From positions 80,788-144,787 of the forward strand of contig OMJM01000062.1 in assembly GCA_900299345.1 (NCBI GenBank): a stretch of DNA of 64,000 bases. The letters run 5' to 3'. The first letter of the stretch is position 1, and every line of letters starts with the position of its first letter. The stretch is from a bacterium. GTDB taxonomy: Bacteria > Fibrobacterota > Fibrobacteria > UBA11236. A program made the translations under genes and the position numbers. The notes beneath the pieces were generated by a model, which worked only from the letters and a program-made list of their open reading frames with translations, did no database searches and was not told the origin of the DNA. This document shows positions 1 through 64,000 of this stretch, piece after piece.

Positions 1-1115
1 GTGGCGATGGCCCTTCGGAAGCCTCCAACGTGCTCGGCATTGCATGGCGCGATGGCGAAACCCCCAAACAGAATGCCGAACGTCCGAAAATCGAAGACAT
101 CAACACCCTCCCGTGGGTCAGCAAGGTTTACCGCAAACATCTTTTCTCCTGCTACAAGCGCTATTTCTACGGCGCGAACATCAATCCCCTCATCGTCATC
201 CTTTCCGGCCGCGGCTGCCCCTTCCGCTGCACCTATTGCGTGGTTCCACAAACCTTGACGGGTCATACCTATCGCAAGCGCGACGTGGCGGACGTGGTGG
301 ACGAGATGGCCTACATCAAATCAGCTTTCCCCGATCTCGGTGAAATCTTCTTCGAAGATGACACTTTCACGGCGCACCCCGGTCGTACGGTTGAGTTGTG
401 CGAGGAAGTCATCCGTCGTGGACTGAAGGTCACGTGGTCGGCCAATGCGCGTGCCGACGTGAAACCCGATGTTCTGAAAGTCATGAAGAAAGCGGGCTGC
501 CGCGAATTGTGCGTGGGCTTTGAATCCTGCTCCACGGATGTGCTCAAGAACGTGAAGAAAGGCTTGGCCGACGGCATGGCCGAGCGTTTCATGGATGGCG
601 CCAACAAGGCGGGCATCCTCATCCACGGTTGCTTCATGGTCGGTAACCTCGGCGACACACCGGAAACCTTGCAGGCCACTTTGGAATTCGCCAAGAAGCT
701 GAACCCCAACACGGCGCAGTTCTATCCCATCATGGCCTATCCCGGCACCACGGCATACAAGGAAGCCAAGGAGCGCGGCGAACTGGCTTCGGACGATTAC
801 GACTTGTGGCTCGACAAGGACGGCCAACACAACACCACCGTCATTCGCAAGGGCCTCACCTCGCAACAACTGGTGAACTTCTGCGATCGCGCGCGCCGCG
901 AGTTCTATCTCCGCCCCAAGTATGTCTGGAAGCAAGCCGTCATGGCGCTGACCAACGGCCGCGAGCGCTATCGCGTGTTCCGCGGAGCGGGGACGTTGTT
1001 CAAGCATCTTTTCCGCAAGCACGGCGCGCCCCAGGCCTCCAGCGGCTACAGCCGCCCCAAGGAGCCTTCCGCCAAGGACATCGCCGCCAAGCAGGCCGCC
1101 ACCGTCGACGCGTGA
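1..1115 (+). CDS. B12-binding domain/radical SAM protein (DUF4070-type), N-terminus truncated by the window edge
   Basis: CxxxCxxC radical-SAM motif (SGRGCPFRCTYC) about 60 aa into the visible ORF. The upstream B12-binding region lies outside the window. It is clearly paralogous to the radical SAM gene at 60338..61897: DIN-TLPW...Y...GC-P--C-YC aligns with DVHQTPLPMW...Y..SRGCPYMCDFC. Confidence 0.78.
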   Translation, partial: GDGPSEASNVLGIAWRDGETPKQNAERPKIEDINTLPWVSKVYRKHLFSCYKRYFYGANINPLIVILSGRGCPFRCTYCVVPQTLTGHTYRKRDVADVVDEMAYIKSAFPDLGEIFFEDDTFTAHPGRTVELCEEVIRRGLKVTWSANARADVKPDVLKVMKKAGCRELCVGFESCSTDVLKNVKKGLADGMAERFMDGANKAGILIHGCFMVGNLGDTPETLQATLEFAKKLNPNTAQFYPIMAYPGTTAYKEAKERGELASDDYDLWLDKDGQHNTTVIRKGLTSQQLVNFCDRARREFYLRPKYVWKQAVMALTNGRERYRVFRGAGTLFKHLFRKHGAPQASSGYSRPKEPSAKDIAAKQAATVDA

Positions 1116-1786
1116 CCCCGTTGCGTTTCGCCGCCCTTGCTTCGGGGGGCGGCTCCAATCTTCAAACACTTCTGGATCGGATCGATTCGCGGGAACTCCC
1201 CGCGAATTGTGTTTTTGTCGCCTCGAACAACAGCCGGGCAATGGCCTTGGATCGCGCGCGGCAAAAGGGAATTCCCGCCTATCACGTCAGTTCAAAAACC
1301 GAGGGCTCCGAGGAAGGGGTCGCCGTCAAGTTGCTCAACCTGATCGAACATCATTCCGCGAACCTGCTGGTGCTGGCCGGCTACATGAAAAAAGTTCCGG
1401 ACGCGGTTCTGCAAAAGCTGCATAACCGGGTTGTGAACATTCACCCCGCGCTGTTGCCGGAGTTCGGGGGCCAGGGATTTTATGGGCATCACGTGCATGA
1501 AGCCGTGGTGCGGCAGGGAAAGACCGCTACAGGCGTGACCATCCATATGGTGAACGAGGAATACGACAAAGGGCAGATTGTTCTGCAGCGCAAGGTCAAC
1601 ATCCCTTCCGGCGCGGACGCCGAAACCGTCGGCCGGCTTGTGCTGGCCAAGGAACACGACAGCTACTGGCGCGTGCTCAAAGCTTTTGCCGAGGACGACA
1701 TCGTACCCACGGACAGCCGCGATCCAGCCCACGCGGTGCAGATCCATCCCCGATGGCTGGAACAAATGCGCGCGCTGGACGTCTGA
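1112..1786 (+). CDS. purN: phosphoribosylglycinamide formyltransferase
   Basis: GTG start overlaps the upstream stop. The N-terminus LRFAALASGGGSNLQ plus the NIHPALLP and HMVNEEYDKGQI motifs are typical of PurN. Length is about 224 aa. Confidence 0.85.
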   Translation: MTPLRFAALASGGGSNLQTLLDRIDSRELPANCVFVASNNSRAMALDRARQKGIPAYHVSSKTEGSEEGVAVKLLNLIEHHSANLLVLAGYMKKVPDAVLQKLHNRVVNIHPALLPEFGGQGFYGHHVHEAVVRQGKTATGVTIHMVNEEYDKGQIVLQRKVNIPSGADAETVGRLVLAKEHDSYWRVLKAFAEDDIVPTDSRDPAHAVQIHPRWLEQMRALDV

Positions 1787-1794
1787 CGCATTTC

Positions 1795-2418
1795 ATGGCG
1801 CGGAAAAAAGACGTCGCTCCCGCTTTGTGGGCGCATGATCAGTCCTTCGAAATGAGCGCCGTCCTTTGCGGAATTGATGAAGTGGGACGCGGCCCGCTGG
1901 CGGGAAATGTCGTGGCCGCCTGCGTGATACTGGATTTATCGCTGCCTCCCATCACCGGTCTGAACGACTCCAAGAAACTTTCTCCGGAAATGCGGGAAGC
2001 CTTGTTCCCCATCATCCTGCAACAGGCGCTGGCGTGGGGCATCGGCGAGGCGACGCCGGAGGAAATCGATCGGCTGAACATCTTGAACGCCACGTTTCTG
2101 GCCATGCGCCGCGCGCTGGATTCCCTGCCGAAACGTCCCGCGTTCTTGCTCGTCGACGGCAACCAAACCATTCCCGGCGTCTCCATCCCGCAAAAAACCC
2201 TCGTGGGAGGCGACGGTGTGTCCGCCTCCATCGCCGCGGCGTCGGTGCTGGCAAAAGTGACGCGGGATCGTTCCATGATGGCATGGGATCAGAAATTTCC
2301 CGAGTACGGATTTGCAAGCCACAAGGGTTACGGCACGGCGGAACATCGGGAGGCTTTGGGACAACACGGGGTGAGTCCCATCCATCGGCGTTCCTTTTGT
2401 TCCGCGTTTCTGACTTGA
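1795..2418 (+). CDS. rnhB: ribonuclease HII
   Basis: GIDEVGRGPLAGNVVAA and LNDSKKLS motifs. Length is about 207 aa. The start is chosen at the internal ATG (MARKKDV). Confidence 0.9.
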   Translation: MARKKDVAPALWAHDQSFEMSAVLCGIDEVGRGPLAGNVVAACVILDLSLPPITGLNDSKKLSPEMREALFPIILQQALAWGIGEATPEEIDRLNILNATFLAMRRALDSLPKRPAFLLVDGNQTIPGVSIPQKTLVGGDGVSASIAAASVLAKVTRDRSMMAWDQKFPEYGFASHKGYGTAEHREALGQHGVSPIHRRSFCSAFLT

Positions 2419-2488
2419 ACCGGTCGGGCCCTGTAAGCGGGATCACCGTCCCTTGGCCGGGGGGACGACCGGGAGGTATAATTTGCAC

Positions 2489-3220
2489 GTGAAGTACGGC
2501 ATCTTTTCCGATGTCCACGGCAATCTGGAAGCGCTGAACGAGGTCATGGATTCCATGACTCGGCACGGTGTGGAACGTCGCGTATGCCTTGGAGACATCG
2601 TGGGTTACGGTCCTTTTCCCAATGAGTGCGTGGAACTGATCGCGGAAAAAAGCGACATTGTGGTTCTGGGGAATCACGATAGCGTGGCTGTGGGCCGGGA
2701 AAGCCACGATGAGTGGAACAACTACACGGCGCAACGCTCGATTGAATGGACACGGAATGTGCTCACGCCTGCCACGGTGGAATTCCTGCGCAAGCTCCCC
2801 TATACTGCTTCTGAAAAACCCCTGTTCTTCACACACGCAAGCCCGTGGAATCCGCCGGACTGGAAATACGTTTCCAGCCTGGACGACGCCGTGGATACTT
2901 TCTCCTTCTTTACAGAACAGATCGCGTTCATCGGCCACACCCATTGGCCCATCATCGTCATCATGGACAACGAACAGTCCTTCCATGTCTCCGAATCGTT
3001 ATCGTACACCCTCCGTCCCGGACAGCGCCTGTTGGTGAATGACGGAAGTGTGGGACAACCCCGCGATCGCAACACACAGGCGAGCTGGTGCCTGTGCGAC
3101 ACGGAACGCATGTCCGTGGAAATCGTGCGCGTACCCTACGACATCGACAAAACGCAGGCGGCGATGCGCAAGCTGGGCTTGGCCGAATTCCTCATCACCC
3201 GATTGTCGGAAGGCCGGTGA
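2489..3220 (+). CDS. metallophosphoesterase (YfcE/calcineurin-like phosphoesterase family)
   Basis: GIFSDVHGN, GDIVGYGP and GNHD motifs. GGGAGG lies upstream. TTG at 2483 or GTG at 2489 is the likely start; the ORF track gives 2453. Confidence 0.75.
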   Translation: MKYGIFSDVHGNLEALNEVMDSMTRHGVERRVCLGDIVGYGPFPNECVELIAEKSDIVVLGNHDSVAVGRESHDEWNNYTAQRSIEWTRNVLTPATVEFLRKLPYTASEKPLFFTHASPWNPPDWKYVSSLDDAVDTFSFFTEQIAFIGHTHWPIIVIMDNEQSFHVSESLSYTLRPGQRLLVNDGSVGQPRDRNTQASWCLCDTERMSVEIVRVPYDIDKTQAAMRKLGLAEFLITRLSEGR

Positions 3221-4719
3221 GCCGCCTCGGATCTTTGGCGAAGGAGTCCCTTGCGTACGGGGTGTCCTCGCTGCTCAGCCGCTTCCTCAATTTCCTCCTC
3301 GTCCCCTTTTACACCCATGTCCTGACCCCTTCGGAATTCGGGATCAGCAACATCGTGTTCGCCCTTGTGGCCTTTCTGAACGTGATCTATCAGGCCGGTT
3401 TCGATTCCGCCTATCTGCGGTTGGCACACGATGCGGAAGGAGAGGATCAAAAACGGTTGTTCAGCACCGCACTGTGGTCGCAGGCCGCGCTCGTCCTGAT
3501 TTTCAGCGCACCGTTGCTGCTTGCCTCGGCGTGGCTCGGCGGCGTGTTCAAGGTTCCAGATCAAAATCTTGACCTGTTCCGATTGGCCGCAATCATCCTC
3601 GCGCTGGACACCTTGTCGGTGGTTCCCATGGCCCACCTGCGTTACCGGCACAAAGCTCTGCATTTTGCTTTCATTCGGCTTGGCAACGTGGTTGTGAACA
3701 TTGCGGGAAATCTCGTCTTTGTGCTGTGGTGGCATCAGGGGCTGCGCGGCATTTTCATGGCCAACATCGTGGCCAGCGCCTTCACCTTGATCTTCCTCGC
3801 GCCGATCTTGCTGGAGAATTTGCGCGCCTTCCTCAACGGAGAGACTTTTAAGACCTTGCTCCGTTTCGGGTTGCCTTTCATGCCCGCCGGGGTTTACGGC
3901 ATCATCAACGAGATGGCGGGCCGGTTGTTTCTGGGCCGCCTCACTGACGCGGATCTCACGAGGCTTTATCCGGGGAAAAACTGGGACGTACTGCATCTCA
4001 CCGGACTTTTTTCGGCGGCGTGGAAACTGGGTGTATTCGGCTTGCTGCTCGTACAGATGTATCGTCTGGCATGGCAGCCTTTCTTCCTGAAACATTACCG
4101 CGACGCCGATGCCCCAAAGTTGTTCGGCCGCGTGCTTCGCGTTCTACTGCTCTTCATTGGTATCTGTGGATTGGTTCTCATGCTCATTCTCGATCGGCTG
4201 GTGTCTTTCCCCATTCATGGAAAAACCTTGATCGCAAGCTCCTTTTGGGAAGGCCTCCCAATCGTGCCGGGTGTGCTACTGGCGTATGCTTTGCAGGCAT
4301 GGTTCGTGCATTTCACCTTGGGCGTATACATCGCCAAGAAAACTCGTTCGCTTGTCTGGATCAACGGCCTCGGCGCCGTCGTGACCGTGGCGTTGAACCT
4401 CCTGCTCATCCCCCGGTTCGGATTGTGGGGCGCCGTCTGGGCTGCCGTGGCCTGCTATGCCGTCATGGCCCTATTCATGACGCGTCAAAGTCAATCCCTC
4501 TTCCCCATAGATCTGGCCTGGAACCGCCTGTTTCCAATCGTCATTTGGATCGGGCTGTGTTTTGCCGCCGGTTTCTGGGTGCAAATGCATCCAACAATCG
4601 GCTGGGGAACACGTCTGTTGTTCCTGTTCGGAGGACTGTGCCTCCCCTTTGCCTTGGGCGGGGTTACCCGTGAAGAGGGAATGGCATTTTTGATGCTGCT
4701 GAAGCGACGATCCTCCTAG
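3217..4719 (+). CDS. polysaccharide biosynthesis protein / Wzx-like flippase (MOP superfamily)
   Basis: About 500 aa with many predicted TM helices. The N-terminus KESLAYGVSSLLSRFLNFLLVPFYTHVL is typical of O-unit flippases. GTG start overlaps the previous stop. Confidence 0.7.
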   Translation: MSRLGSLAKESLAYGVSSLLSRFLNFLLVPFYTHVLTPSEFGISNIVFALVAFLNVIYQAGFDSAYLRLAHDAEGEDQKRLFSTALWSQAALVLIFSAPLLLASAWLGGVFKVPDQNLDLFRLAAIILALDTLSVVPMAHLRYRHKALHFAFIRLGNVVVNIAGNLVFVLWWHQGLRGIFMANIVASAFTLIFLAPILLENLRAFLNGETFKTLLRFGLPFMPAGVYGIINEMAGRLFLGRLTDADLTRLYPGKNWDVLHLTGLFSAAWKLGVFGLLLVQMYRLAWQPFFLKHYRDADAPKLFGRVLRVLLLFIGICGLVLMLILDRLVSFPIHGKTLIASSFWEGLPIVPGVLLAYALQAWFVHFTLGVYIAKKTRSLVWINGLGAVVTVALNLLLIPRFGLWGAVWAAVACYAVMALFMTRQSQSLFPIDLAWNRLFPIVIWIGLCFAAGFWVQMHPTIGWGTRLLFLFGGLCLPFALGGVTREEGMAFLMLLKRRSS

Positions 4720-4754
4720 CCATATCCCCTTACTTCAAACCTCTTCACTTGCTA

Positions 4755-4783
4755 CCCTTTCGGTTCCTCTTTTTCCGAAAGGG
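4755..4783. terminator. perfect 9-bp inverted repeat hairpin (CCCTTTCGG-N11-CCGAAAGGG) between the flippase gene and the cytochrome operon
   Basis: Read directly from the sequence. No strong T-run follows, so it could be a terminator or a regulatory stem. Confidence 0.3.
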
Positions 4784-4827
4784 ATCCCATAAAAACTGTT
4801 CTGAAGATTCTCGGAATCATTGTCCTG

Positions 4828-6012
4828 TTGATTGTTCTGGTCGTGGGAAGTTTTCTCGCCTATGTTCAAATCCGGGGCATCCCCAGCTACAAAACCGAAA
4901 AGGTGGAACTCAAGGTTGAAGTGACCCCGGAGCGCGTGGCGCGCGGTGCGGCCATTGCGAACATGCTATGCAAGCAATGTCATCTCGATCTTAAAACGGG
5001 CAAGCTCAGCGGCCATCGGCTTGAAGATCTCCCTCCAGAATTCGGTGTCGCCTATTCACGCAACATCACGCAGGATCTGCAATACGGCATCGGTTCCTGG
5101 ACCGACGGCGAAATCGCCTTCCTCTTGCGCACCGGGATCAAACGAAATGGCAAGTATGCACCGCCTTGGATGGTCAAACTACCGCGCATGGCCGACGAGG
5201 ACATTTATTCCATCATCGCTTATTTGCGTTCCAGTGAACCCGAAGTCCAACCATCCCAGGTTCCCAGCCGGGAATCCGAACCAAGCTTCCTGGCCAAATT
5301 CCTGACGCACGTGGCGTTCAAACCTTTCGAATATCCCAGACATGACATCAAAGCCCCGGACATTCATGACAAGGTGGCTTATGGAAAATATCTGGTCCAA
5401 GACGCGCCCGAGTGTTTCGCGTGCCATTCCGCCGATTTCAAAAAGATGGACGAATTGCATCCCGAGAACTCCGCAGGTTACTTGGGAGGCGGAAATGGGA
5501 TGCCGGGTCTTGACGGCAAGCCCGTGTACACGGCCAATCTGACGTTCGATGAGGAAACCGGAATCGGCAAGTGGAGTGAAGACGATTTTGTAAAGGCCGT
5601 GCGCGAAGGCATTCGTCCGGACGGCCGTCCTTTGCGTTACCCGATGGTGCGACTGCCCGAACTGACGGACGAAGAGGTACGCACCATCTACGCCTATCTT
5701 CAGACCGTGCCCAAAATACACCATGCCATCGAACGAAATTTTCCGGACTTCAACGCGGGCAGTACCGACGGCAAAACGCTTTATCACAAGTACGGCTGCA
5801 TCGCTTGTCACGGAGAAACCGGCGTGGGGATCGGCGACCTGACAAAATCCAAAGTGGACTTCCCTGCCGACTCCTCCTTGAAAGCATGGATCCAAAATCC
5901 TGCTTCCATCAAACCTCTGACCAAGATGCCGTCTTTCAAGGACGTTATTCAGGAACAGGACTACATTCCGCTCATGGCTTATGTGCGGGAATTGTCCAAC
6001 GCCGTGCACTGA
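4828..6012 (+). CDS. membrane-anchored triheme c-type cytochrome (dehydrogenase cytochrome-c-subunit-like)
   Basis: Three CxxCH motifs (CKQCH, CFACH, CIACH) spaced about 150 aa apart. Hydrophobic N-terminal anchor (IVLVVGSFLAYV). Putative TTG start. It lies 21 nt upstream of the FAH gene. Confidence 0.8.
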   Translation: MIVLVVGSFLAYVQIRGIPSYKTEKVELKVEVTPERVARGAAIANMLCKQCHLDLKTGKLSGHRLEDLPPEFGVAYSRNITQDLQYGIGSWTDGEIAFLLRTGIKRNGKYAPPWMVKLPRMADEDIYSIIAYLRSSEPEVQPSQVPSRESEPSFLAKFLTHVAFKPFEYPRHDIKAPDIHDKVAYGKYLVQDAPECFACHSADFKKMDELHPENSAGYLGGGNGMPGLDGKPVYTANLTFDEETGIGKWSEDDFVKAVREGIRPDGRPLRYPMVRLPELTDEEVRTIYAYLQTVPKIHHAIERNFPDFNAGSTDGKTLYHKYGCIACHGETGVGIGDLTKSKVDFPADSSLKAWIQNPASIKPLTKMPSFKDVIQEQDYIPLMAYVRELSNAVH

Positions 6013-6033
6013 TTTCATCCAGCAAGGAACCTG

Positions 6034-7227
6034 ATGAATCGCAACCAAAACCTTCGTGAATTTCTACCGCAGGATGGTTTTGCCGGAACCTTGATCGGCC
6101 GGGCTTGGATTCCCACGGCTGTGTCCGGAAAAACCGCCGGACCCAGCCCTGTGTGGCTCACGGAAAGCGGCGTGCTGGAGCTCTCCTCCATCGCTCCGAC
6201 CTGCGCCGAATTGCTCGACAACGGATTCTCAACAAAAGGTGTAGATGCTTCGAAACTGGCTAACGTCGGTAGTTACGACGCCATAATGGCCAACACCTTG
6301 GCAAGCAAACGCGATGCGAACCTTCCTTATTTCCTGTCTCCGGTGGACCTTCAAGCCATCAAGGCCTGTGGTGTGACCTTCGTGGTCAGCATGATCGAAC
6401 GCGTCATCGAGGAGCGCGCAGCCGGTGACGCGAAAAAAGCTGATGAAATCCGCGACAAAATCAAAACGCGTATCGGGGCGGACATCTCCAGCATCCAACC
6501 GGGATCTCTGCAGGCTGAGGAACTAAAGAACGCGTTGAAGGCGGAAGGCCTTTGGTCACAATATCTCGAAGTGGGTATCGGCCCTTATGCCGAAGTGTTC
6601 ACCAAGGCTCCGGTTCTGTCCTCCGTCGGTCCCGGCGCTGAAGTCGGCATTCTCGCCATCTCGTCGTGGAACAATCCCGAACCGGAAACCGTGTTGCTCG
6701 TGGATTCCAGGGCGAAGGTGGTGGGTGCAACTCTCGGCAACGATGTGAACTTGCGCGATATCGAGGGACGCAGCGCTTTGCTGCTCGGAAAAGCCAAAGA
6801 CAACAACGCCTCCTGCGCCATCGGCCCGTTCATCCGTCTGTTTGACGACACGTTCAGTCTGGAGGATGTACGCGCGCAGGAGGTGGCGCTCACAATCGAT
6901 GGCGAAGATGGTTTCAAACTTTCCGAAGTCAGCAAGATGAAAAAGATCAGCCGGGATGTGCTGGAACTCGTGGCCCAGACCATGGGAGAGAACCATCAGT
7001 ATCCCGACGGCATCGCCCTGTTCACAGGAACATTATTCGCACCAACACAGGATCGCGGCGGCGAAGGCAAGGGGTTCACGCACAAACTCGGTGACATTGT
7101 ACGCATCAGCTCCCCGAAACTGGGGGTGCTGCAAAACACAGTCACACACTGCCACAAAGCCCCACCGTGGGAATTTGGAATCACAGCTTTGATGAAGAAT
7201 TTCCACCAACGCGAAATCCTGCGATGA
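6034..7227 (+). CDS. fumarylacetoacetate hydrolase (FAH) family protein (2-keto-3-deoxy-acid dehydratase/hydrolase-like)
   Basis: The C-terminal FAH fold motifs are present: GNDVNLRDIEGRSALLLGKAKD..CAIGPFI ... DGIALFTGT. Confidence 0.8.
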   Translation: MNRNQNLREFLPQDGFAGTLIGRAWIPTAVSGKTAGPSPVWLTESGVLELSSIAPTCAELLDNGFSTKGVDASKLANVGSYDAIMANTLASKRDANLPYFLSPVDLQAIKACGVTFVVSMIERVIEERAAGDAKKADEIRDKIKTRIGADISSIQPGSLQAEELKNALKAEGLWSQYLEVGIGPYAEVFTKAPVLSSVGPGAEVGILAISSWNNPEPETVLLVDSRAKVVGATLGNDVNLRDIEGRSALLLGKAKDNNASCAIGPFIRLFDDTFSLEDVRAQEVALTIDGEDGFKLSEVSKMKKISRDVLELVAQTMGENHQYPDGIALFTGTLFAPTQDRGGEGKGFTHKLGDIVRISSPKLGVLQNTVTHCHKAPPWEFGITALMKNFHQREILR

Positions 7228-8177
7228 AAGTCGTGGTTACCGATTGCAATTTCGAGTCGTTCTCGGAAGAACGGGCGATGTGCGAACGCAACGGGTATAC
7301 ACTGGAGATTCACCAGTGCAAGACTCCGGAAGAAGTGATTGCCATCGCCGCCGATGCGGATGCCCTGTTCGTGCAGTACGTCCCCATTACCGATGCCGTG
7401 CTGGCAGCACTCAAGTGCTGCAAAGCCATCGTGCGTTATGGAATCGGCCTCGACAATATCGATCTCGCTGCGGCCCACAAACACAACGTTCCCGTGTGCA
7501 ACGTACCGGATTACGGCATCGACGAAGTAGCGGATCACGCGGCTGCTTTGACGCTGGCACTGTTGCGCCAACTCCCGTTTTGGGATCACTCCATTCGTCA
7601 GAACCGATGGCCCTCGACTGCTCCGACCCCCATGCTCTCGTGCAAGGGAATGACTTTCGCCGTTGCAGGCGCGGGACGAATCGGACGCGCCACGTTGGAA
7701 CGGATGCACGTATTCGGCTTCAAACTCGCAGCCTATGATCCTTTTGTGCCCGAGAAAGATTTGAGCGCCATCGGTGTTGAAAAACTGTCACTGGACGAAC
7801 TGTTCACAAAAGCCGACGTTCTTTCCCTGCATCTTCCCTTGACCAAGGAAACTCATCACCTCGTCAATCGCGATCGCCTGAAATCCATGAAAAAACATGC
7901 GATCTTGATCAACACATCACGCGGTGGCTTGATCGATACTTATGCGTTGGCTGCAGCACTTGATGCAGGCGACATTGGACATGCCGGTATCGATGTGCAC
8001 GAAAAGGAGCCAATGGATGCGAGTCACCCGTTGAAGACGTGCCAAACAGCCTTGCTCACGCCGCACATCGCCTATTACAGCGCCGCCAGCATCGTACGTC
8101 TGCAGCGCATGGCCGCCGAGGAAGTGGAACGCGCCTTGTACGGGAAGCCGTTGCGTTGCCAGTTCAAGATCGTGTAA
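7224..8177 (+). CDS. D-isomer specific 2-hydroxyacid dehydrogenase family protein
   Basis: NAD-binding motif GAGRIGRA and the catalytic region LLTPHIAYYS. Its ATG overlaps the FAH stop (ATGA). Confidence 0.8.
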   Translation: MKVVVTDCNFESFSEERAMCERNGYTLEIHQCKTPEEVIAIAADADALFVQYVPITDAVLAALKCCKAIVRYGIGLDNIDLAAAHKHNVPVCNVPDYGIDEVADHAAALTLALLRQLPFWDHSIRQNRWPSTAPTPMLSCKGMTFAVAGAGRIGRATLERMHVFGFKLAAYDPFVPEKDLSAIGVEKLSLDELFTKADVLSLHLPLTKETHHLVNRDRLKSMKKHAILINTSRGGLIDTYALAAALDAGDIGHAGIDVHEKEPMDASHPLKTCQTALLTPHIAYYSAASIVRLQRMAAEEVERALYGKPLRCQFKIV

Positions 8178-8204
8178 TTCTTTCATCTATCCGAAAGGAA
8201 TCTC

Positions 8205-9083
8205 ATGGGCGATTTGAAATGCGTCTGGGAAATCCCCGCCATCCTCGGTGAAGGGCCGCTGTGGGTTGAACGTGAAAACGCCCTGTATTGGGTCGATGTC
8301 GTGGGCAAACAGGTTCACCGTCTGTCCCTCGCCGATGGTGGCAAGAAATCTTGGAACTTCGATACTGAGGTGACGAGTCTAGCGCCGCGCAAGCAGGGCG
8401 GATTCATCGGAACCGTGCGGCATGGATTCGCCTTCTTCGACTTCTCATCCGATGTCGTGAAACCCCAGCTTATCGTTTCGTTTGAAACCGACATTCCGGG
8501 AAATCGCTTCAACGACGGCAAGGCCGACGTTCACGGCCGCTTCTGGGCAGGAACTGTGGACGAAGCCAACTGGCGGGATGAAACCGGAACCTTGTACCGC
8601 ATGGATCGCGATTTGAAAATCAAGGAAGCAGATGCCCCGTATATCTGCAGCAATGGCCCGGCGTTCAGCGTGGACAATAAAACCTTCTACCACACCGAAA
8701 CCATGAAGGGCACCGTTTATGCCTTTGATTTTTCCCCGGGTGGTGAGATTAGCAACAAGCGAGTGTTCGTTAAACTGAAGGATGGCGAAGGCGGCCCGGA
8801 CGGCATGACGGTAGACAGTGAGGATTGTCTGTGGGTCTGCCATTTCGGCGGCGGGCGAGTGACCCGTTATTCGCCCAAAGGCGAATTGTTGCAAACCTTG
8901 ATGATGCCGGTTCCCAACGTGACCAGCTGCACCTTCGCGGGAAAGGATCTCGACACTTTGTTCATCACCACGGCGCGTTACGGAATGAGCGACGAGGATG
9001 TGGCAAATTATCCGATCGCCGGAAGCCTGTTCTCCGTCAAACCCGGTGTCAGGGGACTTCCAGTTCCAATGTTCGGGGGATGA
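8205..9083 (+). CDS. SMP-30/gluconolactonase/LRE family lactonase
   Basis: EGPLWVERENALYWVDV, RFNDGKADVHGRFWAGT and PDGMTVDSEDCLWVCHFGGGRVTRYSP are typical regucalcin/lactonase motifs. No signal peptide. Confidence 0.85.
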   Translation: MGDLKCVWEIPAILGEGPLWVERENALYWVDVVGKQVHRLSLADGGKKSWNFDTEVTSLAPRKQGGFIGTVRHGFAFFDFSSDVVKPQLIVSFETDIPGNRFNDGKADVHGRFWAGTVDEANWRDETGTLYRMDRDLKIKEADAPYICSNGPAFSVDNKTFYHTETMKGTVYAFDFSPGGEISNKRVFVKLKDGEGGPDGMTVDSEDCLWVCHFGGGRVTRYSPKGELLQTLMMPVPNVTSCTFAGKDLDTLFITTARYGMSDEDVANYPIAGSLFSVKPGVRGLPVPMFGG

Positions 9084-9084
9084 C

Positions 9085-9122
9085 AACAAAAAAGCCCCCG
9101 GAAACCGGGGGCTTTTTTCAAA
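9085..9122. terminator. bidirectional Rho-independent terminator (AAAAAAGCCCCCGG-AAA-CCGGGGGCTTTTTT)
   Basis: Perfect GC stem flanked by an A-run and a T-run, between convergent genes. Confidence 0.8.
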
Positions 9123-9137
9123 ACAATTGCTGCTTGA

Positions 9138-10955
9138 TTAAGGAGCGACAAATCCGCGAACGGCGGTTCCTTGCTCAGTCTTGACCTGCAGGAAATACAC
9201 GCTGTTGCTGTTGAGACTGGAAGGCATGCTGTAATCCTTCCATCCCTTACCATTGATGGATTGAATCATCCGGCCCTGAGCATCCATGATTTGAACTTCA
9301 TGCAATCCGTTCGAAAGCACGGAGAACGAGGTGCCACCCACTCTCAGCCAGTTGACATCCCCCCGGATAGCTTTGGAAACGGCCGTCGTGACGCCCGGAT
9401 AAAGGCCAGGATCCTGACACGTGCCGGTGTAGGTGACACGAACGATACCGCTGTTTGTGTTACCAGGACTTCCACTGCAGCATCCTCCGCCCCAGTCCGT
9501 CACATAAAGGGCGCCATCCGGACCCTGCTGTATATCAACAGGGTTGTTAAGAGTGGGGCGACCGGTTTTGGTCATGGTAAATACAGCCGCTGTTGTACCC
9601 ACAGCGACCCCGGTGGTGGTGTCGAACTTTGCTGCGCCAAATGTGTTCTGGGTAAAATTCCCGTAAATGACAGTATTGTCCAAATGGGGTGGCATCATCC
9701 CAGGGTTGTTGATTCTGCCATCATAACGGATGATGGCTCCACCTTGCGCACAACCGTTCGCTTCTTGCATAATGGGAGGGAGCATCGGCGGCAAGGAGTC
9801 GACTCCTGGCAAACCGGCGAGATTATTCGCGAGAGCGGTACTGACATTTGTGGTGGGGTTAAAAGCGGCCCAACCAGCTGTGGTGACGTCGTTCGCTTCA
9901 TCATAGCTGCCGTGTTTTGCAGTCTGACGTGTTGCTGTTCCAGAAAAGAACGGCCAGCCGCCAAAACCCGGGTGGTTGGAAATATTGTATTCCTCTTGGC
10001 GCTGCGCATCCGGACCGCATTCGGACCAAGCGACCCAGCCGAGACGATTCTTGTCCACACTCATGCCATAAGGGTTGCGCGATCCTTTGATGTAAATCTG
10101 AGCTTTCACCTTTGTTGTATCGCGATACTTGGCAGCAAGGGCTGTCCGATTCTGTTTTGTAAACTCTGCCGCCCAGTATTCACCAAAGTTTCCGGCAGGA
10201 ATTGTGTAACCCCGAGGATCGGTTGTGTCGGGATGGATGCGCATGGTGCCTCCCCGCAAATCAGCCGTATTTCCTGGGCCAAGCGCTTCAGCTTCATTAT
10301 CCGCTGTCGTTATGTACAGATTCCCAAAACCATCGAACTGCATCGCACCACCCGTGTGCCAACGGGCTGAGGTACCGGCGGGAACAAAAATCAGAACTTT
10401 TTCGGAAAGCGTGTCAATCATTTTGGTCGTCGGATCCAGTTTGAACCGGGAATAGCGCCAACCGACAGTGGCAGAGCCTTGTGCCTGTACGGCACCTGTG
10501 GAGTAAGAGATGTAGATGAAATTATCCTGCGCGAAGGTCTTGGGATTCAAAGCGATACCCCAGACACCTTGCTCGTCCACACCCCCGCCACCGTAATTCA
10601 CATTCCGAATGGTCCCGATGGCAGTGAGGGTGTTGGCTGTACCGTTGTAATACAGCACCCTTGCTTGATCGGTTGCGCTACCGCCCTTCTCGGTCATATA
10701 GATGTCCGTTTTTCCCGACGTTGTGTTCATGAAAAACGTCATCTTGTTGACGCGCATCGGGTTGGTAGTCGGGAACAGAGTTTTGCTGATCACAGGTGTG
10801 ATGGTAAATCCTGTATTCAGAGCAGCGGGAAGACCTGCACAGGTACCTGTTGCCGTGGGAGATGTATAGGCTGATGTCCATGGCTGTGCTAACGTTTGCT
10901 GAATCCCCAAAGCTGCCAAGACGGTTAAAAAGGATCCGACTTTCAAAAAGTTCAT
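9138..10955 (-). CDS. glucose/sorbosone dehydrogenase (GSDH, PQQ-type beta-propeller) family protein with T9SS C-terminal sorting domain
   Basis: Signal peptide. GSDH motifs GIALNP..NFIYISYS, LRGGTMRIHPD, GSRNPYGMSVD, ECGPD and HPGFGGWPFF. The C-terminal roughly 80 aa match the T9SS CTD pattern (MDAQGRMIQS....SVYFLQVKTEQG). GGGGAG SD lies upstream. Confidence 0.8.
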   Translation of the reverse strand: MNFLKVGSFLTVLAALGIQQTLAQPWTSAYTSPTATGTCAGLPAALNTGFTITPVISKTLFPTTNPMRVNKMTFFMNTTSGKTDIYMTEKGGSATDQARVLYYNGTANTLTAIGTIRNVNYGGGGVDEQGVWGIALNPKTFAQDNFIYISYSTGAVQAQGSATVGWRYSRFKLDPTTKMIDTLSEKVLIFVPAGTSARWHTGGAMQFDGFGNLYITTADNEAEALGPGNTADLRGGTMRIHPDTTDPRGYTIPAGNFGEYWAAEFTKQNRTALAAKYRDTTKVKAQIYIKGSRNPYGMSVDKNRLGWVAWSECGPDAQRQEEYNISNHPGFGGWPFFSGTATRQTAKHGSYDEANDVTTAGWAAFNPTTNVSTALANNLAGLPGVDSLPPMLPPIMQEANGCAQGGAIIRYDGRINNPGMMPPHLDNTVIYGNFTQNTFGAAKFDTTTGVAVGTTAAVFTMTKTGRPTLNNPVDIQQGPDGALYVTDWGGGCCSGSPGNTNSGIVRVTYTGTCQDPGLYPGVTTAVSKAIRGDVNWLRVGGTSFSVLSNGLHEVQIMDAQGRMIQSINGKGWKDYSMPSSLNSNSVYFLQVKTEQGTAVRGFVAP

Positions 10956-11008
10956 GTACTCTCCCCTCGGTGAGAACCGATCAATAAGAATTGGAAGTCT
11001 TAATATAA

Positions 11009-11043
11009 GGTCAATAACTTTTTCAGGATGGTAGTTATTGACC
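11009..11043. promoter_or_regulatory. perfect 11-bp inverted repeat GGTCAATAACT-N13-AGTTATTGACC in an AT-rich intergenic region
   Basis: Read from the sequence. It sits upstream of the minus-strand GSDH gene at 9138..10955 and downstream of the second GSDH gene. Candidate operator. Confidence 0.3.
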
Positions 11044-11121
11044 CAATTTTGGCAAAAATACCCGAATTTTAGCCAAAACCAACGATTTTCTTGGGTTTAA
11101 AAAGTCGTTAGATAACAGAAT

Positions 11122-12576
11122 TTATTCCAGTACTGGAACCAAAGAAGGAGCATTTTCACCCGGCCGATGTGCGATATAAACGCCACCATGGATGGATTGT
11201 CCGGACACACTGCGCCCTTGCAAGTCGTGCGCTCTCAAACCGGAGAGATCACGAATGAGAATCGGCGCAAACGCCTTGCCCATGGTGTGATGCCAAATCG
11301 GGACAGGCAACAAATCCGGACTCGACAACTGATAAACGATTCCGGAGCTCAATCCCAACGCATAGAGGGTGCCCTTTGAATCCGTGCCGAATGCGGTGAG
11401 GCCTGGAACAGCCACTGCGGACGAAGTGGGCGTGGGATGCAAGGTCAGGCGTTCTTGAATGCGGCCATTGACCGGCCGAATCACCCACACCTGGCCGGAA
11501 CCATTATCGCCGTAGAAGTACAGTCCATAATATGGAGAGGAGGGATTGCCGCGATAGACATATCCACCGATGACCGCCGTCCCACTCGTGTCTCCCCCGC
11601 TGTGGGGATATGCAGCAATGGGCAAAGAGAATCTCGGATCAGTCACCGTGCACGTCACGTTCGGCTGACAGGCGAATCCTTCCATGTACCGCCATCCTAG
11701 ATTGGCGCCCTTGGCCACCGTGTCGATCTCTTCGCGTGTCGCATTGCCGACTTCTCCGATCCACATAGTGCCTGTGAGCCGATCAAAACTCCAGCGCCAT
11801 GGATTGCGCACACCCATGGCGTAAATCTCCGGAAGATAGGCGGAGTTGGACACGAACGGATTGTCCGCGGGAATCGCGTAGGGTTTATTTCCAGTGGTGC
11901 CGTTCACGTCGATACGAAGAATTTTTCCGAGGATCGTATCAGTCTTTTGCGCACGACCGATGGGCAACGCCGTGGAAGTCGGATCACCCTGTGGATCTCC
12001 ACCGTCGCCCACGGTGATGTACAGATAGCCGTCGGTAAGCCCGAAATGGATGTCGCCGCCATTGTGGTTCATGGCAGACTTCGGAATGCCAATCAAGGTG
12101 CGAGCAGCCGTGCCATTGTCCTTGATCAGACTCGTGTCGGTCTGGCGCTCTTCAAGAACATTCAGGCCGCAATTGGGGCTGCTGGCGGCGCAGTCCGCCC
12201 CCGTGGCGTTGAATGTCTTGCTGTAAAAGACATAGTACTTGTGGTTCACAGTAAAATTTGGATGGAAGGCCAGTCCAAGAAATCCCATTTCATTCTGACT
12301 GGAAACAACGGTAATCTTGACCAGTGTGTCCTTCACCCATGCACCGTTGCGGCGATGAATGACAATGGCGTTTCCGCGCTGCTGCTCCAACACAACGTAG
12401 GTGCTGTCTTTGCCGGGCACTTCCGTGAAGGAGACTGGCCGGGAAAAAGTCACACCCGTGGTTCCGTTGACGAAAGCATTGACAAAAGCGATGGTGTTCG
12501 GAATTGCGGAAAAAGCCGTGGCAAAACCCAAAGCCAGCGAGACAACTCCAATGCGCATCCAGCTTGTTCTGTTCAT
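11122..12576 (-). CDS. glucose/sorbosone dehydrogenase (GSDH) family protein with T9SS C-terminal sorting domain
   Basis: Signal peptide (MNRTSWMRIGVVSLALGFATAFSA). Strong GSDH motifs: GFLGLAFHPNF..KYYVFYS, DGYLYITVGDGGD, GKILRIDVNG, NPF, GVRNPWRWSFD and GANLGWRYMEG. The C-terminal CTD resembles T9SS cargo. Start chosen at the internal ATG 12576, preceded by AAGGGGGA. Confidence 0.8.
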   Translation of the reverse strand: MNRTSWMRIGVVSLALGFATAFSAIPNTIAFVNAFVNGTTGVTFSRPVSFTEVPGKDSTYVVLEQQRGNAIVIHRRNGAWVKDTLVKITVVSSQNEMGFLGLAFHPNFTVNHKYYVFYSKTFNATGADCAASSPNCGLNVLEERQTDTSLIKDNGTAARTLIGIPKSAMNHNGGDIHFGLTDGYLYITVGDGGDPQGDPTSTALPIGRAQKTDTILGKILRIDVNGTTGNKPYAIPADNPFVSNSAYLPEIYAMGVRNPWRWSFDRLTGTMWIGEVGNATREEIDTVAKGANLGWRYMEGFACQPNVTCTVTDPRFSLPIAAYPHSGGDTSGTAVIGGYVYRGNPSSPYYGLYFYGDNGSGQVWVIRPVNGRIQERLTLHPTPTSSAVAVPGLTAFGTDSKGTLYALGLSSGIVYQLSSPDLLPVPIWHHTMGKAFAPILIRDLSGLRAHDLQGRSVSGQSIHGGVYIAHRPGENAPSLVPVLE

Positions 12577-12622
12577 ACCATCCCCCTTCATTATTCTACC
12601 AGAAAAAAAGTAAAAATGGCGA

Positions 12623-12658
12623 CCTGAAAAAGGTTGGGTGTTATCGCAATTTTTCAGG
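12623..12658. terminator. weak hairpin (CCTGAAAAA-N18-TTTTTCAGG) with a T-rich tail on the minus strand at the lysA 3' end
   Basis: Read from the sequence. The stem partly overlaps the last lysA codons. Confidence 0.3.
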
Positions 12659-13900
12659 AATCCGTTCAAATTGCAGGATATGGTCGTAAGTCTGCCTTTC
12701 CCGAATTACTTCAGCCTGTCCGTTGGATCCCAAAATTTCGGTGGCCAGCCTACGCGTGTTGTAATTGCTGGACATGGCCGCACCGTATGCCCCGGAATCA
12801 TGCAACACGAGATAATCGCCGACTTTGGCTTCCGGCAATTTGCGAGTGACGACCACGCCGCCTTCTTCCTGCGTGAACACATCTCCAGACTCGCACAAGG
12901 GACCCGCCACCACCACATCATGTGCCGATGTGATCTCCCGTCCGTCCGCCGGACAAATGGAGATTTCATGATAGGATCCGTACATCGAGGGACGAACGAG
13001 CGTATCGAATCCGGCATCCACGAGATAAAAGCTGTTATTGCCGGTTTTCTTGATCGAACGGATTTGCACAACCAACGCGCAGGATTCGGCCACGAGATAG
13101 CGGCCGGGCTCCACTTCCAGTCGGACGGGATGGCCGACGATGTGTTCCACTTCCTTGCGGGCCTTGTCCCATAACTGGAAATAGGCGTTGAGATCGATGC
13201 GCGCCTGATTCTTGCGATAGGGAATCGGCAAACCACCTCCCGCGCTGATCACTTCAAGCTGCGGGCCCATGCGCCTCGCCGCGCGCACCATGGAGTCGCA
13301 AACCTGCGACAGGTGCTCGAAGTCCGTGCCGGATCCGATGTGCATGTGTAAGCCATGAATATTCACTCCGGCCTCGTGTCCCAGCTTTAGACATTCTTCA
13401 AGCTGTTCGTGCCAGATGCCATGCTTGGACCATTCGCCGCCGGTGTTGGTCTTGCGGGAATGACCGTGCCCAAATCCCGGGTTGATGCGCAAGGTCACTT
13501 GTGCACCCGGAAAAAATTTTCCGAGTTGCGCAATCATGTCTGGCGAACCGACGTTCACCGGAATGCGGTGCGTCCGGATGGCTTCCACCGCATCCGCGTC
13601 GAAGAGATCGGCAGTGAATACGATGCCGGGCGGATCGCCTGCGGGTCGGTATCCGGCGCGCAGGGCACGCTCAATTTCACCGGCGGATACCGCGTCCACC
13701 ACCACGCCTAGCTTGCGCATGAGCGCAAGAATGGCGAGATTGGAACACGCTTTCTGCGCGTAACGGATGGCATCGAACTGCTTCAACTCCGCGACGCGTT
13801 GCTCGATGATCTGCTGGTCGTAAAGAAAGAAGGGCGTGCCGTGGCGTTGCGCCAGCTCAACAATGGACGATCCCGCAAACCGGGTCAGGATATTCTGCAT
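12641..13900 (-). CDS. lysA: diaminopimelate decarboxylase
   Basis: 419 aa. Fold-III PLP decarboxylase motifs are present: YAQKACSN near the N-terminus and EPGRYLVAES and GAYGAAMSSNYN near the C-terminus. Confidence 0.9.
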   Translation of the reverse strand: MQNILTRFAGSSIVELAQRHGTPFFLYDQQIIEQRVAELKQFDAIRYAQKACSNLAILALMRKLGVVVDAVSAGEIERALRAGYRPAGDPPGIVFTADLFDADAVEAIRTHRIPVNVGSPDMIAQLGKFFPGAQVTLRINPGFGHGHSRKTNTGGEWSKHGIWHEQLEECLKLGHEAGVNIHGLHMHIGSGTDFEHLSQVCDSMVRAARRMGPQLEVISAGGGLPIPYRKNQARIDLNAYFQLWDKARKEVEHIVGHPVRLEVEPGRYLVAESCALVVQIRSIKKTGNNSFYLVDAGFDTLVRPSMYGSYHEISICPADGREITSAHDVVVAGPLCESGDVFTQEEGGVVVTRKLPEAKVGDYLVLHDSGAYGAAMSSNYNTRRLATEILGSNGQAEVIRERQTYDHILQFERIPEKLR

Positions 13901-13968
13901 AAAATGTCGTGCTTCCTTTGGACAGGGAAAGGTACTTTCAGGCTGATAGCTAGATTGACCCCTTTCTC

Positions 13969-16383
13969 ATGCCTGAAAATTTTCGCGATGAATCGTTGCC
14001 GGTGGTGGTGGCGCGGGAGCAGATTCTCTCTGCGCTCGCGAAAACCGGAAGCCTGATTCTTTCCGCGCCGCCCGGCACCGGAAAATCCACGCAAGTTCCA
14101 CGATTTCTGCTCGACCTTCCCGGCCGGGTGTTGATCCTTCAACCGCGTCGCATTGCAGCCCGGGCTTTGGCCGCGCGCATCGCCGAGGAAATGGGCGAAC
14201 CGTTGGGCAAGACGGTCGGATATCAGGTCCGTTTTGAAAATGTGTCGGGACCCGAGACACGATTGTTGTTTCAGACCTACGGTACTTTCCGCCAGCGCAT
14301 ACTCCACGATCCGGAACTCAAAGACGTGCAGGCCGTGGTCCTCGACGAGTTTCATGAACGCGCATGGGAAGCCGATCTGGCCTTGCTATGGTGCCGTGAA
14401 TTGCGTCGTCGGAATTCCGGTTTGCGCCTTGTGGTCATGTCCGCCACATTGGATGCCGGTGAGCTCAATGGGTATCTGCCTGACGCCGCGCGAGTCTCGG
14501 TGGAAGGCAAAGTCTTCCCGGTGGAAATCCGTCACCAACCGCCGCGCATGCAGGAATTTTTGCCGCAACAAATTCTGCGCGCCTTGAAATCCCTCTCGAA
14601 TTCCGGCTGGAACGGATCTGCGCTCGTGTTCCTTCCCGGCGCAGGCGAGATACGTCAGACGGCGGAGCAAATTGGATCGTGGTGCCGCGAAGCAGGGTTC
14701 CGCTTGTGCGAACTCCACGGCTCATTGCCTCTCAATGCGCAACAGGATGCGATTCGCGCGCCCTTACGCGGACCGTCCATCCTCCTTACCACCAACGTGG
14801 CGGAAACCTCGCTTACAGTTCCCGGCGTGACGGCCGTGATCGACGCGGGACTGCATCGCGTGGCATCCTACGATCCGGAGCGCGATCTCAACACACTCTA
14901 CTTAAAGCCCGTCTCGCTCGCCAACGCCGTACAACGCACCGGACGGGCGGGTCGTGTGGCTCCCGGTGTGTGCATCCGGTTGTGGGATGACGAGCGCGAA
15001 AAACACATGGCGAAAAACATGGAGCCGGAAGTGCGCCGCGTCGAGCTCTCCGAAGCCGCTCTTGCGCTGCACGCCCTGTCTGCCCCTACGTTGTGGCCCA
15101 CACCACCGGATCCTTCATTGTGGAAGCGCGCTGAAGAAAAATTGGAACGCGTGGCAGCGCTGAATCACGGTGCGATTACGCCGTTAGGAAAATCGCTGCT
15201 GAACTGGCCCGCGCCTCCTTTACTTGCTCGCGTGTTGCACGATGCCGCCGCTTCAGGCGATGCCGGGCTACAACGCCATGTGGCCGCAATGGCCGCGTGT
15301 CTTTCCGCTGGAAAATCCGGAGCCAAAAACTCCTCGGATCTCTTTACGCTGGCGGAAGAAATCGTTGAAGAAGGCAGCCGCGTGGATCGCGAAATCCTCG
15401 GAGCGTTCAAACAGTTTTTGGGGAACATGCGATCCCGGCCTGTAGGGGGCATCGTGGAGTCCATGCGTGGAGCGGCAACAAAATTGTTTCTGCCTGTTTA
15501 CATCGATCGCCTGTCGGCACGGGTTGAAAGTGGACAGGCTTTCGAATTGGCCGATGGACGCAAAGGTGTAGCCTCCGGTGTTTCTCCCGAAACGAAACTT
15601 TTGCTGGCGCTGGAGATTCACGAATCCGGAGGAAAGGACCGCATAAGGCAAACCACTTTGCCGCTGTTTCTTCCCGTGGAACCGGAATGGGTCGAAGCCG
15701 CGTTTCCCGGTGAATGTACGTGGGAAAAATTCGAGGAGTTCGACGCGAAAAAAGGAAAGGTGTTGCATGAGGATCGCTTGATGTTCCGTGGCCTGATCCT
15801 GAATCGCCGCGAACGCACGATTCCCAAAAACTCGGATGCCGGGGAATTGCTGGCGGAGCAGTTGATCCGGGGCGAAATCGAATTGCCGTTCGATGATGAG
15901 GCGTGGCAATGGGTGTACCGCATCAAACTGGCGCACAAGATCTGTCCTGAAAGCGGAATGCCCGCGCTGGAAGATGACGACTGGCATCTCATCTACCACG
16001 ACGTTTGCGAAGGCAAAAAAAGCGTGAAGCAGCTTGAAGACGTTTCCGTGTCTGCGGCGTTGCGCGATTACATCGGCCCGGCCATGACGGCGTTTCTGGA
16101 TCGCGAAGCACCGGTGCATGTGAAACTTCCCGGCAAGCGCGGCGGAAAGATCACGTATTCCGAAAAAAGTCCGCCGGAACTTTCAGCGCGGCTCGGCGAC
16201 TTCATCGGGATGCAGGGGCGATTCAAAATCCTGATGAACCGTGTGGATGTGACCTTTGACATTCTCGCACCGAATTACCGGACGGTACAGAAGACGTCAG
16301 ACCTGACTTCGTTCTGGCAGAATTCCTATCCTGAGGTCAAGAAGGAATTAAAGCGGCGATATCCACGCCATCCGTGGCCGTAA
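13969..16383 (+). CDS. hrpB: ATP-dependent RNA helicase HrpB (DEAH-box)
   Basis: 804 aa. Walker A APPGTGKST, DEFHER, and a C-terminal HrpB-specific domain. Confidence 0.9.
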   Translation: MPENFRDESLPVVVAREQILSALAKTGSLILSAPPGTGKSTQVPRFLLDLPGRVLILQPRRIAARALAARIAEEMGEPLGKTVGYQVRFENVSGPETRLLFQTYGTFRQRILHDPELKDVQAVVLDEFHERAWEADLALLWCRELRRRNSGLRLVVMSATLDAGELNGYLPDAARVSVEGKVFPVEIRHQPPRMQEFLPQQILRALKSLSNSGWNGSALVFLPGAGEIRQTAEQIGSWCREAGFRLCELHGSLPLNAQQDAIRAPLRGPSILLTTNVAETSLTVPGVTAVIDAGLHRVASYDPERDLNTLYLKPVSLANAVQRTGRAGRVAPGVCIRLWDDEREKHMAKNMEPEVRRVELSEAALALHALSAPTLWPTPPDPSLWKRAEEKLERVAALNHGAITPLGKSLLNWPAPPLLARVLHDAAASGDAGLQRHVAAMAACLSAGKSGAKNSSDLFTLAEEIVEEGSRVDREILGAFKQFLGNMRSRPVGGIVESMRGAATKLFLPVYIDRLSARVESGQAFELADGRKGVASGVSPETKLLLALEIHESGGKDRIRQTTLPLFLPVEPEWVEAAFPGECTWEKFEEFDAKKGKVLHEDRLMFRGLILNRRERTIPKNSDAGELLAEQLIRGEIELPFDDEAWQWVYRIKLAHKICPESGMPALEDDDWHLIYHDVCEGKKSVKQLEDVSVSAALRDYIGPAMTAFLDREAPVHVKLPGKRGGKITYSEKSPPELSARLGDFIGMQGRFKILMNRVDVTFDILAPNYRTVQKTSDLTSFWQNSYPEVKKELKRRYPRHPWP

Positions 16384-16385
16384 GG

Positions 16386-16550
16386 CTACATCTCCACCAT
16401 TTCATAATCTGACTTGATTGCGCCACATTCGGGACAATTCCAATCTTCGGGAATATCCTCCCACCGCGTTCCAGGCGGAATGCCTTCCTCCGGCAGCCCC
16501 TTGGCTTCGTCGTAGACGAATCCGCATACTGAGCATTTCCATTTTTTCAT
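16386..16550 (-). CDS. rubredoxin
   Basis: 54-aa ORF absent from the ORF track (below 60 aa): [18 protein letters not shown]...[20 protein letters not shown]. It has both CxxCG metal-binding knuckles. Confidence 0.8.
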
Positions 16551-16639
16551 GGCTCACTCCGGTTCAGTTGGGAGGGATAAAATACGTGGATGTGGAAAAG
16601 GGAGTGCGTCCGTCAAAAACCCGACGATGATGGAACGCC

Positions 16640-17269
16640 TCAGGCCAGATCGCCCAAATCGAAGAATTCCACTTCACCGGTGTCGAGCGAATATTCCGCG
16701 CCCACAACCCGAAGGCCATTGTTGCGAATCAACTCTTCCAAAATTTCGGACCCATGCCGCAAATGGCTCACGGAGGTGCTGACATTCACACGCTCGGCCA
16801 ACCGGGTCAAGGCTTCCCGATCCAGACCCAGATCCGTCTTCATCAGGGCCTCCACGGAGGGACGGACACGATCCACGATGGAACTGAGATTGCGGGACCG
16901 CTTCTCCGCCGGGCTTTGCAGTTCCTCAAGAGTGGCTTGGATGGCTCCACAGCGTGTATGTCCCAACACCACCACGAGACTGGATCCGAAACGCGAGGCC
17001 GCGAACTCGACGCTACCCACTTGCGAGGGAGCCACGATATTGCCCGCCACACGGATTACGAACAAATCACCGAGCCCTTGCTCGAACACCAATTCGGCGG
17101 GAACACGTGAATCGGAGCAACCCAGCACGATCGCAAACGGACTCTGATCCTTGATCAATTCGAGGGGACGGGACGCGAGCGGTTCGTGGTTGCGTAGTGC
17201 ATTCACGAAACGGCGGTTGCCTTCCCGGAGTCTTTGTAGCGCTTCTTGTGCTGGAATCATGTGGGACAT
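16640..17269 (-). CDS. beta-class carbonic anhydrase
   Basis: CSDSRV, HTRCG and GNRRF motifs. 209 aa. Confidence 0.85.
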   Translation of the reverse strand: MSHMIPAQEALQRLREGNRRFVNALRNHEPLASRPLELIKDQSPFAIVLGCSDSRVPAELVFEQGLGDLFVIRVAGNIVAPSQVGSVEFAASRFGSSLVVVLGHTRCGAIQATLEELQSPAEKRSRNLSSIVDRVRPSVEALMKTDLGLDREALTRLAERVNVSTSVSHLRHGSEILEELIRNNGLRVVGAEYSLDTGEVEFFDLGDLA

Positions 17270-17305
17270 TCCTTCTTCCAGTCAACAATATTAGTTTCCA
17301 CCGTT

Positions 17306-18448
17306 GTGCTCCTGAACCTGAAAATTGAAAAGCTTGTCCCCGGTGGCGAAGGATTGGCCCGGCATGAAGGCCGTGTGGTGTTCATCCCCGGCGTATTGCC
17401 CGGAGAACAGGTTCGGGTTGAAACCACGGAGATGAAAAAAGATTTCGCCCGCGCCGAATTGCGCGAAATCCTCGAACCTTCGCCGGATCGAATCAAACCA
17501 ATGTGCTCGCTGGCCGGAACCTGTGGCGGCTGCGACTGGCTGCACATTGCACCGCAAGCGCAAGCCCAATTGAAAGTGACTGTGGCACAGGATGCCCTTC
17601 GCCGCATCGGCGGAATCGACTGGCCGAACTTGAAGATTGAAACCGGCTTGTCGTTCGGCTATCGCAACCGGTTACAGTTGCACACGAACCCTTCCGGCGC
17701 CGTCGGATTTCTGGAACGCAAGGGACACGGTTTCGTTCCGGTGAAAAAATGCCCCGTGGCGCATCCGGCATTCGCGCCGTTGTTTGAACAGGGAGCCTCT
17801 CCGAAATCTCCCGAACGGTTTCACGCCTTCGCCTGTAACGATGCCGGTGGCAAACCCCAACTTTGGCGCGGCGATGAAAAACCCCATGCCGAGGCGCGCG
17901 TCAAAGTCCTCGACCGCGAACTGGTGTTTCCGATCAACGGCTTTTTCCAGAGCAACCTAGAGATGTTGGAACAGCTGGTTCCCTATGCGATTGAAGGCCT
18001 TTCCGGCGACACGGTCTTCGATCTTTATTCGGGCGTCGGACTGTTCGGGTCCTTTCTTACGCCGCATTTCCGCCGGGTGGTATGCGTGGAATCCGATCAC
18101 GAGACGTTGGCGTTTGCCCGCCGCAATCTCGGAGTGGACGATGCGGCCTTCGTCGCGGAACCGGTGGAAGACATGATCTCCGATTCCGACGCGCCGGCTT
18201 CATGGGAGCAACCGGATGCCGTGATCGTGGATCCGCCGCGCGAAGGATTGGATGTGAAAGTCCGTGCATGGCTGAAAAGATTGTCCGTGTCCAAACTGGT
18301 CTACGTGTCTTGCAACCCGGTGACCATGGCGCGCGATATGAAGGATTTATTGGCAGGGCCTTACAAGCTGGACGATCTGCGCTTGTTCGATTTTTATCCG
18401 CAGACGAGCCACATCGAAGCCGTGGCAAAGCTGTCGTTGAAATCCTAG
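17306..18448 (+). CDS. 23S rRNA (uracil-C5)-methyltransferase RlmD/RumA family (TRAM + Fe-S + SAM methyltransferase)
   Basis: TRAM-like N-terminus. Cys cluster CSLAGTCGGCDWLH. Methyltransferase motifs DLYSGVGLFG and DPPREG. A GTG start is chosen because the ORF-track start at 17246 would overlap the divergent carbonic anhydrase gene. Confidence 0.8.
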   Translation: MLLNLKIEKLVPGGEGLARHEGRVVFIPGVLPGEQVRVETTEMKKDFARAELREILEPSPDRIKPMCSLAGTCGGCDWLHIAPQAQAQLKVTVAQDALRRIGGIDWPNLKIETGLSFGYRNRLQLHTNPSGAVGFLERKGHGFVPVKKCPVAHPAFAPLFEQGASPKSPERFHAFACNDAGGKPQLWRGDEKPHAEARVKVLDRELVFPINGFFQSNLEMLEQLVPYAIEGLSGDTVFDLYSGVGLFGSFLTPHFRRVVCVESDHETLAFARRNLGVDDAAFVAEPVEDMISDSDAPASWEQPDAVIVDPPREGLDVKVRAWLKRLSVSKLVYVSCNPVTMARDMKDLLAGPYKLDDLRLFDFYPQTSHIEAVAKLSLKS

Positions 18449-18930
18449 AGCAATTTCTCCGCTGTCACCACGGCGAAAGCCTGAATCCCCAGACCTTTTC
18501 CAAAATCGGTAAGCCCTTCGCCCGAGGTTGCCGTGATGCCGATGCCGTCCACGGTGAGGCCCAGCAATGCCGCGAGGTTGGCGCGAAGCGTCGAAAGCAT
18601 GGGCAGAATCTTCGGCCGTTTGCACTCCACCGAAACCGAAACATGCGAGATATGATAACCGATGGCGGAAAGATCCGTCATGGCCAGACGCAGATACACC
18701 GTGCTGTCCGTGACACCGGATTTACACAAACCATCCGCCACCGGGCCGAGGATCGGTTTTCCCGTGATCCCGGAAACGGCATTCGTGATGGCATGCAGAA
18801 TCACATCGGAATCGCTGTTGCCTTCCAGTGCAAAGGCTTCGTCGAAGAGTACCCCGCCAAGTAGCAACGGCCGGTCGTTGGCGGGTTCTTGAATGCGATG
18901 ACTGTCCTGTCCGATTCCCGTCTTAATCAT
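18445..18930 (-). CDS. ispF: 2-C-methyl-D-erythritol 2,4-cyclodiphosphate synthase
   Basis: GIGQDSHR near the N-terminus and the HAITNA (family HAxxDA) motif. 161 aa. Confidence 0.9.
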   Translation of the reverse strand: MIKTGIGQDSHRIQEPANDRPLLLGGVLFDEAFALEGNSDSDVILHAITNAVSGITGKPILGPVADGLCKSGVTDSTVYLRLAMTDLSAIGYHISHVSVSVECKRPKILPMLSTLRANLAALLGLTVDGIGITATSGEGLTDFGKGLGIQAFAVVTAEKLL

Positions 18931-19624
18931 CGAGCGTCACCTTTCCAGATTCGAGCCGCGCCGCGACCCACTCCGCCCATTCCCAATCCTCGGGTTCCGT
19001 GATCTTGCGGCTGAGAAAACTCCCGGTCACCCATCCCACATGAAACCCTGCGGCCTCGGCGATCTGCGCCTCGTCGGTGGGTTTAGAATCGGAGGACAGT
19101 CCGCGCTCGTACACCGTTTTCAGCATCGTTCGCGGAAAGCATTGCGGCGTTTGCACCAGCACCAACCGGTTGCGATCCAAGGTACGCGCCACCTTGGATC
19201 CGCCGACTTCCTTCACGGTATCCGATGCGGGAAGCGCGGCGATCACGGCCATGTCATCCTTCATCGCTTCCACACATTTGCGGATCACACTTCGCGGAGT
19301 AAAAGGACGCGCCACGTCATGGATCAAAACGGTATCCACTGAAGCAGGCAACGCTTCGACTCCGTTGCGTACGGAGAGCCAGCGATCCACACCGCCGATA
19401 ACGAGGTTCAGTTTCGGAAAATCGGGAAGCAGTCCTTCCCCATCCTGAATGAATTCCTGCGGAAGCACCAGCACCACGGATTCCACACCGGGAAAATCGT
19501 GGAAGGTTTCCACGGGGTAGCGCAACAACGGACGACCGGGTCGCACTTCGAGAAACTGCTTGGGCAGCGGTCCGCCGAAGCGGGTGCCGGAACCTCCGGC
19601 AGGCAGCACGACCCCGATGCCCAC
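18923..19624 (-). CDS. ispD: 2-C-methyl-D-erythritol 4-phosphate cytidylyltransferase
   Basis: N-terminus VVLPAGGSGTRFG. 233 aa. Overlaps ispF by 8 nt. Confidence 0.9.
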   Translation of the reverse strand: MGIGVVLPAGGSGTRFGGPLPKQFLEVRPGRPLLRYPVETFHDFPGVESVVLVLPQEFIQDGEGLLPDFPKLNLVIGGVDRWLSVRNGVEALPASVDTVLIHDVARPFTPRSVIRKCVEAMKDDMAVIAALPASDTVKEVGGSKVARTLDRNRLVLVQTPQCFPRTMLKTVYERGLSSDSKPTDEAQIAEAAGFHVGWVTGSFLSRKITEPEDWEWAEWVAARLESGKVTLDD

Positions 19625-19633
19625 GTTCTTCTC

Positions 19634-20893
19634 CTAGATGCGCACCGGGTTCTTCTTGCCGAGGATCAGGCCGCGCATTTTCATCGGCAATCCGAGACAG
19701 CGAATGAAACCCTTCGCATCCTGCTGGTTGTAGGTGTCCACGTCGCTGAAACCACCCAAACCCGGATCGTACAACGAGAACGGGCTTTCCATGCCGGCCA
19801 ATGTCGCATTGCCCTTGTAGAGCTTCAGCTTCACGGAACCGGTAACGACTTCCTGCGTCTTGTCCACGAACGAGTCGAGCGACTGGCGCAACGGCGTGAA
19901 CCACAGACCATCGTACACCATCTGGGCGTATTTCTGCGCCACCACCTGCTTGTAGGTCAGCGTGTCGCGATCAAGCACCAACTGCTCGAGGAATTCATGC
20001 GCACGATACAGGAGGAAGCCGCCGGGGGTTTCATACACGCCGCGCGACTTCATCCCCACAAGGCGGTTCTCCACCATGTCCACGAGTCCGCAGCCGTGCT
20101 TGCCGCCCAACGCATTGAGCGCTTCGAGCAAAGACACCGCGTCCTTTTTCTTCCCATTGACGCCGACAGGAATTCCCTTGTTGAACTCAATGGTCACATA
20201 CTCCGGCTTGTTGGGCGCCTTCTCCGGCGTGGCCGTGAGCTTCAACATGTCGTAGGTGTTTTCCTTTTCCGGATATTCCAGAATGCCGCCCTCATGCGAG
20301 AGGTGCCAGAGATTTCCGTCCTCGCTGTAGATCTTCTTCTTGGAAACCGTCAGCGGAATCTTGCGCTTCTGCGCGTACTCGATGGCATCCTCGCGCGAAT
20401 GAATGTTCCACTTGGGATCCTTCCACGGCGCAATGATCTGCAAATGCGGATTCATGGCCATGTAGGTCAGCTCGAAGCGGACCTGATCGTTTCCCTTGCC
20501 GGTGGCGCCGTGCGACACTGCGGTCGCACCCTCTTTCTCGGCAATCAGCACCTGATGCTTGGCGATCAACGGCCGTGCCATGGAGGTGCCGAGCAAATAC
20601 TGCCCTTCGTAGCGCGCGCCCGCCTTGAGCACGGGCCACACGTATTCCTCGAGGAACTCCTTGCGCAGATCGCTCACATAGCACTTGACCGCTCCCGTGG
20701 CCAGCGCTTTTTTCTTCAGCGGATCCACCTCCACCGCGCCCTGCCCGACGTCGGCGGCGAAGGCGATCACCTCGGCGTCGTAGTTTTCCACAAGCCAGGG
20801 AATGATAACCGAGGTATCCAATCCACCCGAATACGCGAGCACCACCTTGAGTTTTTTGCTTTTGCTGCCTGCGCTCTTCCGCTTCGATGCCAT
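19634..20893 (-). CDS. argG: argininosuccinate synthase
   Basis: [11 protein letters not shown]-loop, 419 aa, typical ArgG motifs throughout. Confidence 0.92.
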
Positions 20894-20951
20894 GTCCCGA
20901 AACTCCTCTTTCCTTTGGAGGGTAAAATGTAGTAGAGTCTACTTTTCTCTC

Positions 20952-21578
20952 ATGCGTTTTCTGCCCGGCCATTTCCCGCTTTATTTCGTCACCGACCACA
21001 ACCTGTACTCGGGGCGATCCAAGCTCGAAGTCATCGCGTCAGCCCTGCGCGGTGGCATAAAACTGGTTCAATACCGGGACAAGGTATTGCCGAACGACGC
21101 CTTTGAGGCTGAAGCCCTCAACGCCCTGGAATTGTGCCGGAAACACGGAGCAACCTTGATCGTCAACGATCGCGTCCACATCGCGAAAAAAATCGGCGCA
21201 GATGGAGTCCATTTGGGACAAGAAGATATGGACCCGGTGGAAGCGCGAAACATTCTGGGGCCGGACGCAATCCTCGGACTTTCAACGCACAACGAGCCGG
21301 AAGTTCTCGCGGCAAAAGACCTTCCTCTCGATTACATCAACATCGGACCCATGTTTGCCACGGCAACCAAGGAGCATCTGCATTTCCTTGGAACTGATGA
21401 AGTGCTGCGCCTCGCGAAACTCACACCATTTCGGTGGACGACCATGGGCGGGATCAAACAGCGTCACCTCCTCGATCTCTTCGGACGTGGCATCCATACC
21501 GTGGCCATGGTGACGGAGATCAGCATGGCGGAGGATGTGGAGAAAACTGTTCAGGAACTTTTACTTGGAATCCGATAA
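20952..21578 (+). CDS. thiE: thiamine-phosphate synthase
   Basis: YFVTD...IKLVQYRDK...LIVNDRV...GADGVHLGQED motifs. Start at the internal ATG 20952; the ORF-track start would overlap argG. Confidence 0.85.
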   Translation: MRFLPGHFPLYFVTDHNLYSGRSKLEVIASALRGGIKLVQYRDKVLPNDAFEAEALNALELCRKHGATLIVNDRVHIAKKIGADGVHLGQEDMDPVEARNILGPDAILGLSTHNEPEVLAAKDLPLDYINIGPMFATATKEHLHFLGTDEVLRLAKLTPFRWTTMGGIKQRHLLDLFGRGIHTVAMVTEISMAEDVEKTVQELLLGIR

Positions 21579-21927
21579 GTTCATCATCCGCGTGGTTGAA
21601 GGCAAAGGCGAAGCCATCTTCGCCCATCGAGATCTCGCCATTGGTGAAACCATCGGTTGTTTTGAAGGTGTTCCGGTTGCCCATCCAACCAAGTATTCTC
21701 TCACACTAGATGGGGTAATAGTCGACCCTTCGGGATCCCTGAAATTCCTGAACCACTCGTGCACGGCAAACTCTTTCTTTTCCGGTCGTATCCTCAAGGC
21801 GGATCGCGATATTCCATCCGGCGAGGAGATCACCATCGACTATCTCGCCACGGAAAAGGAAATTTCCAATGGATTTTTATGTCGGTGCGGTTCCGATTAC
21901 TGTCGAGGAAGAATTGGGAACTTCTAA
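21535..21927 (+). CDS. SET-domain protein (putative protein-lysine methyltransferase)
   Basis: SET signatures: GKGEAIFAHRDLAIGETIG, NHSCTAN, EEITIDY, and a post-SET Cys cluster CRCGSDYCRG. An alternative TTG start at 21568 would shorten the overlap with thiE. Confidence 0.65.
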   Translation: MWRKLFRNFYLESDKFIIRVVEGKGEAIFAHRDLAIGETIGCFEGVPVAHPTKYSLTLDGVIVDPSGSLKFLNHSCTANSFFSGRILKADRDIPSGEEITIDYLATEKEISNGFLCRCGSDYCRGRIGNF

Positions 21928-21968
21928 ACGCCGGCCAAGCAGCCCGTAGGGCTGTATCGAGGCCAGCC

Positions 21969-22343
21969 CTAGATCAGCTTCTTGTATTCTGCTGCGCTCA
22001 TGAGCTCGCTGCCAGTGGCAGCATCCACGGCCACCTTGAGAATCCAGCCCTTGCCATAAGGATCCTGATTGATGACTCCGGCGTCTCCGGCCAGCGTGGC
22101 GTTGACTTCCGTCACCGTTCCCGCGACCGGGGCGTATAGCTCCGCCACCGTCTTCACAGCCTCGATGGTACCGAAGCTCTGCCCCGCTTCCACCTTCGCC
22201 CCGACCTTGGGTAACTCTACGAATACAATGTCGCCCAGCTCACGCTGCGCATGATCGGTCACCCCCACCGTGGCTATGCCGCCTTCAACGCGGGCCCATT
22301 CGTGATCCTTGGTGTATTGAAGTTCCTCGGGAACGAGAGACAT
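21969..22343 (-). CDS. gcvH: glycine cleavage system H protein
   Basis: Lipoyl-lysine motif region TIEAVKTVAELYAPVAG. 124 aa. Confidence 0.9.
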   Translation of the reverse strand: MSLVPEELQYTKDHEWARVEGGIATVGVTDHAQRELGDIVFVELPKVGAKVEAGQSFGTIEAVKTVAELYAPVAGTVTEVNATLAGDAGVINQDPYGKGWILKVAVDAATGSELMSAAEYKKLI

Positions 22344-22373
22344 GACGGCTCCTTGCTCTTTCTATGGAAAAAT

Positions 22374-23105
22374 TTAACGGCTTTCGAGTTTGCTCAACGT
22401 TTCGGACGCATCCTTCAGGTTGGAACGCATGCTTGCGGAACGCGTTCTTTCCTCGGAGCCGCTGCTGGCGTTGAAGAAGCCCTGAAAGTCACCAGCGGCG
22501 GAAACCAGCCGCGTCACTGCATTGCTTAACAAAGCGGCCTGCGATTCCAATCCGGACGGAGACTGCGCCGCAAACGCGGTTGCGCGCGATTTCAAACTCT
22601 TCGCATTCTCCAGATAGTCCCGGGCATTGTCCTGGATCCGGGTGTACTCGGCATCGCTCATCCTGCCCACCCGTTTGAAATCCACGGCTGACAAGTCCGA
22701 ATACAATTGCCGGGCGGCCGCGATGATTTCCCGAAATTCGGAACTTGACATGGCCTGGGCGGATCCGGAACCTTGCCCGCTTTCGGAGTACATCGCGCTT
22801 GAATCCTGAGGCGCCACGGCAAAAGTGGGAGGCAAATCCTGCGCCTGCTGGGGTGCAGCGGCCGGAACCCCTCCGGGCGTGGTAAGCATTTCCATCACAG
22901 ATTCCTTGGGAACAAAAAAACGGTAGGTCTGAAAACCGGCCACACCCAAACAGCTTACGGCAAGCACCAAACACGTGATGTATCGCCATCCCTTCTGGGC
23001 ATTGAGAGTGCCAATCACAGCAACCGCAGTGATGGCGTAAAAAAGGAGCAGAAAATGGAGCGATTCGGTGGTCACAAGTGCGGTCTTTCCGGCGATTCCT
23101 GACAA
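22374..23105 (-). CDS. hypothetical membrane protein (two N-terminal TM helices, low-complexity soluble C-terminal region)
   Basis: TTG start. TM segments LHFLLLFYAITAVAVIGTL and ITCLVLAVSCLGVAGF. No recognisable domain. Preferred over the overlapping alternative-frame ORF 22489..23160, which is R/C/G-rich. Confidence 0.5.
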   Translation of the reverse strand: MSGIAGKTALVTTESLHFLLLFYAITAVAVIGTLNAQKGWRYITCLVLAVSCLGVAGFQTYRFFVPKESVMEMLTTPGGVPAAAPQQAQDLPPTFAVAPQDSSAMYSESGQGSGSAQAMSSSEFREIIAAARQLYSDLSAVDFKRVGRMSDAEYTRIQDNARDYLENAKSLKSRATAFAAQSPSGLESQAALLSNAVTRLVSAAGDFQGFFNASSGSEERTRSASMRSNLKDASETLSKLESR

Positions 23106-23172
23106 GGAAAAGTGCCGGATAAAGCGTTTGGAATATAAGATTAGGGGTTTTCGGCTCCAAGCAAGGAGAGTA

Positions 23173-24507
23173 ATGCGCCCGGATTGGCAGGAACCGATAG
23201 CCGTGCTTGGCTACGGGGTGGAAGGAAAAAGCACTTTACGGCATCTGCAGCGCTGGAATTTCCACGATATCGTGGTTTTGGACAGCAAGGCACCCACGGA
23301 AGCACTGCCCGCCGGGGTCCAAGGTTTTTTCGGAGACAACTATTTGAAGGGCTTGCAGAAGGTCAAAACCGCGATCCGTTCTCCAGGATTGCGCCCCTTC
23401 TTTGTTCCCGAAATTGTCGAGTTTCAGAATTGCGGCGGCATTCTGACTTCACAGGTTGAAGCCGCTTTCGCCTTGGCAGGTCGGCAACGCGTCATCGGAG
23501 TTACGGGTACGTTGGGAAAAGGAACGTGCTGTTCCCTGTTGTCGGAGATGCTTTCCAAAGGCGGTGTCGCTCATCTGCTCGCCGGCAATATCGGTGTTCC
23601 TCCGCTGGACGCGGTGGAAAAAATGGGATCCAGGGACCGGCTCCTGCTGGAACTGAGCAGCTTTCAGCTTTCCACCTTGAATGAAAGTCCAGACATCGCC
23701 ATCACGTTGCGAACCACCAGCGAACACCTGGACTGGCATGCATCGCAACGGGAATACTGGGAACACAAGGCGAACCTGACGCAACATCAACAGGATGGCG
23801 ACCTCTGCGTGTACTTCGCGGATGCCGAAGGTTCGGCATGGATTGGATCACGCGGGTCCGGACGAAAAATTTCCGTGGGAAAAAATGGAACTGTCCGGAT
23901 TACGGAAGACTCTGTGGAATGGCCCGAGCGCGGGTTTCATTTGAAGTTGAGCGAAACGGGCTTGCGCGGCGCCTTTAATCTGGAAAACATTGCCGCCGCC
24001 GCCGCGGTCGCGCTTGAGTTAGGTGTTTCAACGGACGCGATAAGAACAGCTGCGCTTGATTTCTCGCCGCTGGAGCATCGGCTCGAATTCGTGCGCACGG
24101 TACAGGGTGTTTCCTATTACAACGACTCCTACGCCACGCGACCGGAGGCCTCGCTGGCGGCGGCACGGGCATTGCGTGACGCGCCGCTGGGAATCATTCT
24201 CGGTGGATCGGAAAAGTTCGCAGACTTTTCGGAACTCGCATCCGGGCTCTCCGGAGAATCTCATCTTCACGCCATAGCTTTGATTGGGCAGACCGCTCCC
24301 AGACTCGAAACAGAGCTGCGCAACGCGGGCGCTCTGCAAAGAAGATCGTATCGCGTTTGCGCCACACTTGAAGAGGCTCTGGAATTCCTGCGCTCCGTCA
24401 TACCTGCCGGCTCCATTCTGCTCTCCCCCGCCTGCGCTTCGTTCGGCCTGTTCATTAACTACAAGGAACGCGGCAAGGCCTTCAAACAACTGGTCTCAAA
24501 ACTTTAG
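23173..24507 (+). CDS. murD: UDP-N-acetylmuramoylalanine--D-glutamate ligase (Mur ligase family, MurD-like)
   Basis: IAVLGYGVEGKS N-terminal Rossmann domain, GVTGTLGKGT P-loop, LELSSFQL, and DWH. About 444 aa. Not embedded in a dcw cluster. Confidence 0.8.
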   Translation: MRPDWQEPIAVLGYGVEGKSTLRHLQRWNFHDIVVLDSKAPTEALPAGVQGFFGDNYLKGLQKVKTAIRSPGLRPFFVPEIVEFQNCGGILTSQVEAAFALAGRQRVIGVTGTLGKGTCCSLLSEMLSKGGVAHLLAGNIGVPPLDAVEKMGSRDRLLLELSSFQLSTLNESPDIAITLRTTSEHLDWHASQREYWEHKANLTQHQQDGDLCVYFADAEGSAWIGSRGSGRKISVGKNGTVRITEDSVEWPERGFHLKLSETGLRGAFNLENIAAAAAVALELGVSTDAIRTAALDFSPLEHRLEFVRTVQGVSYYNDSYATRPEASLAAARALRDAPLGIILGGSEKFADFSELASGLSGESHLHAIALIGQTAPRLETELRNAGALQRRSYRVCATLEEALEFLRSVIPAGSILLSPACASFGLFINYKERGKAFKQLVSKL

Positions 24508-24629
24508 GATCGTCCGGTTGACATTCTCCTGTTGACCAAAAGTCAATCGTTTTTTAGAAATTACAACGCATCGCAGCACCGTGGAAAATGTGTGTTTGAC
24601 GGGACCGGAATCGGTTCCAGGGAGATCGT

Positions 24630-24728
24630 ATGAATGAAAAATTCAGAATGATCGGTCTTGCCGTCGTTTTTGTGCTTGTGATCGTAAGCGCGGTTCTTCT
24701 GCTCGTGGAATTAATCACCAGCCACTAA
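24630..24728 (+). CDS. possible small hydrophobic peptide (32 aa, single TM)
   Basis: MNEKFRMIGLAVVFVLVIVSAVLLLVELITSH. Preceded by GGGAGA and TTGACA/TTGACC promoter-like elements. Its stop overlaps the stop of the convergent gene. Speculative. Confidence 0.25.
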   Translation: MNEKFRMIGLAVVFVLVIVSAVLLLVELITSH

Positions 24729-25588
24729 AAACCGGCTGGAAGTAACCCCGCACTGTTCCACGCGCGATAAACCGCCGCTCCCAAGTTTCCATCCACGCGC
24801 CCCGAATAGGCTCTTTTCCGCCTCAGTGCTTTCTGCAATCTCACAACCGAATCACCGCGGGAACCATAGCACAGTCTGGTTCCGGAGTGTTTTCCGGATA
24901 ATGCGTCCCAGACGTCAGTGGCGGGAAGCAGCAACAAAGGAAATTGCTTCTGCGGCACGGCATAAATCAAATCGTGAAAAACCTTCCACGCACCTTGATT
25001 AGGTTTGGAATCCGGCAGGCGCGGACAGAACGGAAGACCCGCGACCACCATGCAGCCTGAACTGCGGTAACCTGCGACCTGACCATCCATGTTCCATGCG
25101 CTGTGCAGGTTGTCGTAGGGGTTTCCGAAATACAATGGATCGCTCGAAGTGTATGGCGGGGCATGATGGCTTCGCCGGTAGAACCGATAGCCGGTTTGTC
25201 GCAAGGCCGCATGTCCCATGGGTTTTCCCTGCAAATGCTCGCCCTTATGGAGGTCTTCGTAGAAGCCCGGCTCCAGTTGATTGGTTCCCCGGCCCTTCAT
25301 GGGGCCTTTGCGTGCCGCCGCTTTAAGGACATTGTCCTTGTGCGGCACGGTGGAACCCTGTGCAGCAAACACTTTGTCTGTCTTTTGGTTCCAGAGGCCG
25401 AGGGTGCAACGGAGATGCTGGTAATCCGGTGTGATCAGCTGCAACTCCAGCGAGGATGACCACCCCTTGGCTTTTTTTATGGGGACCGCGCCCCGCAAGG
25501 CAAACAGGATGATTTCCGAATGAGGGATGGGCACATTCCAGATTTCAAAAATCCGGCGAAGGGCAACGCCGTTCAACGTCAATTTCAT
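24725..25588 (-). CDS. YkuD-like (L,D-transpeptidase-fold) protein with C-terminal peptidoglycan-binding domain
   Basis: His...Cys spacing H-x16-SSGC resembles the YkuD catalytic motif. The C-terminus GDSVVRLQKALRRKRAYSGRVDGNLGAAVYRAWNSAGL matches PG_binding_1. No obvious signal peptide. Confidence 0.5.
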   Translation of the reverse strand: MKLTLNGVALRRIFEIWNVPIPHSEIILFALRGAVPIKKAKGWSSSLELQLITPDYQHLRCTLGLWNQKTDKVFAAQGSTVPHKDNVLKAAARKGPMKGRGTNQLEPGFYEDLHKGEHLQGKPMGHAALRQTGYRFYRRSHHAPPYTSSDPLYFGNPYDNLHSAWNMDGQVAGYRSSGCMVVAGLPFCPRLPDSKPNQGAWKVFHDLIYAVPQKQFPLLLLPATDVWDALSGKHSGTRLCYGSRGDSVVRLQKALRRKRAYSGRVDGNLGAAVYRAWNSAGLLPAGF

Positions 25589-25753
25589 CGAACCGAATGT
25601 ATCAAAGTCGGACTGGGCGTTTCAGCCGTTGTTTCAAGATGCGTGCGAAAATTGCCGTAATCCGCCGGATTCATTGATTTCCAAGGCGGATTTGATTGGC
25701 ACCGGGCTTGCATTAAGGTTCTTCAAACAAACCACCCACAGGAGGAATCCATC

Positions 25754-26161
25754 ATGACAACTGCACTCATTCACCCCACCGCGTGGATCGACCGTTTCTT
25801 TGACGACTTCGATCGCGGTTACCCCGCTGCGCGGAGCAACTTCGCCCCGGCCGTGGATGTCGTCCAGGATCGCGACGCCTATGTGTTGCGCGCCGAGCTT
25901 CCGGGCGTGACCAAGGACAACATCAACGTCGAAGTCAAGGAGAACCGTCTGGTCCTGAGCGGCCGCAAGGAATCCACGACGCAAGGCGAGGAAGGCAAGT
26001 ACCGTTACGTGGAGTCGCGCTACGGTCAGTTCGTCCGCACCTTTGAGTTGCCCCGCAACGTCAAGTCCGACGCCATTGAAGCCCAGTACAAGGACGGAGT
26101 TCTCAACCTCCGCATCCCCAAAGCCGAGGAATCGAAACCCAAGGCTGTCGAGATCAAATAA
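25754..26161 (+). CDS. Hsp20/alpha-crystallin family small heat-shock protein
   Basis: Alpha-crystallin domain (VDVVQDRDAYVLRAELPGV...GVLNLRIPK). AGGAGG SD 9 nt upstream of the ATG. Confidence 0.9.
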   Translation: MTTALIHPTAWIDRFFDDFDRGYPAARSNFAPAVDVVQDRDAYVLRAELPGVTKDNINVEVKENRLVLSGRKESTTQGEEGKYRYVESRYGQFVRTFELPRNVKSDAIEAQYKDGVLNLRIPKAEESKPKAVEIK

Positions 26162-26175
26162 ACGTCTCGGAGAAA

Positions 26176-26210
26176 ACAAAAAAGCCCCGGCATTCGCCGG
26201 GGCTTTTTTC
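26176..26210. terminator. bidirectional Rho-independent terminator (AGCCCCGGC-ATTC-GCCGGGGCT + T-run)
   Basis: GC stem with an A-run and a T-run, between convergent genes. Confidence 0.8.
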
Positions 26211-26226
26211 ATGGAAATTTTTTCTC

Positions 26227-28233
26227 TCAGAACATGACCGTGCGTGAATACACCGCCGCGCCTTGCTGCACACGAAGAATGTGCAATCCACCACCTATCG
26301 AGCGGGTATCAAACTCGAACGATCCCGTTCCCGTCTTTTCCTGCTGCAAGCCGCCATTCAGTTTATACAGCGACACCGTGGTCTGACCCGGAAGATCGAC
26401 GTGCACGTTCAGGATGCCACCCAGCGTGTGCGTGCTGACGGATGACGCCAGACGCGAAGCTCCCGGCCCCACAGCCCGGCCGGAAATTGCCGACGGCGAT
26501 GGAACCAGATCGGTATTGGCCGGATCGAACCGTGTATTGGCCTGGAAGTGCCAGCCCATGAAAGCGACGTTGTACATCAACGAAGCGCCGGTCGCCGACG
26601 TGACGTTGTTCACCGTCACGCGCAAGGTGCGATCCTGCTTGCCGGGTCCGCCCCATACGCCGAGTCCGTTGAATCCCACACCGATGGTGCCGATATGCGA
26701 CGCGCCGATGCTGGTATCCGGGGTGGAGATGGTGATAAACGCCTTGCGATTGTCATTGGAAAGCAACACTCCCGCCACTTGGGGCACTTTCGTGGTGCAC
26801 AACGTCGTATTGCAACCGTAATTCGCGCCGAGCATGAAGTTTTGCTGCTGAAGCGTGAAGCTCGATGACGACACCGTGGCCGGATTAACAGGCTGGGAGA
26901 AGAAGACCTCCACGCCGTTCGCATCTCCGGTAACGTTTTTACGCGAGCGCACGGCCAGGATTTCAAAAACGGAGGTGTCCTTGAAGGTGATGCGGAAAAC
27001 GGGTCCTGGATTTCCAGTGGGCCAGTTGCCGATCTTCAAGACCGTACCGACGTAGATGGCGGAGTCCGGTGATACGGCGATACGGTTGATGGCCTTGCCC
27101 TCCGTGGTACCGGCGGAGTTGATGCTGCTACCTGAGAACAAATGCCACGAGGCTTGATAATTCCCCGAGTTGTCCACCTGATCCACATGCAGACGGCCCA
27201 TGCCCGAAGCGTTGACGTCGCCCGCGATCCAGTCACCCTTGTAAGGGCCGAAGTTCAAGTAAGCCGGCTGGCTGGTGGAGGCCGAAGGGCTGTAAGGAAT
27301 CCAGATCAGCGGCGGCTGGTAAGGCAAATCCTCGGCCCAGTTGCGCAAAGTGTTGGTAATGCCCGTGGCACCACCGGCGTTGGCCGTGGTGGACTGACGG
27401 GTGCCGTAAGTCACCTGCGGCTGGCCGGGACGGTACATGCGGAGCGCGCAGCCCGGGTTGAAGCTGCCCTGATTATCGCTGCCGATCATGTACTCACCAT
27501 TGGAACCGAGACCGTTGGGCGAGCGAAGCCCACCCGCTTCTTTGACGAAACCTTGATTGACCGGGCTGATGGGAACGATTGAATCCTTGGCCCACGAAAG
27601 CAACGCGCCCGCGTAAGTGCTGGTCGGCGGCGCGTTGGACGTTCCACCGGGAATGATACAGCCGGAATAATTGCCGTAGAAACGCCCGTTGTAATACTGC
27701 GGCGTGAACACCCACTGGTGCCCGGTGGGTCCACGGTTCCACGTGAAGGTGGAGTCGAGCGTTGGAATGTTGATCATGCGCGTGGCATTCTTCGACAACG
27801 CGGTACCGCCGGTGGGTGCCAGGCTTTTAATTCGATAGAAGGCAAAACGCTCCATGACGTACACAGTGTCGTTCACCACTACCACGCCCGCCGCCGGGCC
27901 GTTGAGCGAATCAAGGATCTTGGTAAACGTCACTCCCGTCAGGCTGCCGGTGCGGCTCAACCCGCTGGCGATGTACACGGCGTTATTTCCGTCCGGCGGC
28001 AGGATGTACCCCTGCCCCATGGCGCCATTGCCGGAGCTGGTGTTGGTTGCGGAACCCAGAAAGACCATGCGGCCATCGGAGAGGAACGCCAGCCCCATGT
28101 TGGGCGAGAACGTCGAATTCCCCACCGCCGTCGTGACGATTTTAGGATTCGAAGTGGACGGAAAGGCTTGCGCGCCCGCGGCAACGGCCGCGAATAACAA
28201 TGCACTTGCGGATCTCAAGAAAATTTTCGTCAT
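26227..28233 (-). CDS. secreted beta-propeller-like protein (distant GSDH-like) with T9SS C-terminal sorting domain
   Basis: Signal peptide. N-terminal region MGLAFLSDGRMVFLGS resembles GSDH blades. C-terminal CTD pattern (VSLYKLNGGL....GGLHILRVQQGAAVYSRTV). Confidence 0.6.
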   Translation of the reverse strand: MTKIFLRSASALLFAAVAAGAQAFPSTSNPKIVTTAVGNSTFSPNMGLAFLSDGRMVFLGSATNTSSGNGAMGQGYILPPDGNNAVYIASGLSRTGSLTGVTFTKILDSLNGPAAGVVVVNDTVYVMERFAFYRIKSLAPTGGTALSKNATRMINIPTLDSTFTWNRGPTGHQWVFTPQYYNGRFYGNYSGCIIPGGTSNAPPTSTYAGALLSWAKDSIVPISPVNQGFVKEAGGLRSPNGLGSNGEYMIGSDNQGSFNPGCALRMYRPGQPQVTYGTRQSTTANAGGATGITNTLRNWAEDLPYQPPLIWIPYSPSASTSQPAYLNFGPYKGDWIAGDVNASGMGRLHVDQVDNSGNYQASWHLFSGSSINSAGTTEGKAINRIAVSPDSAIYVGTVLKIGNWPTGNPGPVFRITFKDTSVFEILAVRSRKNVTGDANGVEVFFSQPVNPATVSSSSFTLQQQNFMLGANYGCNTTLCTTKVPQVAGVLLSNDNRKAFITISTPDTSIGASHIGTIGVGFNGLGVWGGPGKQDRTLRVTVNNVTSATGASLMYNVAFMGWHFQANTRFDPANTDLVPSPSAISGRAVGPGASRLASSVSTHTLGGILNVHVDLPGQTTVSLYKLNGGLQQEKTGTGSFEFDTRSIGGGLHILRVQQGAAVYSRTVMF

Positions 28234-28256
28234 GACAAACTCCGAAAGACTGATGA

Positions 28257-28290
28257 TTTGAATGCCATTCCACCAAGAATGGCATTCAAA
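28257..28290. promoter_or_regulatory. perfect 14-bp inverted repeat TTTGAATGCCATTC-N6-GAATGGCATTCAAA in a divergent promoter region
   Basis: Read from the sequence. About 25 bp upstream of the minus-strand T9SS cargo gene start and about 150 bp upstream of the SGNH gene. Confidence 0.35.
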
Positions 28291-28439
28291 TCTAGGAACT
28301 GGGAACCCCTATAACTTAAGGCCGAAACCGGGCTTTTGCTGCGGAAACATGGACCCTGAGTATTTTGAGCAAATCAAGGGCTCAAGCCTCCCGTCTGCTG
28401 GTGCTATCATTCGTTAAGACACGGTACGCTAAACCGTAG

Positions 28440-29999
28440 GTGGGGAAAATGCACTTTCAAATCCGTTCTTTGCGTCATTCATTGCTGATAGCCGCGTTGG
28501 CATGTGTCGGACATCTTTTCGCACAGACCAAATGGGTGGCGACATGGGCCACCTCGCCGGAGCCGTTGGTCAGCTCCCAAAGCGGCTTCAATCCTCCGGC
28601 CGCGGGTCTAGCCAATAATTCGGTGCGTCAGGAACTGCGCGTCTCCATCGGTGGCGACACATTACGCATGCGCTTCACCAACGAATACACCAACGTACCC
28701 GTCAAGATCAACGCCGTGAATATCGCCGTTTCGACGGGCGCGGGAATCATCGACACCACCACCATCAAGAATTTCAAGTTCAACGGCGCGGACTCGGTCA
28801 CCATGCCGGCCAGTGCCTACATCTGGTCTGACCCGATGGCCTTTCCCTTGACGCCGGGCATGAAGGTGGAGATCACGATTTACTTCGGTGCGGGCGCTCC
28901 CCCGGCAGGGTCATATCCCGGTATGACCGTGCATCGTGGATCGCGCACCGTGGCGCGCGTACTCACCGGCAACCACCTTCGCGATGTGAACTTCACCGGC
29001 TACACCACCACGAGCCAGGGTCAGGGCAGCTTCGTAATCAGCAGCATGGAGGTGCGTGCTCCGCAGTCAGCAGCTGCCGTGGCCATTCTCGGGAACTCCA
29101 TCACCGACGGCTTGGGCGTCGCCAACGAGTCGTTCACCCGCTGGACGGACGCGCTTACGACGAACCTTCTGGCCCATGCGCGCACGAGTCAGGTTGGCGT
29201 GCTCAACAGCGGCATCGGGGCGGGCAATCTGGTGAGCGGCGGCGTCAGCACGCCGGGACTGCAACGCTACAAGAGGGATCTTTTCGACCACGCAGGCGTG
29301 AAGTGGATCATGATCCTGCTGGCCGTCAATGACATCGGCAACACCGGCTGCTCCATGACAACTTCCAACAATGTGATCGCCGCCTACACCACCATCGCCG
29401 ATTCGGCACACGCTCGTGGCATCAAGGTCTATGGCGCAACCCTCACACCCTTCGGAGGCAACAGTTATTACAGCACGAACAGCGAGGCCTGCCGCAGCCG
29501 TATCAACGCCTGGGTCCGTACCACGGCCCTCACATCCGGCAAGTACGACGCGGTGGTGGATTTCGACAAACTTCTCAGAATCGCACCTCCCGGTGACACG
29601 ACGCGGATGCAACAGGCTTACTACAACGATGGGCTGCATCCCAATATCGCGGGGTATGCCTTGATGGGCAATTCTGTGGACACAAATCTGTTCATCCAGA
29701 ATGGAACCGGTGTGATTTCTTCACGGGATCCATCGGGGTATTCGGTGAAAAGTTCATGGGTCAACGGCGCGAAAGGCAGCTTGACCATTCGCTTCACTGT
29801 TCCGAAAGCAACGTTTGTTTCTCTCAAGCTGTATTCACCGCGTGGAAAGCAAATTGCCGAACTCGCTGGGAAATCCTTTTCATCCGGCGAGCATACCGTG
29901 GAATTTGATGCGGCCAATCTGCCGAGAGGCGTTTACCTGTATTCGATGAAGGCTGACAGTTTTTCCGTCACGCGGAAAGCCATTCTCTCCGCGCGCTGA
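28440..29999 (+). CDS. SGNH/GDSL hydrolase family esterase with N-terminal beta-sandwich domain and T9SS C-terminal sorting domain
   Basis: Signal peptide. GDSL-block ILGNSITDG, catalytic DGLHPN, and a C-terminal CTD (FVSLKLYSPRGKQI....GVYLYSMKADSF). Confidence 0.8.
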   Translation: MGKMHFQIRSLRHSLLIAALACVGHLFAQTKWVATWATSPEPLVSSQSGFNPPAAGLANNSVRQELRVSIGGDTLRMRFTNEYTNVPVKINAVNIAVSTGAGIIDTTTIKNFKFNGADSVTMPASAYIWSDPMAFPLTPGMKVEITIYFGAGAPPAGSYPGMTVHRGSRTVARVLTGNHLRDVNFTGYTTTSQGQGSFVISSMEVRAPQSAAAVAILGNSITDGLGVANESFTRWTDALTTNLLAHARTSQVGVLNSGIGAGNLVSGGVSTPGLQRYKRDLFDHAGVKWIMILLAVNDIGNTGCSMTTSNNVIAAYTTIADSAHARGIKVYGATLTPFGGNSYYSTNSEACRSRINAWVRTTALTSGKYDAVVDFDKLLRIAPPGDTTRMQQAYYNDGLHPNIAGYALMGNSVDTNLFIQNGTGVISSRDPSGYSVKSSWVNGAKGSLTIRFTVPKATFVSLKLYSPRGKQIAELAGKSFSSGEHTVEFDAANLPRGVYLYSMKADSFSVTRKAILSAR

Positions 30000-30008
30000 T
30001 CTTACCAT

Positions 30009-30392
30009 CTACTTCATGGAATGGATGCCGATCATGTTTCCTTCGCTGTCGATCACCAGCGAAATGAATCCCCATTCTCCGATGGAGGCCTTCTTCTTCT
30101 GAACCCGGCCGCCGGCCGCAACCGCACGGGCGGTTTCCACGGCGCAGTCGGCGGCCCGGAAATACACCAGCACGCTGTTCCCGCCCGCGCGGAACCCCTT
30201 CATCTTCACCAACGCACCGGTGCTGCCGCCGCCCGTCATGGATCCCGGAAACATCCACATCACGGGGTTGCTGGCGCTGAGCTTTTCGAACTTGCACTTG
30301 AAGACCGTCTCGTAAAACTTCTTGGCGCGCTTCATGTCGTCGACATAAATCTCGAACCAGCCGACGGGGTTTTTCGGATTCTTCTTCATCAT
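30009..30392 (-). CDS. VOC family protein (glyoxalase/bleomycin-resistance fold)
   Basis: About 127 aa, VGWFEIYVDDMKRAKKFYETVF-type N-terminus. Start chosen at the internal MMKKNP. Confidence 0.65.
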   Translation of the reverse strand: MMKKNPKNPVGWFEIYVDDMKRAKKFYETVFKCKFEKLSASNPVMWMFPGSMTGGGSTGALVKMKGFRAGGNSVLVYFRAADCAVETARAVAAGGRVQKKKASIGEWGFISLVIDSEGNMIGIHSMK

Positions 30393-30402
30393 CTCTCCTG
30401 GG

Positions 30403-30765
30403 TTATTCGTCGCGATGGACGGTGTCCGGTGAAAACGCGGGGATGCACACGGCAATATACTCTGCGCCGCCCGGAGCCGGGGAACTATAGCGCACCCATT
30501 CGCCTTTTCGGGCGATGATAGCCTGCCCCGCGGCCACGCGGTGAATTCCCTCGCGGGTTTCGACCTGCAGTTCGCCACGCAGGACCACGGTGTATTCGTC
30601 GAACTCCGGCGTCTGTCCGGGTTCGCTCCAGCCTTGCGGACTGATCATTTTGGCGACGCTGACACCGTCGGTTTTGGAATTCACGCGGCCGATGAATTCC
30701 TCGATGGTTTTCGGAGGATGGCCGACGGCTTCGATCTTGGTGGGAGAGTTGATGTGTTGCGTCAT
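30403..30765 (-). CDS. cupin domain protein
   Basis: About 120 aa, a cupin_2-like pattern with two conserved-His regions. Confidence 0.6.
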   Translation of the reverse strand: MTQHINSPTKIEAVGHPPKTIEEFIGRVNSKTDGVSVAKMISPQGWSEPGQTPEFDEYTVVLRGELQVETREGIHRVAAGQAIIARKGEWVRYSSPAPGGAEYIAVCIPAFSPDTVHRDE

Positions 30766-30769
30766 AAAT

Positions 30770-31555
30770 TCAATCCGGCACTTTGCCTTTAATCGCATTC
30801 GCGCGGGCGGTGCAATGGATTAAGCCCGAAGCATCGGCGGGCAGATGCGGACGCATGCGTGCCTTGATGTTTTCGATCTCCTCCGGCTTCATCGCAGCCA
30901 GTCTGGGACCCATGCTCGGGCCTCCGAGAATCGTGGCCCAATAATCTTCGAAGCCGTTGAACGTCCGTTGCACGGTAATCTCTTTTGTTTGCACATCGAC
31001 AAGGCCTGCGCCGATCCAAAAGTTCCGCTGAATATCCATGCGCGATGCATCGGGGTTGGGCGGCTTCAGGGGCATCAAACCCATGTCCCGCATTTCTTTC
31101 TGCAAGGTCGCGTAGGGAAATCCGCCGCCGTCGATGTCCCACGAGTATGCCGTGACCACGCCACCGGGACAGACCACGCGCGCCATTTCCGCGACACCCT
31201 TGGCCGGTTCCGGAACGAAGAAAATCACCAGCGGCATGACCGCTGCATCGAAGGAGTTGTCGGGAAAAGGCAAGGCCATCGCATCACCCAGTTGAAACCT
31301 CGCACGTTCCGTGCCGAGGCGCGTGCGGGCATAGGCCAACTGTTCCTCGGAGGGATCGACTCCGTCCACCGATTCAGGAGCACATCGCTCGAGGATCATT
31401 TCCGTGAAGGCGCCGTTGCCGCAACCGACATCGATCCATTTCCATCCGGGTTTTGGATCGAGCCAGTCGAGAAACGTTTCGCCGGCGAGGCGGCTCCACT
31501 TTCCCATGTAGCGCTCGTACGCAGCGCCGTCTTTGAATTTGATTTCAGTGGTCAT
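30770..31555 (-). CDS. class I SAM-dependent methyltransferase
   Basis: Motif I IDVGCGNGAF, post-I DPSEEQL, and motif II/III. Confidence 0.8.
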   Translation of the reverse strand: MTTEIKFKDGAAYERYMGKWSRLAGETFLDWLDPKPGWKWIDVGCGNGAFTEMILERCAPESVDGVDPSEEQLAYARTRLGTERARFQLGDAMALPFPDNSFDAAVMPLVIFFVPEPAKGVAEMARVVCPGGVVTAYSWDIDGGGFPYATLQKEMRDMGLMPLKPPNPDASRMDIQRNFWIGAGLVDVQTKEITVQRTFNGFEDYWATILGGPSMGPRLAAMKPEEIENIKARMRPHLPADASGLIHCTARANAIKGKVPD

Positions 31556-31617
31556 AGGGCTTTCCGTGGAAAGCCCAATTCTAACATCTGTGTCAGGATC
31601 CCTGGGTTACGCGGATC

Positions 31618-32415
31618 TTATCGAACCACGCTAATCATGCGAGTGATCGTTTCATGGTTCGCGCGGAAGGACAGCAGGTACAGCCCGGGATTCAAACGCG
31701 TAAACGATTGCGTTTCAAATCCGAATCCGTGTTTGTAGCCGATGCGCTTGCCCTGAAGCGTGAGCAGTTCCAAAGTATAGGCGCCGGTGGCCTGGGTTTG
31801 AACCGCGAGGCTACCCTTCGCATTGGTTACCGAGAACTTCGACGACTTCCCGTCCCGTCCATTGAATATGGAAGAACCCGTACTCGGGATGATTGAAATG
31901 GCGTCGATCTTGGGGTTTGAGGCGGAGCCGAGGGTGAAATCGATCTTGATCTTCCCGTTCGATGTCGTAACTGGAAACTGCTTGATCTGGGCGGTGAGAC
32001 AGCCAACCTCGTTGTACATGTCGTAGTTGGTGAGCACCGCGGTGCCGTTGATGGCCACGTTGAAAACGCGGCCGCCGGCGTTGCAAACGGCAGCATAGAG
32101 GCTCGCCTCGTACAGGCTGACCGTGTAGTTGCCCGGTTTCATGTTGAAGTTGTACGAAAACGGCGATGAGTCCCACCGCTCTGTTTGGTAAAGCGTCTGG
32201 TCGGGTGTGTTGGAGATGGCGGTGTTTTCGGAATAGGTCTGGCCACCCGTGTAGCCCGAATCCGCAGCCCAGGCCTTGCCTGACGCATCGGTGTAGTTTG
32301 GCCCGCCGCAGTTGATGCGAACGGTGTCGCTGAGCTGGGCATGGGAGATGGTGAAGGTCAGCAGCATGGCTGCCAAAATGTGTGGAGCGGTAAGGGTTCT
32401 GTTTAAGAATATCAT
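31618..32415 (-). CDS. malectin-like carbohydrate-binding domain protein with T9SS C-terminal sorting domain
   Basis: Signal peptide. INCGGPNYTDASGKAWAAD malectin signature. C-terminal CTD (AYTLELLTLQGKRI....GLYLLSFRANHE). Confidence 0.7.
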   Translation of the reverse strand: MIFLNRTLTAPHILAAMLLTFTISHAQLSDTVRINCGGPNYTDASGKAWAADSGYTGGQTYSENTAISNTPDQTLYQTERWDSSPFSYNFNMKPGNYTVSLYEASLYAAVCNAGGRVFNVAINGTAVLTNYDMYNEVGCLTAQIKQFPVTTSNGKIKIDFTLGSASNPKIDAISIIPSTGSSIFNGRDGKSSKFSVTNAKGSLAVQTQATGAYTLELLTLQGKRIGYKHGFGFETQSFTRLNPGLYLLSFRANHETITRMISVVR

Positions 32416-32555
32416 GGAATGTTCCTCCCCAGGAATTCAGGTTCTGTTCTGAAACTTACTCTCGCGTTGACGCAAGTCCTATTGTTTTTTGGGTAACAAA
32501 CCCTGACGTTAGGGAACAACCGATCAACGGTGACCAAGAACACTAATCTCGCTGT

Positions 32556-33092
32556 TCAGGAACAGCTGTCCATGCCATTGAATTTCCGAGGGGCCTTTAA
32601 CCAACCTTCTTTTCCATCCTTGAACCGGACCTTAACCCACCACACACTAGAGATCGCCCAAGTTCCATCGGGTTTCATATCTGCTTTGTTTAAAAGTTCC
32701 ATCTGCTGGCCGTCGGAAATCTCCTTCACGCGGCCTTCGTGCCATATTGCCATGGCGCCTTCTCTAACTCCGTGCAAGACGTAAACCGTATCGCCTGCAT
32801 GGATGTTCTGGGTTTCGTCTTCGGCATTGAATTTTGCCAGCAAGAGTTTGGAATGCGACTCGCCGACGATGGCTGTGACATGCTCACCCTTTTTGATGAT
32901 CCGTTTCAACTTTTTTCTGTTGGGAGATTCAAATACCTCGGTGTTGGATTGTGCGATCCAGTCGCCCAGCTTGCAACATTCGAAGGGGCATGATTTTGGG
33001 GTGACGATGATTTTGGGTACAGCGGCTTTGGAATATGCGGGGATTTGTAGGGCTAGGCTTAAGAGGATTGAGATCAGGATCTGTTTTTTCAT
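32556..33092 (-). CDS. lipoprotein with SH3b-like domain(s), hypothetical
   Basis: Signal/lipobox-like N-terminus MKKQILISILLSLALQIPAYS. C-terminal WWVKVRFKDGKEGWLKA pattern typical of bacterial SH3. AT-rich codon usage. Confidence 0.5.
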   Translation of the reverse strand: MKKQILISILLSLALQIPAYSKAAVPKIIVTPKSCPFECCKLGDWIAQSNTEVFESPNRKKLKRIIKKGEHVTAIVGESHSKLLLAKFNAEDETQNIHAGDTVYVLHGVREGAMAIWHEGRVKEISDGQQMELLNKADMKPDGTWAISSVWWVKVRFKDGKEGWLKAPRKFNGMDSCS

Positions 33093-33153
33093 TTCGATTC
33101 ACATGTGGCGTTCGTAGGCTGCCCCGTCTTCGACATGGATATCCGTGGTCATG

Positions 33154-33357
33154 TCACACGTCCTTGGGCTTTTTCGCCACACTCTTGGCGAGGGTCTTGA
33201 ACCGTTCGCCGTTGGTTTGCACAACGGTAATCGACAAATGCCCCGACTTGCTCATGTTGAGGTCGCGGATCGTTCCGGACTTTCCTTTGTGTCGGCCTTC
33301 AACGACTTCGCAGAAATCGCCATCTTTTACTGGGGTGGTCGTCATAAAGTCTCCCAT
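33154..33357 (-). CDS. small KOW/Tudor-like protein (67 aa), hypothetical
   Basis: GDFCEVVEGRHKGKSGTIRDL resembles the KOW motif. Confidence 0.4.
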   Translation of the reverse strand: MGDFMTTTPVKDGDFCEVVEGRHKGKSGTIRDLNMSKSGHLSITVVQTNGERFKTLAKSVAKKPKDV

Positions 33358-33498
33358 AGAAGGCTGAATTCTAAATCAGCCTTCCTGGAATAATAATCCC
33401 GCCACCTGCGAGGTGGATCCACTTTCCCATGAACCGCTCGCAGGCTGCGTCGTCTTTGATTCAAAAAAAGATCGCGTTTGGGTTATACTGAAATGTCC

Positions 33499-33924
33499 TT
33501 AAAAGGATTGCTCTGTCGAATCCGCAAGGGCAACTCCTTGCCCCGCAAGCCGCACAAATAAAGGATCGCGAGAGTCTAAATAATTGCTCGTCGCTGACAA
33601 GACAAAATCAAGAGCATTACATGCCTGTGCCACAAGGAGTAACCCTTTGTCGGAAGTTTGGCCCTGGCTCGATTGCTCCGCATTATCCGTCATTACTTGC
33701 TCCTCAAGACGATGTACAAGTTTAAGCAATGTTAACTGTTCCTCACGTAGAGGGTATATGGTACTGCGAGAGTCTTGGGCACGATCTAAGAGAGACAATA
33801 TTTTGGATTTAAGTTCAGAGTATTGAGAACGGTATACTTTGGCAGACGTTGATAGCGGAGAGGCCAAGGGATTTGTTGAGGAACCTAACAGAATAAAAAT
33901 AACTGTGATGAGTGCTGTCCTCAT
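33499..33924 (-). CDS. secreted hypothetical protein (141 aa)
   Basis: Signal peptide MRTALITVIFILLGSSTNPLA. No recognisable domain. Low-GC coding sequence. Confidence 0.45.
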   Translation of the reverse strand: MRTALITVIFILLGSSTNPLASPLSTSAKVYRSQYSELKSKILSLLDRAQDSRSTIYPLREEQLTLLKLVHRLEEQVMTDNAEQSSQGQTSDKGLLLVAQACNALDFVLSATSNYLDSRDPLFVRLAGQGVALADSTEQSF

Positions 33925-34040
33925 ACATCCTCCAATTCAGTGTGAGTCTGTCATAATAATATCAGTGAATTACCCTTTTGTCGTAGGAAAAACCAGTGAA
34001 GAAATAAGTTCTAGCAAAACTTGTAGTTATCAAAGTTGAG

Positions 34041-34667
34041 CTAGCCCCCAATAAACCCTTTTCCCCTCAAATACTCCAGCACCTTCTCCACACTCGCCTC
34101 CAGCGATTCCTCCCCCGTCTTCAACACAACTTCCGGATGTTCCGGCTTCTCATACGGCGACGAGATCCCTGTGAAATCCGAAATCAACCCCTGCCTCGCT
34201 TTCTTATACAACCCCTTCGGATCGCGCTGCTCGCAAACGTCCAAAGAAGCGTCCACGAACACCTCAACAAAATCCGAGCCGATGAGATCGCGGGCCATGC
34301 GGCGTTCGGCGCGGAACGGCGAGATGAAAGAAACAAGGGTGATGAGATTTGCATCCCAGAAAAGTTTGGCCACATGCGCCACGCGGCGGATGTTCTCCTG
34401 CCGATCCGCGTCGGAGAAACCGAGATTGCTGTTGAGCCCGGTGCGCACGTTGTCGCCATCGAGCAGATAGGTCATTCGGCCGAGTTGATTGAGGCGGGAT
34501 TCCACCGCGTTGGCCACCGTGGATTTTCCGCTGCCGGAAAGTCCGGTGAACCACAGCACCGCCCCGCGCTGGCCGGAAACCCGGGCGCGATCCTCGCGCT
34601 TCACGCTGGCTTCGTGAACGGTGAGGTTGCGGCTAGTCGGATCGTTAGAGTGGTTTGAGTGGGTCAT
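34041..34667 (-). CDS. cysC: adenylyl-sulfate (APS) kinase
   Basis: Intact P-loop [13 protein letters not shown] plus DGDNVR and FISPFRAER motifs. Overlaps the cysN 3' end by 23 nt. Confidence 0.9.
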
Positions 34668-36462
34668 ATGGGTAAGGCTTTATTCGTTCGGCTAATGAAA
34701 AATCAACCTTATCCGCCAACTCGATGGAAGATGTCCGAGATGAAACAAGGATTTTATCTCTTTCATCACTAACACTTACTTCAAAGGGTTTATCGGAAAC
34801 CCATAAAATTGGAATTGGATTAATTATGTCGGACAACATTTGTGCGTCTTCTTTGTCTAGCTCATCTAAAAGAAGCCAAACCGTTGCTCCTGTGTCGGCC
34901 CTATGATAAGCAGCCATTCCTAATAGGTGCAATAATTCCGGAGACTGTTGCTGCGATCTCTGCAATGTTGAACCATCTTCGCTTGAAACCACAAGACCCA
35001 GCGGTTCAGCCGGTATCTTTTTCTCAAGCCAACGGCTTTCCAAAATCTTCACTGCTTCACGAAAAGCAGGGTTCAATCCTACAAAAACAGCCACAGCCCC
35101 AGAATACCCTAAAAGCTGAGTGCGCTTTTGGAATGAAATATTCCTTTGCGTAAGGTACTGATGAGAAGGACCAAAGTCTGCATTTTTTTCGTCATCTGCG
35201 GCCAAGGCTTCGCGGATGATGCCCCCGCCCGCGATCTCGTATTGATCCACGATCACGAACCGTCCGGTGGCTTCGATGGCCGAAGTGAGATCAAAGGCGA
35301 TGGGCTTGCGCAGTTGCAGGATGCAATCCGCCACGTCGTGGCGTTCCACGCGATCCGGATCGTGATCGCGGCCGCTTTCCGAAGCGTCGATCAGATAGTT
35401 GATGTGGTGCAACCGCACCGGAACCTTGGCCGAGCCGAGCTTGAGGAAATAATCCCGGCCCATGCGCAGCGCGGCTTTGCCCATCCAGAAAATGTTCACG
35501 CGAATGCGGTTGGACACTTCGGGCAGTTGCTCGCCGACCTTGGCCATGAGTTCGCCGCGTCCGAGATACACCTGCGTTTCCAAAGTGACACCTGCAGACC
35601 AGCCTGCGTGAATTTCGTTACGGGACGGGGCGTTGAATCCCTCGATGCCGCGCACCTTGCTCTTCTTGCCCGACGGCAGGAACACCACTTCATCGCCCAC
35701 ACGCAATGTACCCGACTCTACGCGGCCTGCCACGATACGGCGATCGTCGCCGCTGGCGGTGAACTTGTAAACGTCCTGTACGGGCATGCGCATGGGCTGG
35801 CCGGTTTTGGGAGGCGCTTTTTCAAACGCGTCCACGGCGGAAAGCAGATCGGGTCCCTTGTACCAGGGCATTTTCTCCGAGGGCTTCACCATGTTTTCGC
35901 CCGGAAAGGCGGCGATGGGAACGAAGAAGCGCGGCGTCGCGCCGATGCGCGCGAGAAAGGCCACGTACTCGTCGCGGATATCCTCGAAGGCCTGGCGCGA
36001 ATAATCCACCAGATCCATCTTATTCACCACCACCACAATCTGCCGGATGCCGAGCATGGCGAGCAGATAGCCGTGGCGCTTGCTGTTTTCCTGAATGCCT
36101 TCCTTGGCGTCGATCACCAGCACGGCGGCTTCGGCGCGGGCCGCGCCCGTGACCATGTTCTTCAGAAATTCAATGTGACCCGGCGCGTCGATGATGACGT
36201 AGTCGCGGTTGCCGGACTTGAAGAACGTGCGCGCCGTGTCGATGGTGATGCCCTGCGCCTGCTCATCCTTGAGTGCGTCGAGCAGAAAGGCGTATTCGAA
36301 CGGACGCGAGTTCGCGGCGCAAAAAGCGCGAATGGCTTCCAATTTTCCGTCGGGCAGCGAACCGGTGTCGGCCAGCAAACGGCCGATGACCGTGCTCTTG
36401 CCATGATCCACGTGGCCCACGATCACGATGTCCATGCGTGGACGTCCCTGCACGGCGGCCAT
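34645..36462 (-). CDS. cysN: sulfate adenylyltransferase subunit 1 (CysN GTPase) fused to a degenerate APS-kinase-like C-terminal domain
   Basis: GTPase motifs [14 protein letters not shown] and NKMD. The C-terminal roughly 175 aa align with CysC but the P-loop is replaced (GLNPAFREA) and DGDNVR is lost. The ATG overlaps the cysD stop (TAATG). Confidence 0.85.
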
Positions 36463-37376
36463 TACATGTACCCGTCGCGGCGCAAAGTTTCCAGGCCGCC
36501 GTCTTCCTTGTCCTGCGCACGGCCCGAGCGTTCCGCGATGTTCGCGAACTTGCCGGTCTTCAGTTCTTCCACGATCTCCGCGACGTTGTGCGCCTCGGAT
36601 TCCACGGGGTTGGTACAGGGATAGCAACCCAGCGAGCGATAGCGCTTACCGTCGCCCTTGTTGAAATACAGATCGATGATGGGAATGTTCTCACGCTGGA
36701 TGTATTCCCAGATGTTCAGCTCGGTCCAGTCCAGCAACGGATGGACGCGTACGTGCGTGCCCGGCGCGAAGTCAGTCTTGAATTGGTTCCACAACTCCGG
36801 GGGCTGATCGCCCACGTCCCACTCGCTGTTCTTGTCGCGTGGGGAGAAATAACGTTCCTTGGAGCGCGAACCTTCCTCGTCGGCGCGCGCGCCCACGATC
36901 ACGCCCGTGTACGGCTCGCGGTTCGAGTCCACTTCATACTGGCCGGTCTTGTGGTTCATGCGGAAGCGCGGCCACTCTCCGGAGAGGGTGTTGCGCAGCG
37001 CGTCGGTCTTCAAGGCCTTGCAGCATTGCAAGCGCGTCAGTTTTCCGGCGGGAAACGTTTCACCTTTCGCCAACGCCTCTTTGTTCTGTCCGTACACCAT
37101 GTTGAGACCCCACTGACGCGCGAGTTCATCGCGGTAGGTGATCATGGCGGGGATCTTGAAGCTGGTGTCGATGTGAACCAGAGTGATCGGAACGTGTCCG
37201 AAGAAAGCTTTGCGCGCCAGCCACAGCAACACGGTGCTGTCCTTGCCGATGGACCAAAGCATGGCGAGGTTCTTGAAGTTGGCGTACGCCTCCCTCAGGA
37301 TGTAAACGCTCTGGTTTTCCAGTTGATCGAGATGATCCTGTTCGACAGCAACCTTCATGGGAACCCTATAATACAT
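36462..37376 (-). CDS. cysD: sulfate adenylyltransferase subunit 2
   Basis: PAPS-reductase-like fold motifs: SIGKDS, and CYPCT near the C-terminus. 304 aa. Confidence 0.9.
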
Positions 37377-37555
37377 ATTATTTTAGTCAGTATAAAGTCC
37401 TTTTAAAAAATCGAAAATATCGGTTTTTGGAGTCGAAATACGCTTTATTCGATTTATTGCATACTTAAATTGTATGTTAAACGGGGTTGTGAAAAATGTA
37501 CGGAAACGGCTGAATTAGTAGGTTAGGCCCCGAAAAGAGAACGCGGCCTTCGCGC
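37377..37555. promoter_or_regulatory. AT-rich divergent promoter region upstream of cysDNC with inverted TCGAAA repeats (AAATCGAAAAT ... ATTCGATTT)
   Basis: Read from the sequence. Candidate operator for sulfur-assimilation control. Confidence 0.35.
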
Positions 37556-38347
37556 ATGGCCTACAACAGTACACCCCTCTATCTATCCAGTTTTCTGCTG
37601 GAAAAGAACCGCTGGAACGGCAAGGGCCCTTCCATGCTCGTCTCCGAATGGATCGAACCCATGGTCGAAGCGGGTTTCAAAGGTCTGGAAATCTGGGCGC
37701 CGCATCTTTTGCTTGCTTCGCGCTCCGAGTGGGAAGCGATTCGCGAGAAGGCCTCGGACACGGACATTCCGGTGGTGTTTCTCTACGCTCTGTTGCCCAC
37801 CGACAACTCTGACAAAAGCAACCGCTTTCGCGACACGATGCTCGAAGCCATGAACTATTTCGATTGTCAGGGATTGAAATTCACATTCACCGAAAACGCG
37901 GCGTCGATCGGGGATAAATTCTCCTTTGCAGGAGAATGGGCGCGTGACCTGCCGCGCAACGCGCAACTACTCCCCGTGTTTGAAAAATCCCGCATCAACG
38001 CGGAAGAAATTGCAGCCTATCGCAAGGTCTTCGGATCCAGATTCCGCTGTTCGGCACTCCCCTTCTCGGCGAATCCGAAAGAGCTGGAAAAAATTTTCAG
38101 CGCCTGCGGAGACAGTCTGGTGAATCTGGGTCTGCGACCGTTGTCGGAAGCCGGTTACGGCGCCTTGCGCGATTTCGAAGAGGAATGCGACCGGCTGGTG
38201 TCAGCGGCGCACAAACACGGCTTCAAGGGTTCATGGAGCTTGGAAACCACGGCCGGAACCGGAGCTCCGGGCGAGGATGCGGAAATGCTTTTCTACGAGG
38301 CGGAGGATGATCTGAATTTCTTCGTCTCCACGTTGCGCAAACACTAG
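37556..38347 (+). CDS. sugar phosphate isomerase/epimerase-like TIM-barrel protein (xylose-isomerase-like fold), hypothetical
   Basis: Weak family resemblance only. 263 aa. Confidence 0.45.
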   Translation: MAYNSTPLYLSSFLLEKNRWNGKGPSMLVSEWIEPMVEAGFKGLEIWAPHLLLASRSEWEAIREKASDTDIPVVFLYALLPTDNSDKSNRFRDTMLEAMNYFDCQGLKFTFTENAASIGDKFSFAGEWARDLPRNAQLLPVFEKSRINAEEIAAYRKVFGSRFRCSALPFSANPKELEKIFSACGDSLVNLGLRPLSEAGYGALRDFEEECDRLVSAAHKHGFKGSWSLETTAGTGAPGEDAEMLFYEAEDDLNFFVSTLRKH

Positions 38348-39573
38348 CGAAGGGCGAGTTTTCCAAAGGCCCTGGGCTTGCCCGCAACCTTCAGGAAGTA
38401 AACACCGGGTGTGACCTTGTGGTTCTGCGGATCGCGGCGATCCCAGTCCACGCGTTCATTACGCACGGTCAGTCGCTGCACCAGACGTCCCTGCAGATCC
38501 ACGATTTCGAGCTGCCGCGCGGATGCGGGAAAGCGCAGGCTCAACCCCTCCACCGTGAACAGGCCCATGCGTTCGCCCTGCGCATTGGTGATGCGCGTGG
38601 CAGTACCCATGCTGATGGTCTTGTCCTTGATGAGCGTGCTCCACTGTTGCGCACCATTGCCGGAGGTTCCCGTGCCCACGAAGCTGCGATGGGTCGCGAC
38701 CATTCTGCCATCAGTGATGTGAAAAACCATGATATCACCATCCATCACTGTGCCGTCGTCGTATATGTCGAAGGTCTTGGTTCCCATGTTGTTGTTGTTC
38801 CACGTATAGATGGCCTGCGCGTGGGAGTGGCCATGCAAAATGCCAATGACGTTGTAATTCAAGATGGCGTTGTAGAAGGGTGTTCTCAAGGCCTGCGGAA
38901 AGTAGGTGTTGTCGTTCACCGGATAGTGCTCCATGATGAAGACAGGCCGGCCGCTGTTCCCCACGTTTTCCGCCAAATCCTTTTGCAAGAATGCCAGTGC
39001 GTTCATAGGGCGATAGCCGCTGTAACCCAGTTCAGTGCTGCCCGCATAAAGATTCAGATTGATGAAATGCACACCATCCCAATCCCACGAGTAATGGTAT
39101 TCTGTCGAATCCATGGCGGTGAGACCCAGTTTGCGCAGGGCGTTGCGCTGCCGCATACGGTCCACGAGATACAAAGTGTCCTTGATGGTTCCGGTGGTAT
39201 AGAAGTCGTGGTTGCCAAGCGCCTCCAGCGTCGGAAAGCGGAGCTTCTTGTCGCCTGTGACACCGTAATCCGCAGTGTACCGCGCCCACAAAGCGCTGTC
39301 GATCATCTCGATCAAATCACCGACGACCAGTACGGCGCGCGGTTCGGCAATGGTTCCGCCGCCAGCCGCTGTGGGATAGGTTGTCCCGGGCAGCGCATTC
39401 AAAATTCCCGGCATGCGCGCACGGCTCGTGTCCTTCTGAGTGATGCCCGTGCCGGAACTGGGGGCGCCTGTCTGTCCGTAATGAGGATCCGAAACGGAGA
39501 AAAAAGTGATATCCACCGCAAACGCGGAAGATGCGATCAGGCAAGCGGCTAAAATGGGACGTGCGGAAAACAT
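38344..39573 (-). CDS. metallophosphoesterase (calcineurin-like) with T9SS C-terminal sorting domain
   Basis: Signal peptide. GNHDF and HGHSH phosphoesterase motifs. C-terminal CTD (LEIVDLQGRLVQRL....GVYFLKVAGKPRAFGKLAL). Start chosen at the internal MFSARPIL. Confidence 0.75.
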   Translation of the reverse strand: MFSARPILAACLIASSAFAVDITFFSVSDPHYGQTGAPSSGTGITQKDTSRARMPGILNALPGTTYPTAAGGGTIAEPRAVLVVGDLIEMIDSALWARYTADYGVTGDKKLRFPTLEALGNHDFYTTGTIKDTLYLVDRMRQRNALRKLGLTAMDSTEYHYSWDWDGVHFINLNLYAGSTELGYSGYRPMNALAFLQKDLAENVGNSGRPVFIMEHYPVNDNTYFPQALRTPFYNAILNYNVIGILHGHSHAQAIYTWNNNNMGTKTFDIYDDGTVMDGDIMVFHITDGRMVATHRSFVGTGTSGNGAQQWSTLIKDKTISMGTATRITNAQGERMGLFTVEGLSLRFPASARQLEIVDLQGRLVQRLTVRNERVDWDRRDPQNHKVTPGVYFLKVAGKPRAFGKLALR

Positions 39574-39660
39574 GAATCCTCCTGTTCCAAGACAGTGAAA
39601 ACTTAAGCCCAAAACCCTGTTATCGGGGATGATTTATTGCCAGTAACGGCTGCGTAACGT

Positions 39661-40830
39661 TCATGAAGCACGATCGTCACGCGGGGCGCGTTTTTCAAGG
39701 ATTTTATAGAGGCAGGCACAAACCTCCAAAGCGCCGTTGTCCAGAAAAAGTCTTTTCTCAGGCTTGAACCAAATCTCCCGTTCGAAGCGCTCTTCCGGAA
39801 TAAGCACACAGACTTTTGCGCCGGGGCAATGTGTTTTCAGAAATCGCCCGAAGCTTTCGTAAAGCTTACGGAGCGCTTCGGATTCCGAATCCCCCAACCG
39901 CACGCCGTACGGAGGATTCGTGATGACGAAGCCGTCGGCAAATTCGCCTTCCAGTTTGGCAAAGTCGCCCTGTGTGATCCGCGCTGAAGCGGCAAAGGGT
40001 GTTCCTTGAAAATTGATCCGTGCCGCGTTCACCGATTTGGAATCGATGTCGTAACCGAAGAGCAAATCCGACGGCAGCGGAACAATCTTGGAATCCATTT
40101 CGGTTTTCACCTTGTCCCACGCTTCTTGTGAAAAGTCCGGGAGATTTTCGAATCCCTGCCGCTCGCGGAAAAATCCGGCGGGCGTGTTGCTTGCCAGCAT
40201 GGCCGCTTCCAGAAGAATGGTGCCGCTTCCGCAGAAGAAATCATGCAGTGGTTTTTGACCCTTCCATCCCGCGAAACGCAACATCGCCGCGGCCAGATTC
40301 TCCTTGATCGGAGCCTCCACCGCCTGCTTGCGATAACCGCGCCGGTGCAGAACCCCGTCGGAGTAATACAGGCTCAACGTCGCCTGATCCTGACGCAAGA
40401 ACAGATCGATGCGAATGTCCGGATTGTCGCGATCCACATCGGGGCGCGTTCCACTTTCATCGCGCAACGAATCCACGACGGCATCCTTGAGCCTCAACAT
40501 CGCATACTGGCTGTGAGTGATGCCGGAATCGGAAACCGTGGCGTTGATCTTGAAGGTCTGGCCTGGTCGGATCAACGCCTTCCAGTTGAACCGCGAGGCT
40601 TTGTCGTACAGCTCGTTGTCGTCATAACAGGAGAAGGTCGCGAGGGTCCGCAACAAACGGGATGCCAGCCGCGAACCATACACAACGCGGTATGCTTCTT
40701 CCTGGGTCAAAGACGCGGTGACACCAAGATATCCTGGCTCACCGCCTTCAATGCCCATCTCCCGGAGCTCATGAAGCAACAATGGCTCCAGATTTCTGGG
40801 GCAGCTGATGAAAAAAGAATGTTTGCTCAA
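39661..40830 (-). CDS. THUMP-domain class I SAM-dependent RNA methyltransferase (RlmL-like)
   Basis: THUMP N-terminal region. FCGSGT motif I and NPPYG motif IV. Confidence 0.75.
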   Translation of the reverse strand: MSKHSFFISCPRNLEPLLLHELREMGIEGGEPGYLGVTASLTQEEAYRVVYGSRLASRLLRTLATFSCYDDNELYDKASRFNWKALIRPGQTFKINATVSDSGITHSQYAMLRLKDAVVDSLRDESGTRPDVDRDNPDIRIDLFLRQDQATLSLYYSDGVLHRRGYRKQAVEAPIKENLAAAMLRFAGWKGQKPLHDFFCGSGTILLEAAMLASNTPAGFFRERQGFENLPDFSQEAWDKVKTEMDSKIVPLPSDLLFGYDIDSKSVNAARINFQGTPFAASARITQGDFAKLEGEFADGFVITNPPYGVRLGDSESEALRKLYESFGRFLKTHCPGAKVCVLIPEERFEREIWFKPEKRLFLDNGALEVCACLYKILEKRAPRDDRAS

Positions 40831-40837
40831 ATTGAGA

Positions 40838-41161
40838 TCAGTAAACGCCGCGGTTGATCACTTGCGGGCGCGGTTCGCGTTCCCGGGGCCGATCTCCCTG
40901 AGGGCGACCGCTTCCCTCTTCGCGGGGACGGGCTTCGCGGGCGTTGATGGGGCGTCCCATCAAATCCATGCCGTTCACGGCTTCCAATGCTTTGCGGCCT
41001 TCTTCTTCGTTGGGCATTTCCACAAAACCGAAACCGCGGGACCGTCCGGTCATGCGATCCTTGATAATGCGGGCCGATTCAACCGCGCCATGCGCGGCAA
41101 ACGCCTCTTGAAGCATTTCATCCGTGGCCGTGTAGGCAATGTTGCTGACGTAAATGTTCAT
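40838..41161 (-). CDS. RNA-binding protein (RRM/RNP-1 domain) with Arg/Pro-rich tail
   Basis: RNP-2 IYVSNI, RNP-1 RGFGFVEM. 107 aa. Confidence 0.8.
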   Translation of the reverse strand: MNIYVSNIAYTATDEMLQEAFAAHGAVESARIIKDRMTGRSRGFGFVEMPNEEEGRKALEAVNGMDLMGRPINAREARPREEGSGRPQGDRPREREPRPQVINRGVY

Positions 41162-41329
41162 CCATTCATCCTTGTTGAAATTCCAGTCCGTTCGGGGAAA
41201 TCGATATCAGGGGACTATTTCTCGCGAGACGCGAAACGGCCGTCTTCTAAACAACGCACCCAAAGGCTGGTGGTTTAAATATAAACCCGACCCGAAAACG
41301 CTACGCGCGATTTTTTAACATTGACCGCC

Positions 41330-42904
41330 ATGACCAGATACTACCTCGGCCTCGACTCTTCGACCCAAAGCATCACCGCGCTCCTGCTGGAACAGGCGGA
41401 AGAAAACCCCGCGTCCACGCGCATTTTGATCGAAAAAAGCCTGAATTTCGATGCGGCGTACCCTGAATTCGGCACCCGAAACGGCGTACTGCCCGGTGCC
41501 CCCGGAGAAGCGCATACTCCTCCCCAACTGTGGGTTCGCGGACTGGAAGGCGTCCTCGAAGCCTTGAAAAAGGAAGGTGCGCCCCTCGGTAAGGTGGAAG
41601 CCATCGGAGTATCCGGACAGCAGCATGGGTCGGTGTATTTGAATGCCACAGCAGTCAGCAAACTTGCGGCCTTGGATTCTTCCAAAGGACTGACGGAACA
41701 GTTGGAAGGACTTTATTCCCGCAAAACCTCCCCCATCTGGATGGACGCATCCACTTCAAAAGAGTGTGCGGAAATCACCAACACCTTGGGCGGTGATTCT
41801 GCCGTGTGTGAAATGACCGGCTCGCGCTGCTTTGAACGCTTCACGGGTCCGCAGATCCGGAAGTTCCATAAAACGGAACCGGAAAATTATGCCGCCACGG
41901 CGCATATCTGTCTGGTATCGAGCTTCATTCCTTCCTTGCTGGCCGGAAAAATCGTCGGCATCGATCCCGGCGATGGCGCTGGAATGAATCTGATGGATGT
42001 TGCAAAACGTGCATGGAACCCCAAGGCTTTGGAAGCCACCGCTCCGAACCTGGCTTCGAAGCTTGTGCCCATTCAGGAATCTGATTCCATTTCAGGAAAA
42101 ATCTCTGCTTACTTTGTCGCGCGATTCGGTTTCTCACCCAGCTGCGTCATCCTCCCGGGTACGGGAGACAATCCCGCCAGTCTCGTGGGTCTAGGGCTTG
42201 TATCCGGAGGTGCCATCGGTATTTCGTTGGGAACCAGCGACACCTTGTTCTCTTACATGAGCAATGTCCACACAGATCCGGATGGCGCCTCCCATGTGTT
42301 CGGAAGCCCCACGGGCGCCTACATGGCCATTTCTGTTTACAAGAACGGCAGCCTGGCCCGAGAAAAGGTTCGCAACCGACACAATTTGTCCTGGGAAGAC
42401 TTTTCCGGCATTCTCAAACGCACTCAAGCCGGAAACCAGAATCGCGTGCTGTTGCCTTACTTCGACACGGAGATCATTCCGCGCATCGGCAAACCCGGCG
42501 CACAACGATACGGTTTCTCTGAAACGGATGCCGAGGCGGACGTGCGGGCCGTCATCGAAGCGCAAATGACCAGCATGTCGCTTCACTCCGCTTGGATGGG
42601 AGAAAAACCCCGGCGCATCCAGGCCACGGGTGGCGCCTCCAACAACCGCGAAATCCTTCAAGTCATGGCCGATGTTTTCGGAGTGCCGGTTTTACGGCAA
42701 GAGACTTCCAATTCCGCCGCGTTGGGTGCAGCCATACGCGCACAACATGTCCTTCTGAAAGAAAATTCTTTTGAAGACTTATCCCGACCCCACCTCAAAA
42801 CCACGTTCACTCTGACTCCAAACCTAGAGGCCCACCGGGTTTACGGGGAATTCGCTGCCACTTACAAACGGCACGAACAGTCTTACGTGGCAAGCTTGGT
42901 CTGA
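41330..42904 (+). CDS. FGGY-family carbohydrate kinase (xylulokinase-like)
   Basis: N-terminus YYLGLDSSTQS. FGGY N- and C-domain motifs: GTSDTLF, and a GGASNN-type signature. Confidence 0.8.
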   Translation: MTRYYLGLDSSTQSITALLLEQAEENPASTRILIEKSLNFDAAYPEFGTRNGVLPGAPGEAHTPPQLWVRGLEGVLEALKKEGAPLGKVEAIGVSGQQHGSVYLNATAVSKLAALDSSKGLTEQLEGLYSRKTSPIWMDASTSKECAEITNTLGGDSAVCEMTGSRCFERFTGPQIRKFHKTEPENYAATAHICLVSSFIPSLLAGKIVGIDPGDGAGMNLMDVAKRAWNPKALEATAPNLASKLVPIQESDSISGKISAYFVARFGFSPSCVILPGTGDNPASLVGLGLVSGGAIGISLGTSDTLFSYMSNVHTDPDGASHVFGSPTGAYMAISVYKNGSLAREKVRNRHNLSWEDFSGILKRTQAGNQNRVLLPYFDTEIIPRIGKPGAQRYGFSETDAEADVRAVIEAQMTSMSLHSAWMGEKPRRIQATGGASNNREILQVMADVFGVPVLRQETSNSAALGAAIRAQHVLLKENSFEDLSRPHLKTTFTLTPNLEAHRVYGEFAATYKRHEQSYVASLV

Positions 42905-42978
42905 AAGTCTGGAAATTTTCCTGTTATCTCCACTTTTCACCCCCGTAACGGCCAAATTCGGATTACCTTAACGCCTTC

Positions 42979-45000
42979 ATGCCGGGAGGTACGGTGAAAA
43001 AGAACGCGATAAAACTGGCTTTGGCGGGATGCGCCATGGCGTGGGTGATGTACGGATGTAATGTTTTCGAACCCCTCGCCTCAAAGAGTTCCTCTGATTA
43101 TCAAACCTTGTTGGTGCAAGGCAACAAGGCATTGAATGCGGGAGATTATCAGACCGCCTTGAATTACTACGGCAAGGCGATGAAGAAAAATCCCAAGGGT
43201 TCGGAAGCCTATCTGTTTCATGCGCAGGCACTTATTGCCCTGTACAAAATCGATTACAACCGAATCAACGACGAATTCAAGAAAGCCGACAGCGTCAAGG
43301 GTCTGCCGTTCCTCGATGCCAACTCAACCATTTCCAATACGGATAGCCTTTATTTCCCGGTTGCCACGGCGGTAAGAGACCTGGAACACATCCTCCGCGG
43401 CAGGGACACTCTCTGGCTCGATGAAGACAGCAGCCAGTTTCTTGCTCCGGACGGAGACACCGCTTCAGATGGTCGGATTACGCCCAGCGTTGCTCGATTG
43501 GATCTCGGCATTCTTAGCGCCGTCAAGGCACTGCTCGCACCCATTGACCTCGATGGCGATCTTCATGTCGACTCGGTGTGTGGAGATAGTTTGACTCCGG
43601 CGCAAAAAGCCCAGATCTGTCTCAAGGGGGACACGAGCGAAGTGGATCGCCTGAACAGCATGGTCCGTCTGACCGCTGACGTCTCCTTTGACACCCTCGA
43701 TTCGAAAAGTGTTAACGGCAAGGAATTGTCCAATCTGCCCACCGACATCAATGCCTACATCGAATCCATGCTCGGGCCTCTTGCCAGCGCCGCCTACAAC
43801 CTCGATTCCGTGCGCAGCAGCTTGCAGAGCCACAACCAGACAAGCTTGAGCAACGACATCGCAAAGACCGTGACGCGCGTTCGGGATATGAGCAACTTCG
43901 TGGGCTATATGCAGTACAACGATAATGTGGATGATGACTACGATCGTCAGCTTGGAAAATCGGATTCTGTCATGCGGTGGCACGATTTCGACCGCGACCA
44001 CGGAATCCGTTACAACTACGACGACAACAGCACGGATCCAGACACCATTTACACAAAACAGGGGGCCCAAAAAATCAACTACTGCGACCCGGGTAATATC
44101 GGTCATCCACTACACCGCTACCGTCACCCGGAACTGTACAAGACCTACAAGGAACTTGAAACAGCCTATCCTAAACTGGAGAAGGACACCTCTCAAAACA
44201 GCCGCATTAATCTCATGAAGAAGGGCTGCAAGTCCTTGGTGGACACCTTGTCCCATAACCCTTACCTGGATGCGAGATTAACCCCGACCATGTCCGCTCA
44301 GGTAAAAGCGGTATGTGACTCCATCAGCCCGGTACTGAAGGACGCTGTATCCCGTCCCTCGCGAAGCGATTGGGTCGGAGGCACTCCCGGTATTGACGAA
44401 GAGCTCCTGGACGGATTCGACAATGATTACGATGGCATCACAGACGAAGATTCCCGAAATCTCCAGGGTAACGCCACCCAAGGATTCGATGACGACAATG
44501 ATGCCCCATTGAGCAAGAGCATGATTGGCCAACCTGTCACACCCATGCAATGGAAGGACAATAACGGCAACGGTTGCATTGATATCGATCCCGTTGCGCG
44601 CCCCACGGTTGCCGGAGACTCCTCGACCCGGGAGTTCTGCGTCGGAACCTTGGAACATAGGCTACATCTTGCGCGTGTTGCCAACCTGGTCATCACCAAT
44701 CCTGAAGCCAACCTTAAAGAGGATTCTCTTCAGGTTTATTACACACGGGGGGTTGAGACCGAGACGGATTGCATCCGGCAGTACAACAGATACCTGGATC
44801 CTGCTTTCCGCGCGAAATTCAAACCGACCGACAAGGAACGGGATGCTGCCTGCCACTTCAAGGACATCTGGATCGCCCCGATACCTCCCCGTTCTGAGTG
44901 GACAGGTGGCGTGTTCGGCGAGGACGAGGAGATTTGTGGAGACTTGATCGACAACGACGGCGATGGTTGGGTTGACGAGGATTGCGGGGATCACCAATGA
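42979..45000 (+). CDS. lipoprotein with N-terminal TPR-like region and Asp-rich calcium-binding (thrombospondin type 3-like) repeats
   Basis: Lipobox LALAGC. TPR-like stretch YQTALNYYGKAMKKNP. Repeats DGFDNDYDGITDED and DNDGDGWVDEDCGD. Confidence 0.6.
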   Translation: MPGGTVKKNAIKLALAGCAMAWVMYGCNVFEPLASKSSSDYQTLLVQGNKALNAGDYQTALNYYGKAMKKNPKGSEAYLFHAQALIALYKIDYNRINDEFKKADSVKGLPFLDANSTISNTDSLYFPVATAVRDLEHILRGRDTLWLDEDSSQFLAPDGDTASDGRITPSVARLDLGILSAVKALLAPIDLDGDLHVDSVCGDSLTPAQKAQICLKGDTSEVDRLNSMVRLTADVSFDTLDSKSVNGKELSNLPTDINAYIESMLGPLASAAYNLDSVRSSLQSHNQTSLSNDIAKTVTRVRDMSNFVGYMQYNDNVDDDYDRQLGKSDSVMRWHDFDRDHGIRYNYDDNSTDPDTIYTKQGAQKINYCDPGNIGHPLHRYRHPELYKTYKELETAYPKLEKDTSQNSRINLMKKGCKSLVDTLSHNPYLDARLTPTMSAQVKAVCDSISPVLKDAVSRPSRSDWVGGTPGIDEELLDGFDNDYDGITDEDSRNLQGNATQGFDDDNDAPLSKSMIGQPVTPMQWKDNNGNGCIDIDPVARPTVAGDSSTREFCVGTLEHRLHLARVANLVITNPEANLKEDSLQVYYTRGVETETDCIRQYNRYLDPAFRAKFKPTDKERDAACHFKDIWIAPIPPRSEWTGGVFGEDEEICGDLIDNDGDGWVDEDCGDHQ

Positions 45001-45008
45001 GAACGACC

Positions 45009-46142
45009 ATGAAGAAATTCCGGCAGGCCGCCGTGTTGACGGCAACATCTCTCCTTGGACTGGGCATCGCCGCACAAGGTCCACAGTATCGGGGAAGCAA
45101 TACGGACGCCATGGGGCGTTCCGGTACGGCCTCCATTACCGGCCCTTCGGCCATGTATCTGAACCCGGCCGGATTGGCGGGCCTGCAAGGCTATGGTGGG
45201 GAGTTCGAGCTGGAAACCAGCGTCAATGGAACCTTGCTTGATTACGCAAAGTGGGCTGCCGACAACAGTCAGTATTTCAGTCACTTCGACTCGTTGTTAG
45301 CACACATGGACACGTCGCTCGAAAACGTGTGGGCTCCCTATCACGAAGCCTATATGATTCAGGGGCACTACAAGGATCTGGCGTTTTCGCTGAGCCGCAG
45401 CACCCGCACTGCGACGACACTTGCCAAATCGGTGCTGACTCCGGCGGTGGGAGCCGCCATCCTGTCTGATCTGCAGCTTGTCGCGGGCCGAGGATTCGCG
45501 CTCCCCGACGACTGGAACGTAGGCTTCTCCGTCAAGTATCTCTACCGCCAGCGTGCTGACGAAAAACTGTATGGTCCTAACGACGACGAGTACTACGCCA
45601 TCAAGGGCTGTCTCGAAGGCTCCTCAAGCTCACTGACGGATAAATACGACAAAATCACTTGTGCCTCCCGATTTGCGGACGCTCAGTATGGTTTTGGCCT
45701 CAACATGGGCGTGAGCCGCCAATTGCCTTACGGCTTCGCAATCGGAGCTTCGTTGCTGGATCTTCCCACCTTCTTCAACGGCGGATTCATCTACCCACAG
45801 GCGAATGTAGGCGGTGCCTACGCATTGAACATCGATCCCATTCCCGGAATCGAAGCCGTTCGCTACAAACTGCTGATGAACCTCGATTGGCAATCACCGC
45901 TCACGGATGAAGATTGGTTCCGGCAATGGAAAACCGGCGGTTCATTCTCCGGGATCGTCAAAGGCCACGATGTGGCGGTTCTGTCGTTCGGATTGAACGA
46001 AGGCTATCCTACCATCGGCGGACGCGTCGGCTATATCCTGTATGCATACTACCTCTACACGTCACAGGAAACCGGTTACTACCCGGGACAGCGGGGCGAA
46101 AGTTTCCACCGTTTCGGAACCTATCTCAGTCTGAATCTCTGA
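45009..46142 (+). CDS. outer-membrane beta-barrel protein, FadL/TodX/PorV-like family (putative)
   Basis: Signal peptide. N-terminal DAMGRSGTASITGPSAMYLNPAGLAGL resembles the FadL-family hatch motif. Alternating-hydrophobic C-terminal strands. 8 nt downstream of the lipoprotein gene. Confidence 0.45.
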   Translation: MKKFRQAAVLTATSLLGLGIAAQGPQYRGSNTDAMGRSGTASITGPSAMYLNPAGLAGLQGYGGEFELETSVNGTLLDYAKWAADNSQYFSHFDSLLAHMDTSLENVWAPYHEAYMIQGHYKDLAFSLSRSTRTATTLAKSVLTPAVGAAILSDLQLVAGRGFALPDDWNVGFSVKYLYRQRADEKLYGPNDDEYYAIKGCLEGSSSSLTDKYDKITCASRFADAQYGFGLNMGVSRQLPYGFAIGASLLDLPTFFNGGFIYPQANVGGAYALNIDPIPGIEAVRYKLLMNLDWQSPLTDEDWFRQWKTGGSFSGIVKGHDVAVLSFGLNEGYPTIGGRVGYILYAYYLYTSQETGYYPGQRGESFHRFGTYLSLNL

Positions 46143-46165
46143 TTCAGAGTTATCGTGGAATTTCG

Positions 46166-46198
46166 AAAGCCTCCGCTTTTGCGGAGGCTTTTTTGTTG
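46166..46198. terminator. Rho-independent terminator (AAAGCCTCCGC-TTTTG-GCGGAGGCTTTTTT)
   Basis: GC stem plus T-run after the OMP gene; convergent with the HAD gene. Confidence 0.75.
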
Positions 46199-46202
46199 CC
46201 CA

Positions 46203-47012
46203 CTATCGATAAAAATTTCGAAGCACCGCTTCGGGCACAACCATGACTTCATGGACGGAATTTCGGATGGCCTCGGGAGCGCCCGGAACAGCCACAGATT
46301 TTCCGGCGGCAAGAAGCAAGGCCAGGTCGTTGGCGGAATCACCGACCGCGACCACATCGTCGAGAGATAACCTGAGAATCTCCGCGAGCCGTCGTGCACC
46401 CGACAGCTTGGAAATTTTCCTAGGTGTCATTTCCAGCATGTAGCCTTCGTAGAAGGTGTTTCGGATCAAGGCCGTTTCGAGCGGCAAGCCTGCAATCGCA
46501 CTTTGAACTTCGACCAGATCCGGTTCGTGCCCCAGCAGAATGAGTTCCACCACCGATTTGTCCGAGAGTTCATGATACCCTTTGACAGGTTGCGTGTACC
46601 CGGGATTTTTGTCCACGAAATCCCGATTCATGAGATGAAGGTTGCGGTAAAACACATCTGGGCCGCCATCCGGATTGTAGGTAAGGACGATGGGATCGCA
46701 ATTGATTCCACCGAGGGTTTCCGCGGCTTGCAACACGGTTGCATGGAGGAAAAGTTCACGGTGAAGGACCGTTCGTGTGCGGAGATCCTTGACGATCATC
46801 CCGTTGTTCAGGATGGCGAAGTCCACCAATTCTCGCAGTTCCAAGCGATCGATGAGGCGCTGCAGCGTCGTCCAACGCCGTCCCGTGGCCAACACTACGG
46901 GGATTCCCAGGCTGCGACAATGCTGTAATGCCTCGCGATTGGCTTGGGGCAGATTGCCATCGTCGTCGAGCAAGGTGCCGTCGACGTCCGTGATGAACCA
47001 TTTGAATTGCAT
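46203..47012 (-). CDS. Cof-type HAD-IIB family hydrolase
   Basis: [10 protein letters not shown] motif I and GDSANDL motif IV. Start chosen at MQFKWF. Confidence 0.8.
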
Positions 47013-47049
47013 GCGGGTGACCGGGGCGAATAAAGCATTTTTTCCCGTC

Positions 47050-47403
47050 ATGGCCAAGTTCGACGCGCCCGAAAACGACGAGGATTTGTTCGCGCAATGT
47101 GACTTCGAAGCCTTTCGCGCCTCCGGCAAGGGCGGGCAGCATGTGAACAAGACCGACAGCGCCGTGCGTCTGCATCATCGCCCCACCGGCATCACCGTGA
47201 CCTGTCAGGAATCACGCAGCCAGTGGCAGAATCGGTATTATTGCCTTCAGAAATTGCGCCATCGCATTGCGGCGCTGAATGTGGTGGTCAAACCGCGCAA
47301 ACCCACAAAAAAAACCAAGTCGTCGAAACAACGGAATCGCGTCGCCAAGGCACAGCATTCGGAAAAGAAAAAACAACGATCGAATAAAAATTGGGACCCG
47401 TAG
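47050..47403 (+). CDS. arfB: alternative ribosome-rescue factor ArfB (peptidyl-tRNA hydrolase, GGQ protein)
   Basis: [20 protein letters not shown] motif and a basic C-terminal tail. The internal start avoids overlap with the divergent HAD gene. Confidence 0.8.
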
Positions 47404-47449
47404 GGCCGGTTGTAGGGGCGGATTTTAAATCCGCCCCTACAACCGGCCC
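47403..47449. repeat. perfect palindrome: 22-bp stem GGGCCGGTTGTAGGGGCGGATT / loop TTA / AATCCGCCCCTACAACCGGCCC
   Basis: Verified base by base. Lies immediately after the arfB stop and overlaps the last codons of the convergent DUF218 gene. Likely a bidirectional terminator or REP-like element. Confidence 0.85.
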
Positions 47450-48216
47450 ATCAATTTATACGCGGCCAACCCCATGTATTCATGCAGTGCGTTGACTGTT
47501 TCATTCAACGCCCACTCGACTGGAAAAAAGCGGAAGGGCTGTGTCAGGGGTTTCTCACCGGCACGGAAGTCCGTGGGTGCAGGATGCACGATGAATCCTT
47601 GTTTGCGGAACAACTGCGCGGCGCGTGGCATGTGAGTCGCGCTGGTCACGAGAAGAATGTCCTTTTTCATTCCCCGTTTTTCGAAAAGCTGCATCGTGTA
47701 TAACGCATCTTCATACGTGTTCTGACTTCGTGAAACCCTCAGAATAGCACTGTCAGGAACGGCAAAAAGTTCGGAAAGCACACGGGCGTACATGGACGCA
47801 TCATCCTCACTCTGACCTGTCAGGAATGGAACAGATCCACCTGTGGTCACGACCACCGGGGCCAGTCCCTGTTGCCACAGGCGCGCGGCCTGCAACAGCC
47901 GATCGCCGCATTCGTTAAGCTCGGGATGACGGCGTGGAAGCGCGGGCGCGATCATCGCTCCCCCCAACAGAACGACGGCGGAGGCTTTCTCGTAGGATTC
48001 CGGTTCGGGATATTGTTTTTCCAATCCACAAATCAAGGCGCGCGAGACGATGGGTGAAGCCGAGGTGTAAAGAATCAATGCCGCCAACAATGTCAATACC
48101 GCCACGAGGATCGCTCTGCGGATCAGCGCAAGGATTCCCGCCGCGAGGCAGAACAGGCAGACGAGGCTGACGGGGGAAAGCAAAGCCGGAATCAACTTGG
48201 AAAGGAATAATCCCAT
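47437..48216 (-). CDS. YdcF/DUF218 (ElyC/SanA-like) family membrane-associated protein
   Basis: N-terminal TM region plus DUF218 core (VVLLGGA....TSATHMPRA). Confidence 0.7.
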   Translation of the reverse strand: MGLFLSKLIPALLSPVSLVCLFCLAAGILALIRRAILVAVLTLLAALILYTSASPIVSRALICGLEKQYPEPESYEKASAVVLLGGAMIAPALPRRHPELNECGDRLLQAARLWQQGLAPVVVTTGGSVPFLTGQSEDDASMYARVLSELFAVPDSAILRVSRSQNTYEDALYTMQLFEKRGMKKDILLVTSATHMPRAAQLFRKQGFIVHPAPTDFRAGEKPLTQPFRFFPVEWALNETVNALHEYMGLAAYKLMGRL

Positions 48217-48275
48217 GCGCTAAAAATTAGCCAGTTTGGGGATTTCCACCGATTTCACGTCCTATATTTGGTTCC

Positions 48276-49364
48276 ATGTCCAGCGTGTTCGGAAATCTTT
48301 TCAAGCTGTCCACCTTCGGCGAGAGCCATGGCGCGGCCGTGGGCGTGGTCGTGGACGGCTGTCCGAGCGGCCTCGCCATCACCGAGGCTGAAATTCAGGC
48401 CGATCTCGATCGCCGACGGCCGGGTCAGAGCAAACTGACAACTCCACGGCAGGAAGCCGATGCCGTGCGCATCCTGTCCGGTATGTTCGAAGGCCGTACG
48501 ACAGGCTCTCCCATTGCCATGATGGTGGAGAACACCGATCAGCGCTCACACGATTACTCCGATATGGCCGAACTCTATCGCCCATCGCACGCGGATTACA
48601 CCTACGATCTCAAATACGGTTTCCGCGATTACCGCGGCGGTGGCCGCGCTTCGGCACGCGAAACCATCGGCCGCGTTGCCGCCGGAGCGATTGCACGAAA
48701 GATTCTCAAACAAGTTTGTGGCACGGAAGTATTGGCCTATGTCTCGCAGGTTGGGACGGAAGACTGCAACATCGATCCGTTGTCAGTGACCCTAGAGCAG
48801 GTCGAAGCCTCTTTGGCACGTTGTCCCGATCCTGAGGCTTCGGCGCGCATGGTTGCAGCCATCGAGGCAGCGCGCAAGGATCAGGACAGCCTCGGCGGCG
48901 TGGTGCAACTGGCGATTAAAGGTCCCCCCTCGGGAATCGGCGAACCCGTCTTTCACCGCGTCGAGGCGGAACTGGCCCGCGCATTCTTGTCGCTTCCGGC
49001 GACCAAGGGATTTGAAATCGGCAGCGGCTTCGCGGGCACACGTTTGTATGGCAGCGAACACAACGATCTATTCATCAACAAGTCGGGGCATATCGGCACG
49101 GAGACCAATCGCTCCGGCGGCGTGCAGGGCGGCATCACCAACGGCGAGCCCATCTTGTGCCGCATTGCCTTCAAGCCGACGGCCACGATTTCAAAACCTC
49201 AGAAGACCGTGGACAAAGAAGGCCATGAGGCCATCCTCAAGGCCAAGGGCCGTCACGATCCGTGCGTTTTACCGCGCGCCGTAGTGATGGTCGAAGCAAT
49301 GGCTTCGCTGGTATTGGTGGATTTGTTTTTGGAACAGCGAGCCCGCGCAGGCCTCATCAAGTAA
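48276..49364 (+). CDS. aroC: chorismate synthase
   Basis: N-terminus GESHG, RPGQSK, plus GRSSARET-like and GGISNG-like motifs. 362 aa. Confidence 0.92.
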
Positions 49365-49372
49365 AAAGTCTT

Positions 49373-50815
49373 TTACCGCAACGGTGTGCCGGGCAATCGC
49401 ATCAACAACCCGAGAAACACCACCGCCACAACGCAAAAACCGAGCACGAAGATAGCGTTCCAACCCCGCGACCGTTCGATCTCCACAGCACTTTCCGTTT
49501 CGGATTCCATGGGCATCCACAACGCGCGAACCATCTTGAAGTAGAAGAAGAACGACACAAGGCCCAATACCACCGAGCCGATCAAGACGATCATGAATCC
49601 CCGCGAATGCGACAGCGTGGAGCGGAAGGATTCGGAAATGACGGCGAACTTCGCAGCGAAACCCGCCGTGATGGGAATGCCCGCCAAACTGAACAGCATC
49701 AAGGTCAATCCCGACGCGAGCCACGGATGGGTCTTCCCCGCCCCGCGCAGATCATCCACTTCGTCCACGTCCGCGTGTTCCGTACCCAATGCCATGAACG
49801 CCGCCAGCAGACCGAGGCTTGTGAGTCCATAGGTCACGACATAGAAGAGAAATGCCCACGCAGTGTTGAGCAACAGGGTCAACAAAATGAATCCGGCGTT
49901 GGCCACGGCGGAGAATGCCAGCAGCCTCTTGAGCCGCACCTGTGCAATGGCCTGCAGGTTGCCGAACACCGCCGAGCATGCGATCACGCCGAGCAAGATT
50001 GGACGCCAAGTGTGGTTCAGGAATCCGAAAGGACCCCATAGGATCAAACCGAGCAAGCCGAAGGTTGCCACCTTCGCAGGGACGGAAATGAAGGCAAGCG
50101 AAGCCAGATTGGAACCTTCGTAAACATCGGGCAGCCAGAAATGCAATGGAGCCGCACCGACCTTGAAAAGCAATGCCGCCAGCAGGAACACCAGGGACGT
50201 TTTGACCAGCACGATGTCCGCAATGGAACCGGTGAGGAGCAACCCTGCGACCTTTTGCTGAATGGCGGCCAGATGAATTTCTCCCGTTGCACCGTACAGG
50301 AAGGCCAGACCGAGCAGGAACAGGCTGCTGGCGAACACGCCAAGCACGAGATATTTCATTCCGGCTTCGTTGGCGCGGCTGTCGCGATGATTGAATCCCG
50401 CCAGCACATATGACGGTATGGAGACAAGTTCAAAGGCGATGAACAGCGTGGCGAGATCACCAGCCAGCGGAAGATGGAAAATCCCCAACGCAAGCGCCAG
50501 AACCACCATGCGGAAATCTGCGCCGTGAATCTTCACCTTGGAGAGATAATCCTCGGCCAGCACCACGGCGATCAAGGTCAGACCCAGACCCGCATAAGCC
50601 AGTGACTTGCCCAGCACGGTGACACGGATGGCTCCGCCGAAAAATTCCTGCCCAGACGTGAGCTTCAATGCGGTCAGCATGGCGCAAATCGCCAGCGCCG
50701 CCAAAGTGATGACGTGCGACAGGCGATCCTGCCCGCGCGGCCAGATAGACGCAACGACAAGCAGAAGGGCGAACCCGGCAAGCAATGGCAACTGGGTCAG
50801 GAGATAGGCGTTCAT
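49373..50815 (-). CDS. nuoN: NADH-quinone oxidoreductase subunit N
   Basis: 480 aa polytopic antiporter-like subunit; operon position. Confidence 0.88.
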   Translation of the reverse strand: MNAYLLTQLPLLAGFALLLVVASIWPRGQDRLSHVITLAALAICAMLTALKLTSGQEFFGGAIRVTVLGKSLAYAGLGLTLIAVVLAEDYLSKVKIHGADFRMVVLALALGIFHLPLAGDLATLFIAFELVSIPSYVLAGFNHRDSRANEAGMKYLVLGVFASSLFLLGLAFLYGATGEIHLAAIQQKVAGLLLTGSIADIVLVKTSLVFLLAALLFKVGAAPLHFWLPDVYEGSNLASLAFISVPAKVATFGLLGLILWGPFGFLNHTWRPILLGVIACSAVFGNLQAIAQVRLKRLLAFSAVANAGFILLTLLLNTAWAFLFYVVTYGLTSLGLLAAFMALGTEHADVDEVDDLRGAGKTHPWLASGLTLMLFSLAGIPITAGFAAKFAVISESFRSTLSHSRGFMIVLIGSVVLGLVSFFFYFKMVRALWMPMESETESAVEIERSRGWNAIFVLGFCVVAVVFLGLLMRLPGTPLR

Positions 50816-52332
50816 TGTCCCACTCCCATCGCATTCGCAATCAGCAGGGCTTTCTCAACCGGATGCAGCAACAACATGGGGTACAACCCGAGCACCAACC
50901 AGAGAAGACCCATGGCCAAGGCCACGGCGGTTTCTCCCGTGCCCAAATCCCGTTCCAGATTGGCGGGATGATTTTCCGCGGGAACAGAACCGAAAAAGAT
51001 GGCGTGAATAGCGCGGACCAGCGCGGCGGCACCGATCAACGCCCCCAATCCCGCGAACAAGGTCAGCCACGGCGAGACCTTGAATGCCGTGAAATAAATC
51101 AGGATTTCTCCCACGAAATTTCCGAGTCCGGGAAGGCTGGCGCTGGCAAACGCCGACAGCAGCAGGAAAGCGGCGAGACGTCGTTGCGGCCCGCGCAAAC
51201 CGGCAATCAAACGCATATCCGGACTTTGGTTCCCCTTCAAGATGCGGGAATCAAGCGCGAGCAGCATCACCATGATGACGCCGTGGTTGAACGCCAACAG
51301 TATGGCTCCGGAAAGCCCGGTGGAGGTCGCACCCGATTTGACGGCGGCAAACACGCCCAACGCCAGCAACGACAAATGGGACAACGAACCGTAGATCAGG
51401 ATATCGAGAAGGCGCTCTTGCGCCAGGGTGAGCAATGCGCCGTACACCACGCCGATGACCGCCAGAATCTCCAGCGGTGTGGCGAAGTAACGCAGTTCTC
51501 CGACAAAGGTGGGAACCAACACGAAGATGAGTCCGAACGCACCCATCTTCGACATGGCTGCGGACAGCAATGCCCGGCAGGCCGGAGGCGCGGCAGCGTA
51601 GGTGTCGCGCAGCCATCCGTGAAATCCGAACAGCGGGAGCTTGACCGCGAATCCGAGCAGGAACCCTGCGAAGATCCACAACCGCGAAGCGGGAGCAAAC
51701 CGTGCCGCGGCTTCAGCCAGCCCGTGCAGTCCCGGATCACGACCACCGACCACGCACAGCGCGGCGATGGACACGAGCATGGGCAGGCTGCCAGCCAGTG
51801 TGAACAAAACGAAACGCAGCAACACCGGATACACCGAACGGCTGTGACCGATGCTGCCGTAAAGGCCTATCCAGAAATAGACGGAGATGAGCGCCGCTTC
51901 CCAGAAGAAATAGAAGAGGAGGAGCGAATCGGATGTGAACACGCCTGCCAGACTGAAGACCAAGGCGAAAGCGGCGATGTAGTACGACTTGCTGTAACGA
52001 GCCTCATAATCTCGGAGCAGCGTAAACACGACGGGCAGGCAAAGGCCAAGCAACAAAAGGAACGGCGCGTTGCGGCCGTCGAGGAAAAAGCGCGGCGCCA
52101 TTTCGAAACCCGAGACACCCAGGATCAAGTTGGGCCCAGCGAGCTCCAGCCCGCCGAAACGGAATGCGCACACGAAAGCCAGCACCGTCACCACGGCGTA
52201 CGCCCACGAAACGATCAGCGCCATTCCCGCGAGAGATTTTTGCTTCACCGGAAAAAAGGCGAAGAATAAAACGGCCACTAACGGCAGCAGGAGCGCGAGG
52301 GTGAGGAAATCGCTGGGTACTCCGATCATCAT
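50812..52332 (-). CDS. nuoM: NADH-quinone oxidoreductase subunit M
   Basis: Antiporter-like subunit. ATG-ATG start overlaps the nuoL stop (ATGA); the ORF-track 5' extension is rejected. Confidence 0.88.
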   Translation of the reverse strand: MMIGVPSDFLTLALLLPLVAVLFFAFFPVKQKSLAGMALIVSWAYAVVTVLAFVCAFRFGGLELAGPNLILGVSGFEMAPRFFLDGRNAPFLLLLGLCLPVVFTLLRDYEARYSKSYYIAAFALVFSLAGVFTSDSLLLFYFFWEAALISVYFWIGLYGSIGHSRSVYPVLLRFVLFTLAGSLPMLVSIAALCVVGGRDPGLHGLAEAAARFAPASRLWIFAGFLLGFAVKLPLFGFHGWLRDTYAAAPPACRALLSAAMSKMGAFGLIFVLVPTFVGELRYFATPLEILAVIGVVYGALLTLAQERLLDILIYGSLSHLSLLALGVFAAVKSGATSTGLSGAILLAFNHGVIMVMLLALDSRILKGNQSPDMRLIAGLRGPQRRLAAFLLLSAFASASLPGLGNFVGEILIYFTAFKVSPWLTLFAGLGALIGAAALVRAIHAIFFGSVPAENHPANLERDLGTGETAVALAMGLLWLVLGLYPMLLLHPVEKALLIANAMGVGQ

Positions 52333-54227
52333 CCCCTCAACAGGAACCACGCTGCAATGGCGGTGGCCAACAGAATGAAAGCCGCATAGCGATGCGCCTG
52401 TCCGGTTTGAAGCTGACGCAGCAGCAGTGAAAGCCCCGCGCCAATCCATTCAAAGACGTGCAACACGCCGGTGAAAATGGTTTCAAACACCAACCGCATC
52501 GTCCACGCGAGGATTCTCAGCGGCAACACGATGACGACGGCGTACACTGCATCGAAATAAAACTTGTGGGATAGCGGGCCGACATTTCCAAGCCGCAGGC
52601 CGTCCAGCATGTGCAACACGGATTCACGACGACGGGCGTTGGAGAACACAGCGAAACATCCCGCAGCCAGCACGAGGTTCGCGATCAAACCCGGCAACAC
52701 ATGACCCCAGCGAATCGCTTCGATTTCAACAGGTCCACCGGTGATCCAATGCAAAAGACCCGGCCCGCTGCTGAACACCGCAAACACCGGAGCGGCCAAG
52801 GTCAGGATTCCCAACACCACGGGAATGACAATTCCTGTTTCATGTGGTTTCCCGTGTCCATGCGACTCCATGTGACCACCAGAGAGATAACCGAGCAGGC
52901 GGAACAAATACAGCGCGGAAAGCGATTCGACCGTCAGCACGATAGCATACAGGGCGTTTCCGGAAATGTGCAGGTGGAATCCATCCAGACTGGAGGCACG
53001 CAGGGATTCCAACACCGCTTCCTTGGTGAAGAAGCCCGCCGAGAAATACGGAACCAGTCCCGCGCCGCCGAGACAGCCGACCCAGAAGGCGATGCGCGTG
53101 ATCGGAAGCGACTTGAGCACTCCCTGCAACTTGCGCACATCCTGTTCATGATGTGCGGCCAGAATCACACTTCCCGCGGAAAGGAACAGCAGCGCCTTGA
53201 AGAAGGCGTGGCCAAACAGATGCTGCATGGCCGCGTGCGACGAACCGGCGGAAAGCGCGAGGAACATCAACGCAAGATTGGAAAGTGTGGAGTAGGCAAG
53301 GATTTTCTTGATGTCTGTTTGCGTCAACGCAAGGAAGGCGCCAACGATCAAGGTGACCAAGGCGCACAACCCGATGACAAGACGCGCCTGCGGGACCACA
53401 GCGTACAGCCAGTCGAGGCGCATGACCAGATAAATTCCCGCCGTGACCATGGTGGCCGCGTGAATGAGCGCGCTGACCGGCGTGGGGCCGGCCATGGCAT
53501 CCGCGAGCCAGACATGCAAGGGAGCCTGGGCGGATTTCGCGAAGGCCCCGCCCAAGAGCAGCAACGCTGCTGCAACGGCGGCGCGTTCATGTCCCACGAT
53601 GAGTGCGGAACCCTGCGCTGTCAATTCGGAAAGCGAAAGCGTTCCGAACGACATGAACACGATGAACACGCCCAGAATGAAGAGCAAATCGCCGATGCGG
53701 TTGACGAAGAAGGCGCGGAACGCCGCCAACGGAACTCCGGATTCATTCCAGTAATGGCCGATGAGGAGGTAGGAACAGAGACCCACGCCTTCCCAACCGA
53801 GGAAGATTAACGCGAGGTTATCAGACAGCACCAAAGTCAGCATGGACGCGACGAACAGGTTGAGGCTGGCGAAGAAGCGACTTTGCTCGCGATCGTGGCG
53901 CATGTAACCGACCGAATACACCGTGATTAGAAAGCCGAAAAAGGTCACCAAAAGGACCATACACAGACCCACGGAGTCCGCGCGCAATTTCAATCCGGCG
54001 TGAAAAGCGTCGGTGGACAGCCAGGGGCCGAGATCGAGCGACACGGAATTCGCCGAACCGAGAAGCCCCCACGGAAGCATGGTCAGCGCGACGACGAACG
54101 AAATTCCTGCAGCCACAGCGGCGATCACACCGATGGCATTGTACGGCAACAGGCAGCCGAACAGCGCGAGGATCAGCGCGGACGCGGCGGGAACGGCGGG
54201 CAGCGCCAGAAGCCGGAACACGTTCAT
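52329..54227 (-). CDS. nuoL: NADH-quinone oxidoreductase subunit L
   Basis: 632 aa, antiporter-like with a long C-terminal helix region. Confidence 0.9.
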   Translation of the reverse strand: MNVFRLLALPAVPAASALILALFGCLLPYNAIGVIAAVAAGISFVVALTMLPWGLLGSANSVSLDLGPWLSTDAFHAGLKLRADSVGLCMVLLVTFFGFLITVYSVGYMRHDREQSRFFASLNLFVASMLTLVLSDNLALIFLGWEGVGLCSYLLIGHYWNESGVPLAAFRAFFVNRIGDLLFILGVFIVFMSFGTLSLSELTAQGSALIVGHERAAVAAALLLLGGAFAKSAQAPLHVWLADAMAGPTPVSALIHAATMVTAGIYLVMRLDWLYAVVPQARLVIGLCALVTLIVGAFLALTQTDIKKILAYSTLSNLALMFLALSAGSSHAAMQHLFGHAFFKALLFLSAGSVILAAHHEQDVRKLQGVLKSLPITRIAFWVGCLGGAGLVPYFSAGFFTKEAVLESLRASSLDGFHLHISGNALYAIVLTVESLSALYLFRLLGYLSGGHMESHGHGKPHETGIVIPVVLGILTLAAPVFAVFSSGPGLLHWITGGPVEIEAIRWGHVLPGLIANLVLAAGCFAVFSNARRRESVLHMLDGLRLGNVGPLSHKFYFDAVYAVVIVLPLRILAWTMRLVFETIFTGVLHVFEWIGAGLSLLLRQLQTGQAHRYAAFILLATAIAAWFLLRG

Positions 54228-54547
54228 TCGCGGGTTTCTCCCAGCATGGAGATGCGCTCACGAGTGATGTCACGGTAATTGCGGAACAGCACGATAACCA
54301 TGGACAACCCGACGGCCGCTTCGACCGCGGCCACGCCGATGGACAGCATGTACAGGTAATGGCCGGATTCCGATTGACCCCAACGGAAATAGTTGAAGGC
54401 GATCAAAGCGATGTTGACGCCGTTCAGCATCACCTCGACGGAAAGCAAGACCAGAAGCAGGCTGCGTCGGCGCAGCACGCCGAAGCCACCGATCAGAACC
54501 AGCAGCAGCGCCAGCGCCAGACAGTTCGCGAGGTTGAACAATGGCAT
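54224..54547 (-). CDS. nuoK: NADH-quinone oxidoreductase subunit K
   Basis: 107 aa, 3-TM; the conserved Glu residues are present. Confidence 0.88.
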   Translation of the reverse strand: MPLFNLANCLALALLLVLIGGFGVLRRRSLLLVLLSVEVMLNGVNIALIAFNYFRWGQSESGHYLYMLSIGVAAVEAAVGLSMVIVLFRNYRDITRERISMLGETRE

Positions 54548-55110
54548 TACGCATCCCCCGAAATATCGGATCGGCGGCGCCGGCTGAAGTTCAACGCGGC
54601 GATGATGCCCACCAGAATCAGGAAGCTGATCAATTCAAAGGACACCGTAAGAGGATTGTTCGCGGGATCGCGGAAGATCAATTCCGCGAGGGACGCAATC
54701 CCGCCGAATCCGGGTTTGCCCACGGCGGCGGGAGGAAGCGCCATGGCAGCGTGATATACCGGAGGAATGACGATGATTCCGGCTACGGCGAGCAACACGA
54801 GCGTGGAAACCAACCCTTTCCACCGGATCTTCGCATCCTCACCGGGAATCTCCCCGCCCTTGGGCGCAGGGTTGATCATCATGATCACAAAAGTGAACAA
54901 CATCATGATCGCACCACCGTACACCAGAATCTGCAGGATGCCGACGAACGGCGCCTGCATCAGGATGTAAAGCAACGCCGTGGGCAGAAAGGACAGGATC
55001 AACAGCAAGGTCGAACGCACCGGATTCCGAATCAACACCACGGCGGCAGACAGGCCCAGAAGGCCGATGGCGGCGAGGGCGAAGAGAATGTCGATCAACT
55101 GTGGAGGCAC
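54547..55110 (-). CDS. nuoJ: NADH-quinone oxidoreductase subunit J
   Basis: 187 aa membrane subunit; operon position. Confidence 0.85.
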   Translation of the reverse strand: MPPQLIDILFALAAIGLLGLSAAVVLIRNPVRSTLLLILSFLPTALLYILMQAPFVGILQILVYGGAIMMLFTFVIMMINPAPKGGEIPGEDAKIRWKGLVSTLVLLAVAGIIVIPPVYHAAMALPPAAVGKPGFGGIASLAELIFRDPANNPLTVSFELISFLILVGIIAALNFSRRRRSDISGDA

Positions 55111-55124
55111 TGTATCCTTTGAAA

Positions 55125-55577
55125 TTAGTTGTTGAGCAGTTTGTCCATGCCGTAGATGAACTCCTGCCGCGTCTGGTGAACCTTCGGAACCTTGTTGGTC
55201 ATCTCAATGGCTTCCTTGGGACAGGCTTCCACGCAATAGCCGCAATAGATGCACTTGAGCATGTCGATTTCAAACACGCGCGGAATCTTGTCGCGGCCTT
55301 CCCAGTCGGGGGGCGCGGCTTCGGCTTCGATGTTGATGCAATGCGCGGGACAGGCCGTGGCACACATGTAGCAGGCCACGCACTTCATGTGACCCTGTTC
55401 ATCCTTGGTGAGACGATGCTCGCCGCGAAAGCGTTCGCTGATCTTGGGTTTGTGTTCCGGATACTGGATGGTCACGGGTTTGCGGAAAAATTCCCGCAAC
55501 GTGATCAGCATTCCCTTGAGGATCATCGGGATGTAGATGCGCGTGATCCACGACAGGCGATTGGGTTTAGCGGACAT
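55125..55577 (-). CDS. nuoI: NADH-quinone oxidoreductase subunit I (2x[4Fe-4S])
   Basis: Two CxxCxxCxxxCP motifs. Confidence 0.9.
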   Translation of the reverse strand: MSAKPNRLSWITRIYIPMILKGMLITLREFFRKPVTIQYPEHKPKISERFRGEHRLTKDEQGHMKCVACYMCATACPAHCINIEAEAAPPDWEGRDKIPRVFEIDMLKCIYCGYCVEACPKEAIEMTNKVPKVHQTRQEFIYGMDKLLNN

Positions 55578-56640
55578 ACCATCCCCCGTATTCCATCACC
55601 AACGCCGTGAAGAGGATGTTCGCCAAGGCCAGCGGGATCAGAACGGTCCATCCGAGTTTCATCAACTGATCCCAGCGGAAACGCGGCAAAGTCCAGCGCA
55701 CCCACATAAAGAAGAAGACCAAGGCCACGACCTTGGCGATGAAGATGGCGAAGCTCGCAGCCGCCACCACGAACCAGGGAAAGTTCGCGAGCCAGCCCAA
55801 CCATGCCGTGGGCAACGTCCATCCGCCGAGAAACAACGTGACTAGAATGGAGCACATGGTCCACAGTCCGGCATATTCACCCAGCATGAACCACGCATAG
55901 CGCATCCCGGTGTACTCGGTGTGATAGCCGCCCACGAGTTCCTGCTCCGCTTCCGGCAAATCGAAGGGCGCGCGGTTGGTTTCCGCAAAGGCCGCGATCA
56001 GGAACAACAGGAAGGTCAGCGGTTCCAGGAAAATGTTCCACGCGGGAAGCGCTGCGCCGCGCTGTTGCTCCACGATAGTGGCGAGATTAAGCGTGCCGGT
56101 TTTCATGGCCAGCGCGAGCACGGCCATACCCATCACGATTTCATAGCTGATCAGTTGCGCCGACGAGCGAATGCCGCCGAGCAGGCTGTACTGATTGTTC
56201 GAAGCCCAGCCGCCGAAAGCAATACCGTAGGACGCCAGCGAGGAAACCGCCATCATCACCAGCAGTCCCATTTCGAGATAGGACACCGCCAACACGCCAT
56301 TGGGTCCGAGCAGGTCGTTGCCCGGAGCCTGTCCGATGGGAATCAGGCTGAAGGAAATCACACCCGGAAGAAAAGCCATCACGGGACCGGCAAGAAAGAG
56401 AATCCGATCTGTGTTGCGCGGGAAGAAGTCTTCCTTCCACATCAGTTTCACGGCATCAGCCATGGATTGCAGCAACCCCAGCGGGCCGACTCGGTTCGGA
56501 CCGATGCGGCGCTGGAAGCGGGCGGACACCTTGCGTTCCATCCACACCAACATGGGCACGGCGGACATCACAATGCCGATGGCAGCCAGCATTTTGATGA
56601 CGGCGATGATCAGCGGGTTTTGCAACAACGCCAGAATCAT
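55567..56640 (-). CDS. nuoH: NADH-quinone oxidoreductase subunit H
   Basis: 357 aa, conserved NuoH/ND1 motifs. Confidence 0.9.
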   Translation of the reverse strand: MILALLQNPLIIAVIKMLAAIGIVMSAVPMLVWMERKVSARFQRRIGPNRVGPLGLLQSMADAVKLMWKEDFFPRNTDRILFLAGPVMAFLPGVISFSLIPIGQAPGNDLLGPNGVLAVSYLEMGLLVMMAVSSLASYGIAFGGWASNNQYSLLGGIRSSAQLISYEIVMGMAVLALAMKTGTLNLATIVEQQRGAALPAWNIFLEPLTFLLFLIAAFAETNRAPFDLPEAEQELVGGYHTEYTGMRYAWFMLGEYAGLWTMCSILVTLFLGGWTLPTAWLGWLANFPWFVVAAASFAIFIAKVVALVFFFMWVRWTLPRFRWDQLMKLGWTVLIPLALANILFTALVMEYGGWYVR

Positions 56641-58106
56641 GCGAGAACCCCAGTCGCTGGCCGAGTGGCCCGTAAGGCTGTACCGAGACCAGCAACAATC
56701 TCCGTTTCCGGCATCCCGTAGGTCACCGGTTCCATCACCGGCTCAAACGATTGGGCGATGCCCTGTCGGTTCACGAATGTTCCGGATTTCTCGAAACTGG
56801 TGAGCGTGGGCAACGCCACGGCCACATTGCCGTAGCGCAACAATTCACCTGAGGCAAAGTCGAGCAGCACCACATTTTGCGCACGATCCATGATCGCTTT
56901 CAGTTCCCGTGTCAGTTCAAATCCCGGAATGTTATGAACGAGAAACAACGTACCGATGGCCGCGTTTTCCGCCGCCAAAGCCTGAATCGACGCTTCGGGG
57001 TCCACGCCCAGAACCTGTTTCAAGCCTGCGCGATTGGGATTCTTGTCGCCGCTGATGGTGAAGCCCGGGAAGGTTTGATCCGCTTCCGTCTTATTGGCGT
57101 ATCCAAAGATTCGGATTGAGGGAAATTCCGTGTTCAGGAATTCCTTCATAGCACTCATAGCCTCGTTGGTGTTCCACGCTGAGACCAACGCGACGGAATG
57201 TGGTGCGGACAAAAGTTCCAATGCGGCAGCGCGCGCTTCCTTCCAGCTTGCATCCTTGCCGTGCACCTTGGGCTTCTGGAGCCGGTTCTCATGCGTGTAA
57301 CCGAAGGAGAGGCGTCCATGATCGCACATCCACGATTTGTTCACCGCGTCGTTGCGGCGCGGGACGATGCGCTTGATCAGGTTCTTCGCATCCATGTCCA
57401 CGCGTGAGTTGCAACCCACGGCACAATCAGCGCACACGGAAGGATTGGAATGCAGGTGCCACACGCGGCTCTGAAACAGGAAGTCCGAGGACACCAGCGC
57501 ACCCACCGGGCAGATGTCCACCGTGTTCATGGACAACGGGTTGTCGAGATTCTTGCCGGGGAACAGCGCGATCTCGCTGCGGTCGCCGCGGTAGATCACG
57601 TTCAACTCGCCTTCGCCGGAAACCTCGTCAGTGAAACGTACGCAGCGCGTGCATACGATGCAACGCGAACCCCAGTACTTGACGTGCGGGCCCATCGTGG
57701 CCTTGGACTTGCGGACCTTTTCCTCGTGGAAGCGGCCGTGATCGCGACCGTATTCGTAACTGTAATCCTGCAGCTTGCATTCACCGGACTGATCACATTC
57801 CGGGCAGTCGAGCGGATGGTTGATGAGCAGGAATTCCATCACGCCCTTGCGCGCCTCTTCCACATCCTTGCCGGTGGTGGAGACTTCCATGCCTTCGGCC
57901 ACAGGCTGGGCGCAGGCGACCACGGGTCGCGGCATGCCTTTCACGCCCACCATGCAGATGCGGCAATTGCCCGCGATGCTGAGATCCGGGTGGTAGCAGT
58001 AATGCGGAACTTCGACGCTGTTCTCGTGGCACGCCTTGATCACGGTCCAGTCGGCGGGAACGCTCACGTCCTTGCCGTCGATCTTCATGTTGACTTGCTT
58101 CGTCAT
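56637..58106 (-). CDS. nuoG: NADH-quinone oxidoreductase subunit G (short form, 489 aa)
   Basis: N-terminal 2Fe-2S and 4Fe-4S Cys clusters (CYHPDLSIAGNCRIC, CPECDQSGEC, CIVCTRCVRF) and a truncated molybdopterin-like domain. Confidence 0.88.
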   Translation of the reverse strand: MTKQVNMKIDGKDVSVPADWTVIKACHENSVEVPHYCYHPDLSIAGNCRICMVGVKGMPRPVVACAQPVAEGMEVSTTGKDVEEARKGVMEFLLINHPLDCPECDQSGECKLQDYSYEYGRDHGRFHEEKVRKSKATMGPHVKYWGSRCIVCTRCVRFTDEVSGEGELNVIYRGDRSEIALFPGKNLDNPLSMNTVDICPVGALVSSDFLFQSRVWHLHSNPSVCADCAVGCNSRVDMDAKNLIKRIVPRRNDAVNKSWMCDHGRLSFGYTHENRLQKPKVHGKDASWKEARAAALELLSAPHSVALVSAWNTNEAMSAMKEFLNTEFPSIRIFGYANKTEADQTFPGFTISGDKNPNRAGLKQVLGVDPEASIQALAAENAAIGTLFLVHNIPGFELTRELKAIMDRAQNVVLLDFASGELLRYGNVAVALPTLTSFEKSGTFVNRQGIAQSFEPVMEPVTYGMPETEIVAGLGTALRATRPATGVLA

Positions 58107-59491
58107 CAGACCCGATCCATTCCCATGCCCACATCCACCACGTTGGGCGCACCGTGCTGCACGGACTCGCGCTTGGCGGTCGGGGTGATTTCATCGCGCG
58201 GCGTGCGCAAACGTTCCACATGTGCGGGCTCGTGCGTGCGTTTTTCAAATTCTCCGCGGAAATGCTGCAAATAGCTCTGCATCGGCATGGCCGCCGCGTC
58301 CGCCAGCACACAGATGGTGCGGCCGCGCATGTTCTTCGCCACCTCACCCACGAGATCCACGTCGCCCGAATGCGCATGCCCCCCGTGGAACTTGTGCGCC
58401 AGTTTTTCCAACCAGCCCGTGCCTTCGCGACACGGCGTGCATTGACCGCAGGACTCGTGATGGTAGAAGCGCATGGTATTGTACACCGCGGACATCAAGT
58501 CCACCCCGTCGTGCAGCACCGTGATGCCGCCGGAACCGAGCATTGATCCCAAGGACGCCAGGCTTTCATAGTCCAGCGTACACTTGTCCACCATCTCCGG
58601 GGTCAGCAATGGCGCGGACAATCCTCCGGGAATGACGGCTTTGAGTGTGCGGCCTTCGATCAATCCGCCGCCATACACTTCGATCATTTCCCGCATGGTG
58701 ATTCCCAGCGGTACTTCGTACACACCGGGATTTTTCACAGCGCCAGAAAGGCAGAAAATCTTGAAGCCGGGGCTTTTCTCCGTGCCCCATTGCTTGTGCC
58801 AAGCCGCTCCGTGTTTGAGGATGTGCGACACGGCCGCGATGGTTTCCACGTTGTTCACAATGGTCGGGCACTTGAACACACCCGAAACAGCCGGGAAGGG
58901 TGGCTTGATCTTGGGATAACCGCGTCCACCCTCAATGGAGGACAACATTCCGGTTTCCTCGCCGCAGATGTAGGCACCTGCGCCGCGCATCACCACAACC
59001 TTGAGGTCGAAGTTTTTGCCGAAGATGTTTTTGCCGATGAATCCCTTGGCCTTGGCTTCGCGTACCGCCGCCTCGAGCCGTTCATAGCCGAGGATGAATT
59101 CGCCGCGCAGGTAAATGAAAGCGTGATTGCTCTGAATCGCCCAGCAGGTGAGAATCACACCTTCCAGCAACTGGTGCGGATCCTTTTCGAGGATGTAGCG
59201 ATCCTTAAAGGTGCCAGGTTCGCTCTCGTCGCCATTCACGGCGAGATAGGCGGGCTTGCCCGTGCCTTTGGCAAGGAAGCTCCACTTTTTGCCCGTGGGA
59301 AATCCCGCACCGCCGCGCCCGCGCAGGCCCGAGTCTTCGACAATTTTCACCAATGACGCCGGTTCCGCGGTACCGACCAGATTACGCGCAGTTTCATAAC
59401 CGCCGCGCGCCTGATAATGTTCGATGGTATGCGATCCCGGTTCGTGAATGTGCTTCAGGATGACCGGGGAGAACGGAGTCGCATCAGCCAT
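58106..59491 (-). CDS. nuoF: NADH-quinone oxidoreductase subunit F
   Basis: FMN/NADH-binding GRGGAGFPTG and the 4Fe-4S motif ESCGQCTPCREG. Confidence 0.92.
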   Translation of the reverse strand: MADATPFSPVILKHIHEPGSHTIEHYQARGGYETARNLVGTAEPASLVKIVEDSGLRGRGGAGFPTGKKWSFLAKGTGKPAYLAVNGDESEPGTFKDRYILEKDPHQLLEGVILTCWAIQSNHAFIYLRGEFILGYERLEAAVREAKAKGFIGKNIFGKNFDLKVVVMRGAGAYICGEETGMLSSIEGGRGYPKIKPPFPAVSGVFKCPTIVNNVETIAAVSHILKHGAAWHKQWGTEKSPGFKIFCLSGAVKNPGVYEVPLGITMREMIEVYGGGLIEGRTLKAVIPGGLSAPLLTPEMVDKCTLDYESLASLGSMLGSGGITVLHDGVDLMSAVYNTMRFYHHESCGQCTPCREGTGWLEKLAHKFHGGHAHSGDVDLVGEVAKNMRGRTICVLADAAAMPMQSYLQHFRGEFEKRTHEPAHVERLRTPRDEITPTAKRESVQHGAPNVVDVGMGMDRV

Positions 59492-60215
59492 GCTGGGCTC
59501 CGTTCATGTTCACGCCGTCCGCGACAGGCGCGGTGAGCGGCGTGAGCAGCGGCGGCGGCACGGAGGTCGTGCGCGGCGCTTCACCGGGTTTGAAGTACGG
59601 ATCCTTGTCGTCGAACTGGCGCGCCCCGGACTCGGTCTCACCCTCGAAGTTGTAATGCGAAGGCAGCACGGAAATCCGCAGATCCATTTCCACACCGGAG
59701 CTGTTTTGGTATTCTGCCGACGTTTTGTTTTCGAGTTTCAACAGGGACTCGATGTAATCATCGAGCGCCTTGCCCTTCATGGAACAGAAATGCTCAAAGT
59801 CCTTTTGAACCACGGGTGGCTTGTCGCAATCGGCGAGACACTCCACCTTTTCGCATGAAAAAAGCCCGTCCTGCGTGCGCTGGCCGGGCTTCAATCCCAA
59901 TTTCGATTCGATCTGCTTGAGGGCCTGATCGGTGTTGCCATCCAGAGCGCACATGAGCGTGGCGCAGACCATGAAACGGTGCTTGCCGTGCGCAGAGCGC
60001 TTGAAGTGGGTGTAGAAAGTGACCATGCCCTGCACATGCGCGGGGGTGACTCCGCAAAGATCAGCGGCGATTTCCATGGCCTCATCGTTGATGCAGCCGA
60101 ACTCCTCCTCCACCAGGCGGAGGGTCATCATCAACATGGAGCGCTTGTTGGGATAGTCGTCCACCATGTCGTGGAACCGCTTCAGGCGCTCGGGAGATAG
60201 GGTTTTAACGGGCAT
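59484..60215 (-). CDS. nuoE: NADH-quinone oxidoreductase subunit E with a C-terminal extension of about 80 aa
   Basis: 2Fe-2S thioredoxin-like core (CATLMCALDG....CEKVECLADC) plus a Pro-rich tail. Confidence 0.88.
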   Translation of the reverse strand: MPVKTLSPERLKRFHDMVDDYPNKRSMLMMTLRLVEEEFGCINDEAMEIAADLCGVTPAHVQGMVTFYTHFKRSAHGKHRFMVCATLMCALDGNTDQALKQIESKLGLKPGQRTQDGLFSCEKVECLADCDKPPVVQKDFEHFCSMKGKALDDYIESLLKLENKTSAEYQNSSGVEMDLRISVLPSHYNFEGETESGARQFDDKDPYFKPGEAPRTTSVPPPLLTPLTAPVADGVNMNGAQHG

Positions 60216-60337
60216 CAGGCTGTTGACTTTTCCAAAAACGCGGAAAAACCAAAATTAGCAATCTTGGCAATGGCTTGGAGCGATTCGGCCCTCTTTTTGA
60301 GAGGCTGAAAACCGGAACGGAAGTAGTTTTTCTCATC

Positions 60338-61897
60338 GTGAAAATCCTGCTGGTATATCCTGAAATGCCGTCCACTTTCTGGACCATGGACCACCTTGTG
60401 GAAATGGTTGGAAAAAAGGCCAGCTACCCCCCCTTGGGTCTGCTAACCGTGGCCGCCTTGCTCCCCAAGGATTGGGACAAGCGACTGGTGGATCTCAACG
60501 TGGAAGATCTGAGCGACGCGGATCTGTTGTGGGCCGATTATGTCTTCATCGGAGCCATGAATGTTCAGATCCGTTCGGCGAGAGAGGTCATCGATCGCTG
60601 CCGGGGGCTGGGCGTCAAGATCGTCGCTGGCGGTCCTTTGTTCACTCATGAACATGAAACCTTCGATGGCGTGGATCATTTCGTGCTCAATGAAGCCGAG
60701 ATTACCCTTCCCCTGTTTCTCGCGGATCTGGAAGCGGGGCATCCCAAACCGTTGTATGCCACGCAGGATTTCGCCGACGTGCATCAAACTCCTTTGCCGA
60801 TGTGGGAACTCGCGGATCTGAATCAATACGCTTATTGCATTGTGCAGTATTCGCGCGGATGTCCCTACATGTGCGACTTCTGCGATGTGACCGCGTTGTT
60901 TGGTCGTAAGCCGCGCGTGAAGACACCAAAGCAAATTCTCGCCGAATTAAAGGCCATGGGAGACTTGAGCCGTTTCGGCATGATCCTGTTTGCCGACGAC
61001 AATCTCATCGGCAACAAGAAGAACCTGCGCGAAACCCTGCTGCCCGCGCTCATCGAGTGGCGCGGCCGGGAAAATCCACCCGTCGGCTTTTCCACGCAAG
61101 TGACGATCAATGTGGTGGATGACGAGGAGCTGTCGCAACTCATGCTTGAAGCCGGTTTCCGCCACATCTTCTGCGGCATCGAAACGCCGGATGAAGCCGG
61201 CCTACTTGCCAGCCAGAAGCGGCAGAATACGCGGCGTGATTTGCTGGAAAACGTCCCCCGCCTGCACGAAAAAGGCTTCATGGTCACGGCAGGTTTCATT
61301 GTCGGCTTCGACACCGACACCGAGGCCAGCTTCCAGCGAATGATCGACTTCATCCAGGACAGCGGCATCGTGATCGCGACCATCAATCTGCTGAAGGCTC
61401 CGCCAGGAACGGATCTCTACAAGAAGATGCGCGCAGCCGGGCGCCTGATCGAACCCTTCGATTTCGACGAAAACAGCTCCAACATCATTCCAGTGATGGA
61501 CCCTGATGTTTTGAACCACGGATTCGAGTTCGTGCTGCGGCACGTGTATTCGCCGGAGTACGTTTACCAGCGAGCGCTGACTTTGATGCGGACTTATCCC
61601 GGACCGAAGGTTCGTCATCGCATCCGTCGGAAACCCTCGTTGCGCTCCGCGGCCCTTCTGCTCCGTCTTGTGTACCGCCTCGGAATCGCCGGACAGGAAC
61701 GGCGCTATTTCTGGAAGTTGTTCTTCTGGACCCTGTGGAATCGTCCCGGCATTCTCGAATACTCGTTTTTCTTTTCCACCCTCACACTCCAGTTCCGGAA
61801 GATGTACGAGCGGTACAGCGGCGGCGTGTACCCAGAGATCAAGCAGGAATCCTATCCCTTGATTTCGGCGCGACCGGCGACCACGGCGGCGGCTTAA
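60338..61897 (+). CDS. B12-binding domain/radical SAM protein (DUF4070-type)
   Basis: N-terminal B12-binding-like Rossmann region. CxxxCxxC at SRGCPYMCDFC. C-terminal DUF4070-like region. The GTG start (VKILLVYPEMP) is preferred over the ORF-track ATG. Confidence 0.8.
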   Translation: MKILLVYPEMPSTFWTMDHLVEMVGKKASYPPLGLLTVAALLPKDWDKRLVDLNVEDLSDADLLWADYVFIGAMNVQIRSAREVIDRCRGLGVKIVAGGPLFTHEHETFDGVDHFVLNEAEITLPLFLADLEAGHPKPLYATQDFADVHQTPLPMWELADLNQYAYCIVQYSRGCPYMCDFCDVTALFGRKPRVKTPKQILAELKAMGDLSRFGMILFADDNLIGNKKNLRETLLPALIEWRGRENPPVGFSTQVTINVVDDEELSQLMLEAGFRHIFCGIETPDEAGLLASQKRQNTRRDLLENVPRLHEKGFMVTAGFIVGFDTDTEASFQRMIDFIQDSGIVIATINLLKAPPGTDLYKKMRAAGRLIEPFDFDENSSNIIPVMDPDVLNHGFEFVLRHVYSPEYVYQRALTLMRTYPGPKVRHRIRRKPSLRSAALLLRLVYRLGIAGQERRYFWKLFFWTLWNRPGILEYSFFFSTLTLQFRKMYERYSGGVYPEIKQESYPLISARPATTAAA

Positions 61898-61913
61898 CGC
61901 CGCCCTGTATTCA

Positions 61914-62855
61914 TTAACCCGGTTTTCGGAAACAAAAGGCGCCGTAACGCCAGAGGCCGCGCTTCAGAGTGGGATACTGGTGGTAGATCGCGTACGCGTT
62001 CAAAAGTTTTTCTTCGTTGACCAACCCCAGCGCATGGAGCATTTTGCGCCACGGCAGGATGATCGGGCCCAGGCGGAATATTTTCCAGGCATGCGGCAAT
62101 ACATCGGGTGTGATATCCTCCGCATGCGTGACTTCTAGACCCGCAGAACGCGCCCATTTCTGAATTTGATCGAAGGAGCAGAAATGGGGAACCGCCCATC
62201 CTTTCAAAAAAAGCTCAAAGGCACGTGCCTCAGCACGATTAGCTGGAGGCCTGCCTGAGCATCCGTCCGCGAGGACAAGGCGACCACCCGGCTTGAGCAA
62301 TGGCGCCATCGTATGGATCCAAGCCTCCTTGTCCGGTGCGTAGCAGAAGCTCTCCAGCGCCCAAATCACATCAAAAGACGCCGGCTTAAAGGCCGGAGTG
62401 GTGTAGTCGTTGGCGAGGAAACGAGCGGACACGCGCCGAAGGCCGGCGGGCACCGCGGGGGCACCCGGAGCGGATTCGTTCGGCGTACCCCACTTGGCCG
62501 CATCACGGACGGCGAAAGCTTGGGCAATCCGGGCATGCATTTCCACGAGATTGGCGCCAAAGCACTGCGCCCCGGTTTCGCGCGCAAGGAGGATGGATGA
62601 GCCGCCCATGCCGCAGCCAGCGTCGAACACCTTTGGAGCGGGACGGGATGGATCCGCAGGGAACAGGCCTGCAAGGGTTGCCAGGTAACGCGTCATGTTA
62701 CTGGTGGGGCTTCCTCCCGGAGGAAGATCGCGATCGAAGCCGTAATGCATATGGTGGTGACGGCGGGTTCCGTACCACTTGAGGTAATCCCGGGTGGTGT
62801 CTTCGAAGTAATTGCGGACGCGATCCTTGATGGCGCGGCCTGCGTTGTCGCTCAT
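61914..62855 (-). CDS. class I SAM-dependent methyltransferase (tocopherol/MPBQ/sarcosine-dimethylglycine methyltransferase-like)
   Basis: N-terminal YFEDTTRDYLKWYG..HHMHYGF signature typical of this subfamily. Motif I VFDAGCGMGGSS. Confidence 0.72.
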   Translation of the reverse strand: MSDNAGRAIKDRVRNYFEDTTRDYLKWYGTRRHHHMHYGFDRDLPPGGSPTSNMTRYLATLAGLFPADPSRPAPKVFDAGCGMGGSSILLARETGAQCFGANLVEMHARIAQAFAVRDAAKWGTPNESAPGAPAVPAGLRRVSARFLANDYTTPAFKPASFDVIWALESFCYAPDKEAWIHTMAPLLKPGGRLVLADGCSGRPPANRAEARAFELFLKGWAVPHFCSFDQIQKWARSAGLEVTHAEDITPDVLPHAWKIFRLGPIILPWRKMLHALGLVNEEKLLNAYAIYHQYPTLKRGLWRYGAFCFRKPG

Positions 62856-62879
62856 GCCCTCACCCGTCCGGCTGCGGAC

Positions 62880-64000
62880 CTATCGATCCAGCTCACCCGC
62901 GATAATGTTGAACGAGGCCAGAATCGCCACCAGATCCGCCAGCATGGCACCTTCCATCAACCGGCCGAAGATCGGATAATTGATGAACGATGGCGGACGA
63001 ATGCGCACTCGCCACGGGTTCGAGCTTCCGTCCGACACCAAATGGAATCCAAGCTCGCCGTTCGGCGCTTCCGTCGCGGAATAGAGATCCGTGATCGGCG
63101 CATGGATGCCGTGCTCCTGCCCGGGCATGATCATTTTGAAGTGATGGATCAGCGACTCCATGTCGCGATAAGTCGAGAGCTTGTCCGGAAGCGCGTGCTT
63201 TTGATCCAGCACCGAAATCGGACCCGGCTCCAGCAGTTTCAACGCCTGACGCACGATGCGGATGCTTTGATCCATCTCGTCAAGACGCACTTTGTAGCGG
63301 GCCTCGCTGTCGCCTTCCTCGTAGGTCGGCACGTCGAATTCGAGCTCATTGTAAATCAGGTAGGGCCGGTATTTACGGAGATCGTATGCCACACCCGAGG
63401 CGCGAGCCATGGGACCGGTGATGCCGTAGGACTCCACATCCTGTTTTGAAATCAGGCCGATGCCGCGGGTACGATCGATGAAAATGCGGTTCTTGTAAAA
63501 ACTGGCGCGCAAGTTGCCGATGGTGCGTTCCATGCTATCGAGAATGGCGGTCACCCGCGTCTCGAAACCCTCCGGCAGATCAAAGGCCACGCCTCCCACG
63601 CGCGCGTAACTCGTGGTCAGACGCGTACCGGTCACAGCCTCGAACACGTCGTACAACTTCTCGCGCTCCACGAAGGTCCACAGGATGGAGGTGAACGCGC
63701 CGAGATCCATGGTCAACGCGCCCACGCACAGCGAATGATCCGCCAGGCGAGAAAGCTCGCACAGCAAGGTGCGGATCACCTGGCAGCGGCGTGGCGTTTC
63801 GATTCCAAGCATCTCTTCCACGGCGATGGCGAAGCCGATGTTGTTGTTGAGCGGCGAGAAATAATTCAGGCGATCGCTGAGCGTGATGAACTGATTGTAT
63901 GTGCGGTATTCGCCCAGCTTCTCGAAGCCGGTGTGCAAAAAGCCGATTTCCTGTTCGGCTTTGAGCACGCGCTCACCCTGCACTTCCATCTTCACGCGCA
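62880..64000 (-). CDS. nuoD: NADH-quinone oxidoreductase subunit D, N-terminus beyond the window edge
   Basis: 49-kDa subunit motifs (RVRIRPPSFINYP); runs off the right edge. Confidence 0.9.
   Translation of the reverse strand, partial: RVKMEVQGERVLKAEQEIGFLHTGFEKLGEYRTYNQFITLSDRLNYFSPLNNNIGFAIAVEEMLGIETPRRCQVIRTLLCELSRLADHSLCVGALTMDLGAFTSILWTFVEREKLYDVFEAVTGTRLTTSYARVGGVAFDLPEGFETRVTAILDSMERTIGNLRASFYKNRIFIDRTRGIGLISKQDVESYGITGPMARASGVAYDLRKYRPYLIYNELEFDVPTYEEGDSEARYKVRLDEMDQSIRIVRQALKLLEPGPISVLDQKHALPDKLSTYRDMESLIHHFKMIMPGQEHGIHAPITDLYSATEAPNGELGFHLVSDGSSNPWRVRIRPPSFINYPIFGRLMEGAMLADLVAILASFNIIAGELDR

Follow-up and report, generated by a model that had tools for sequence, protein, structure and literature searches.

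A triheme cytochrome gene, a truncated pentose operon and GSDH-family propeller genes: a probable species-specific mosaic in a Fibrobacteria genome

Introduction

In a freshwater-type Fibrobacteria genome, a triheme cytochrome c gene is followed by genes for an FAH-superfamily enzyme, a D-2-hydroxyacid dehydrogenase (2HADH) and an SMP-30 family lactonase (SGL), and these by two genes of the opposite strand encoding GSDH-family propellers (GSDH1 and GSDH2). Does this arrangement encode one dedicated system, in which surface-exposed PQQ-type GSDH proteins oxidise aldoses and pass the electrons to the triheme cytochrome, the product then being processed by the lactonase and by FAH and 2HADH? There is a precedent in Proteobacteria, where periplasmic PQQ-dependent oxidation converts xylose to xylonolactone and delivers the electrons to cytochrome c (PMC3433669). 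We have analysed the window (the whole 64 kb stretch of DNA, 64,000 nucleotides) and its relatives and find the single dedicated system unlikely; the locus is probably a species-specific mosaic of three components.

Table 1. Features of the locus and of the distant third propeller gene.
Feature	Positions	Strand	Basis or remark
Membrane-anchored triheme c-type cytochrome	4789..6012	+	3 CxxCH, Pfam Cytochrom_C x3, N-terminal anchor
FAH-superfamily 2-keto-3-deoxy-pentonate dehydratase, XylX/D-KdpD type (predicted)	6034..7227	+	9kkt and KdaD similarity, metal triad
NAD-type D-2-hydroxyacid dehydrogenase, PGDH/CtBP-like	7224..8177	+	Pfam 2-Hacid_dh_C 6e-57
Cytoplasmic SMP-30 family pentonolactonase, XylC-like (predicted)	8205..9083	+	Pfam SGL 1e-83; 7plb
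Bidirectional intrinsic terminator	9088..9118		Between lactonase gene and GSDH1; AAAAAAGCCCCCGGAAACCGGGGGCUUUUUU
GSDH1, secreted GSDH-fold propeller of six blades, T9SS type A sorting domain at C-terminus	9138..10955	-	Pfam GSDH 3e-16
Two inverted repeats	11002..11078		GSDH1/GSDH2 intergenic
GSDH2, secreted GSDH-family propeller, more HHIP-like	11122..12591	-	Pfam GSDH 4e-33; no sorting domain detectable
Secreted divergent propeller, DUF7133/AA12-like fold, CTD-like C-terminal beta-sandwich	26227..28233	-	AF2 model; outside locus

Gene order and transcription

The first-pass annotation described four tightly packed plus-strand genes, and the ORFs agree with this: 21 nt lie between the first two, the second and third meet in an ATGA overlap, and 27 nt precede the fourth. 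The first was annotated at 4828-6012, and that of 2HADH is nested in a longer ORF of the same strand (7167-8177). Ribosome-binding sites precede each of the FAH, 2HADH and lactonase genes. Since no terminator lies between the four genes and a strong one follows them, the sequence makes it likely that cytochrome, FAH, 2HADH and lactonase share one transcript, as the proposal of a single operon had it. This terminator has a folding energy of -23.6 kcal/mol (z = -5.6; 0 of 200 shuffles as stable). The tandem GSDH genes beyond it, GSDH2 being bounded at 12591 or 12576, are convergent to the plus-strand set and both match Pfam GSDH, as annotated. Two inverted repeats between them, with arms at 11002-11019 and 11033-11050 (I1) and at 11047-11059 and 11066-11078 (I2), could be a GSDH2 terminator or a GSDH1 operator. 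The probable shared transcript favours a dedicated system; the convergence of the GSDH genes and the strong terminator between them and the operon count against it. Neither a sugar dehydrogenase nor an aldonate dehydratase, an aldehyde dehydrogenase (ALDH) or a pqq gene turned up in profile searches of the 64 kb window, and the lack of the last three is a further point against such a system.

The triheme cytochrome

The cytochrome is membrane-anchored and has three CxxCH motifs, as had been read from the sequence. In a 20-sequence alignment the motifs (C48/C51/H52, C196/C199/H200 and C324/C327/H328) are invariant, each has a conserved methionine (M115, M273 and M367), and a hydrophobic N-terminal anchor is seen; Pfam Cytochrom_C matches three stretches of the protein. 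The annotated TTG start at 4828 (394 aa) removes 13 aa of the anchor. ATA 4789 (407 aa) is the codon homologous to the start methionine of the relatives, lies 5 nt 3' of AAAGGGA and is found at this position in seven independent assemblies.

The best PDB matches are cytochrome subunits of membrane-bound glucose, alcohol, fructose and aldehyde dehydrogenases, in line with the suggested resemblance to dehydrogenase subunits. The Burkholderia FAD-GDH beta subunit (8hdd_B), Gluconobacter ADH subunit II (8gy2_B) and an FDH subunit (7w2j_C) match with E values of 6e-24 to 2e-17 and have in common with the window protein three class-I heme c domains, a chain of about 400 aa and membrane association. 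Homology to these electron-accepting subunits is what a dedicated system would lead one to expect. Unlike them, however, the window-type cytochrome has no adjoining catalytic or small subunit gene in 84 loci, among the matches listed, where its commonest neighbour family occurs in 8, and its N-terminal anchor is apparently uncleaved. In solved dehydrogenase cytochrome subunits the signal peptide is cleaved off, and it is the C-terminal part that contacts the membrane. Some relatives from metagenome loci align over residues 1-304 only and so may lack the third heme domain.

The cytochrome would thus be a stand-alone, N-terminally anchored periplasmic triheme protein that has no conserved gene partner and is most likely a general periplasmic electron carrier. 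Its gene appears to sit within a conserved backbone of housekeeping genes (radical-SAM, formyltransferase, RNase HII, metallophosphoesterase, polysaccharide flippase, cytochrome, lysA, hrpB).

The FAH enzyme, 2-hydroxyacid dehydrogenase and lactonase

The family assignments of the next three proteins hold (Pfam FAA_hydrolase, 2-Hacid_dh and SGL/SMP-30). The FAH protein shares 56% identity over 386 aa (E = 1e-126) with a solved FAH-family protein of 383 aa (9kkt) and matches KdaD (2q18) at 1e-17, whereas the match to the diketo-hydrolase 8gsr is just 2e-3; its metal triad E216/E218/D237 aligns with E143/E145/D164 of KdaD. Of the two steps that had been offered for it, 2-keto-3-deoxy-pentonate dehydration therefore stands and diketo-deoxyhexonate hydrolysis does not. 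Assignment as a fumarylacetoacetase or diketo-hydrolase was rejected, the protein belonging to the 2-keto-3-deoxy-pentonate dehydratase branch. Homologs 54-66% identical to it occur in at least 80 loci of the genome collection, mostly of Proteobacteria and including Pseudomonas, Herbaspirillum and Variovorax; D-KdpDs have been characterised from these genera, P. putida among them, and from others (PMC7374468).

The 2HADH has GxGxxG at 149 and Asp171; R233, E262 and H281 are candidate catalytic residues, placed by eye on the sequence without an alignment. It matched no NCBIfam equivalog at or above cut-off in a profile search. Its ortholog adjoins the FAH gene at four loci (L011, L012, L016 and L176), and 2HADH appears to be a conserved member of this type of FAH operon.

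The top PDB match of the lactonase (E = 2e-62, 40% identity) is 7plb, the xylonolactonase of Caulobacter crescentus (PMC9795676), of which it retains equivalents of the metal ligands E18, N146 and D196, plus N101. Its N-terminus, read directly, has no signal peptide, so a lactone made at the surface would need to be imported intact; this cytoplasmic location is another argument against the dedicated system.

An XylX-type FAH enzyme and an XylC-type lactonase are also found together in the C. crescentus xylXABCD Weimberg operon. The operon of the relatives, not that of the window, adds an XylA-like ALDH and, at L012 and L016, an XylB-like SDR. Compared with xylXABCD, the window lacks XylB, XylD and XylA, the extra 2HADH is a fixed member of the window-type operon, a cytochrome gene is fused ahead of it, and the clusters of Fibrobacteria and relatives have no IlvD/EDD dehydratase. 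The genes at 6034-9083 would represent a truncated oxidative pentose (Weimberg-like) operon of Fibrobacteria and one Bacteroidota genome. In the cytoplasm, the XylC-like lactonase would open a pentonolactone, an unlinked dehydratase would yield 2-keto-3-deoxy-pentonate, and the XylX-type FAH enzyme would convert this to alpha-ketoglutarate semialdehyde. Completion of the route to alpha-ketoglutarate would require an unlinked aldehyde dehydrogenase, because the ALDH gene between FAH and 2HADH has been deleted in the window.

The trio might instead act on another sugar acid, for instance a hexonate or deoxy-hexonate or a keto-deoxy acid derived from a hexarate, with 2HADH giving a route-specific step. 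Among the matches listed, FAH homologs have galactarate/altronate-type dehydratases beside them in 10 and TRAP transporters in 9 of 84 loci, and no role for a 2HADH in the pentose route was found in the pentose-pathway literature examined. The nearest characterised relatives are, however, enzymes of pentonate pathways (the D-KdpD family, KdaD and XylC), and the most similar clusters contain GH43 xylosidase/arabinofuranosidase genes (L012, L013 and L016), which leaves this alternative improbable. Other neighbours of the FAH gene in the 84 loci are, among the matches listed, SDR (26), ALDH (23), ABC ATPase (23), LysR (20), IlvD/EDD dehydratase (19) and short FAH (18).

The GSDH-family propellers

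GSDH1 has a visible signal peptide, and its AF2 model (pLDDT 81.8) most resembles sGDH, 3a9g, 2ism and YliI (target-normalised TM at most 0.84). T9SS sorting domains had been ascribed to both proteins. The assignment holds for GSDH1, whose C-terminal 85 aa alone score 25.3 bits on the T9SS type A profile TIGR04183 (cut-off 23; whole protein 20.9 bits, below it), and fails for GSDH2, which has no sorting-domain match in Pfam/TIGR04183 profile searches. Named members of the GSDH1 family come only from Fibrobacteria, often with several paralogs per contig. GSDH2 scores higher against the non-enzymatic HHIP (5e-23) than against soluble PQQ dehydrogenases (3a9g, 3e-17; sGDH, 1e-13).

The six-bladed GSDH fold is common to the soluble PQQ sugar dehydrogenases (Acinetobacter sGDH 1c9u, E. 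coli YliI/Asd 2g8s, 3a9g, 2ism and 3das), to which GSDH1 adds its sorting domain. GSDH1 and GSDH2 keep the equivalents of the catalytic His144 and of the Arg228-Asn229 pair of sGDH, as well as the backbone Ca site Gly247(-Pro248). For GSDH1, these three residues and the sGDH/YliI fold agree with a dedicated system. Opposite K377, R406 and R408, which bind the PQQ carboxylates, neither protein has a basic residue in the alignment, and they carry the substitutions Q76E, Q231Y/W and Q246C/V. Without this Lys/Arg/Arg set their description as PQQ-type is not upheld, and PQQ dependence of either protein is doubtful. Moreover, a T9SS-exported enzyme would lie beyond the outer membrane, where a cytochrome anchored in the inner membrane could not reach it. 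Both propellers are probably members of a large Fibrobacteria family of secreted GSDH-fold proteins and would have reached the locus independently.

Assembly of the locus

The window order is cytochrome, FAH-2HADH-SGL, GSDH1, GSDH2, lysA. Related loci differ: lysA directly follows the cytochrome gene in L094, and the order in L174 and L175 is cytochrome, GSDH2, small ORF, lysA. In a sister species, to which P0002, P0124 and P0244 all seem to belong from their shared samples and similar identity, a GSDH2 ortholog (70% identical) lies directly 3' of the cytochrome gene. FAH-ALDH-2HADH-SGL occupies a separate locus in L011 and L176, that of L011 being on the same 3.75 Mb contig as the cytochrome homolog P0128, about 600 kb away, and a GSDH1 ortholog is found at a third, separate locus in L178. 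Cytochrome-FAH adjacency is missing in three related Fibrobacteria genomes or contigs. Among the matches listed, homologs of the window cytochrome are absent from all 83 FAH loci, FAH, 2HADH, SGL/lactonase, GSDH and ALDH are absent from all 84 cytochrome loci, and the adjacency is confined to the window species. The idea of a cytochrome dedicated to this pathway thus finds no backing, nor does the linkage of GSDH to an aldonate pathway, the GSDH genes of relatives not being linked to FAH genes. Comparative genomics does not support a surface-oxidative sugar-acid pathway operating as one system. In its favour, a canonical PQQ-type GSDH gene directly follows SGL-FAH inside the pentose cluster of L012, so a GSDH-to-pentose link exists somewhere.

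The junctions suggest how the trio came to its present position. Directly 3' of the cytochrome gene of the sister species lies a hairpin terminator; in the window this position is taken by an AAGGAA ribosome-binding site and the ATG of FAH. Relatives have ALDH between FAH and 2HADH; in the window a clean excision has removed it, so that FAH and 2HADH now meet in the ATGA overlap. The trio has lost its own upstream region, and 21 nt separate its start from the stop codon of the cytochrome gene; the cytochrome promoter therefore probably drives it, with transcription ending at the hairpin after the lactonase gene. On the sequence, this looks like promoter capture. The trio is 78-83% identical to its sister orthologs and the backbone genes are 77-90% identical, which is consistent with a move inside the genome and with purifying selection that has persisted since.

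Loss of ALDH and of the native upstream region, together with a window lacking sugar dehydrogenase and aldonate dehydratase, might indicate a decaying remnant that no longer supports a pathway and is heading to loss. We give this little credence: the three ORFs are intact, with conserved FAH and lactonase metal ligands, an identical FAH protein sequence is found on 20 contigs from different samples, divergence from the sister orthologs does not exceed that of the backbone genes, each gene has its ribosome-binding site and no terminator separates the trio from the cytochrome gene. We read the trio as what is probably left of an unremarkable Weimberg-type operon within a mosaic peculiar to this species. 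Against the mosaic, genes from three to four loci may have been gathered at the cytochrome not by chance but through selection for a novel functional cluster.

A third, distant propeller

A third, divergent GSDH had been proposed at 26227-28233. The protein has no Pfam match, GSDH included, and BLASTP finds no similarity between it and seven GSDH proteins, but part of the proposal survives in its predicted fold (AF2 model, pLDDT 79), which is nearest to AA12 (6h7t) and the PQQ dehydrogenases 3das and 3a9g (TMt 0.60-0.65). It scores 21.1 bits on TIGR04183, below the cut-off, and is not part of the locus. Distant members among its 309 relatives have DUF7133, NHL, PA14 and cytochrome c domains, and the fusions to cytochrome c make propeller-to-cytochrome electron transfer plausible in principle. 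These fusions and the GSDH of the L012 pentose cluster count against a mosaic. GSDH1 and the 26227-28233 protein share weak DUF7133/TIGR02604 matches or AA12-like folds with PVC-type TIGR02604/DUF7133 plus cytochrome c proteins and with fungal AA12 pyranose dehydrogenases. In contrast to the PVC-type propeller-plus-heme proteins, these two window proteins have no heme motif or cytochrome domain and carry T9SS-type tails instead.

Gene order and junctions of the cytochrome locus

The plus-strand genes of the locus encode a membrane-anchored triheme cytochrome c followed by three enzymes, referred to here as the trio: an FAH-family protein, a 2-hydroxyacid dehydrogenase (2HADH) and an SGL-type lactonase. 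The reading frames of the first-pass annotation, their spacing (a 21-nt gap, an ATGA overlap, then a gap of 27 nt) and their domain assignments were all borne out, as was the GSDH assignment of the two minus-strand genes convergent on them, GSDH1 and GSDH2. Identical proteins in an identical layout are seen in independent metagenome assemblies; the FAH sequence recurs unchanged on 20 contigs (JGI Ga0466550_0000027, 47.6 kb, among them), and a cytochrome identical to that of the window (P0121) is encoded on a contig of up to 146 kb. The remainder of the window consists of housekeeping genes and a complex I (nuo) cluster.

Features of the window and of other loci (L numbers)
Feature	Positions	Strand	Pfam match or remark
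Triheme cytochrome c	4828-6012	+	three Cytochrom_C stretches
Codon at homologous cytochrome start	4789-4791	+	ATA
FAH	6034-7227	+	FAA_hydrolase
2HADH	7224-8177	+	2-Hacid_dh, 2-Hacid_dh_C
Lactonase	8205-9083	+	SGL
Hairpin	9088-9118		bidirectional terminator
GSDH1	9138-10955	-	GSDH
Two inverted repeats	11002-11078		166-nt GSDH1/GSDH2 intergenic region
GSDH2	11122-12591	-	GSDH
Secreted propeller ORF	26227-28233	-	no Pfam match; 668 aa
Chorismate synthase	48276-49364		40 kb from FAH genes
AT-skewed region	50000-54000	-	nuoL/M/N-type genes
Further GSDH-family gene, L001	19-2055		just upstream of window start
Further GSDH-family gene, L174	1305-3170		presumed sister species
GSDH1 ortholog region, L178	6848-9821		sister taxon
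Chorismate synthase, L011	7848-8954		3.75 Mb relative
Canonical GSDH, L012	11213-12424		4.6 Mb genome

The matches listed from scans of genomes and metagenome contigs are mostly Proteobacteria and soil contigs, with no Fibrobacterota among those listed from the genome set, and the synteny of close relatives was drawn from exact-protein look-ups. One relative (L094) has flippase, cytochrome (72% identical to that of the window) and lysA; the presumed sister species (L174) has flippase, cytochrome (77% identical), GSDH2, a small ORF, lysA and hrpB; the window has flippase, cytochrome, FAH-2HADH-SGL, GSDH1, GSDH2, lysA and hrpB. A GSDH1 ortholog (78% identical) is located at a separate locus beside moaA and moeA. 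Genes have thus entered the interval between cytochrome and lysA more than once. At the sister-taxon locus L178, a Nitr_red_assoc (PF09655) gene precedes the GSDH1 ortholog, whose other neighbours are moaA, moeA and a gene for a small cytochrome c of 197 aa.

In L174 a hairpin terminator directly follows the cytochrome stop codon; at this position the window has AAGGAA and the ATG of FAH instead. The region upstream of FAH, 190-570 nt long in the orthologous Fibrobacteria operons L176 and L011, is missing from the window, and the aldehyde dehydrogenase (ALDH) gene between FAH and 2HADH has been excised, such that the FAH TGA overlaps the 2HADH ATG. Direct folding identifies a strong bidirectional terminator after the lactonase gene (-23.6 kcal/mol, z -5.6), which was missed by a scan for sigma-70 promoter and terminator consensus sequences whose counts did not exceed shuffle expectation. 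Since there is no hairpin after the cytochrome and a terminator after the lactonase, the proposal that the four genes form one operon is probably right.

The trio is 78-83% identical to its sister orthologs and the backbone genes are 77-90% identical; gain of the trio by distant horizontal transfer was rejected on this equality, which points to a move within the genome in which function was kept. Judged from the sequence, this looks like a case in which a truncated operon was relocated and captured a promoter. The chorismate synthase gene is far from FAH in the window; in the 3.75 Mb relative about 1 kb separates it from the FAH operon, which it precedes, and the change in distance fits relocation of the operon.

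The FAH protein as a predicted 2-keto-3-deoxy-D-pentonate dehydratase

The FAH protein contains the PF01557 catalytic domain, and its Glu-x-Glu...Asp triad (E216, E218 and D237), invariant in an alignment of 21 homologs, aligns with E143, E145 and D164 of KdaD, which we take to be the Mg ligands of that enzyme. A PDB search identifies 9kkt, perhaps Caulobacter XylX, as the closest solved homolog (56% identity over 386 aa, E 1e-126), followed by KdaD (1e-17) and the LRA6-type hydrolase 8gsr (2e-3). A literature search on PDB entry 9KKT found nothing, and the protein of a Caulobacter sp. MAG (L063) is only 59% identical to 9kkt. No fumarylacetoacetase is found among the PDB matches at E <= 0.01, on which ground the enzyme of tyrosine catabolism was rejected; the clustering with fumarylacetoacetases that the first-pass annotation had allowed for is not seen in these matches, the best being 9kkt and then KdaD. 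An L-fucose or L-rhamnose diketo-hydrolase was rejected on the score of just 2e-3 for 8gsr. These comparisons place FAH nearer to the dehydratases, with fumarylacetoacetases and 2,4-diketo-3-deoxy-acid hydrolases further away.

FAH is 54-66% identical to the homologs of the 80 genome loci listed, including Pseudomonas, Herbaspirillum and Variovorax, from which FAH-type 2-keto-3-deoxy-D-xylonate dehydratases have been characterised; dehydratase activity is documented for proteobacterial members of the family (PMC7374468). We predict that FAH is a 2-keto-3-deoxy-D-pentonate dehydratase of the XylX/D-KdpD/KdaD type.

Lactonase, 2HADH and the type of operon

The lactonase (six-bladed SGL domain, Pfam 1e-83), in which no signal peptide was found, is 40% identical to XylC of Caulobacter crescentus (7plb) and fits the SMP-30/XylC pentonolactonases. 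The equivalents of XylC Glu18, Asn146, Asp196 and Asn101 are kept at all four positions in the alignment to 7plb, the list of metal ligands being taken from PMC9795676. The 2HADH shows the NAD-type GxGxxG...D fingerprint and does not reach an NCBIfam equivalog cut-off; its candidate catalytic Arg, Glu and His were assigned by eye.

Across the 84 FAH loci listed, the recurrent neighbours are SDR (26), ALDH (23), ABC ATPase (23), LysR (20), IlvD/EDD dehydratase (19), short FAH (18), galactarate/altronate-type dehydratase (10) and TRAP DctP (9), which by gene content is a sugar-acid, Weimberg-type context. Among the clusters closest to the window trio are FAH-ALDH-2HADH-SGL in Fibrobacteria (L011, L176), SDR-SGL-FAH-2HADH-GH43-ALDH in Flammeovirga (L016) and MFS-GFO/IDH/MocA-2HADH-SDR-SGL-FAH-GSDH-ALDH-GH43 (L012); 2HADH occurs in all of the closest clusters and is therefore a fixed member of such operons. 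It is a PGDH/CtBP-like, NAD-dependent protein that neighbours an XylX-type FAH in these four loci, and a 43% identical copy adjoins FAH at a Streptomyces locus. The literature found on oxidative pentose pathways (including PMC9795676) assigns no step to a 2HADH-like enzyme.

A Weimberg operon, taken as one encoding a sugar 1-dehydrogenase, lactonase, aldonate dehydratase, 2-keto-3-deoxy-pentonate (KDP) dehydratase and KGSA dehydrogenase together, is incomplete here: of the xylXABCD-like set the window holds only the lactonase and the predicted KDP dehydratase. No ALDH, IlvD/EDD, enolase-type dehydratase or SDR or GFO sugar dehydrogenase is encoded within the 64 kb, although the orthologous operons L011 and L176 do have ALDH. 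The trio is a new, truncated member of the Weimberg-type operons. It would open the lactone and dehydrate KDP in an oxidative pentose route whose remaining steps would be encoded elsewhere, and would now be expressed together with a general periplasmic cytochrome.

The GSDH-fold propellers

Both GSDH1 and GSDH2 have the Pfam GSDH match of the six-bladed fold, and the GSDH1 model (pLDDT 81.8) matches sGDH (1c9u), 3a9g, 2ism and YliI (2g8s), with a target-normalised TM of up to 0.84. A MAFFT alignment to an sGDH reference (100% identical to 1c9u) indicates that the two proteins keep the equivalents of His144, Arg228-Asn229 and Gly247; conservation of the catalytic His stays below 90% across the GSDH1 family. 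Also compared were Gln76, Gln231 and Gln246 of sGDH and its PQQ carboxylate ligands Lys377, Arg406 and Arg408. Taken with the three Gln first, these six positions read E, Y, C, T, T, R in GSDH1; in GSDH2 they read E, W, V, Q, followed by a gap at each of the last two. The three Gln are replaced in both, and no basic residue aligns with Lys377, Arg406 or Arg408, a result of moderate confidence as the C-terminal blades align poorly. The GSDH of L012, used as a control, keeps all of these residues, and the RxR(D/E)V motif is found in 3a9g and 2ism. The PQQ-type assignment holds for the fold, the catalytic His and the Arg-Asn pair but, with moderate confidence, not for the carboxylate ligands and the three Gln. 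GSDH2 has the non-enzymatic HHIP as its best match. No pqq genes are present in the window.

The L012 enzyme has an N-terminal hydrophobic leader and is encoded directly downstream of SGL-FAH; it may serve as a PQQ-type entry, in the periplasm, into a Weimberg-like route.

Named members of the GSDH1 family come from Fibrobacteria only, often with multiple paralogs per contig. A further GSDH-family gene (678 aa in L001 or 621 aa in L174) is conserved beside an Omp85 gene where the same backbone has its left edge, so that about 35 kb of this genome encode four or more secreted propellers of the GSDH-like type. The inverted repeats between GSDH1 and GSDH2 (arms of 18 nt, 83% complementary, and 13 nt, 92% complementary) could be a terminator or operator.

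Type A sorting domains of the T9SS (TIGR04183 / PF18962, cut-off 23 bits) had been ascribed to both proteins. Full-length GSDH1 reaches 20.9 bits and its tail fragment 25.3 bits, so that only the isolated tail passes; the NCBIfam scan of tails gives no match for GSDH2. ORF 26227-28233 scores 21.1 bits and a control GDSL lipase 26.4 bits. Pairwise phmmer comparison of the C-terminal tails of window proteins gave no cross-matches, and no relevant paper came up in a literature search for sorbosone or glucose dehydrogenases exported by the T9SS. ORF 26227-28233, previously called a third, more divergent GSDH, lacks a GSDH signal at the sequence level; in predicted fold (model pLDDT 79) it most resembles AA12 and PQQ dehydrogenases. 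Its model consists of a propeller, a middle domain and a beta-sandwich that resembles a CTD. In distant relatives this propeller is fused to cytochrome c, PA14 or 3-keto-disaccharide hydrolase domains.

The cytochrome and its partners

The cytochrome has three CxxCH heme c sites in a single membrane-associated chain, as do the cytochrome subunits of membrane-bound (quino/flavo)protein dehydrogenase complexes, to which it is related although it stands alone. Among the matches listed, none of 83 FAH loci has a cytochrome homolog within about 10 kb, and none of 84 cytochrome loci (35 spanning at least 8 kb) has FAH, 2HADH, SGL, GSDH or ALDH nearby; the description of the cytochrome as dedicated to the pathway does not survive this. 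Its commonest neighbour family is present in just 8 of the 84 loci, and no catalytic dehydrogenase subunit is a conserved neighbour in them. L007, L009, L010 and L094 showed neither a GMC nor a PQQ-ADH or GSDH partner; L009 has two PQQ_2 beta-propeller genes 1.6 kb from the cytochrome homolog on the same strand. The 3.75 Mb contig from Fibrobacteria carries both a cytochrome homolog, 70% identical, and the FAH operon, about 600 kb apart.

In Proteobacteria, periplasmic oxidation of xylose with PQQ, the electrons passing on to cytochrome c, has already been described (PMC3433669). That the locus is an integrated surface oxidative system, as the first-pass annotation had it, is improbable: conserved linkage of cytochrome and FAH genes is absent from the loci listed, and the cytochrome, the trio and GSDH1 occupy separate loci in relatives. 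Slimmer still is the chance that, in this one Fibrobacteria species, selection drew genes from three to four separate loci into a new cluster. The secreted propellers would then act on pentoses in the envelope, either ahead of export or in place of it, electrons would pass to the co-transcribed cytochrome, and the lactone or aldonate formed would enter the FAH/2HADH/lactonase route; if true, the locus would be a 'respiratory pentose oxidation' module, still young and incomplete, seen while it is being assembled, with the propellers as the oxidising enzymes. With relocation and promoter capture as the preferred reading, the locus is mainly a caution that tight packing in one genome can reflect recent rearrangement and not shared function. 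Of some value, and not specific to this locus, are the conserved 2HADH that Fibrobacteria and one Bacteroidota genome have in their oxidative pentose operons, and a large uncharacterised Fibrobacteria family of secreted GSDH-fold propellers without canonical PQQ carboxylate ligands.

Start codon of the cytochrome and base composition

In 19 cytochrome homologs the start is 13 residues upstream of the TTG at 4828. The window codon at this point, 5 nt after AAAGGGA, is ATA; all six independent same-species assemblies also have ATA, which is therefore no sequencing error, and initiation may occur at this rare codon. A strong AT skew (+0.33) over the nuoL/M/N-type membrane subunit genes is most likely membrane-protein codon bias and not an anomaly.

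Follow-up and report, generated by a model that had tools for sequence, protein, structure and literature searches.

The cysD-cysN-cysC locus

This work concerns a 64,000-nucleotide stretch of bacterial DNA (Fibrobacterota, contig OMJM01000062.1), referred to here as the window, in which cysD, cysN, and cysC lie consecutively on the reverse strand. The first gene, cysD (36462 to 37376), encodes the 304-aa small subunit of sulfate adenylyltransferase (PF01507, E = 2e-38; 350 bits against the CysD model NF003587, which has a cutoff of 195). Its stop codon overlaps the start codon of cysN in the pentanucleotide TAATG (36460 to 36464). The cysN gene itself (34645 to 36462, stop codon 34645 to 34647) encodes a 605-aa protein, and its 3' end overlaps the start of cysC by 23 nt (34645 to 34667; ATGACCCACTCAAACCACTCTAA). 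The cysC gene (34041 to 34667) encodes an intact, 208-aa APS kinase (PF01583, E = 1.7e-69; 281.5 bits against NF003013, cutoff 163) with a P-loop, GLSGSGKST (34518 to 34544), an LDGDN motif (34449 to 34463), a FISP motif (34317 to 34328), and a lid (34194 to 34226), all on the reverse strand. A previous reading of this DNA made from its letters alone (the sequence-only reading) had proposed that cysD and cysN are translationally coupled through TAATG and that an intact cysC overlaps the cysN fusion by 23 nt; both junctions were confirmed on the sequence. As judged from these junctions, the three genes are one translationally coupled operon, in which PAPS would be synthesized by the separate, cotranslated CysC encoded directly downstream of cysN.

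The GTPase core of CysN occupies residues 1 to 421 (35200 to 36462, reverse strand) and comprises EF-Tu-like domains I to III, matched by PF00009 (E = 1e-42), PF03144, and PF22594. The G1 (GHVDHGKS, 36394 to 36417), G3 (DAPGH, 36175 to 36189), and G4 (NKMD, 36013 to 36024) motifs are all present on the same strand, the protein scores 338.5 bits against TIGR02034 (cutoff 336.1), and cysD adjoins upstream, which together identify it as CysN. Against the model for the bifunctional CysNC enzyme (NF004035, PRK05506), the protein reaches 378.7 bits where the cutoff is 715, and the alignment ends at residue 478. With a score below this cutoff and no kinase motifs, the window protein is, on sequence criteria, not a bifunctional CysNC.

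Anatomy of the CysN tail

Beyond the core, residues 422 to 605 (34648 to 35199, reverse strand) form a low-GC tail, delimited by a change point in GC content at third codon positions (GC3) and matched by an HMM of the tail family. The tail consists of a linker followed by a dead APS-kinase-like domain, whose folded core spans residues 444 to 593 (34684 to 35133) and is composed of an N-terminal helix and the elements beta1-alpha1-beta2-alpha2-beta3-alpha3-beta4-beta5-alpha4, with no lid. In a full-length AF2 model of CysN (pTM 0.70), the linker (residues 421 to 440) is of low confidence, and the placement of the tail is not fixed by the model.

The elements that define APS kinase are a P-loop, an LDGD motif that serves Mg2+ and APS, a FISP motif, and a lid of ∼30 aa that is essential for activity (PMC4373884). 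Alignment of the tail with canonical CysNC and CysC sequences places GLNPAFRE (residues 462 to 469, 35056 to 35079) at the former Walker A site, where the kinases have GLSGSGKS, as the sequence-only reading had noted in describing a change from GLSGSGKST to GLNPAFREA. A regular-expression scan of CysN for the Walker A pattern GxxGxGK[ST] returned the GTPase P-loop as its sole match. The loss of the DGDNVR substrate motif, likewise described earlier, is also borne out: the LDGD position (DGDN loop) now reads LGLV (residues 488 to 491, 34990 to 35001). Helix alpha2 (residues 510 to 525, 34888 to 34935) is a remnant of RR(V/I)GEVAxLxxDAG and, by per-column conservation in the tail alignment, the most conserved segment of the family; the window protein carries Met in place of a Glu that is ∼90% conserved. 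Helix alpha3 (residues 535 to 547, 34822 to 34860), with the family-conserved residues L535, D536, D539, and L543, stands in place of the FISPxRxxR segment of kinases. At the site of the ∼30-aa lid of true kinases, there is a short beta4-beta5 connector (residues 557 to 569, 34756 to 34794) facing an alignment gap of ∼25 columns, and the predicted model of the tail contains no lid helices in its secondary structure. The Arg and Asn residues of the RxENxRR segment, which belong to the APS/PAPS site, are gone from the window tail in the alignment, as is FISP.

Because the P-loop, LDGD, FISP, and the whole lid have been lost, the tail cannot bind ATP or phosphorylate APS; as far as the residues tell, binding of APS or PAPS is very probably absent as well. 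Compared with the features of an APS kinase (EC 2.7.1.25), the tail lacks the P-loop, the LDGD/DGDN loop, the lid, and a PF01583 score above the gathering threshold, and it retains common descent and the APS-kinase fold. CysN residues 422 to 605 are thus a real, translated, and catalytically dead domain derived from APS kinase, and the earlier proposal of a dead APS-kinase-like domain at the C-terminal ∼180 aa of CysN is supported.

Evidence for APS-kinase ancestry

Direct comparisons give little indication of this ancestry. A search of Pfam and NCBIfam with the 181-aa tail by itself gave no match to PF01583 or to any other model, even at E ≤ 1. BLASTP of the tail against the window CysC found 16 identities over 49 positions (E = 0.003), and hhalign of window-like tails directly against canonical kinases gave E = 0.0028 with a probability of 11%; each of these results is weak by itself. 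Intermediate sequences, on the other hand, connect the two ends through a chain of profiles. A profile of tails like that of the window matched Fibrobacteria-type tails at E = 6e-17 and matched P-loop-less tails that are themselves PF01583 positive at E = 6e-9; the latter, in turn, matched canonical APS kinase at E = 1e-14. When the tail profile was compared to the PDB, the best 23 matches were all APS kinases (for example, 3uie at 2e-14 and the Mycobacterium tuberculosis CysNC at 5e-10). Finally, Foldseek showed that the model of the tail shares the APS-kinase fold.

The homology of tail and kinase is therefore solid by virtue of the intermediate sequences, the PDB profile search, and the fold, not of a pairwise match. 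In this light, two statements of the sequence-only reading stand in part. APS-kinase similarity of residues ∼430 to 605 was sustained by the profile intermediates, the PDB search, and the fold, but not by PF01583 or by pairwise alignment. A position-by-position alignment of ∼175 aa with APS kinase was recovered from the N-terminal helix through beta3, over an initial ∼100 residues, but the remainder does not align by sequence.

Composition and integrity of the reading frame

GC and GC3 profiles agree with the earlier description of the DNA under the tail as AT-richer than the rest of cysN and than cysC. GC content drops from ∼0.60 to between 0.40 and 0.47 across ∼34650 to 35200, and GC3 falls from 0.77 in the core to 0.35 in the tail, with a change point at codon 422 (window position 35199; Fisher p = 9e-23). 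From codon 1 of cysC onward, GC3 is back to at least 0.6 (0.73 for cysC). The tail value is the lowest among all open reading frames (ORFs) of the window and matches the GC content of the neighboring intergenic DNA (0.34 to 0.37). By codon position, the tail nevertheless has a coding-type rather than neutral pattern (GC1 of 0.55, above GC2 of 0.38 and GC3 of 0.36). The uninterrupted reading frame noted from the sequence is open beyond chance: there are no stops in frame against 4 to 15 in each of the other five frames, and a frame of 184 codons stays open in just 5e-6 of shuffles of such DNA (43% GC). The possibility that an internal promoter or RNA element underlies the AT richness was rejected, as the tract holds no sigma-70-like site on the minus strand and no credible Rfam match.

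The abrupt change in composition and the lack of a Pfam match for the tail alone are what might be seen if the fusion were an artifact of a frameshift or of chimeric assembly, or if cysN had been wrongly joined to a distinct or decayed gene. However, the identical 605-aa protein, encoded by near-identical DNA, occurs on at least nine contigs (from JGI, ENA, and NCBI) that derive from independent samples and different assemblers, the fused architecture recurs in more than 100 homologues, and the frame is continuous across the core/tail junction. We consider the probability of an artifact to be negligible; a sequencing frameshift or a separate, degraded gene, which the sequence-only reading had named as a possible refutation, is ruled out by the independent contigs and the continuous frame.

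A second way to account for the composition is horizontal transfer, in which the tail of a low-GC donor that shares this architecture recombined in as a cassette. This would explain a step that is sharp at both borders, falling exactly at codon 422 and ending at the cysC start, and it fits the other relatives examined, in which tail GC3 equals core GC3 (0.72 to 0.93). Against it, no donor is visible. Queries with the tail, by word-index search and by exhaustive HMMER search over 1.84 billion representatives, retrieved a single relative, of 43% identity (P0122) and with a composition of the GC-rich type, besides a fragment of the query. The affinities of the tail moreover match the phylogeny of the core (P0003/P0005 type, with a QRQQQ insert), the corresponding tract is likewise low in GC in the sister lineage L001, and the P0003 tail has a mild GC3 dip of its own (0.55 versus 0.63). 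A transferred cassette is accordingly an improbable source of the tail in our estimation.

A multiphylum subfamily of P-loop-less CysN tails

A survey of related genomes for the same fusion, suggested by the sequence-only reading, showed that the arrangement is not peculiar to the window but belongs to a widespread CysN subfamily found in several phyla. We define this subfamily here by a C-terminal, lid-less domain of ∼130 to 185 aa with an APS-kinase fold on CysN, with conserved positions G462, AKxLE, LG(489), LGE(514-516), DAG(523-525), LDxxDxxxL, and P549. Among the matches listed, most of which are relatives at ∼50% identity and not the nearest Fibrobacterota, a contig scan found P-loop-less CysN tails in at least seven phyla, with members in Fibrobacterota, Gemmatimonadota, Bacillota, Planctomycetota, Omnitrophota, Chlorobium, and Nitrospinota. 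The P-loop is absent from 115 of the 120 best homologues.

An HMM built without the window sequence assigns the window tail to this subfamily with 76 bits (E = 5.5e-25). Of the 20 positions with the highest conservation in the family, the tail keeps 14; E516 is replaced by Met and A524 by Thr. Per column, conservation in the family is spread over the whole core of the fold and is not specific to an interface. Better-conserved tails from other phyla (group C) preserve part of the APS-site sequence (GNxLxG, RxEHxRRLGE). All eight related Fibrobacterota-like loci have an intact cysC after cysN, as do about half of those in other phyla; cysC is adjacent at roughly 15 loci. A literature search, in which subscription journals were thinly covered and an earlier description may therefore have been missed, yielded no account of a CysN with an inactive kinase domain. 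The presence of a dead APS-kinase domain in the G-protein partner of heterodimeric ATP sulfurylase appears to be undescribed, yet it extends to many phyla.

Selection on the tail and its fate in relatives

In Gemmatimonadales, dN/dS is 0.07 to 0.11 for the tail and 0.08 to 0.11 for the core. The tail is as constrained there as the GTPase core, and the ancestral tail therefore has a real, noncatalytic function. The tail of the Halanaerobium saccharolyticum orthologue is under strong constraint too. The situation differs closer to the window. For the pair L008/L009, dN/dS is 0.53 in the tail versus 0.105 in the core, and between the window and L010, dN is 0.60 in the tail versus 0.067 in the core, a tail that evolves ∼9-fold faster. 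Core and tail identities are 90 and 39% for the window and 96 and 72% or 91 and 57% for other pairs. Synonymous divergence from the nearest tails is saturated; L002 and L003 are identical or nearly identical in DNA, and L004 differs just in a patch of cysD.

Relatives with cores at least 89% identical have tails that are truncated (P0003), internally deleted (P0004 and P0126), or decayed (L001). In L001 (core 90% identical), a stop at residue 442 is followed by a 474-nt low-GC tract in which just a 16-aa remnant of the tail is left. Since the tail HMM gives no signal in any frame of this tract, a nanopore frameshift was rejected as the origin of the short L001 CysN. In another relative, L091, a real kinase (64% identical to the window CysC) is fused at the tail site, and there is no separate cysC. 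As measured by these substitution rates and losses, constraint on the tail is strongly relaxed in the window's own clade, and the loss in L001 shows that one close relative, at least, can do without the tail, so that the window copy may have no function.

The tail could then be a functionless remnant, translated just for want of a fixed stop or frameshift, or on account of mild harm that truncation would do to folding or cysC coupling, and heading to the state seen in L001. The rapid nonsynonymous divergence, a GC3 at the intergenic level, the decayed tails of relatives, and the Met that occupies the conserved Glu position of LGE would all be in keeping with this. Other observations speak against it, namely, the improbable length of the open frame, the coding-type ranking of GC by codon position, and the retention of the family HMM match, of most family positions, and of the full secondary-structure pattern. 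The protein also remains recognizable despite seemingly saturated synonymous sites, which argues for lasting purifying selection on it. On balance, we regard complete loss of function as a minority possibility.

Possible roles of the tail

The reading that we consider probable is that the tail derives from an APS kinase once fused to CysN and is now a pseudo-enzyme domain, and that the window copy is weakly constrained, possibly a vestigial structural appendage. Its most likely role is that of a weakly constrained structural or dimerization module. In the proposed sequence of events, an APS kinase fused to CysN, as in CysNC/NodQ, would have lost its P-loop, LDGD, FISP, and lid to become a pseudo-enzyme tail. 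The ancestral function of this tail would have been structural, with the surviving kinase core, especially alpha2 and alpha3 (the surface through which all APS kinases and kinase-like domains dimerize), pairing two CysD-CysN units or docking free CysC. In the clade of the window, the tail has drifted to an intergenic-like GC3, and in the nearest relatives it has been truncated, deleted, or replaced. The dimer interface of the M. tuberculosis CysC is formed by alpha2 and alpha3 (PMC4373884), and kinases and kinase-like domains generally mediate dimerization, the noncatalytic fungal domain included. Several observations count against this reading: conservation in the family extends over the whole fold core instead of marking an interface, L001 has lost the tail, the window copy has Met at the ∼90% conserved Glu, and simple relaxation of constraint at the protein level does not predict a sharp GC3 step limited to one domain.

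A stronger version, in which the tail is a conserved pseudo-kinase module of CysDN, is one we hold to be possible but doubtful. Here, the ancestral dimer face would dock CysC, giving a 1:1:1 CysD-CysN-CysC channeling complex, or would pair two CysDN units, and the module may sense APS or PAPS in better-conserved lineages. The core-like constraint in Gemmatimonadales, the usual adjacency of a real cysC, and the one relative with a covalent fusion of a real kinase instead fit such a module. If true, sulfate activation in bacteria would have a new principle of assembly or regulation, and a systematic misannotation of "bifunctional CysN/CysC" proteins that have no kinase activity would be corrected.

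Implications for annotation and domain evolution

Tail-bearing proteins of this kind are labeled "bifunctional enzyme CysN/CysC" by JGI and "adenylyl-sulfate kinase" or "GTP-binding protein" by NCBI. Metabolic reconstructions that infer APS kinase activity from such proteins are in error wherever a separate cysC is lacking. Strong constraint on the tail in some phyla indicates that it serves sulfate activation in a structural or regulatory capacity. The Fibrobacterota-like clade, for its part, offers a compact natural series for the loss of a pseudo-enzyme domain, with tails that are constrained, relaxed, AT drifted, truncated, decayed, or replaced by renewed fusion of the active paralogue. 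In addition, a GC3 at the intergenic level inside one domain of an open frame raises the question of what keeps GC3 high elsewhere in the genome.

Comparison with known systems

The known bifunctional CysNC/NodQ enzymes (M. tuberculosis Rv1286 and Sinorhizobium NodQ; NF004035) differ from the window protein, in which P-loop, LDGD, FISP, and lid are all missing from the tail and a separate, active cysC is present. The C-terminal domain of the Penicillium chrysogenum ATP sulfurylase (1I2D/1M8P) resembles the tail in being a noncatalytic, APS-kinase-like domain at the C terminus of a sulfate-activating enzyme, and the two share a fold (Foldseek E = 7e-5). The hosts differ, however, as the fungal enzyme is a Sat-type, homo-oligomeric ATP sulfurylase (PF01747) and the window host is CysN, an EF-Tu-like GTPase. 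The tail also lacks a lid and ligand-contact motifs, and its sequence kinship to the fungal domain is marginal (E = 6e-3 for 1m8p in the PDB profile search).

PAPS inhibits the fungal enzyme allosterically by binding to this domain (PMC3779200), to which the sequence-only reading had likened the tail. By analogy, the dead domain might still bind PAPS or APS and feed back on the CysD-CysN ATP sulfurylase. Besides this precedent and the shared fold, the group C tails are suggestive, as the part of the APS site that they keep is under strong purifying selection and ligand binding is possible there. In the window tail, by contrast, the lid and the Arg and Asn residues of RxENxRR are gone, LDGD has become LGLV, and the P-loop has become GLNPAFRE. 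The tail evolves far faster than the core, was lost in one close relative, and was swapped for an active kinase in another. The tail model, furthermore, resembles true kinases at least as closely as the fungal domain, with 1m8p at Foldseek rank 28. The likeness is thus not supported as a mechanism for this copy, and we judge an allosteric sensor of the fungal type to be very unlikely here.

The corresponding domain of the yeast ATP sulfurylase Met3 (1J70) differs in residing on a Sat-type host, in its independent origin, in being eukaryotic, and in having no adjacent, cotranslated kinase gene. In the hexameric APS kinase of Thiobacillus denitrificans (3CR8) and comparable enzyme/pseudo-enzyme fusions of sulfate activation, an active kinase is joined to a dead, ATP-sulfurylase-like domain; the window protein presents the reverse, with CysN as the partner.

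Operon structure and coding status of the CysN tail

On the minus strand of the window, cysD (36462-37376; 304 aa; NF003587 at 350 bits against a cut-off of 195), cysN (34645-36462; 605 aa) and cysC (34041-34667; 208 aa; PF01583 at 1.7e-69) are three sound genes. In CysN, PF00009, PF03144 and PF22594 fall within the core, the GTPase part (residues 1-421), whose G1, G3 and G4 motifs are all intact; the TIGR02034 score of 338.5 passes the cut-off of 336.1. The cysD stop and cysN start share TAATG, in keeping with the translational coupling proposed in the sequence-only reading, and the cysN 3' end is overlapped for 23 nt by the start of an intact cysC, also as described there. CysC is the complete APS kinase, with an 18-residue segment and an 11-residue lid sequence, and the kinase step is supplied by this downstream, translationally coupled gene.

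Three overlapping sigma-70-like promoter matches (37368-37407, minus strand) lie in an AT-rich spacer (GC 0.37), at the annotated cysD start and immediately 5' of it; the actual start may lie further downstream than 37376. The contig of relative L004 shows 56 differences from the window and is otherwise identical over cysN and cysC; the 40 differences listed all fall in ∼130 nt of cysD (about 36780-36910), which suggests a short inter-strain recombination tract.

The low-GC C-terminal part of CysN (residues 422-605, the tail) is real coding sequence. Its frame contains no stops in 184 codons, compared to 4 to 15 in the other five frames, and stays open in only 5e-6 of shuffles. The same 605-aa protein occurs on at least nine contigs from independent JGI, ENA and NCBI samples, with identical or nearly identical cysN DNA on three. 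Because the frame is open beyond chance and the protein recurs independently, a frameshift or chimeric assembly was excluded.

A sharp compositional step within cysN

The deviant composition noted earlier is confirmed, and its border is sharp. Codons 1-421 have a GC3 of 0.77 and codons 422-605 one of 0.35; the maximum-likelihood change point falls at codon 422 (window position 35199; Fisher p=9e-23), and GC3 is at least 0.6 again from the first codons of cysC. The tail has the lowest GC3 among all ORFs of the 64-kb window, equal to the adjacent intergenic GC (0.34-0.37), and no promoter-like or Rfam element accounting for the AT-rich tract was found in it. Directly 3' of cysC, a 141-aa ORF (33499-33924, minus strand) with a signal-peptide-like N-terminus and no Pfam match has the second-lowest GC3, 0.40. 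Because of this ORF and the tail, no stretch of the window is lower in GC than 33.1-35.2 kb, within which cysC forms an island of normal GC.

We favor the view that a weakly constrained segment has drifted toward AT in situ, because a low-GC tract occupies the same place in sister locus L001, GC3 of the homologous CysN P0003 is mildly lower in its tail (0.55 versus 0.63), the affinities of the tail track those of the core, and an exhaustive HMMER search of 1.84 billion representatives yielded no tail donor. Simply relaxed constraint on the protein would not predict so sharp a step confined to one domain, whose synonymous sites reach intergenic GC while the protein is still recognizable. The sharp borders would follow if recombination had brought in the tail of an unsampled low-GC relative, but nothing positive speaks in favor of such a swap.

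Descent from APS kinase and loss of catalytic elements

Pairwise evidence for the proposed APS-kinase origin of the tail is thin: BLASTP matches the tail to the window's CysC at 16/49 identities (E=0.003), Pfam (including PF01583) and NCBIfam give no match even at E≤1, and word-index and exhaustive HMMER searches with the tail return only its own fragment and one 43% relative. The proposal nevertheless holds through intermediates. Most of the best 120 full-length homologues measure 540-620 aa, and in 115 of the 120 the C-terminal part has no P-loop. P-loop-less homologues sort into three groups: A (window-like), D (Fibrobacteria with "GGPGRD") and C (still matching PF01583). Profile-profile comparisons link A to D (6e-17), A to C (6e-9), D to C (3e-23) and C to canonical APS kinase (1e-14), compared to only 2.8e-3 for A against canonical APS kinase directly. 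When a profile of 31 tails was compared to PDB sequences, the 23 best matches were all APS kinases, including Arabidopsis APSK (2e-14) and Mycobacterium tuberculosis CysNC (5e-10). A confident AF2 model of the tail (pLDDT 84.2, pTM 0.81) has the order beta1-alpha1-beta2-alpha2-beta3-alpha3-beta4-beta5-alpha4; by sequence, alignability to APS kinase is limited to about the first 100 tail residues. The profile chain, PDB search and model together establish the tail as an APS-kinase homologue with an APS-kinase fold.

APS kinases typically contain a P-loop, an LDGD motif and a lid of ∼30 residues, and activity requires lid closure (PMC4373884). In the tail, these positions hold GLNPAFRE, LGLV and a gap of ∼25 columns, respectively; FISPxR is replaced by LDKEDA, and SPELLHLL stands in place of the Arg/Asn of the RxENxRR segment. 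As the earlier reading held, the domain is dead: to the extent that sequence can tell, it has no kinase activity. The window's tail is unlikely to bind ATP, APS or PAPS, or to act, as was suggested, as a PAPS sensor resembling the non-catalytic domain of fungal ATP sulfurylase, with the lid, LDGD and RxENxRR residues lost.

Constraint and decay of the tail

In Gemmatimonadales, constraint on the tail matches that on the core (dN/dS of 0.07-0.11 versus 0.08-0.11; identities of 83-92% versus 88-89%), so the family does have a real, non-catalytic function. Core and tail identities are about equal in group C, 89-95% versus 69-73% in group D, 91% versus 57% in group A, and 89-90% versus 38-42% between the window and its nearest relatives, so that constraint on the tail declines along this series. 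In group A, dN/dS is 0.53 for the tail versus 0.105 for the core; between the window and relative L010, dN is 0.60 versus 0.067.

Among CysN proteins with cores at least 89% identical to the window's, the P0003 tail is truncated after alpha3, and those of P0004 and P0126 lack the beta2-alpha2 loop. In L001 (core 90% identical), CysN ends at residue 442, the tail is gone, and a 474-nt low-GC tract (L001:6330-6802; GC 0.45-0.49) with many stops lies between cysN and cysC. The tail HMM finds nothing there in any frame; only a 16-aa remnant is detectable (LEERWLGKRI against a 10-residue segment), and the tract appears to be decayed tail. Relative L091, which shares downstream synteny with the window (HSP20 and a 298-aa ORF), has neither tail nor separate cysC: its CysN core continues straight into a canonical kinase that shares 64% identity with the free CysC of the window (L091:4001-5989), an arrangement that looks like secondary re-fusion after tail loss. 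Of the 20 positions most conserved in the family, the window's tail retains 14, but in its LGE motif the Glu, ∼90% conserved, has changed to Met. These comparisons show a tail family under selection elsewhere and relaxed in the window's clade, of which the window CysN is a decaying member.

Possible role and distribution

The tail thus derives from an APS kinase, is translated and foldable, and is catalytically dead; the earlier observation is confirmed, and its interpretation was partly right and partly wrong. We infer an ancestral structural role, in which the tail could join two CysDN units to each other or serve as a docking site for free CysC. This is proposed because APS-kinase cores dimerize and alpha2 and the start of alpha3 are best conserved in tails. 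M. tuberculosis CysC dimerizes via alpha2/alpha3 (PMC4373884), and dimerization via the kinase core is general in APS kinases and kinase-like domains, including the non-catalytic fungal domain. In Sat-type ATP sulfurylases, the APS kinase domain is credited with stabilizing the hexamer, and the degenerate yeast domain has no defined function (PMC3779200). Conservation among tails is highest in alpha2 (LGEAAxxxxDAG), with the start of alpha3 (LDxxDxxxL) next, although it spans the whole fold core, not one face alone. The covalent CysC in the tail's place in L091 fits docking. The full-length CysN model (pTM 0.70) has a low-confidence linker (421-440) and does not fix tail orientation. That the window's own tail is a nearly functionless remnant is a serious alternative.

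The arrangement is not unique to the window. Every Fibrobacterota-like relative examined (L001-L005, L007-L010) has cysD, tailed cysN and intact cysC in order, the L001 tail being decayed. Among the matches listed from a scan of species-representative genomes, P-loop-less tails occur in Gemmatimonadota, Bacillota (including cultured Halanaerobium saccharolyticum and Clostridium zeae), Planctomycetota, Omnitrophota, Chlorobium, Nitrospinota and one Promethearchaeota bin. About half of these loci have a canonical kinase gene no more than 3 kb away.

In Gemmatimonadales, the partner kinase is a CysQ-CysC fusion: the gene after P-loop-less cysN (L006:6842-8215; also L012, L023 and L033), itself followed by cysD, encodes 457 aa with a predicted CysQ-like PAP phosphatase (Inositol_P) and an active APS kinase. 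PAPS-making and PAP-degrading activities on one polypeptide are unusual. The Promethearchaeota bin (Asgard archaea; L032) carries a bacterial-type tailed cysN and, encoded on the other strand, a canonical APS kinase, through either horizontal transfer or binning contamination. In L054, L064 and L038, cysN is shortened and the tail appears as a separate ORF of ∼141-174 aa that overlaps the cysN end, which could reflect a frameshift, sequencing error or genuine gene fission.

Source labels read "bifunctional enzyme CysN/CysC," "adenylyl-sulfate kinase" or "GTP-binding protein." No description of a dead kinase domain on CysN was found in the full-text literature, with most subscription journals outside coverage, and the tailed CysN subfamily is widespread and apparently undescribed. 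That a sulfate-activating enzyme can carry a non-catalytic kinase-like domain is known; here, the host is the CysN G protein.
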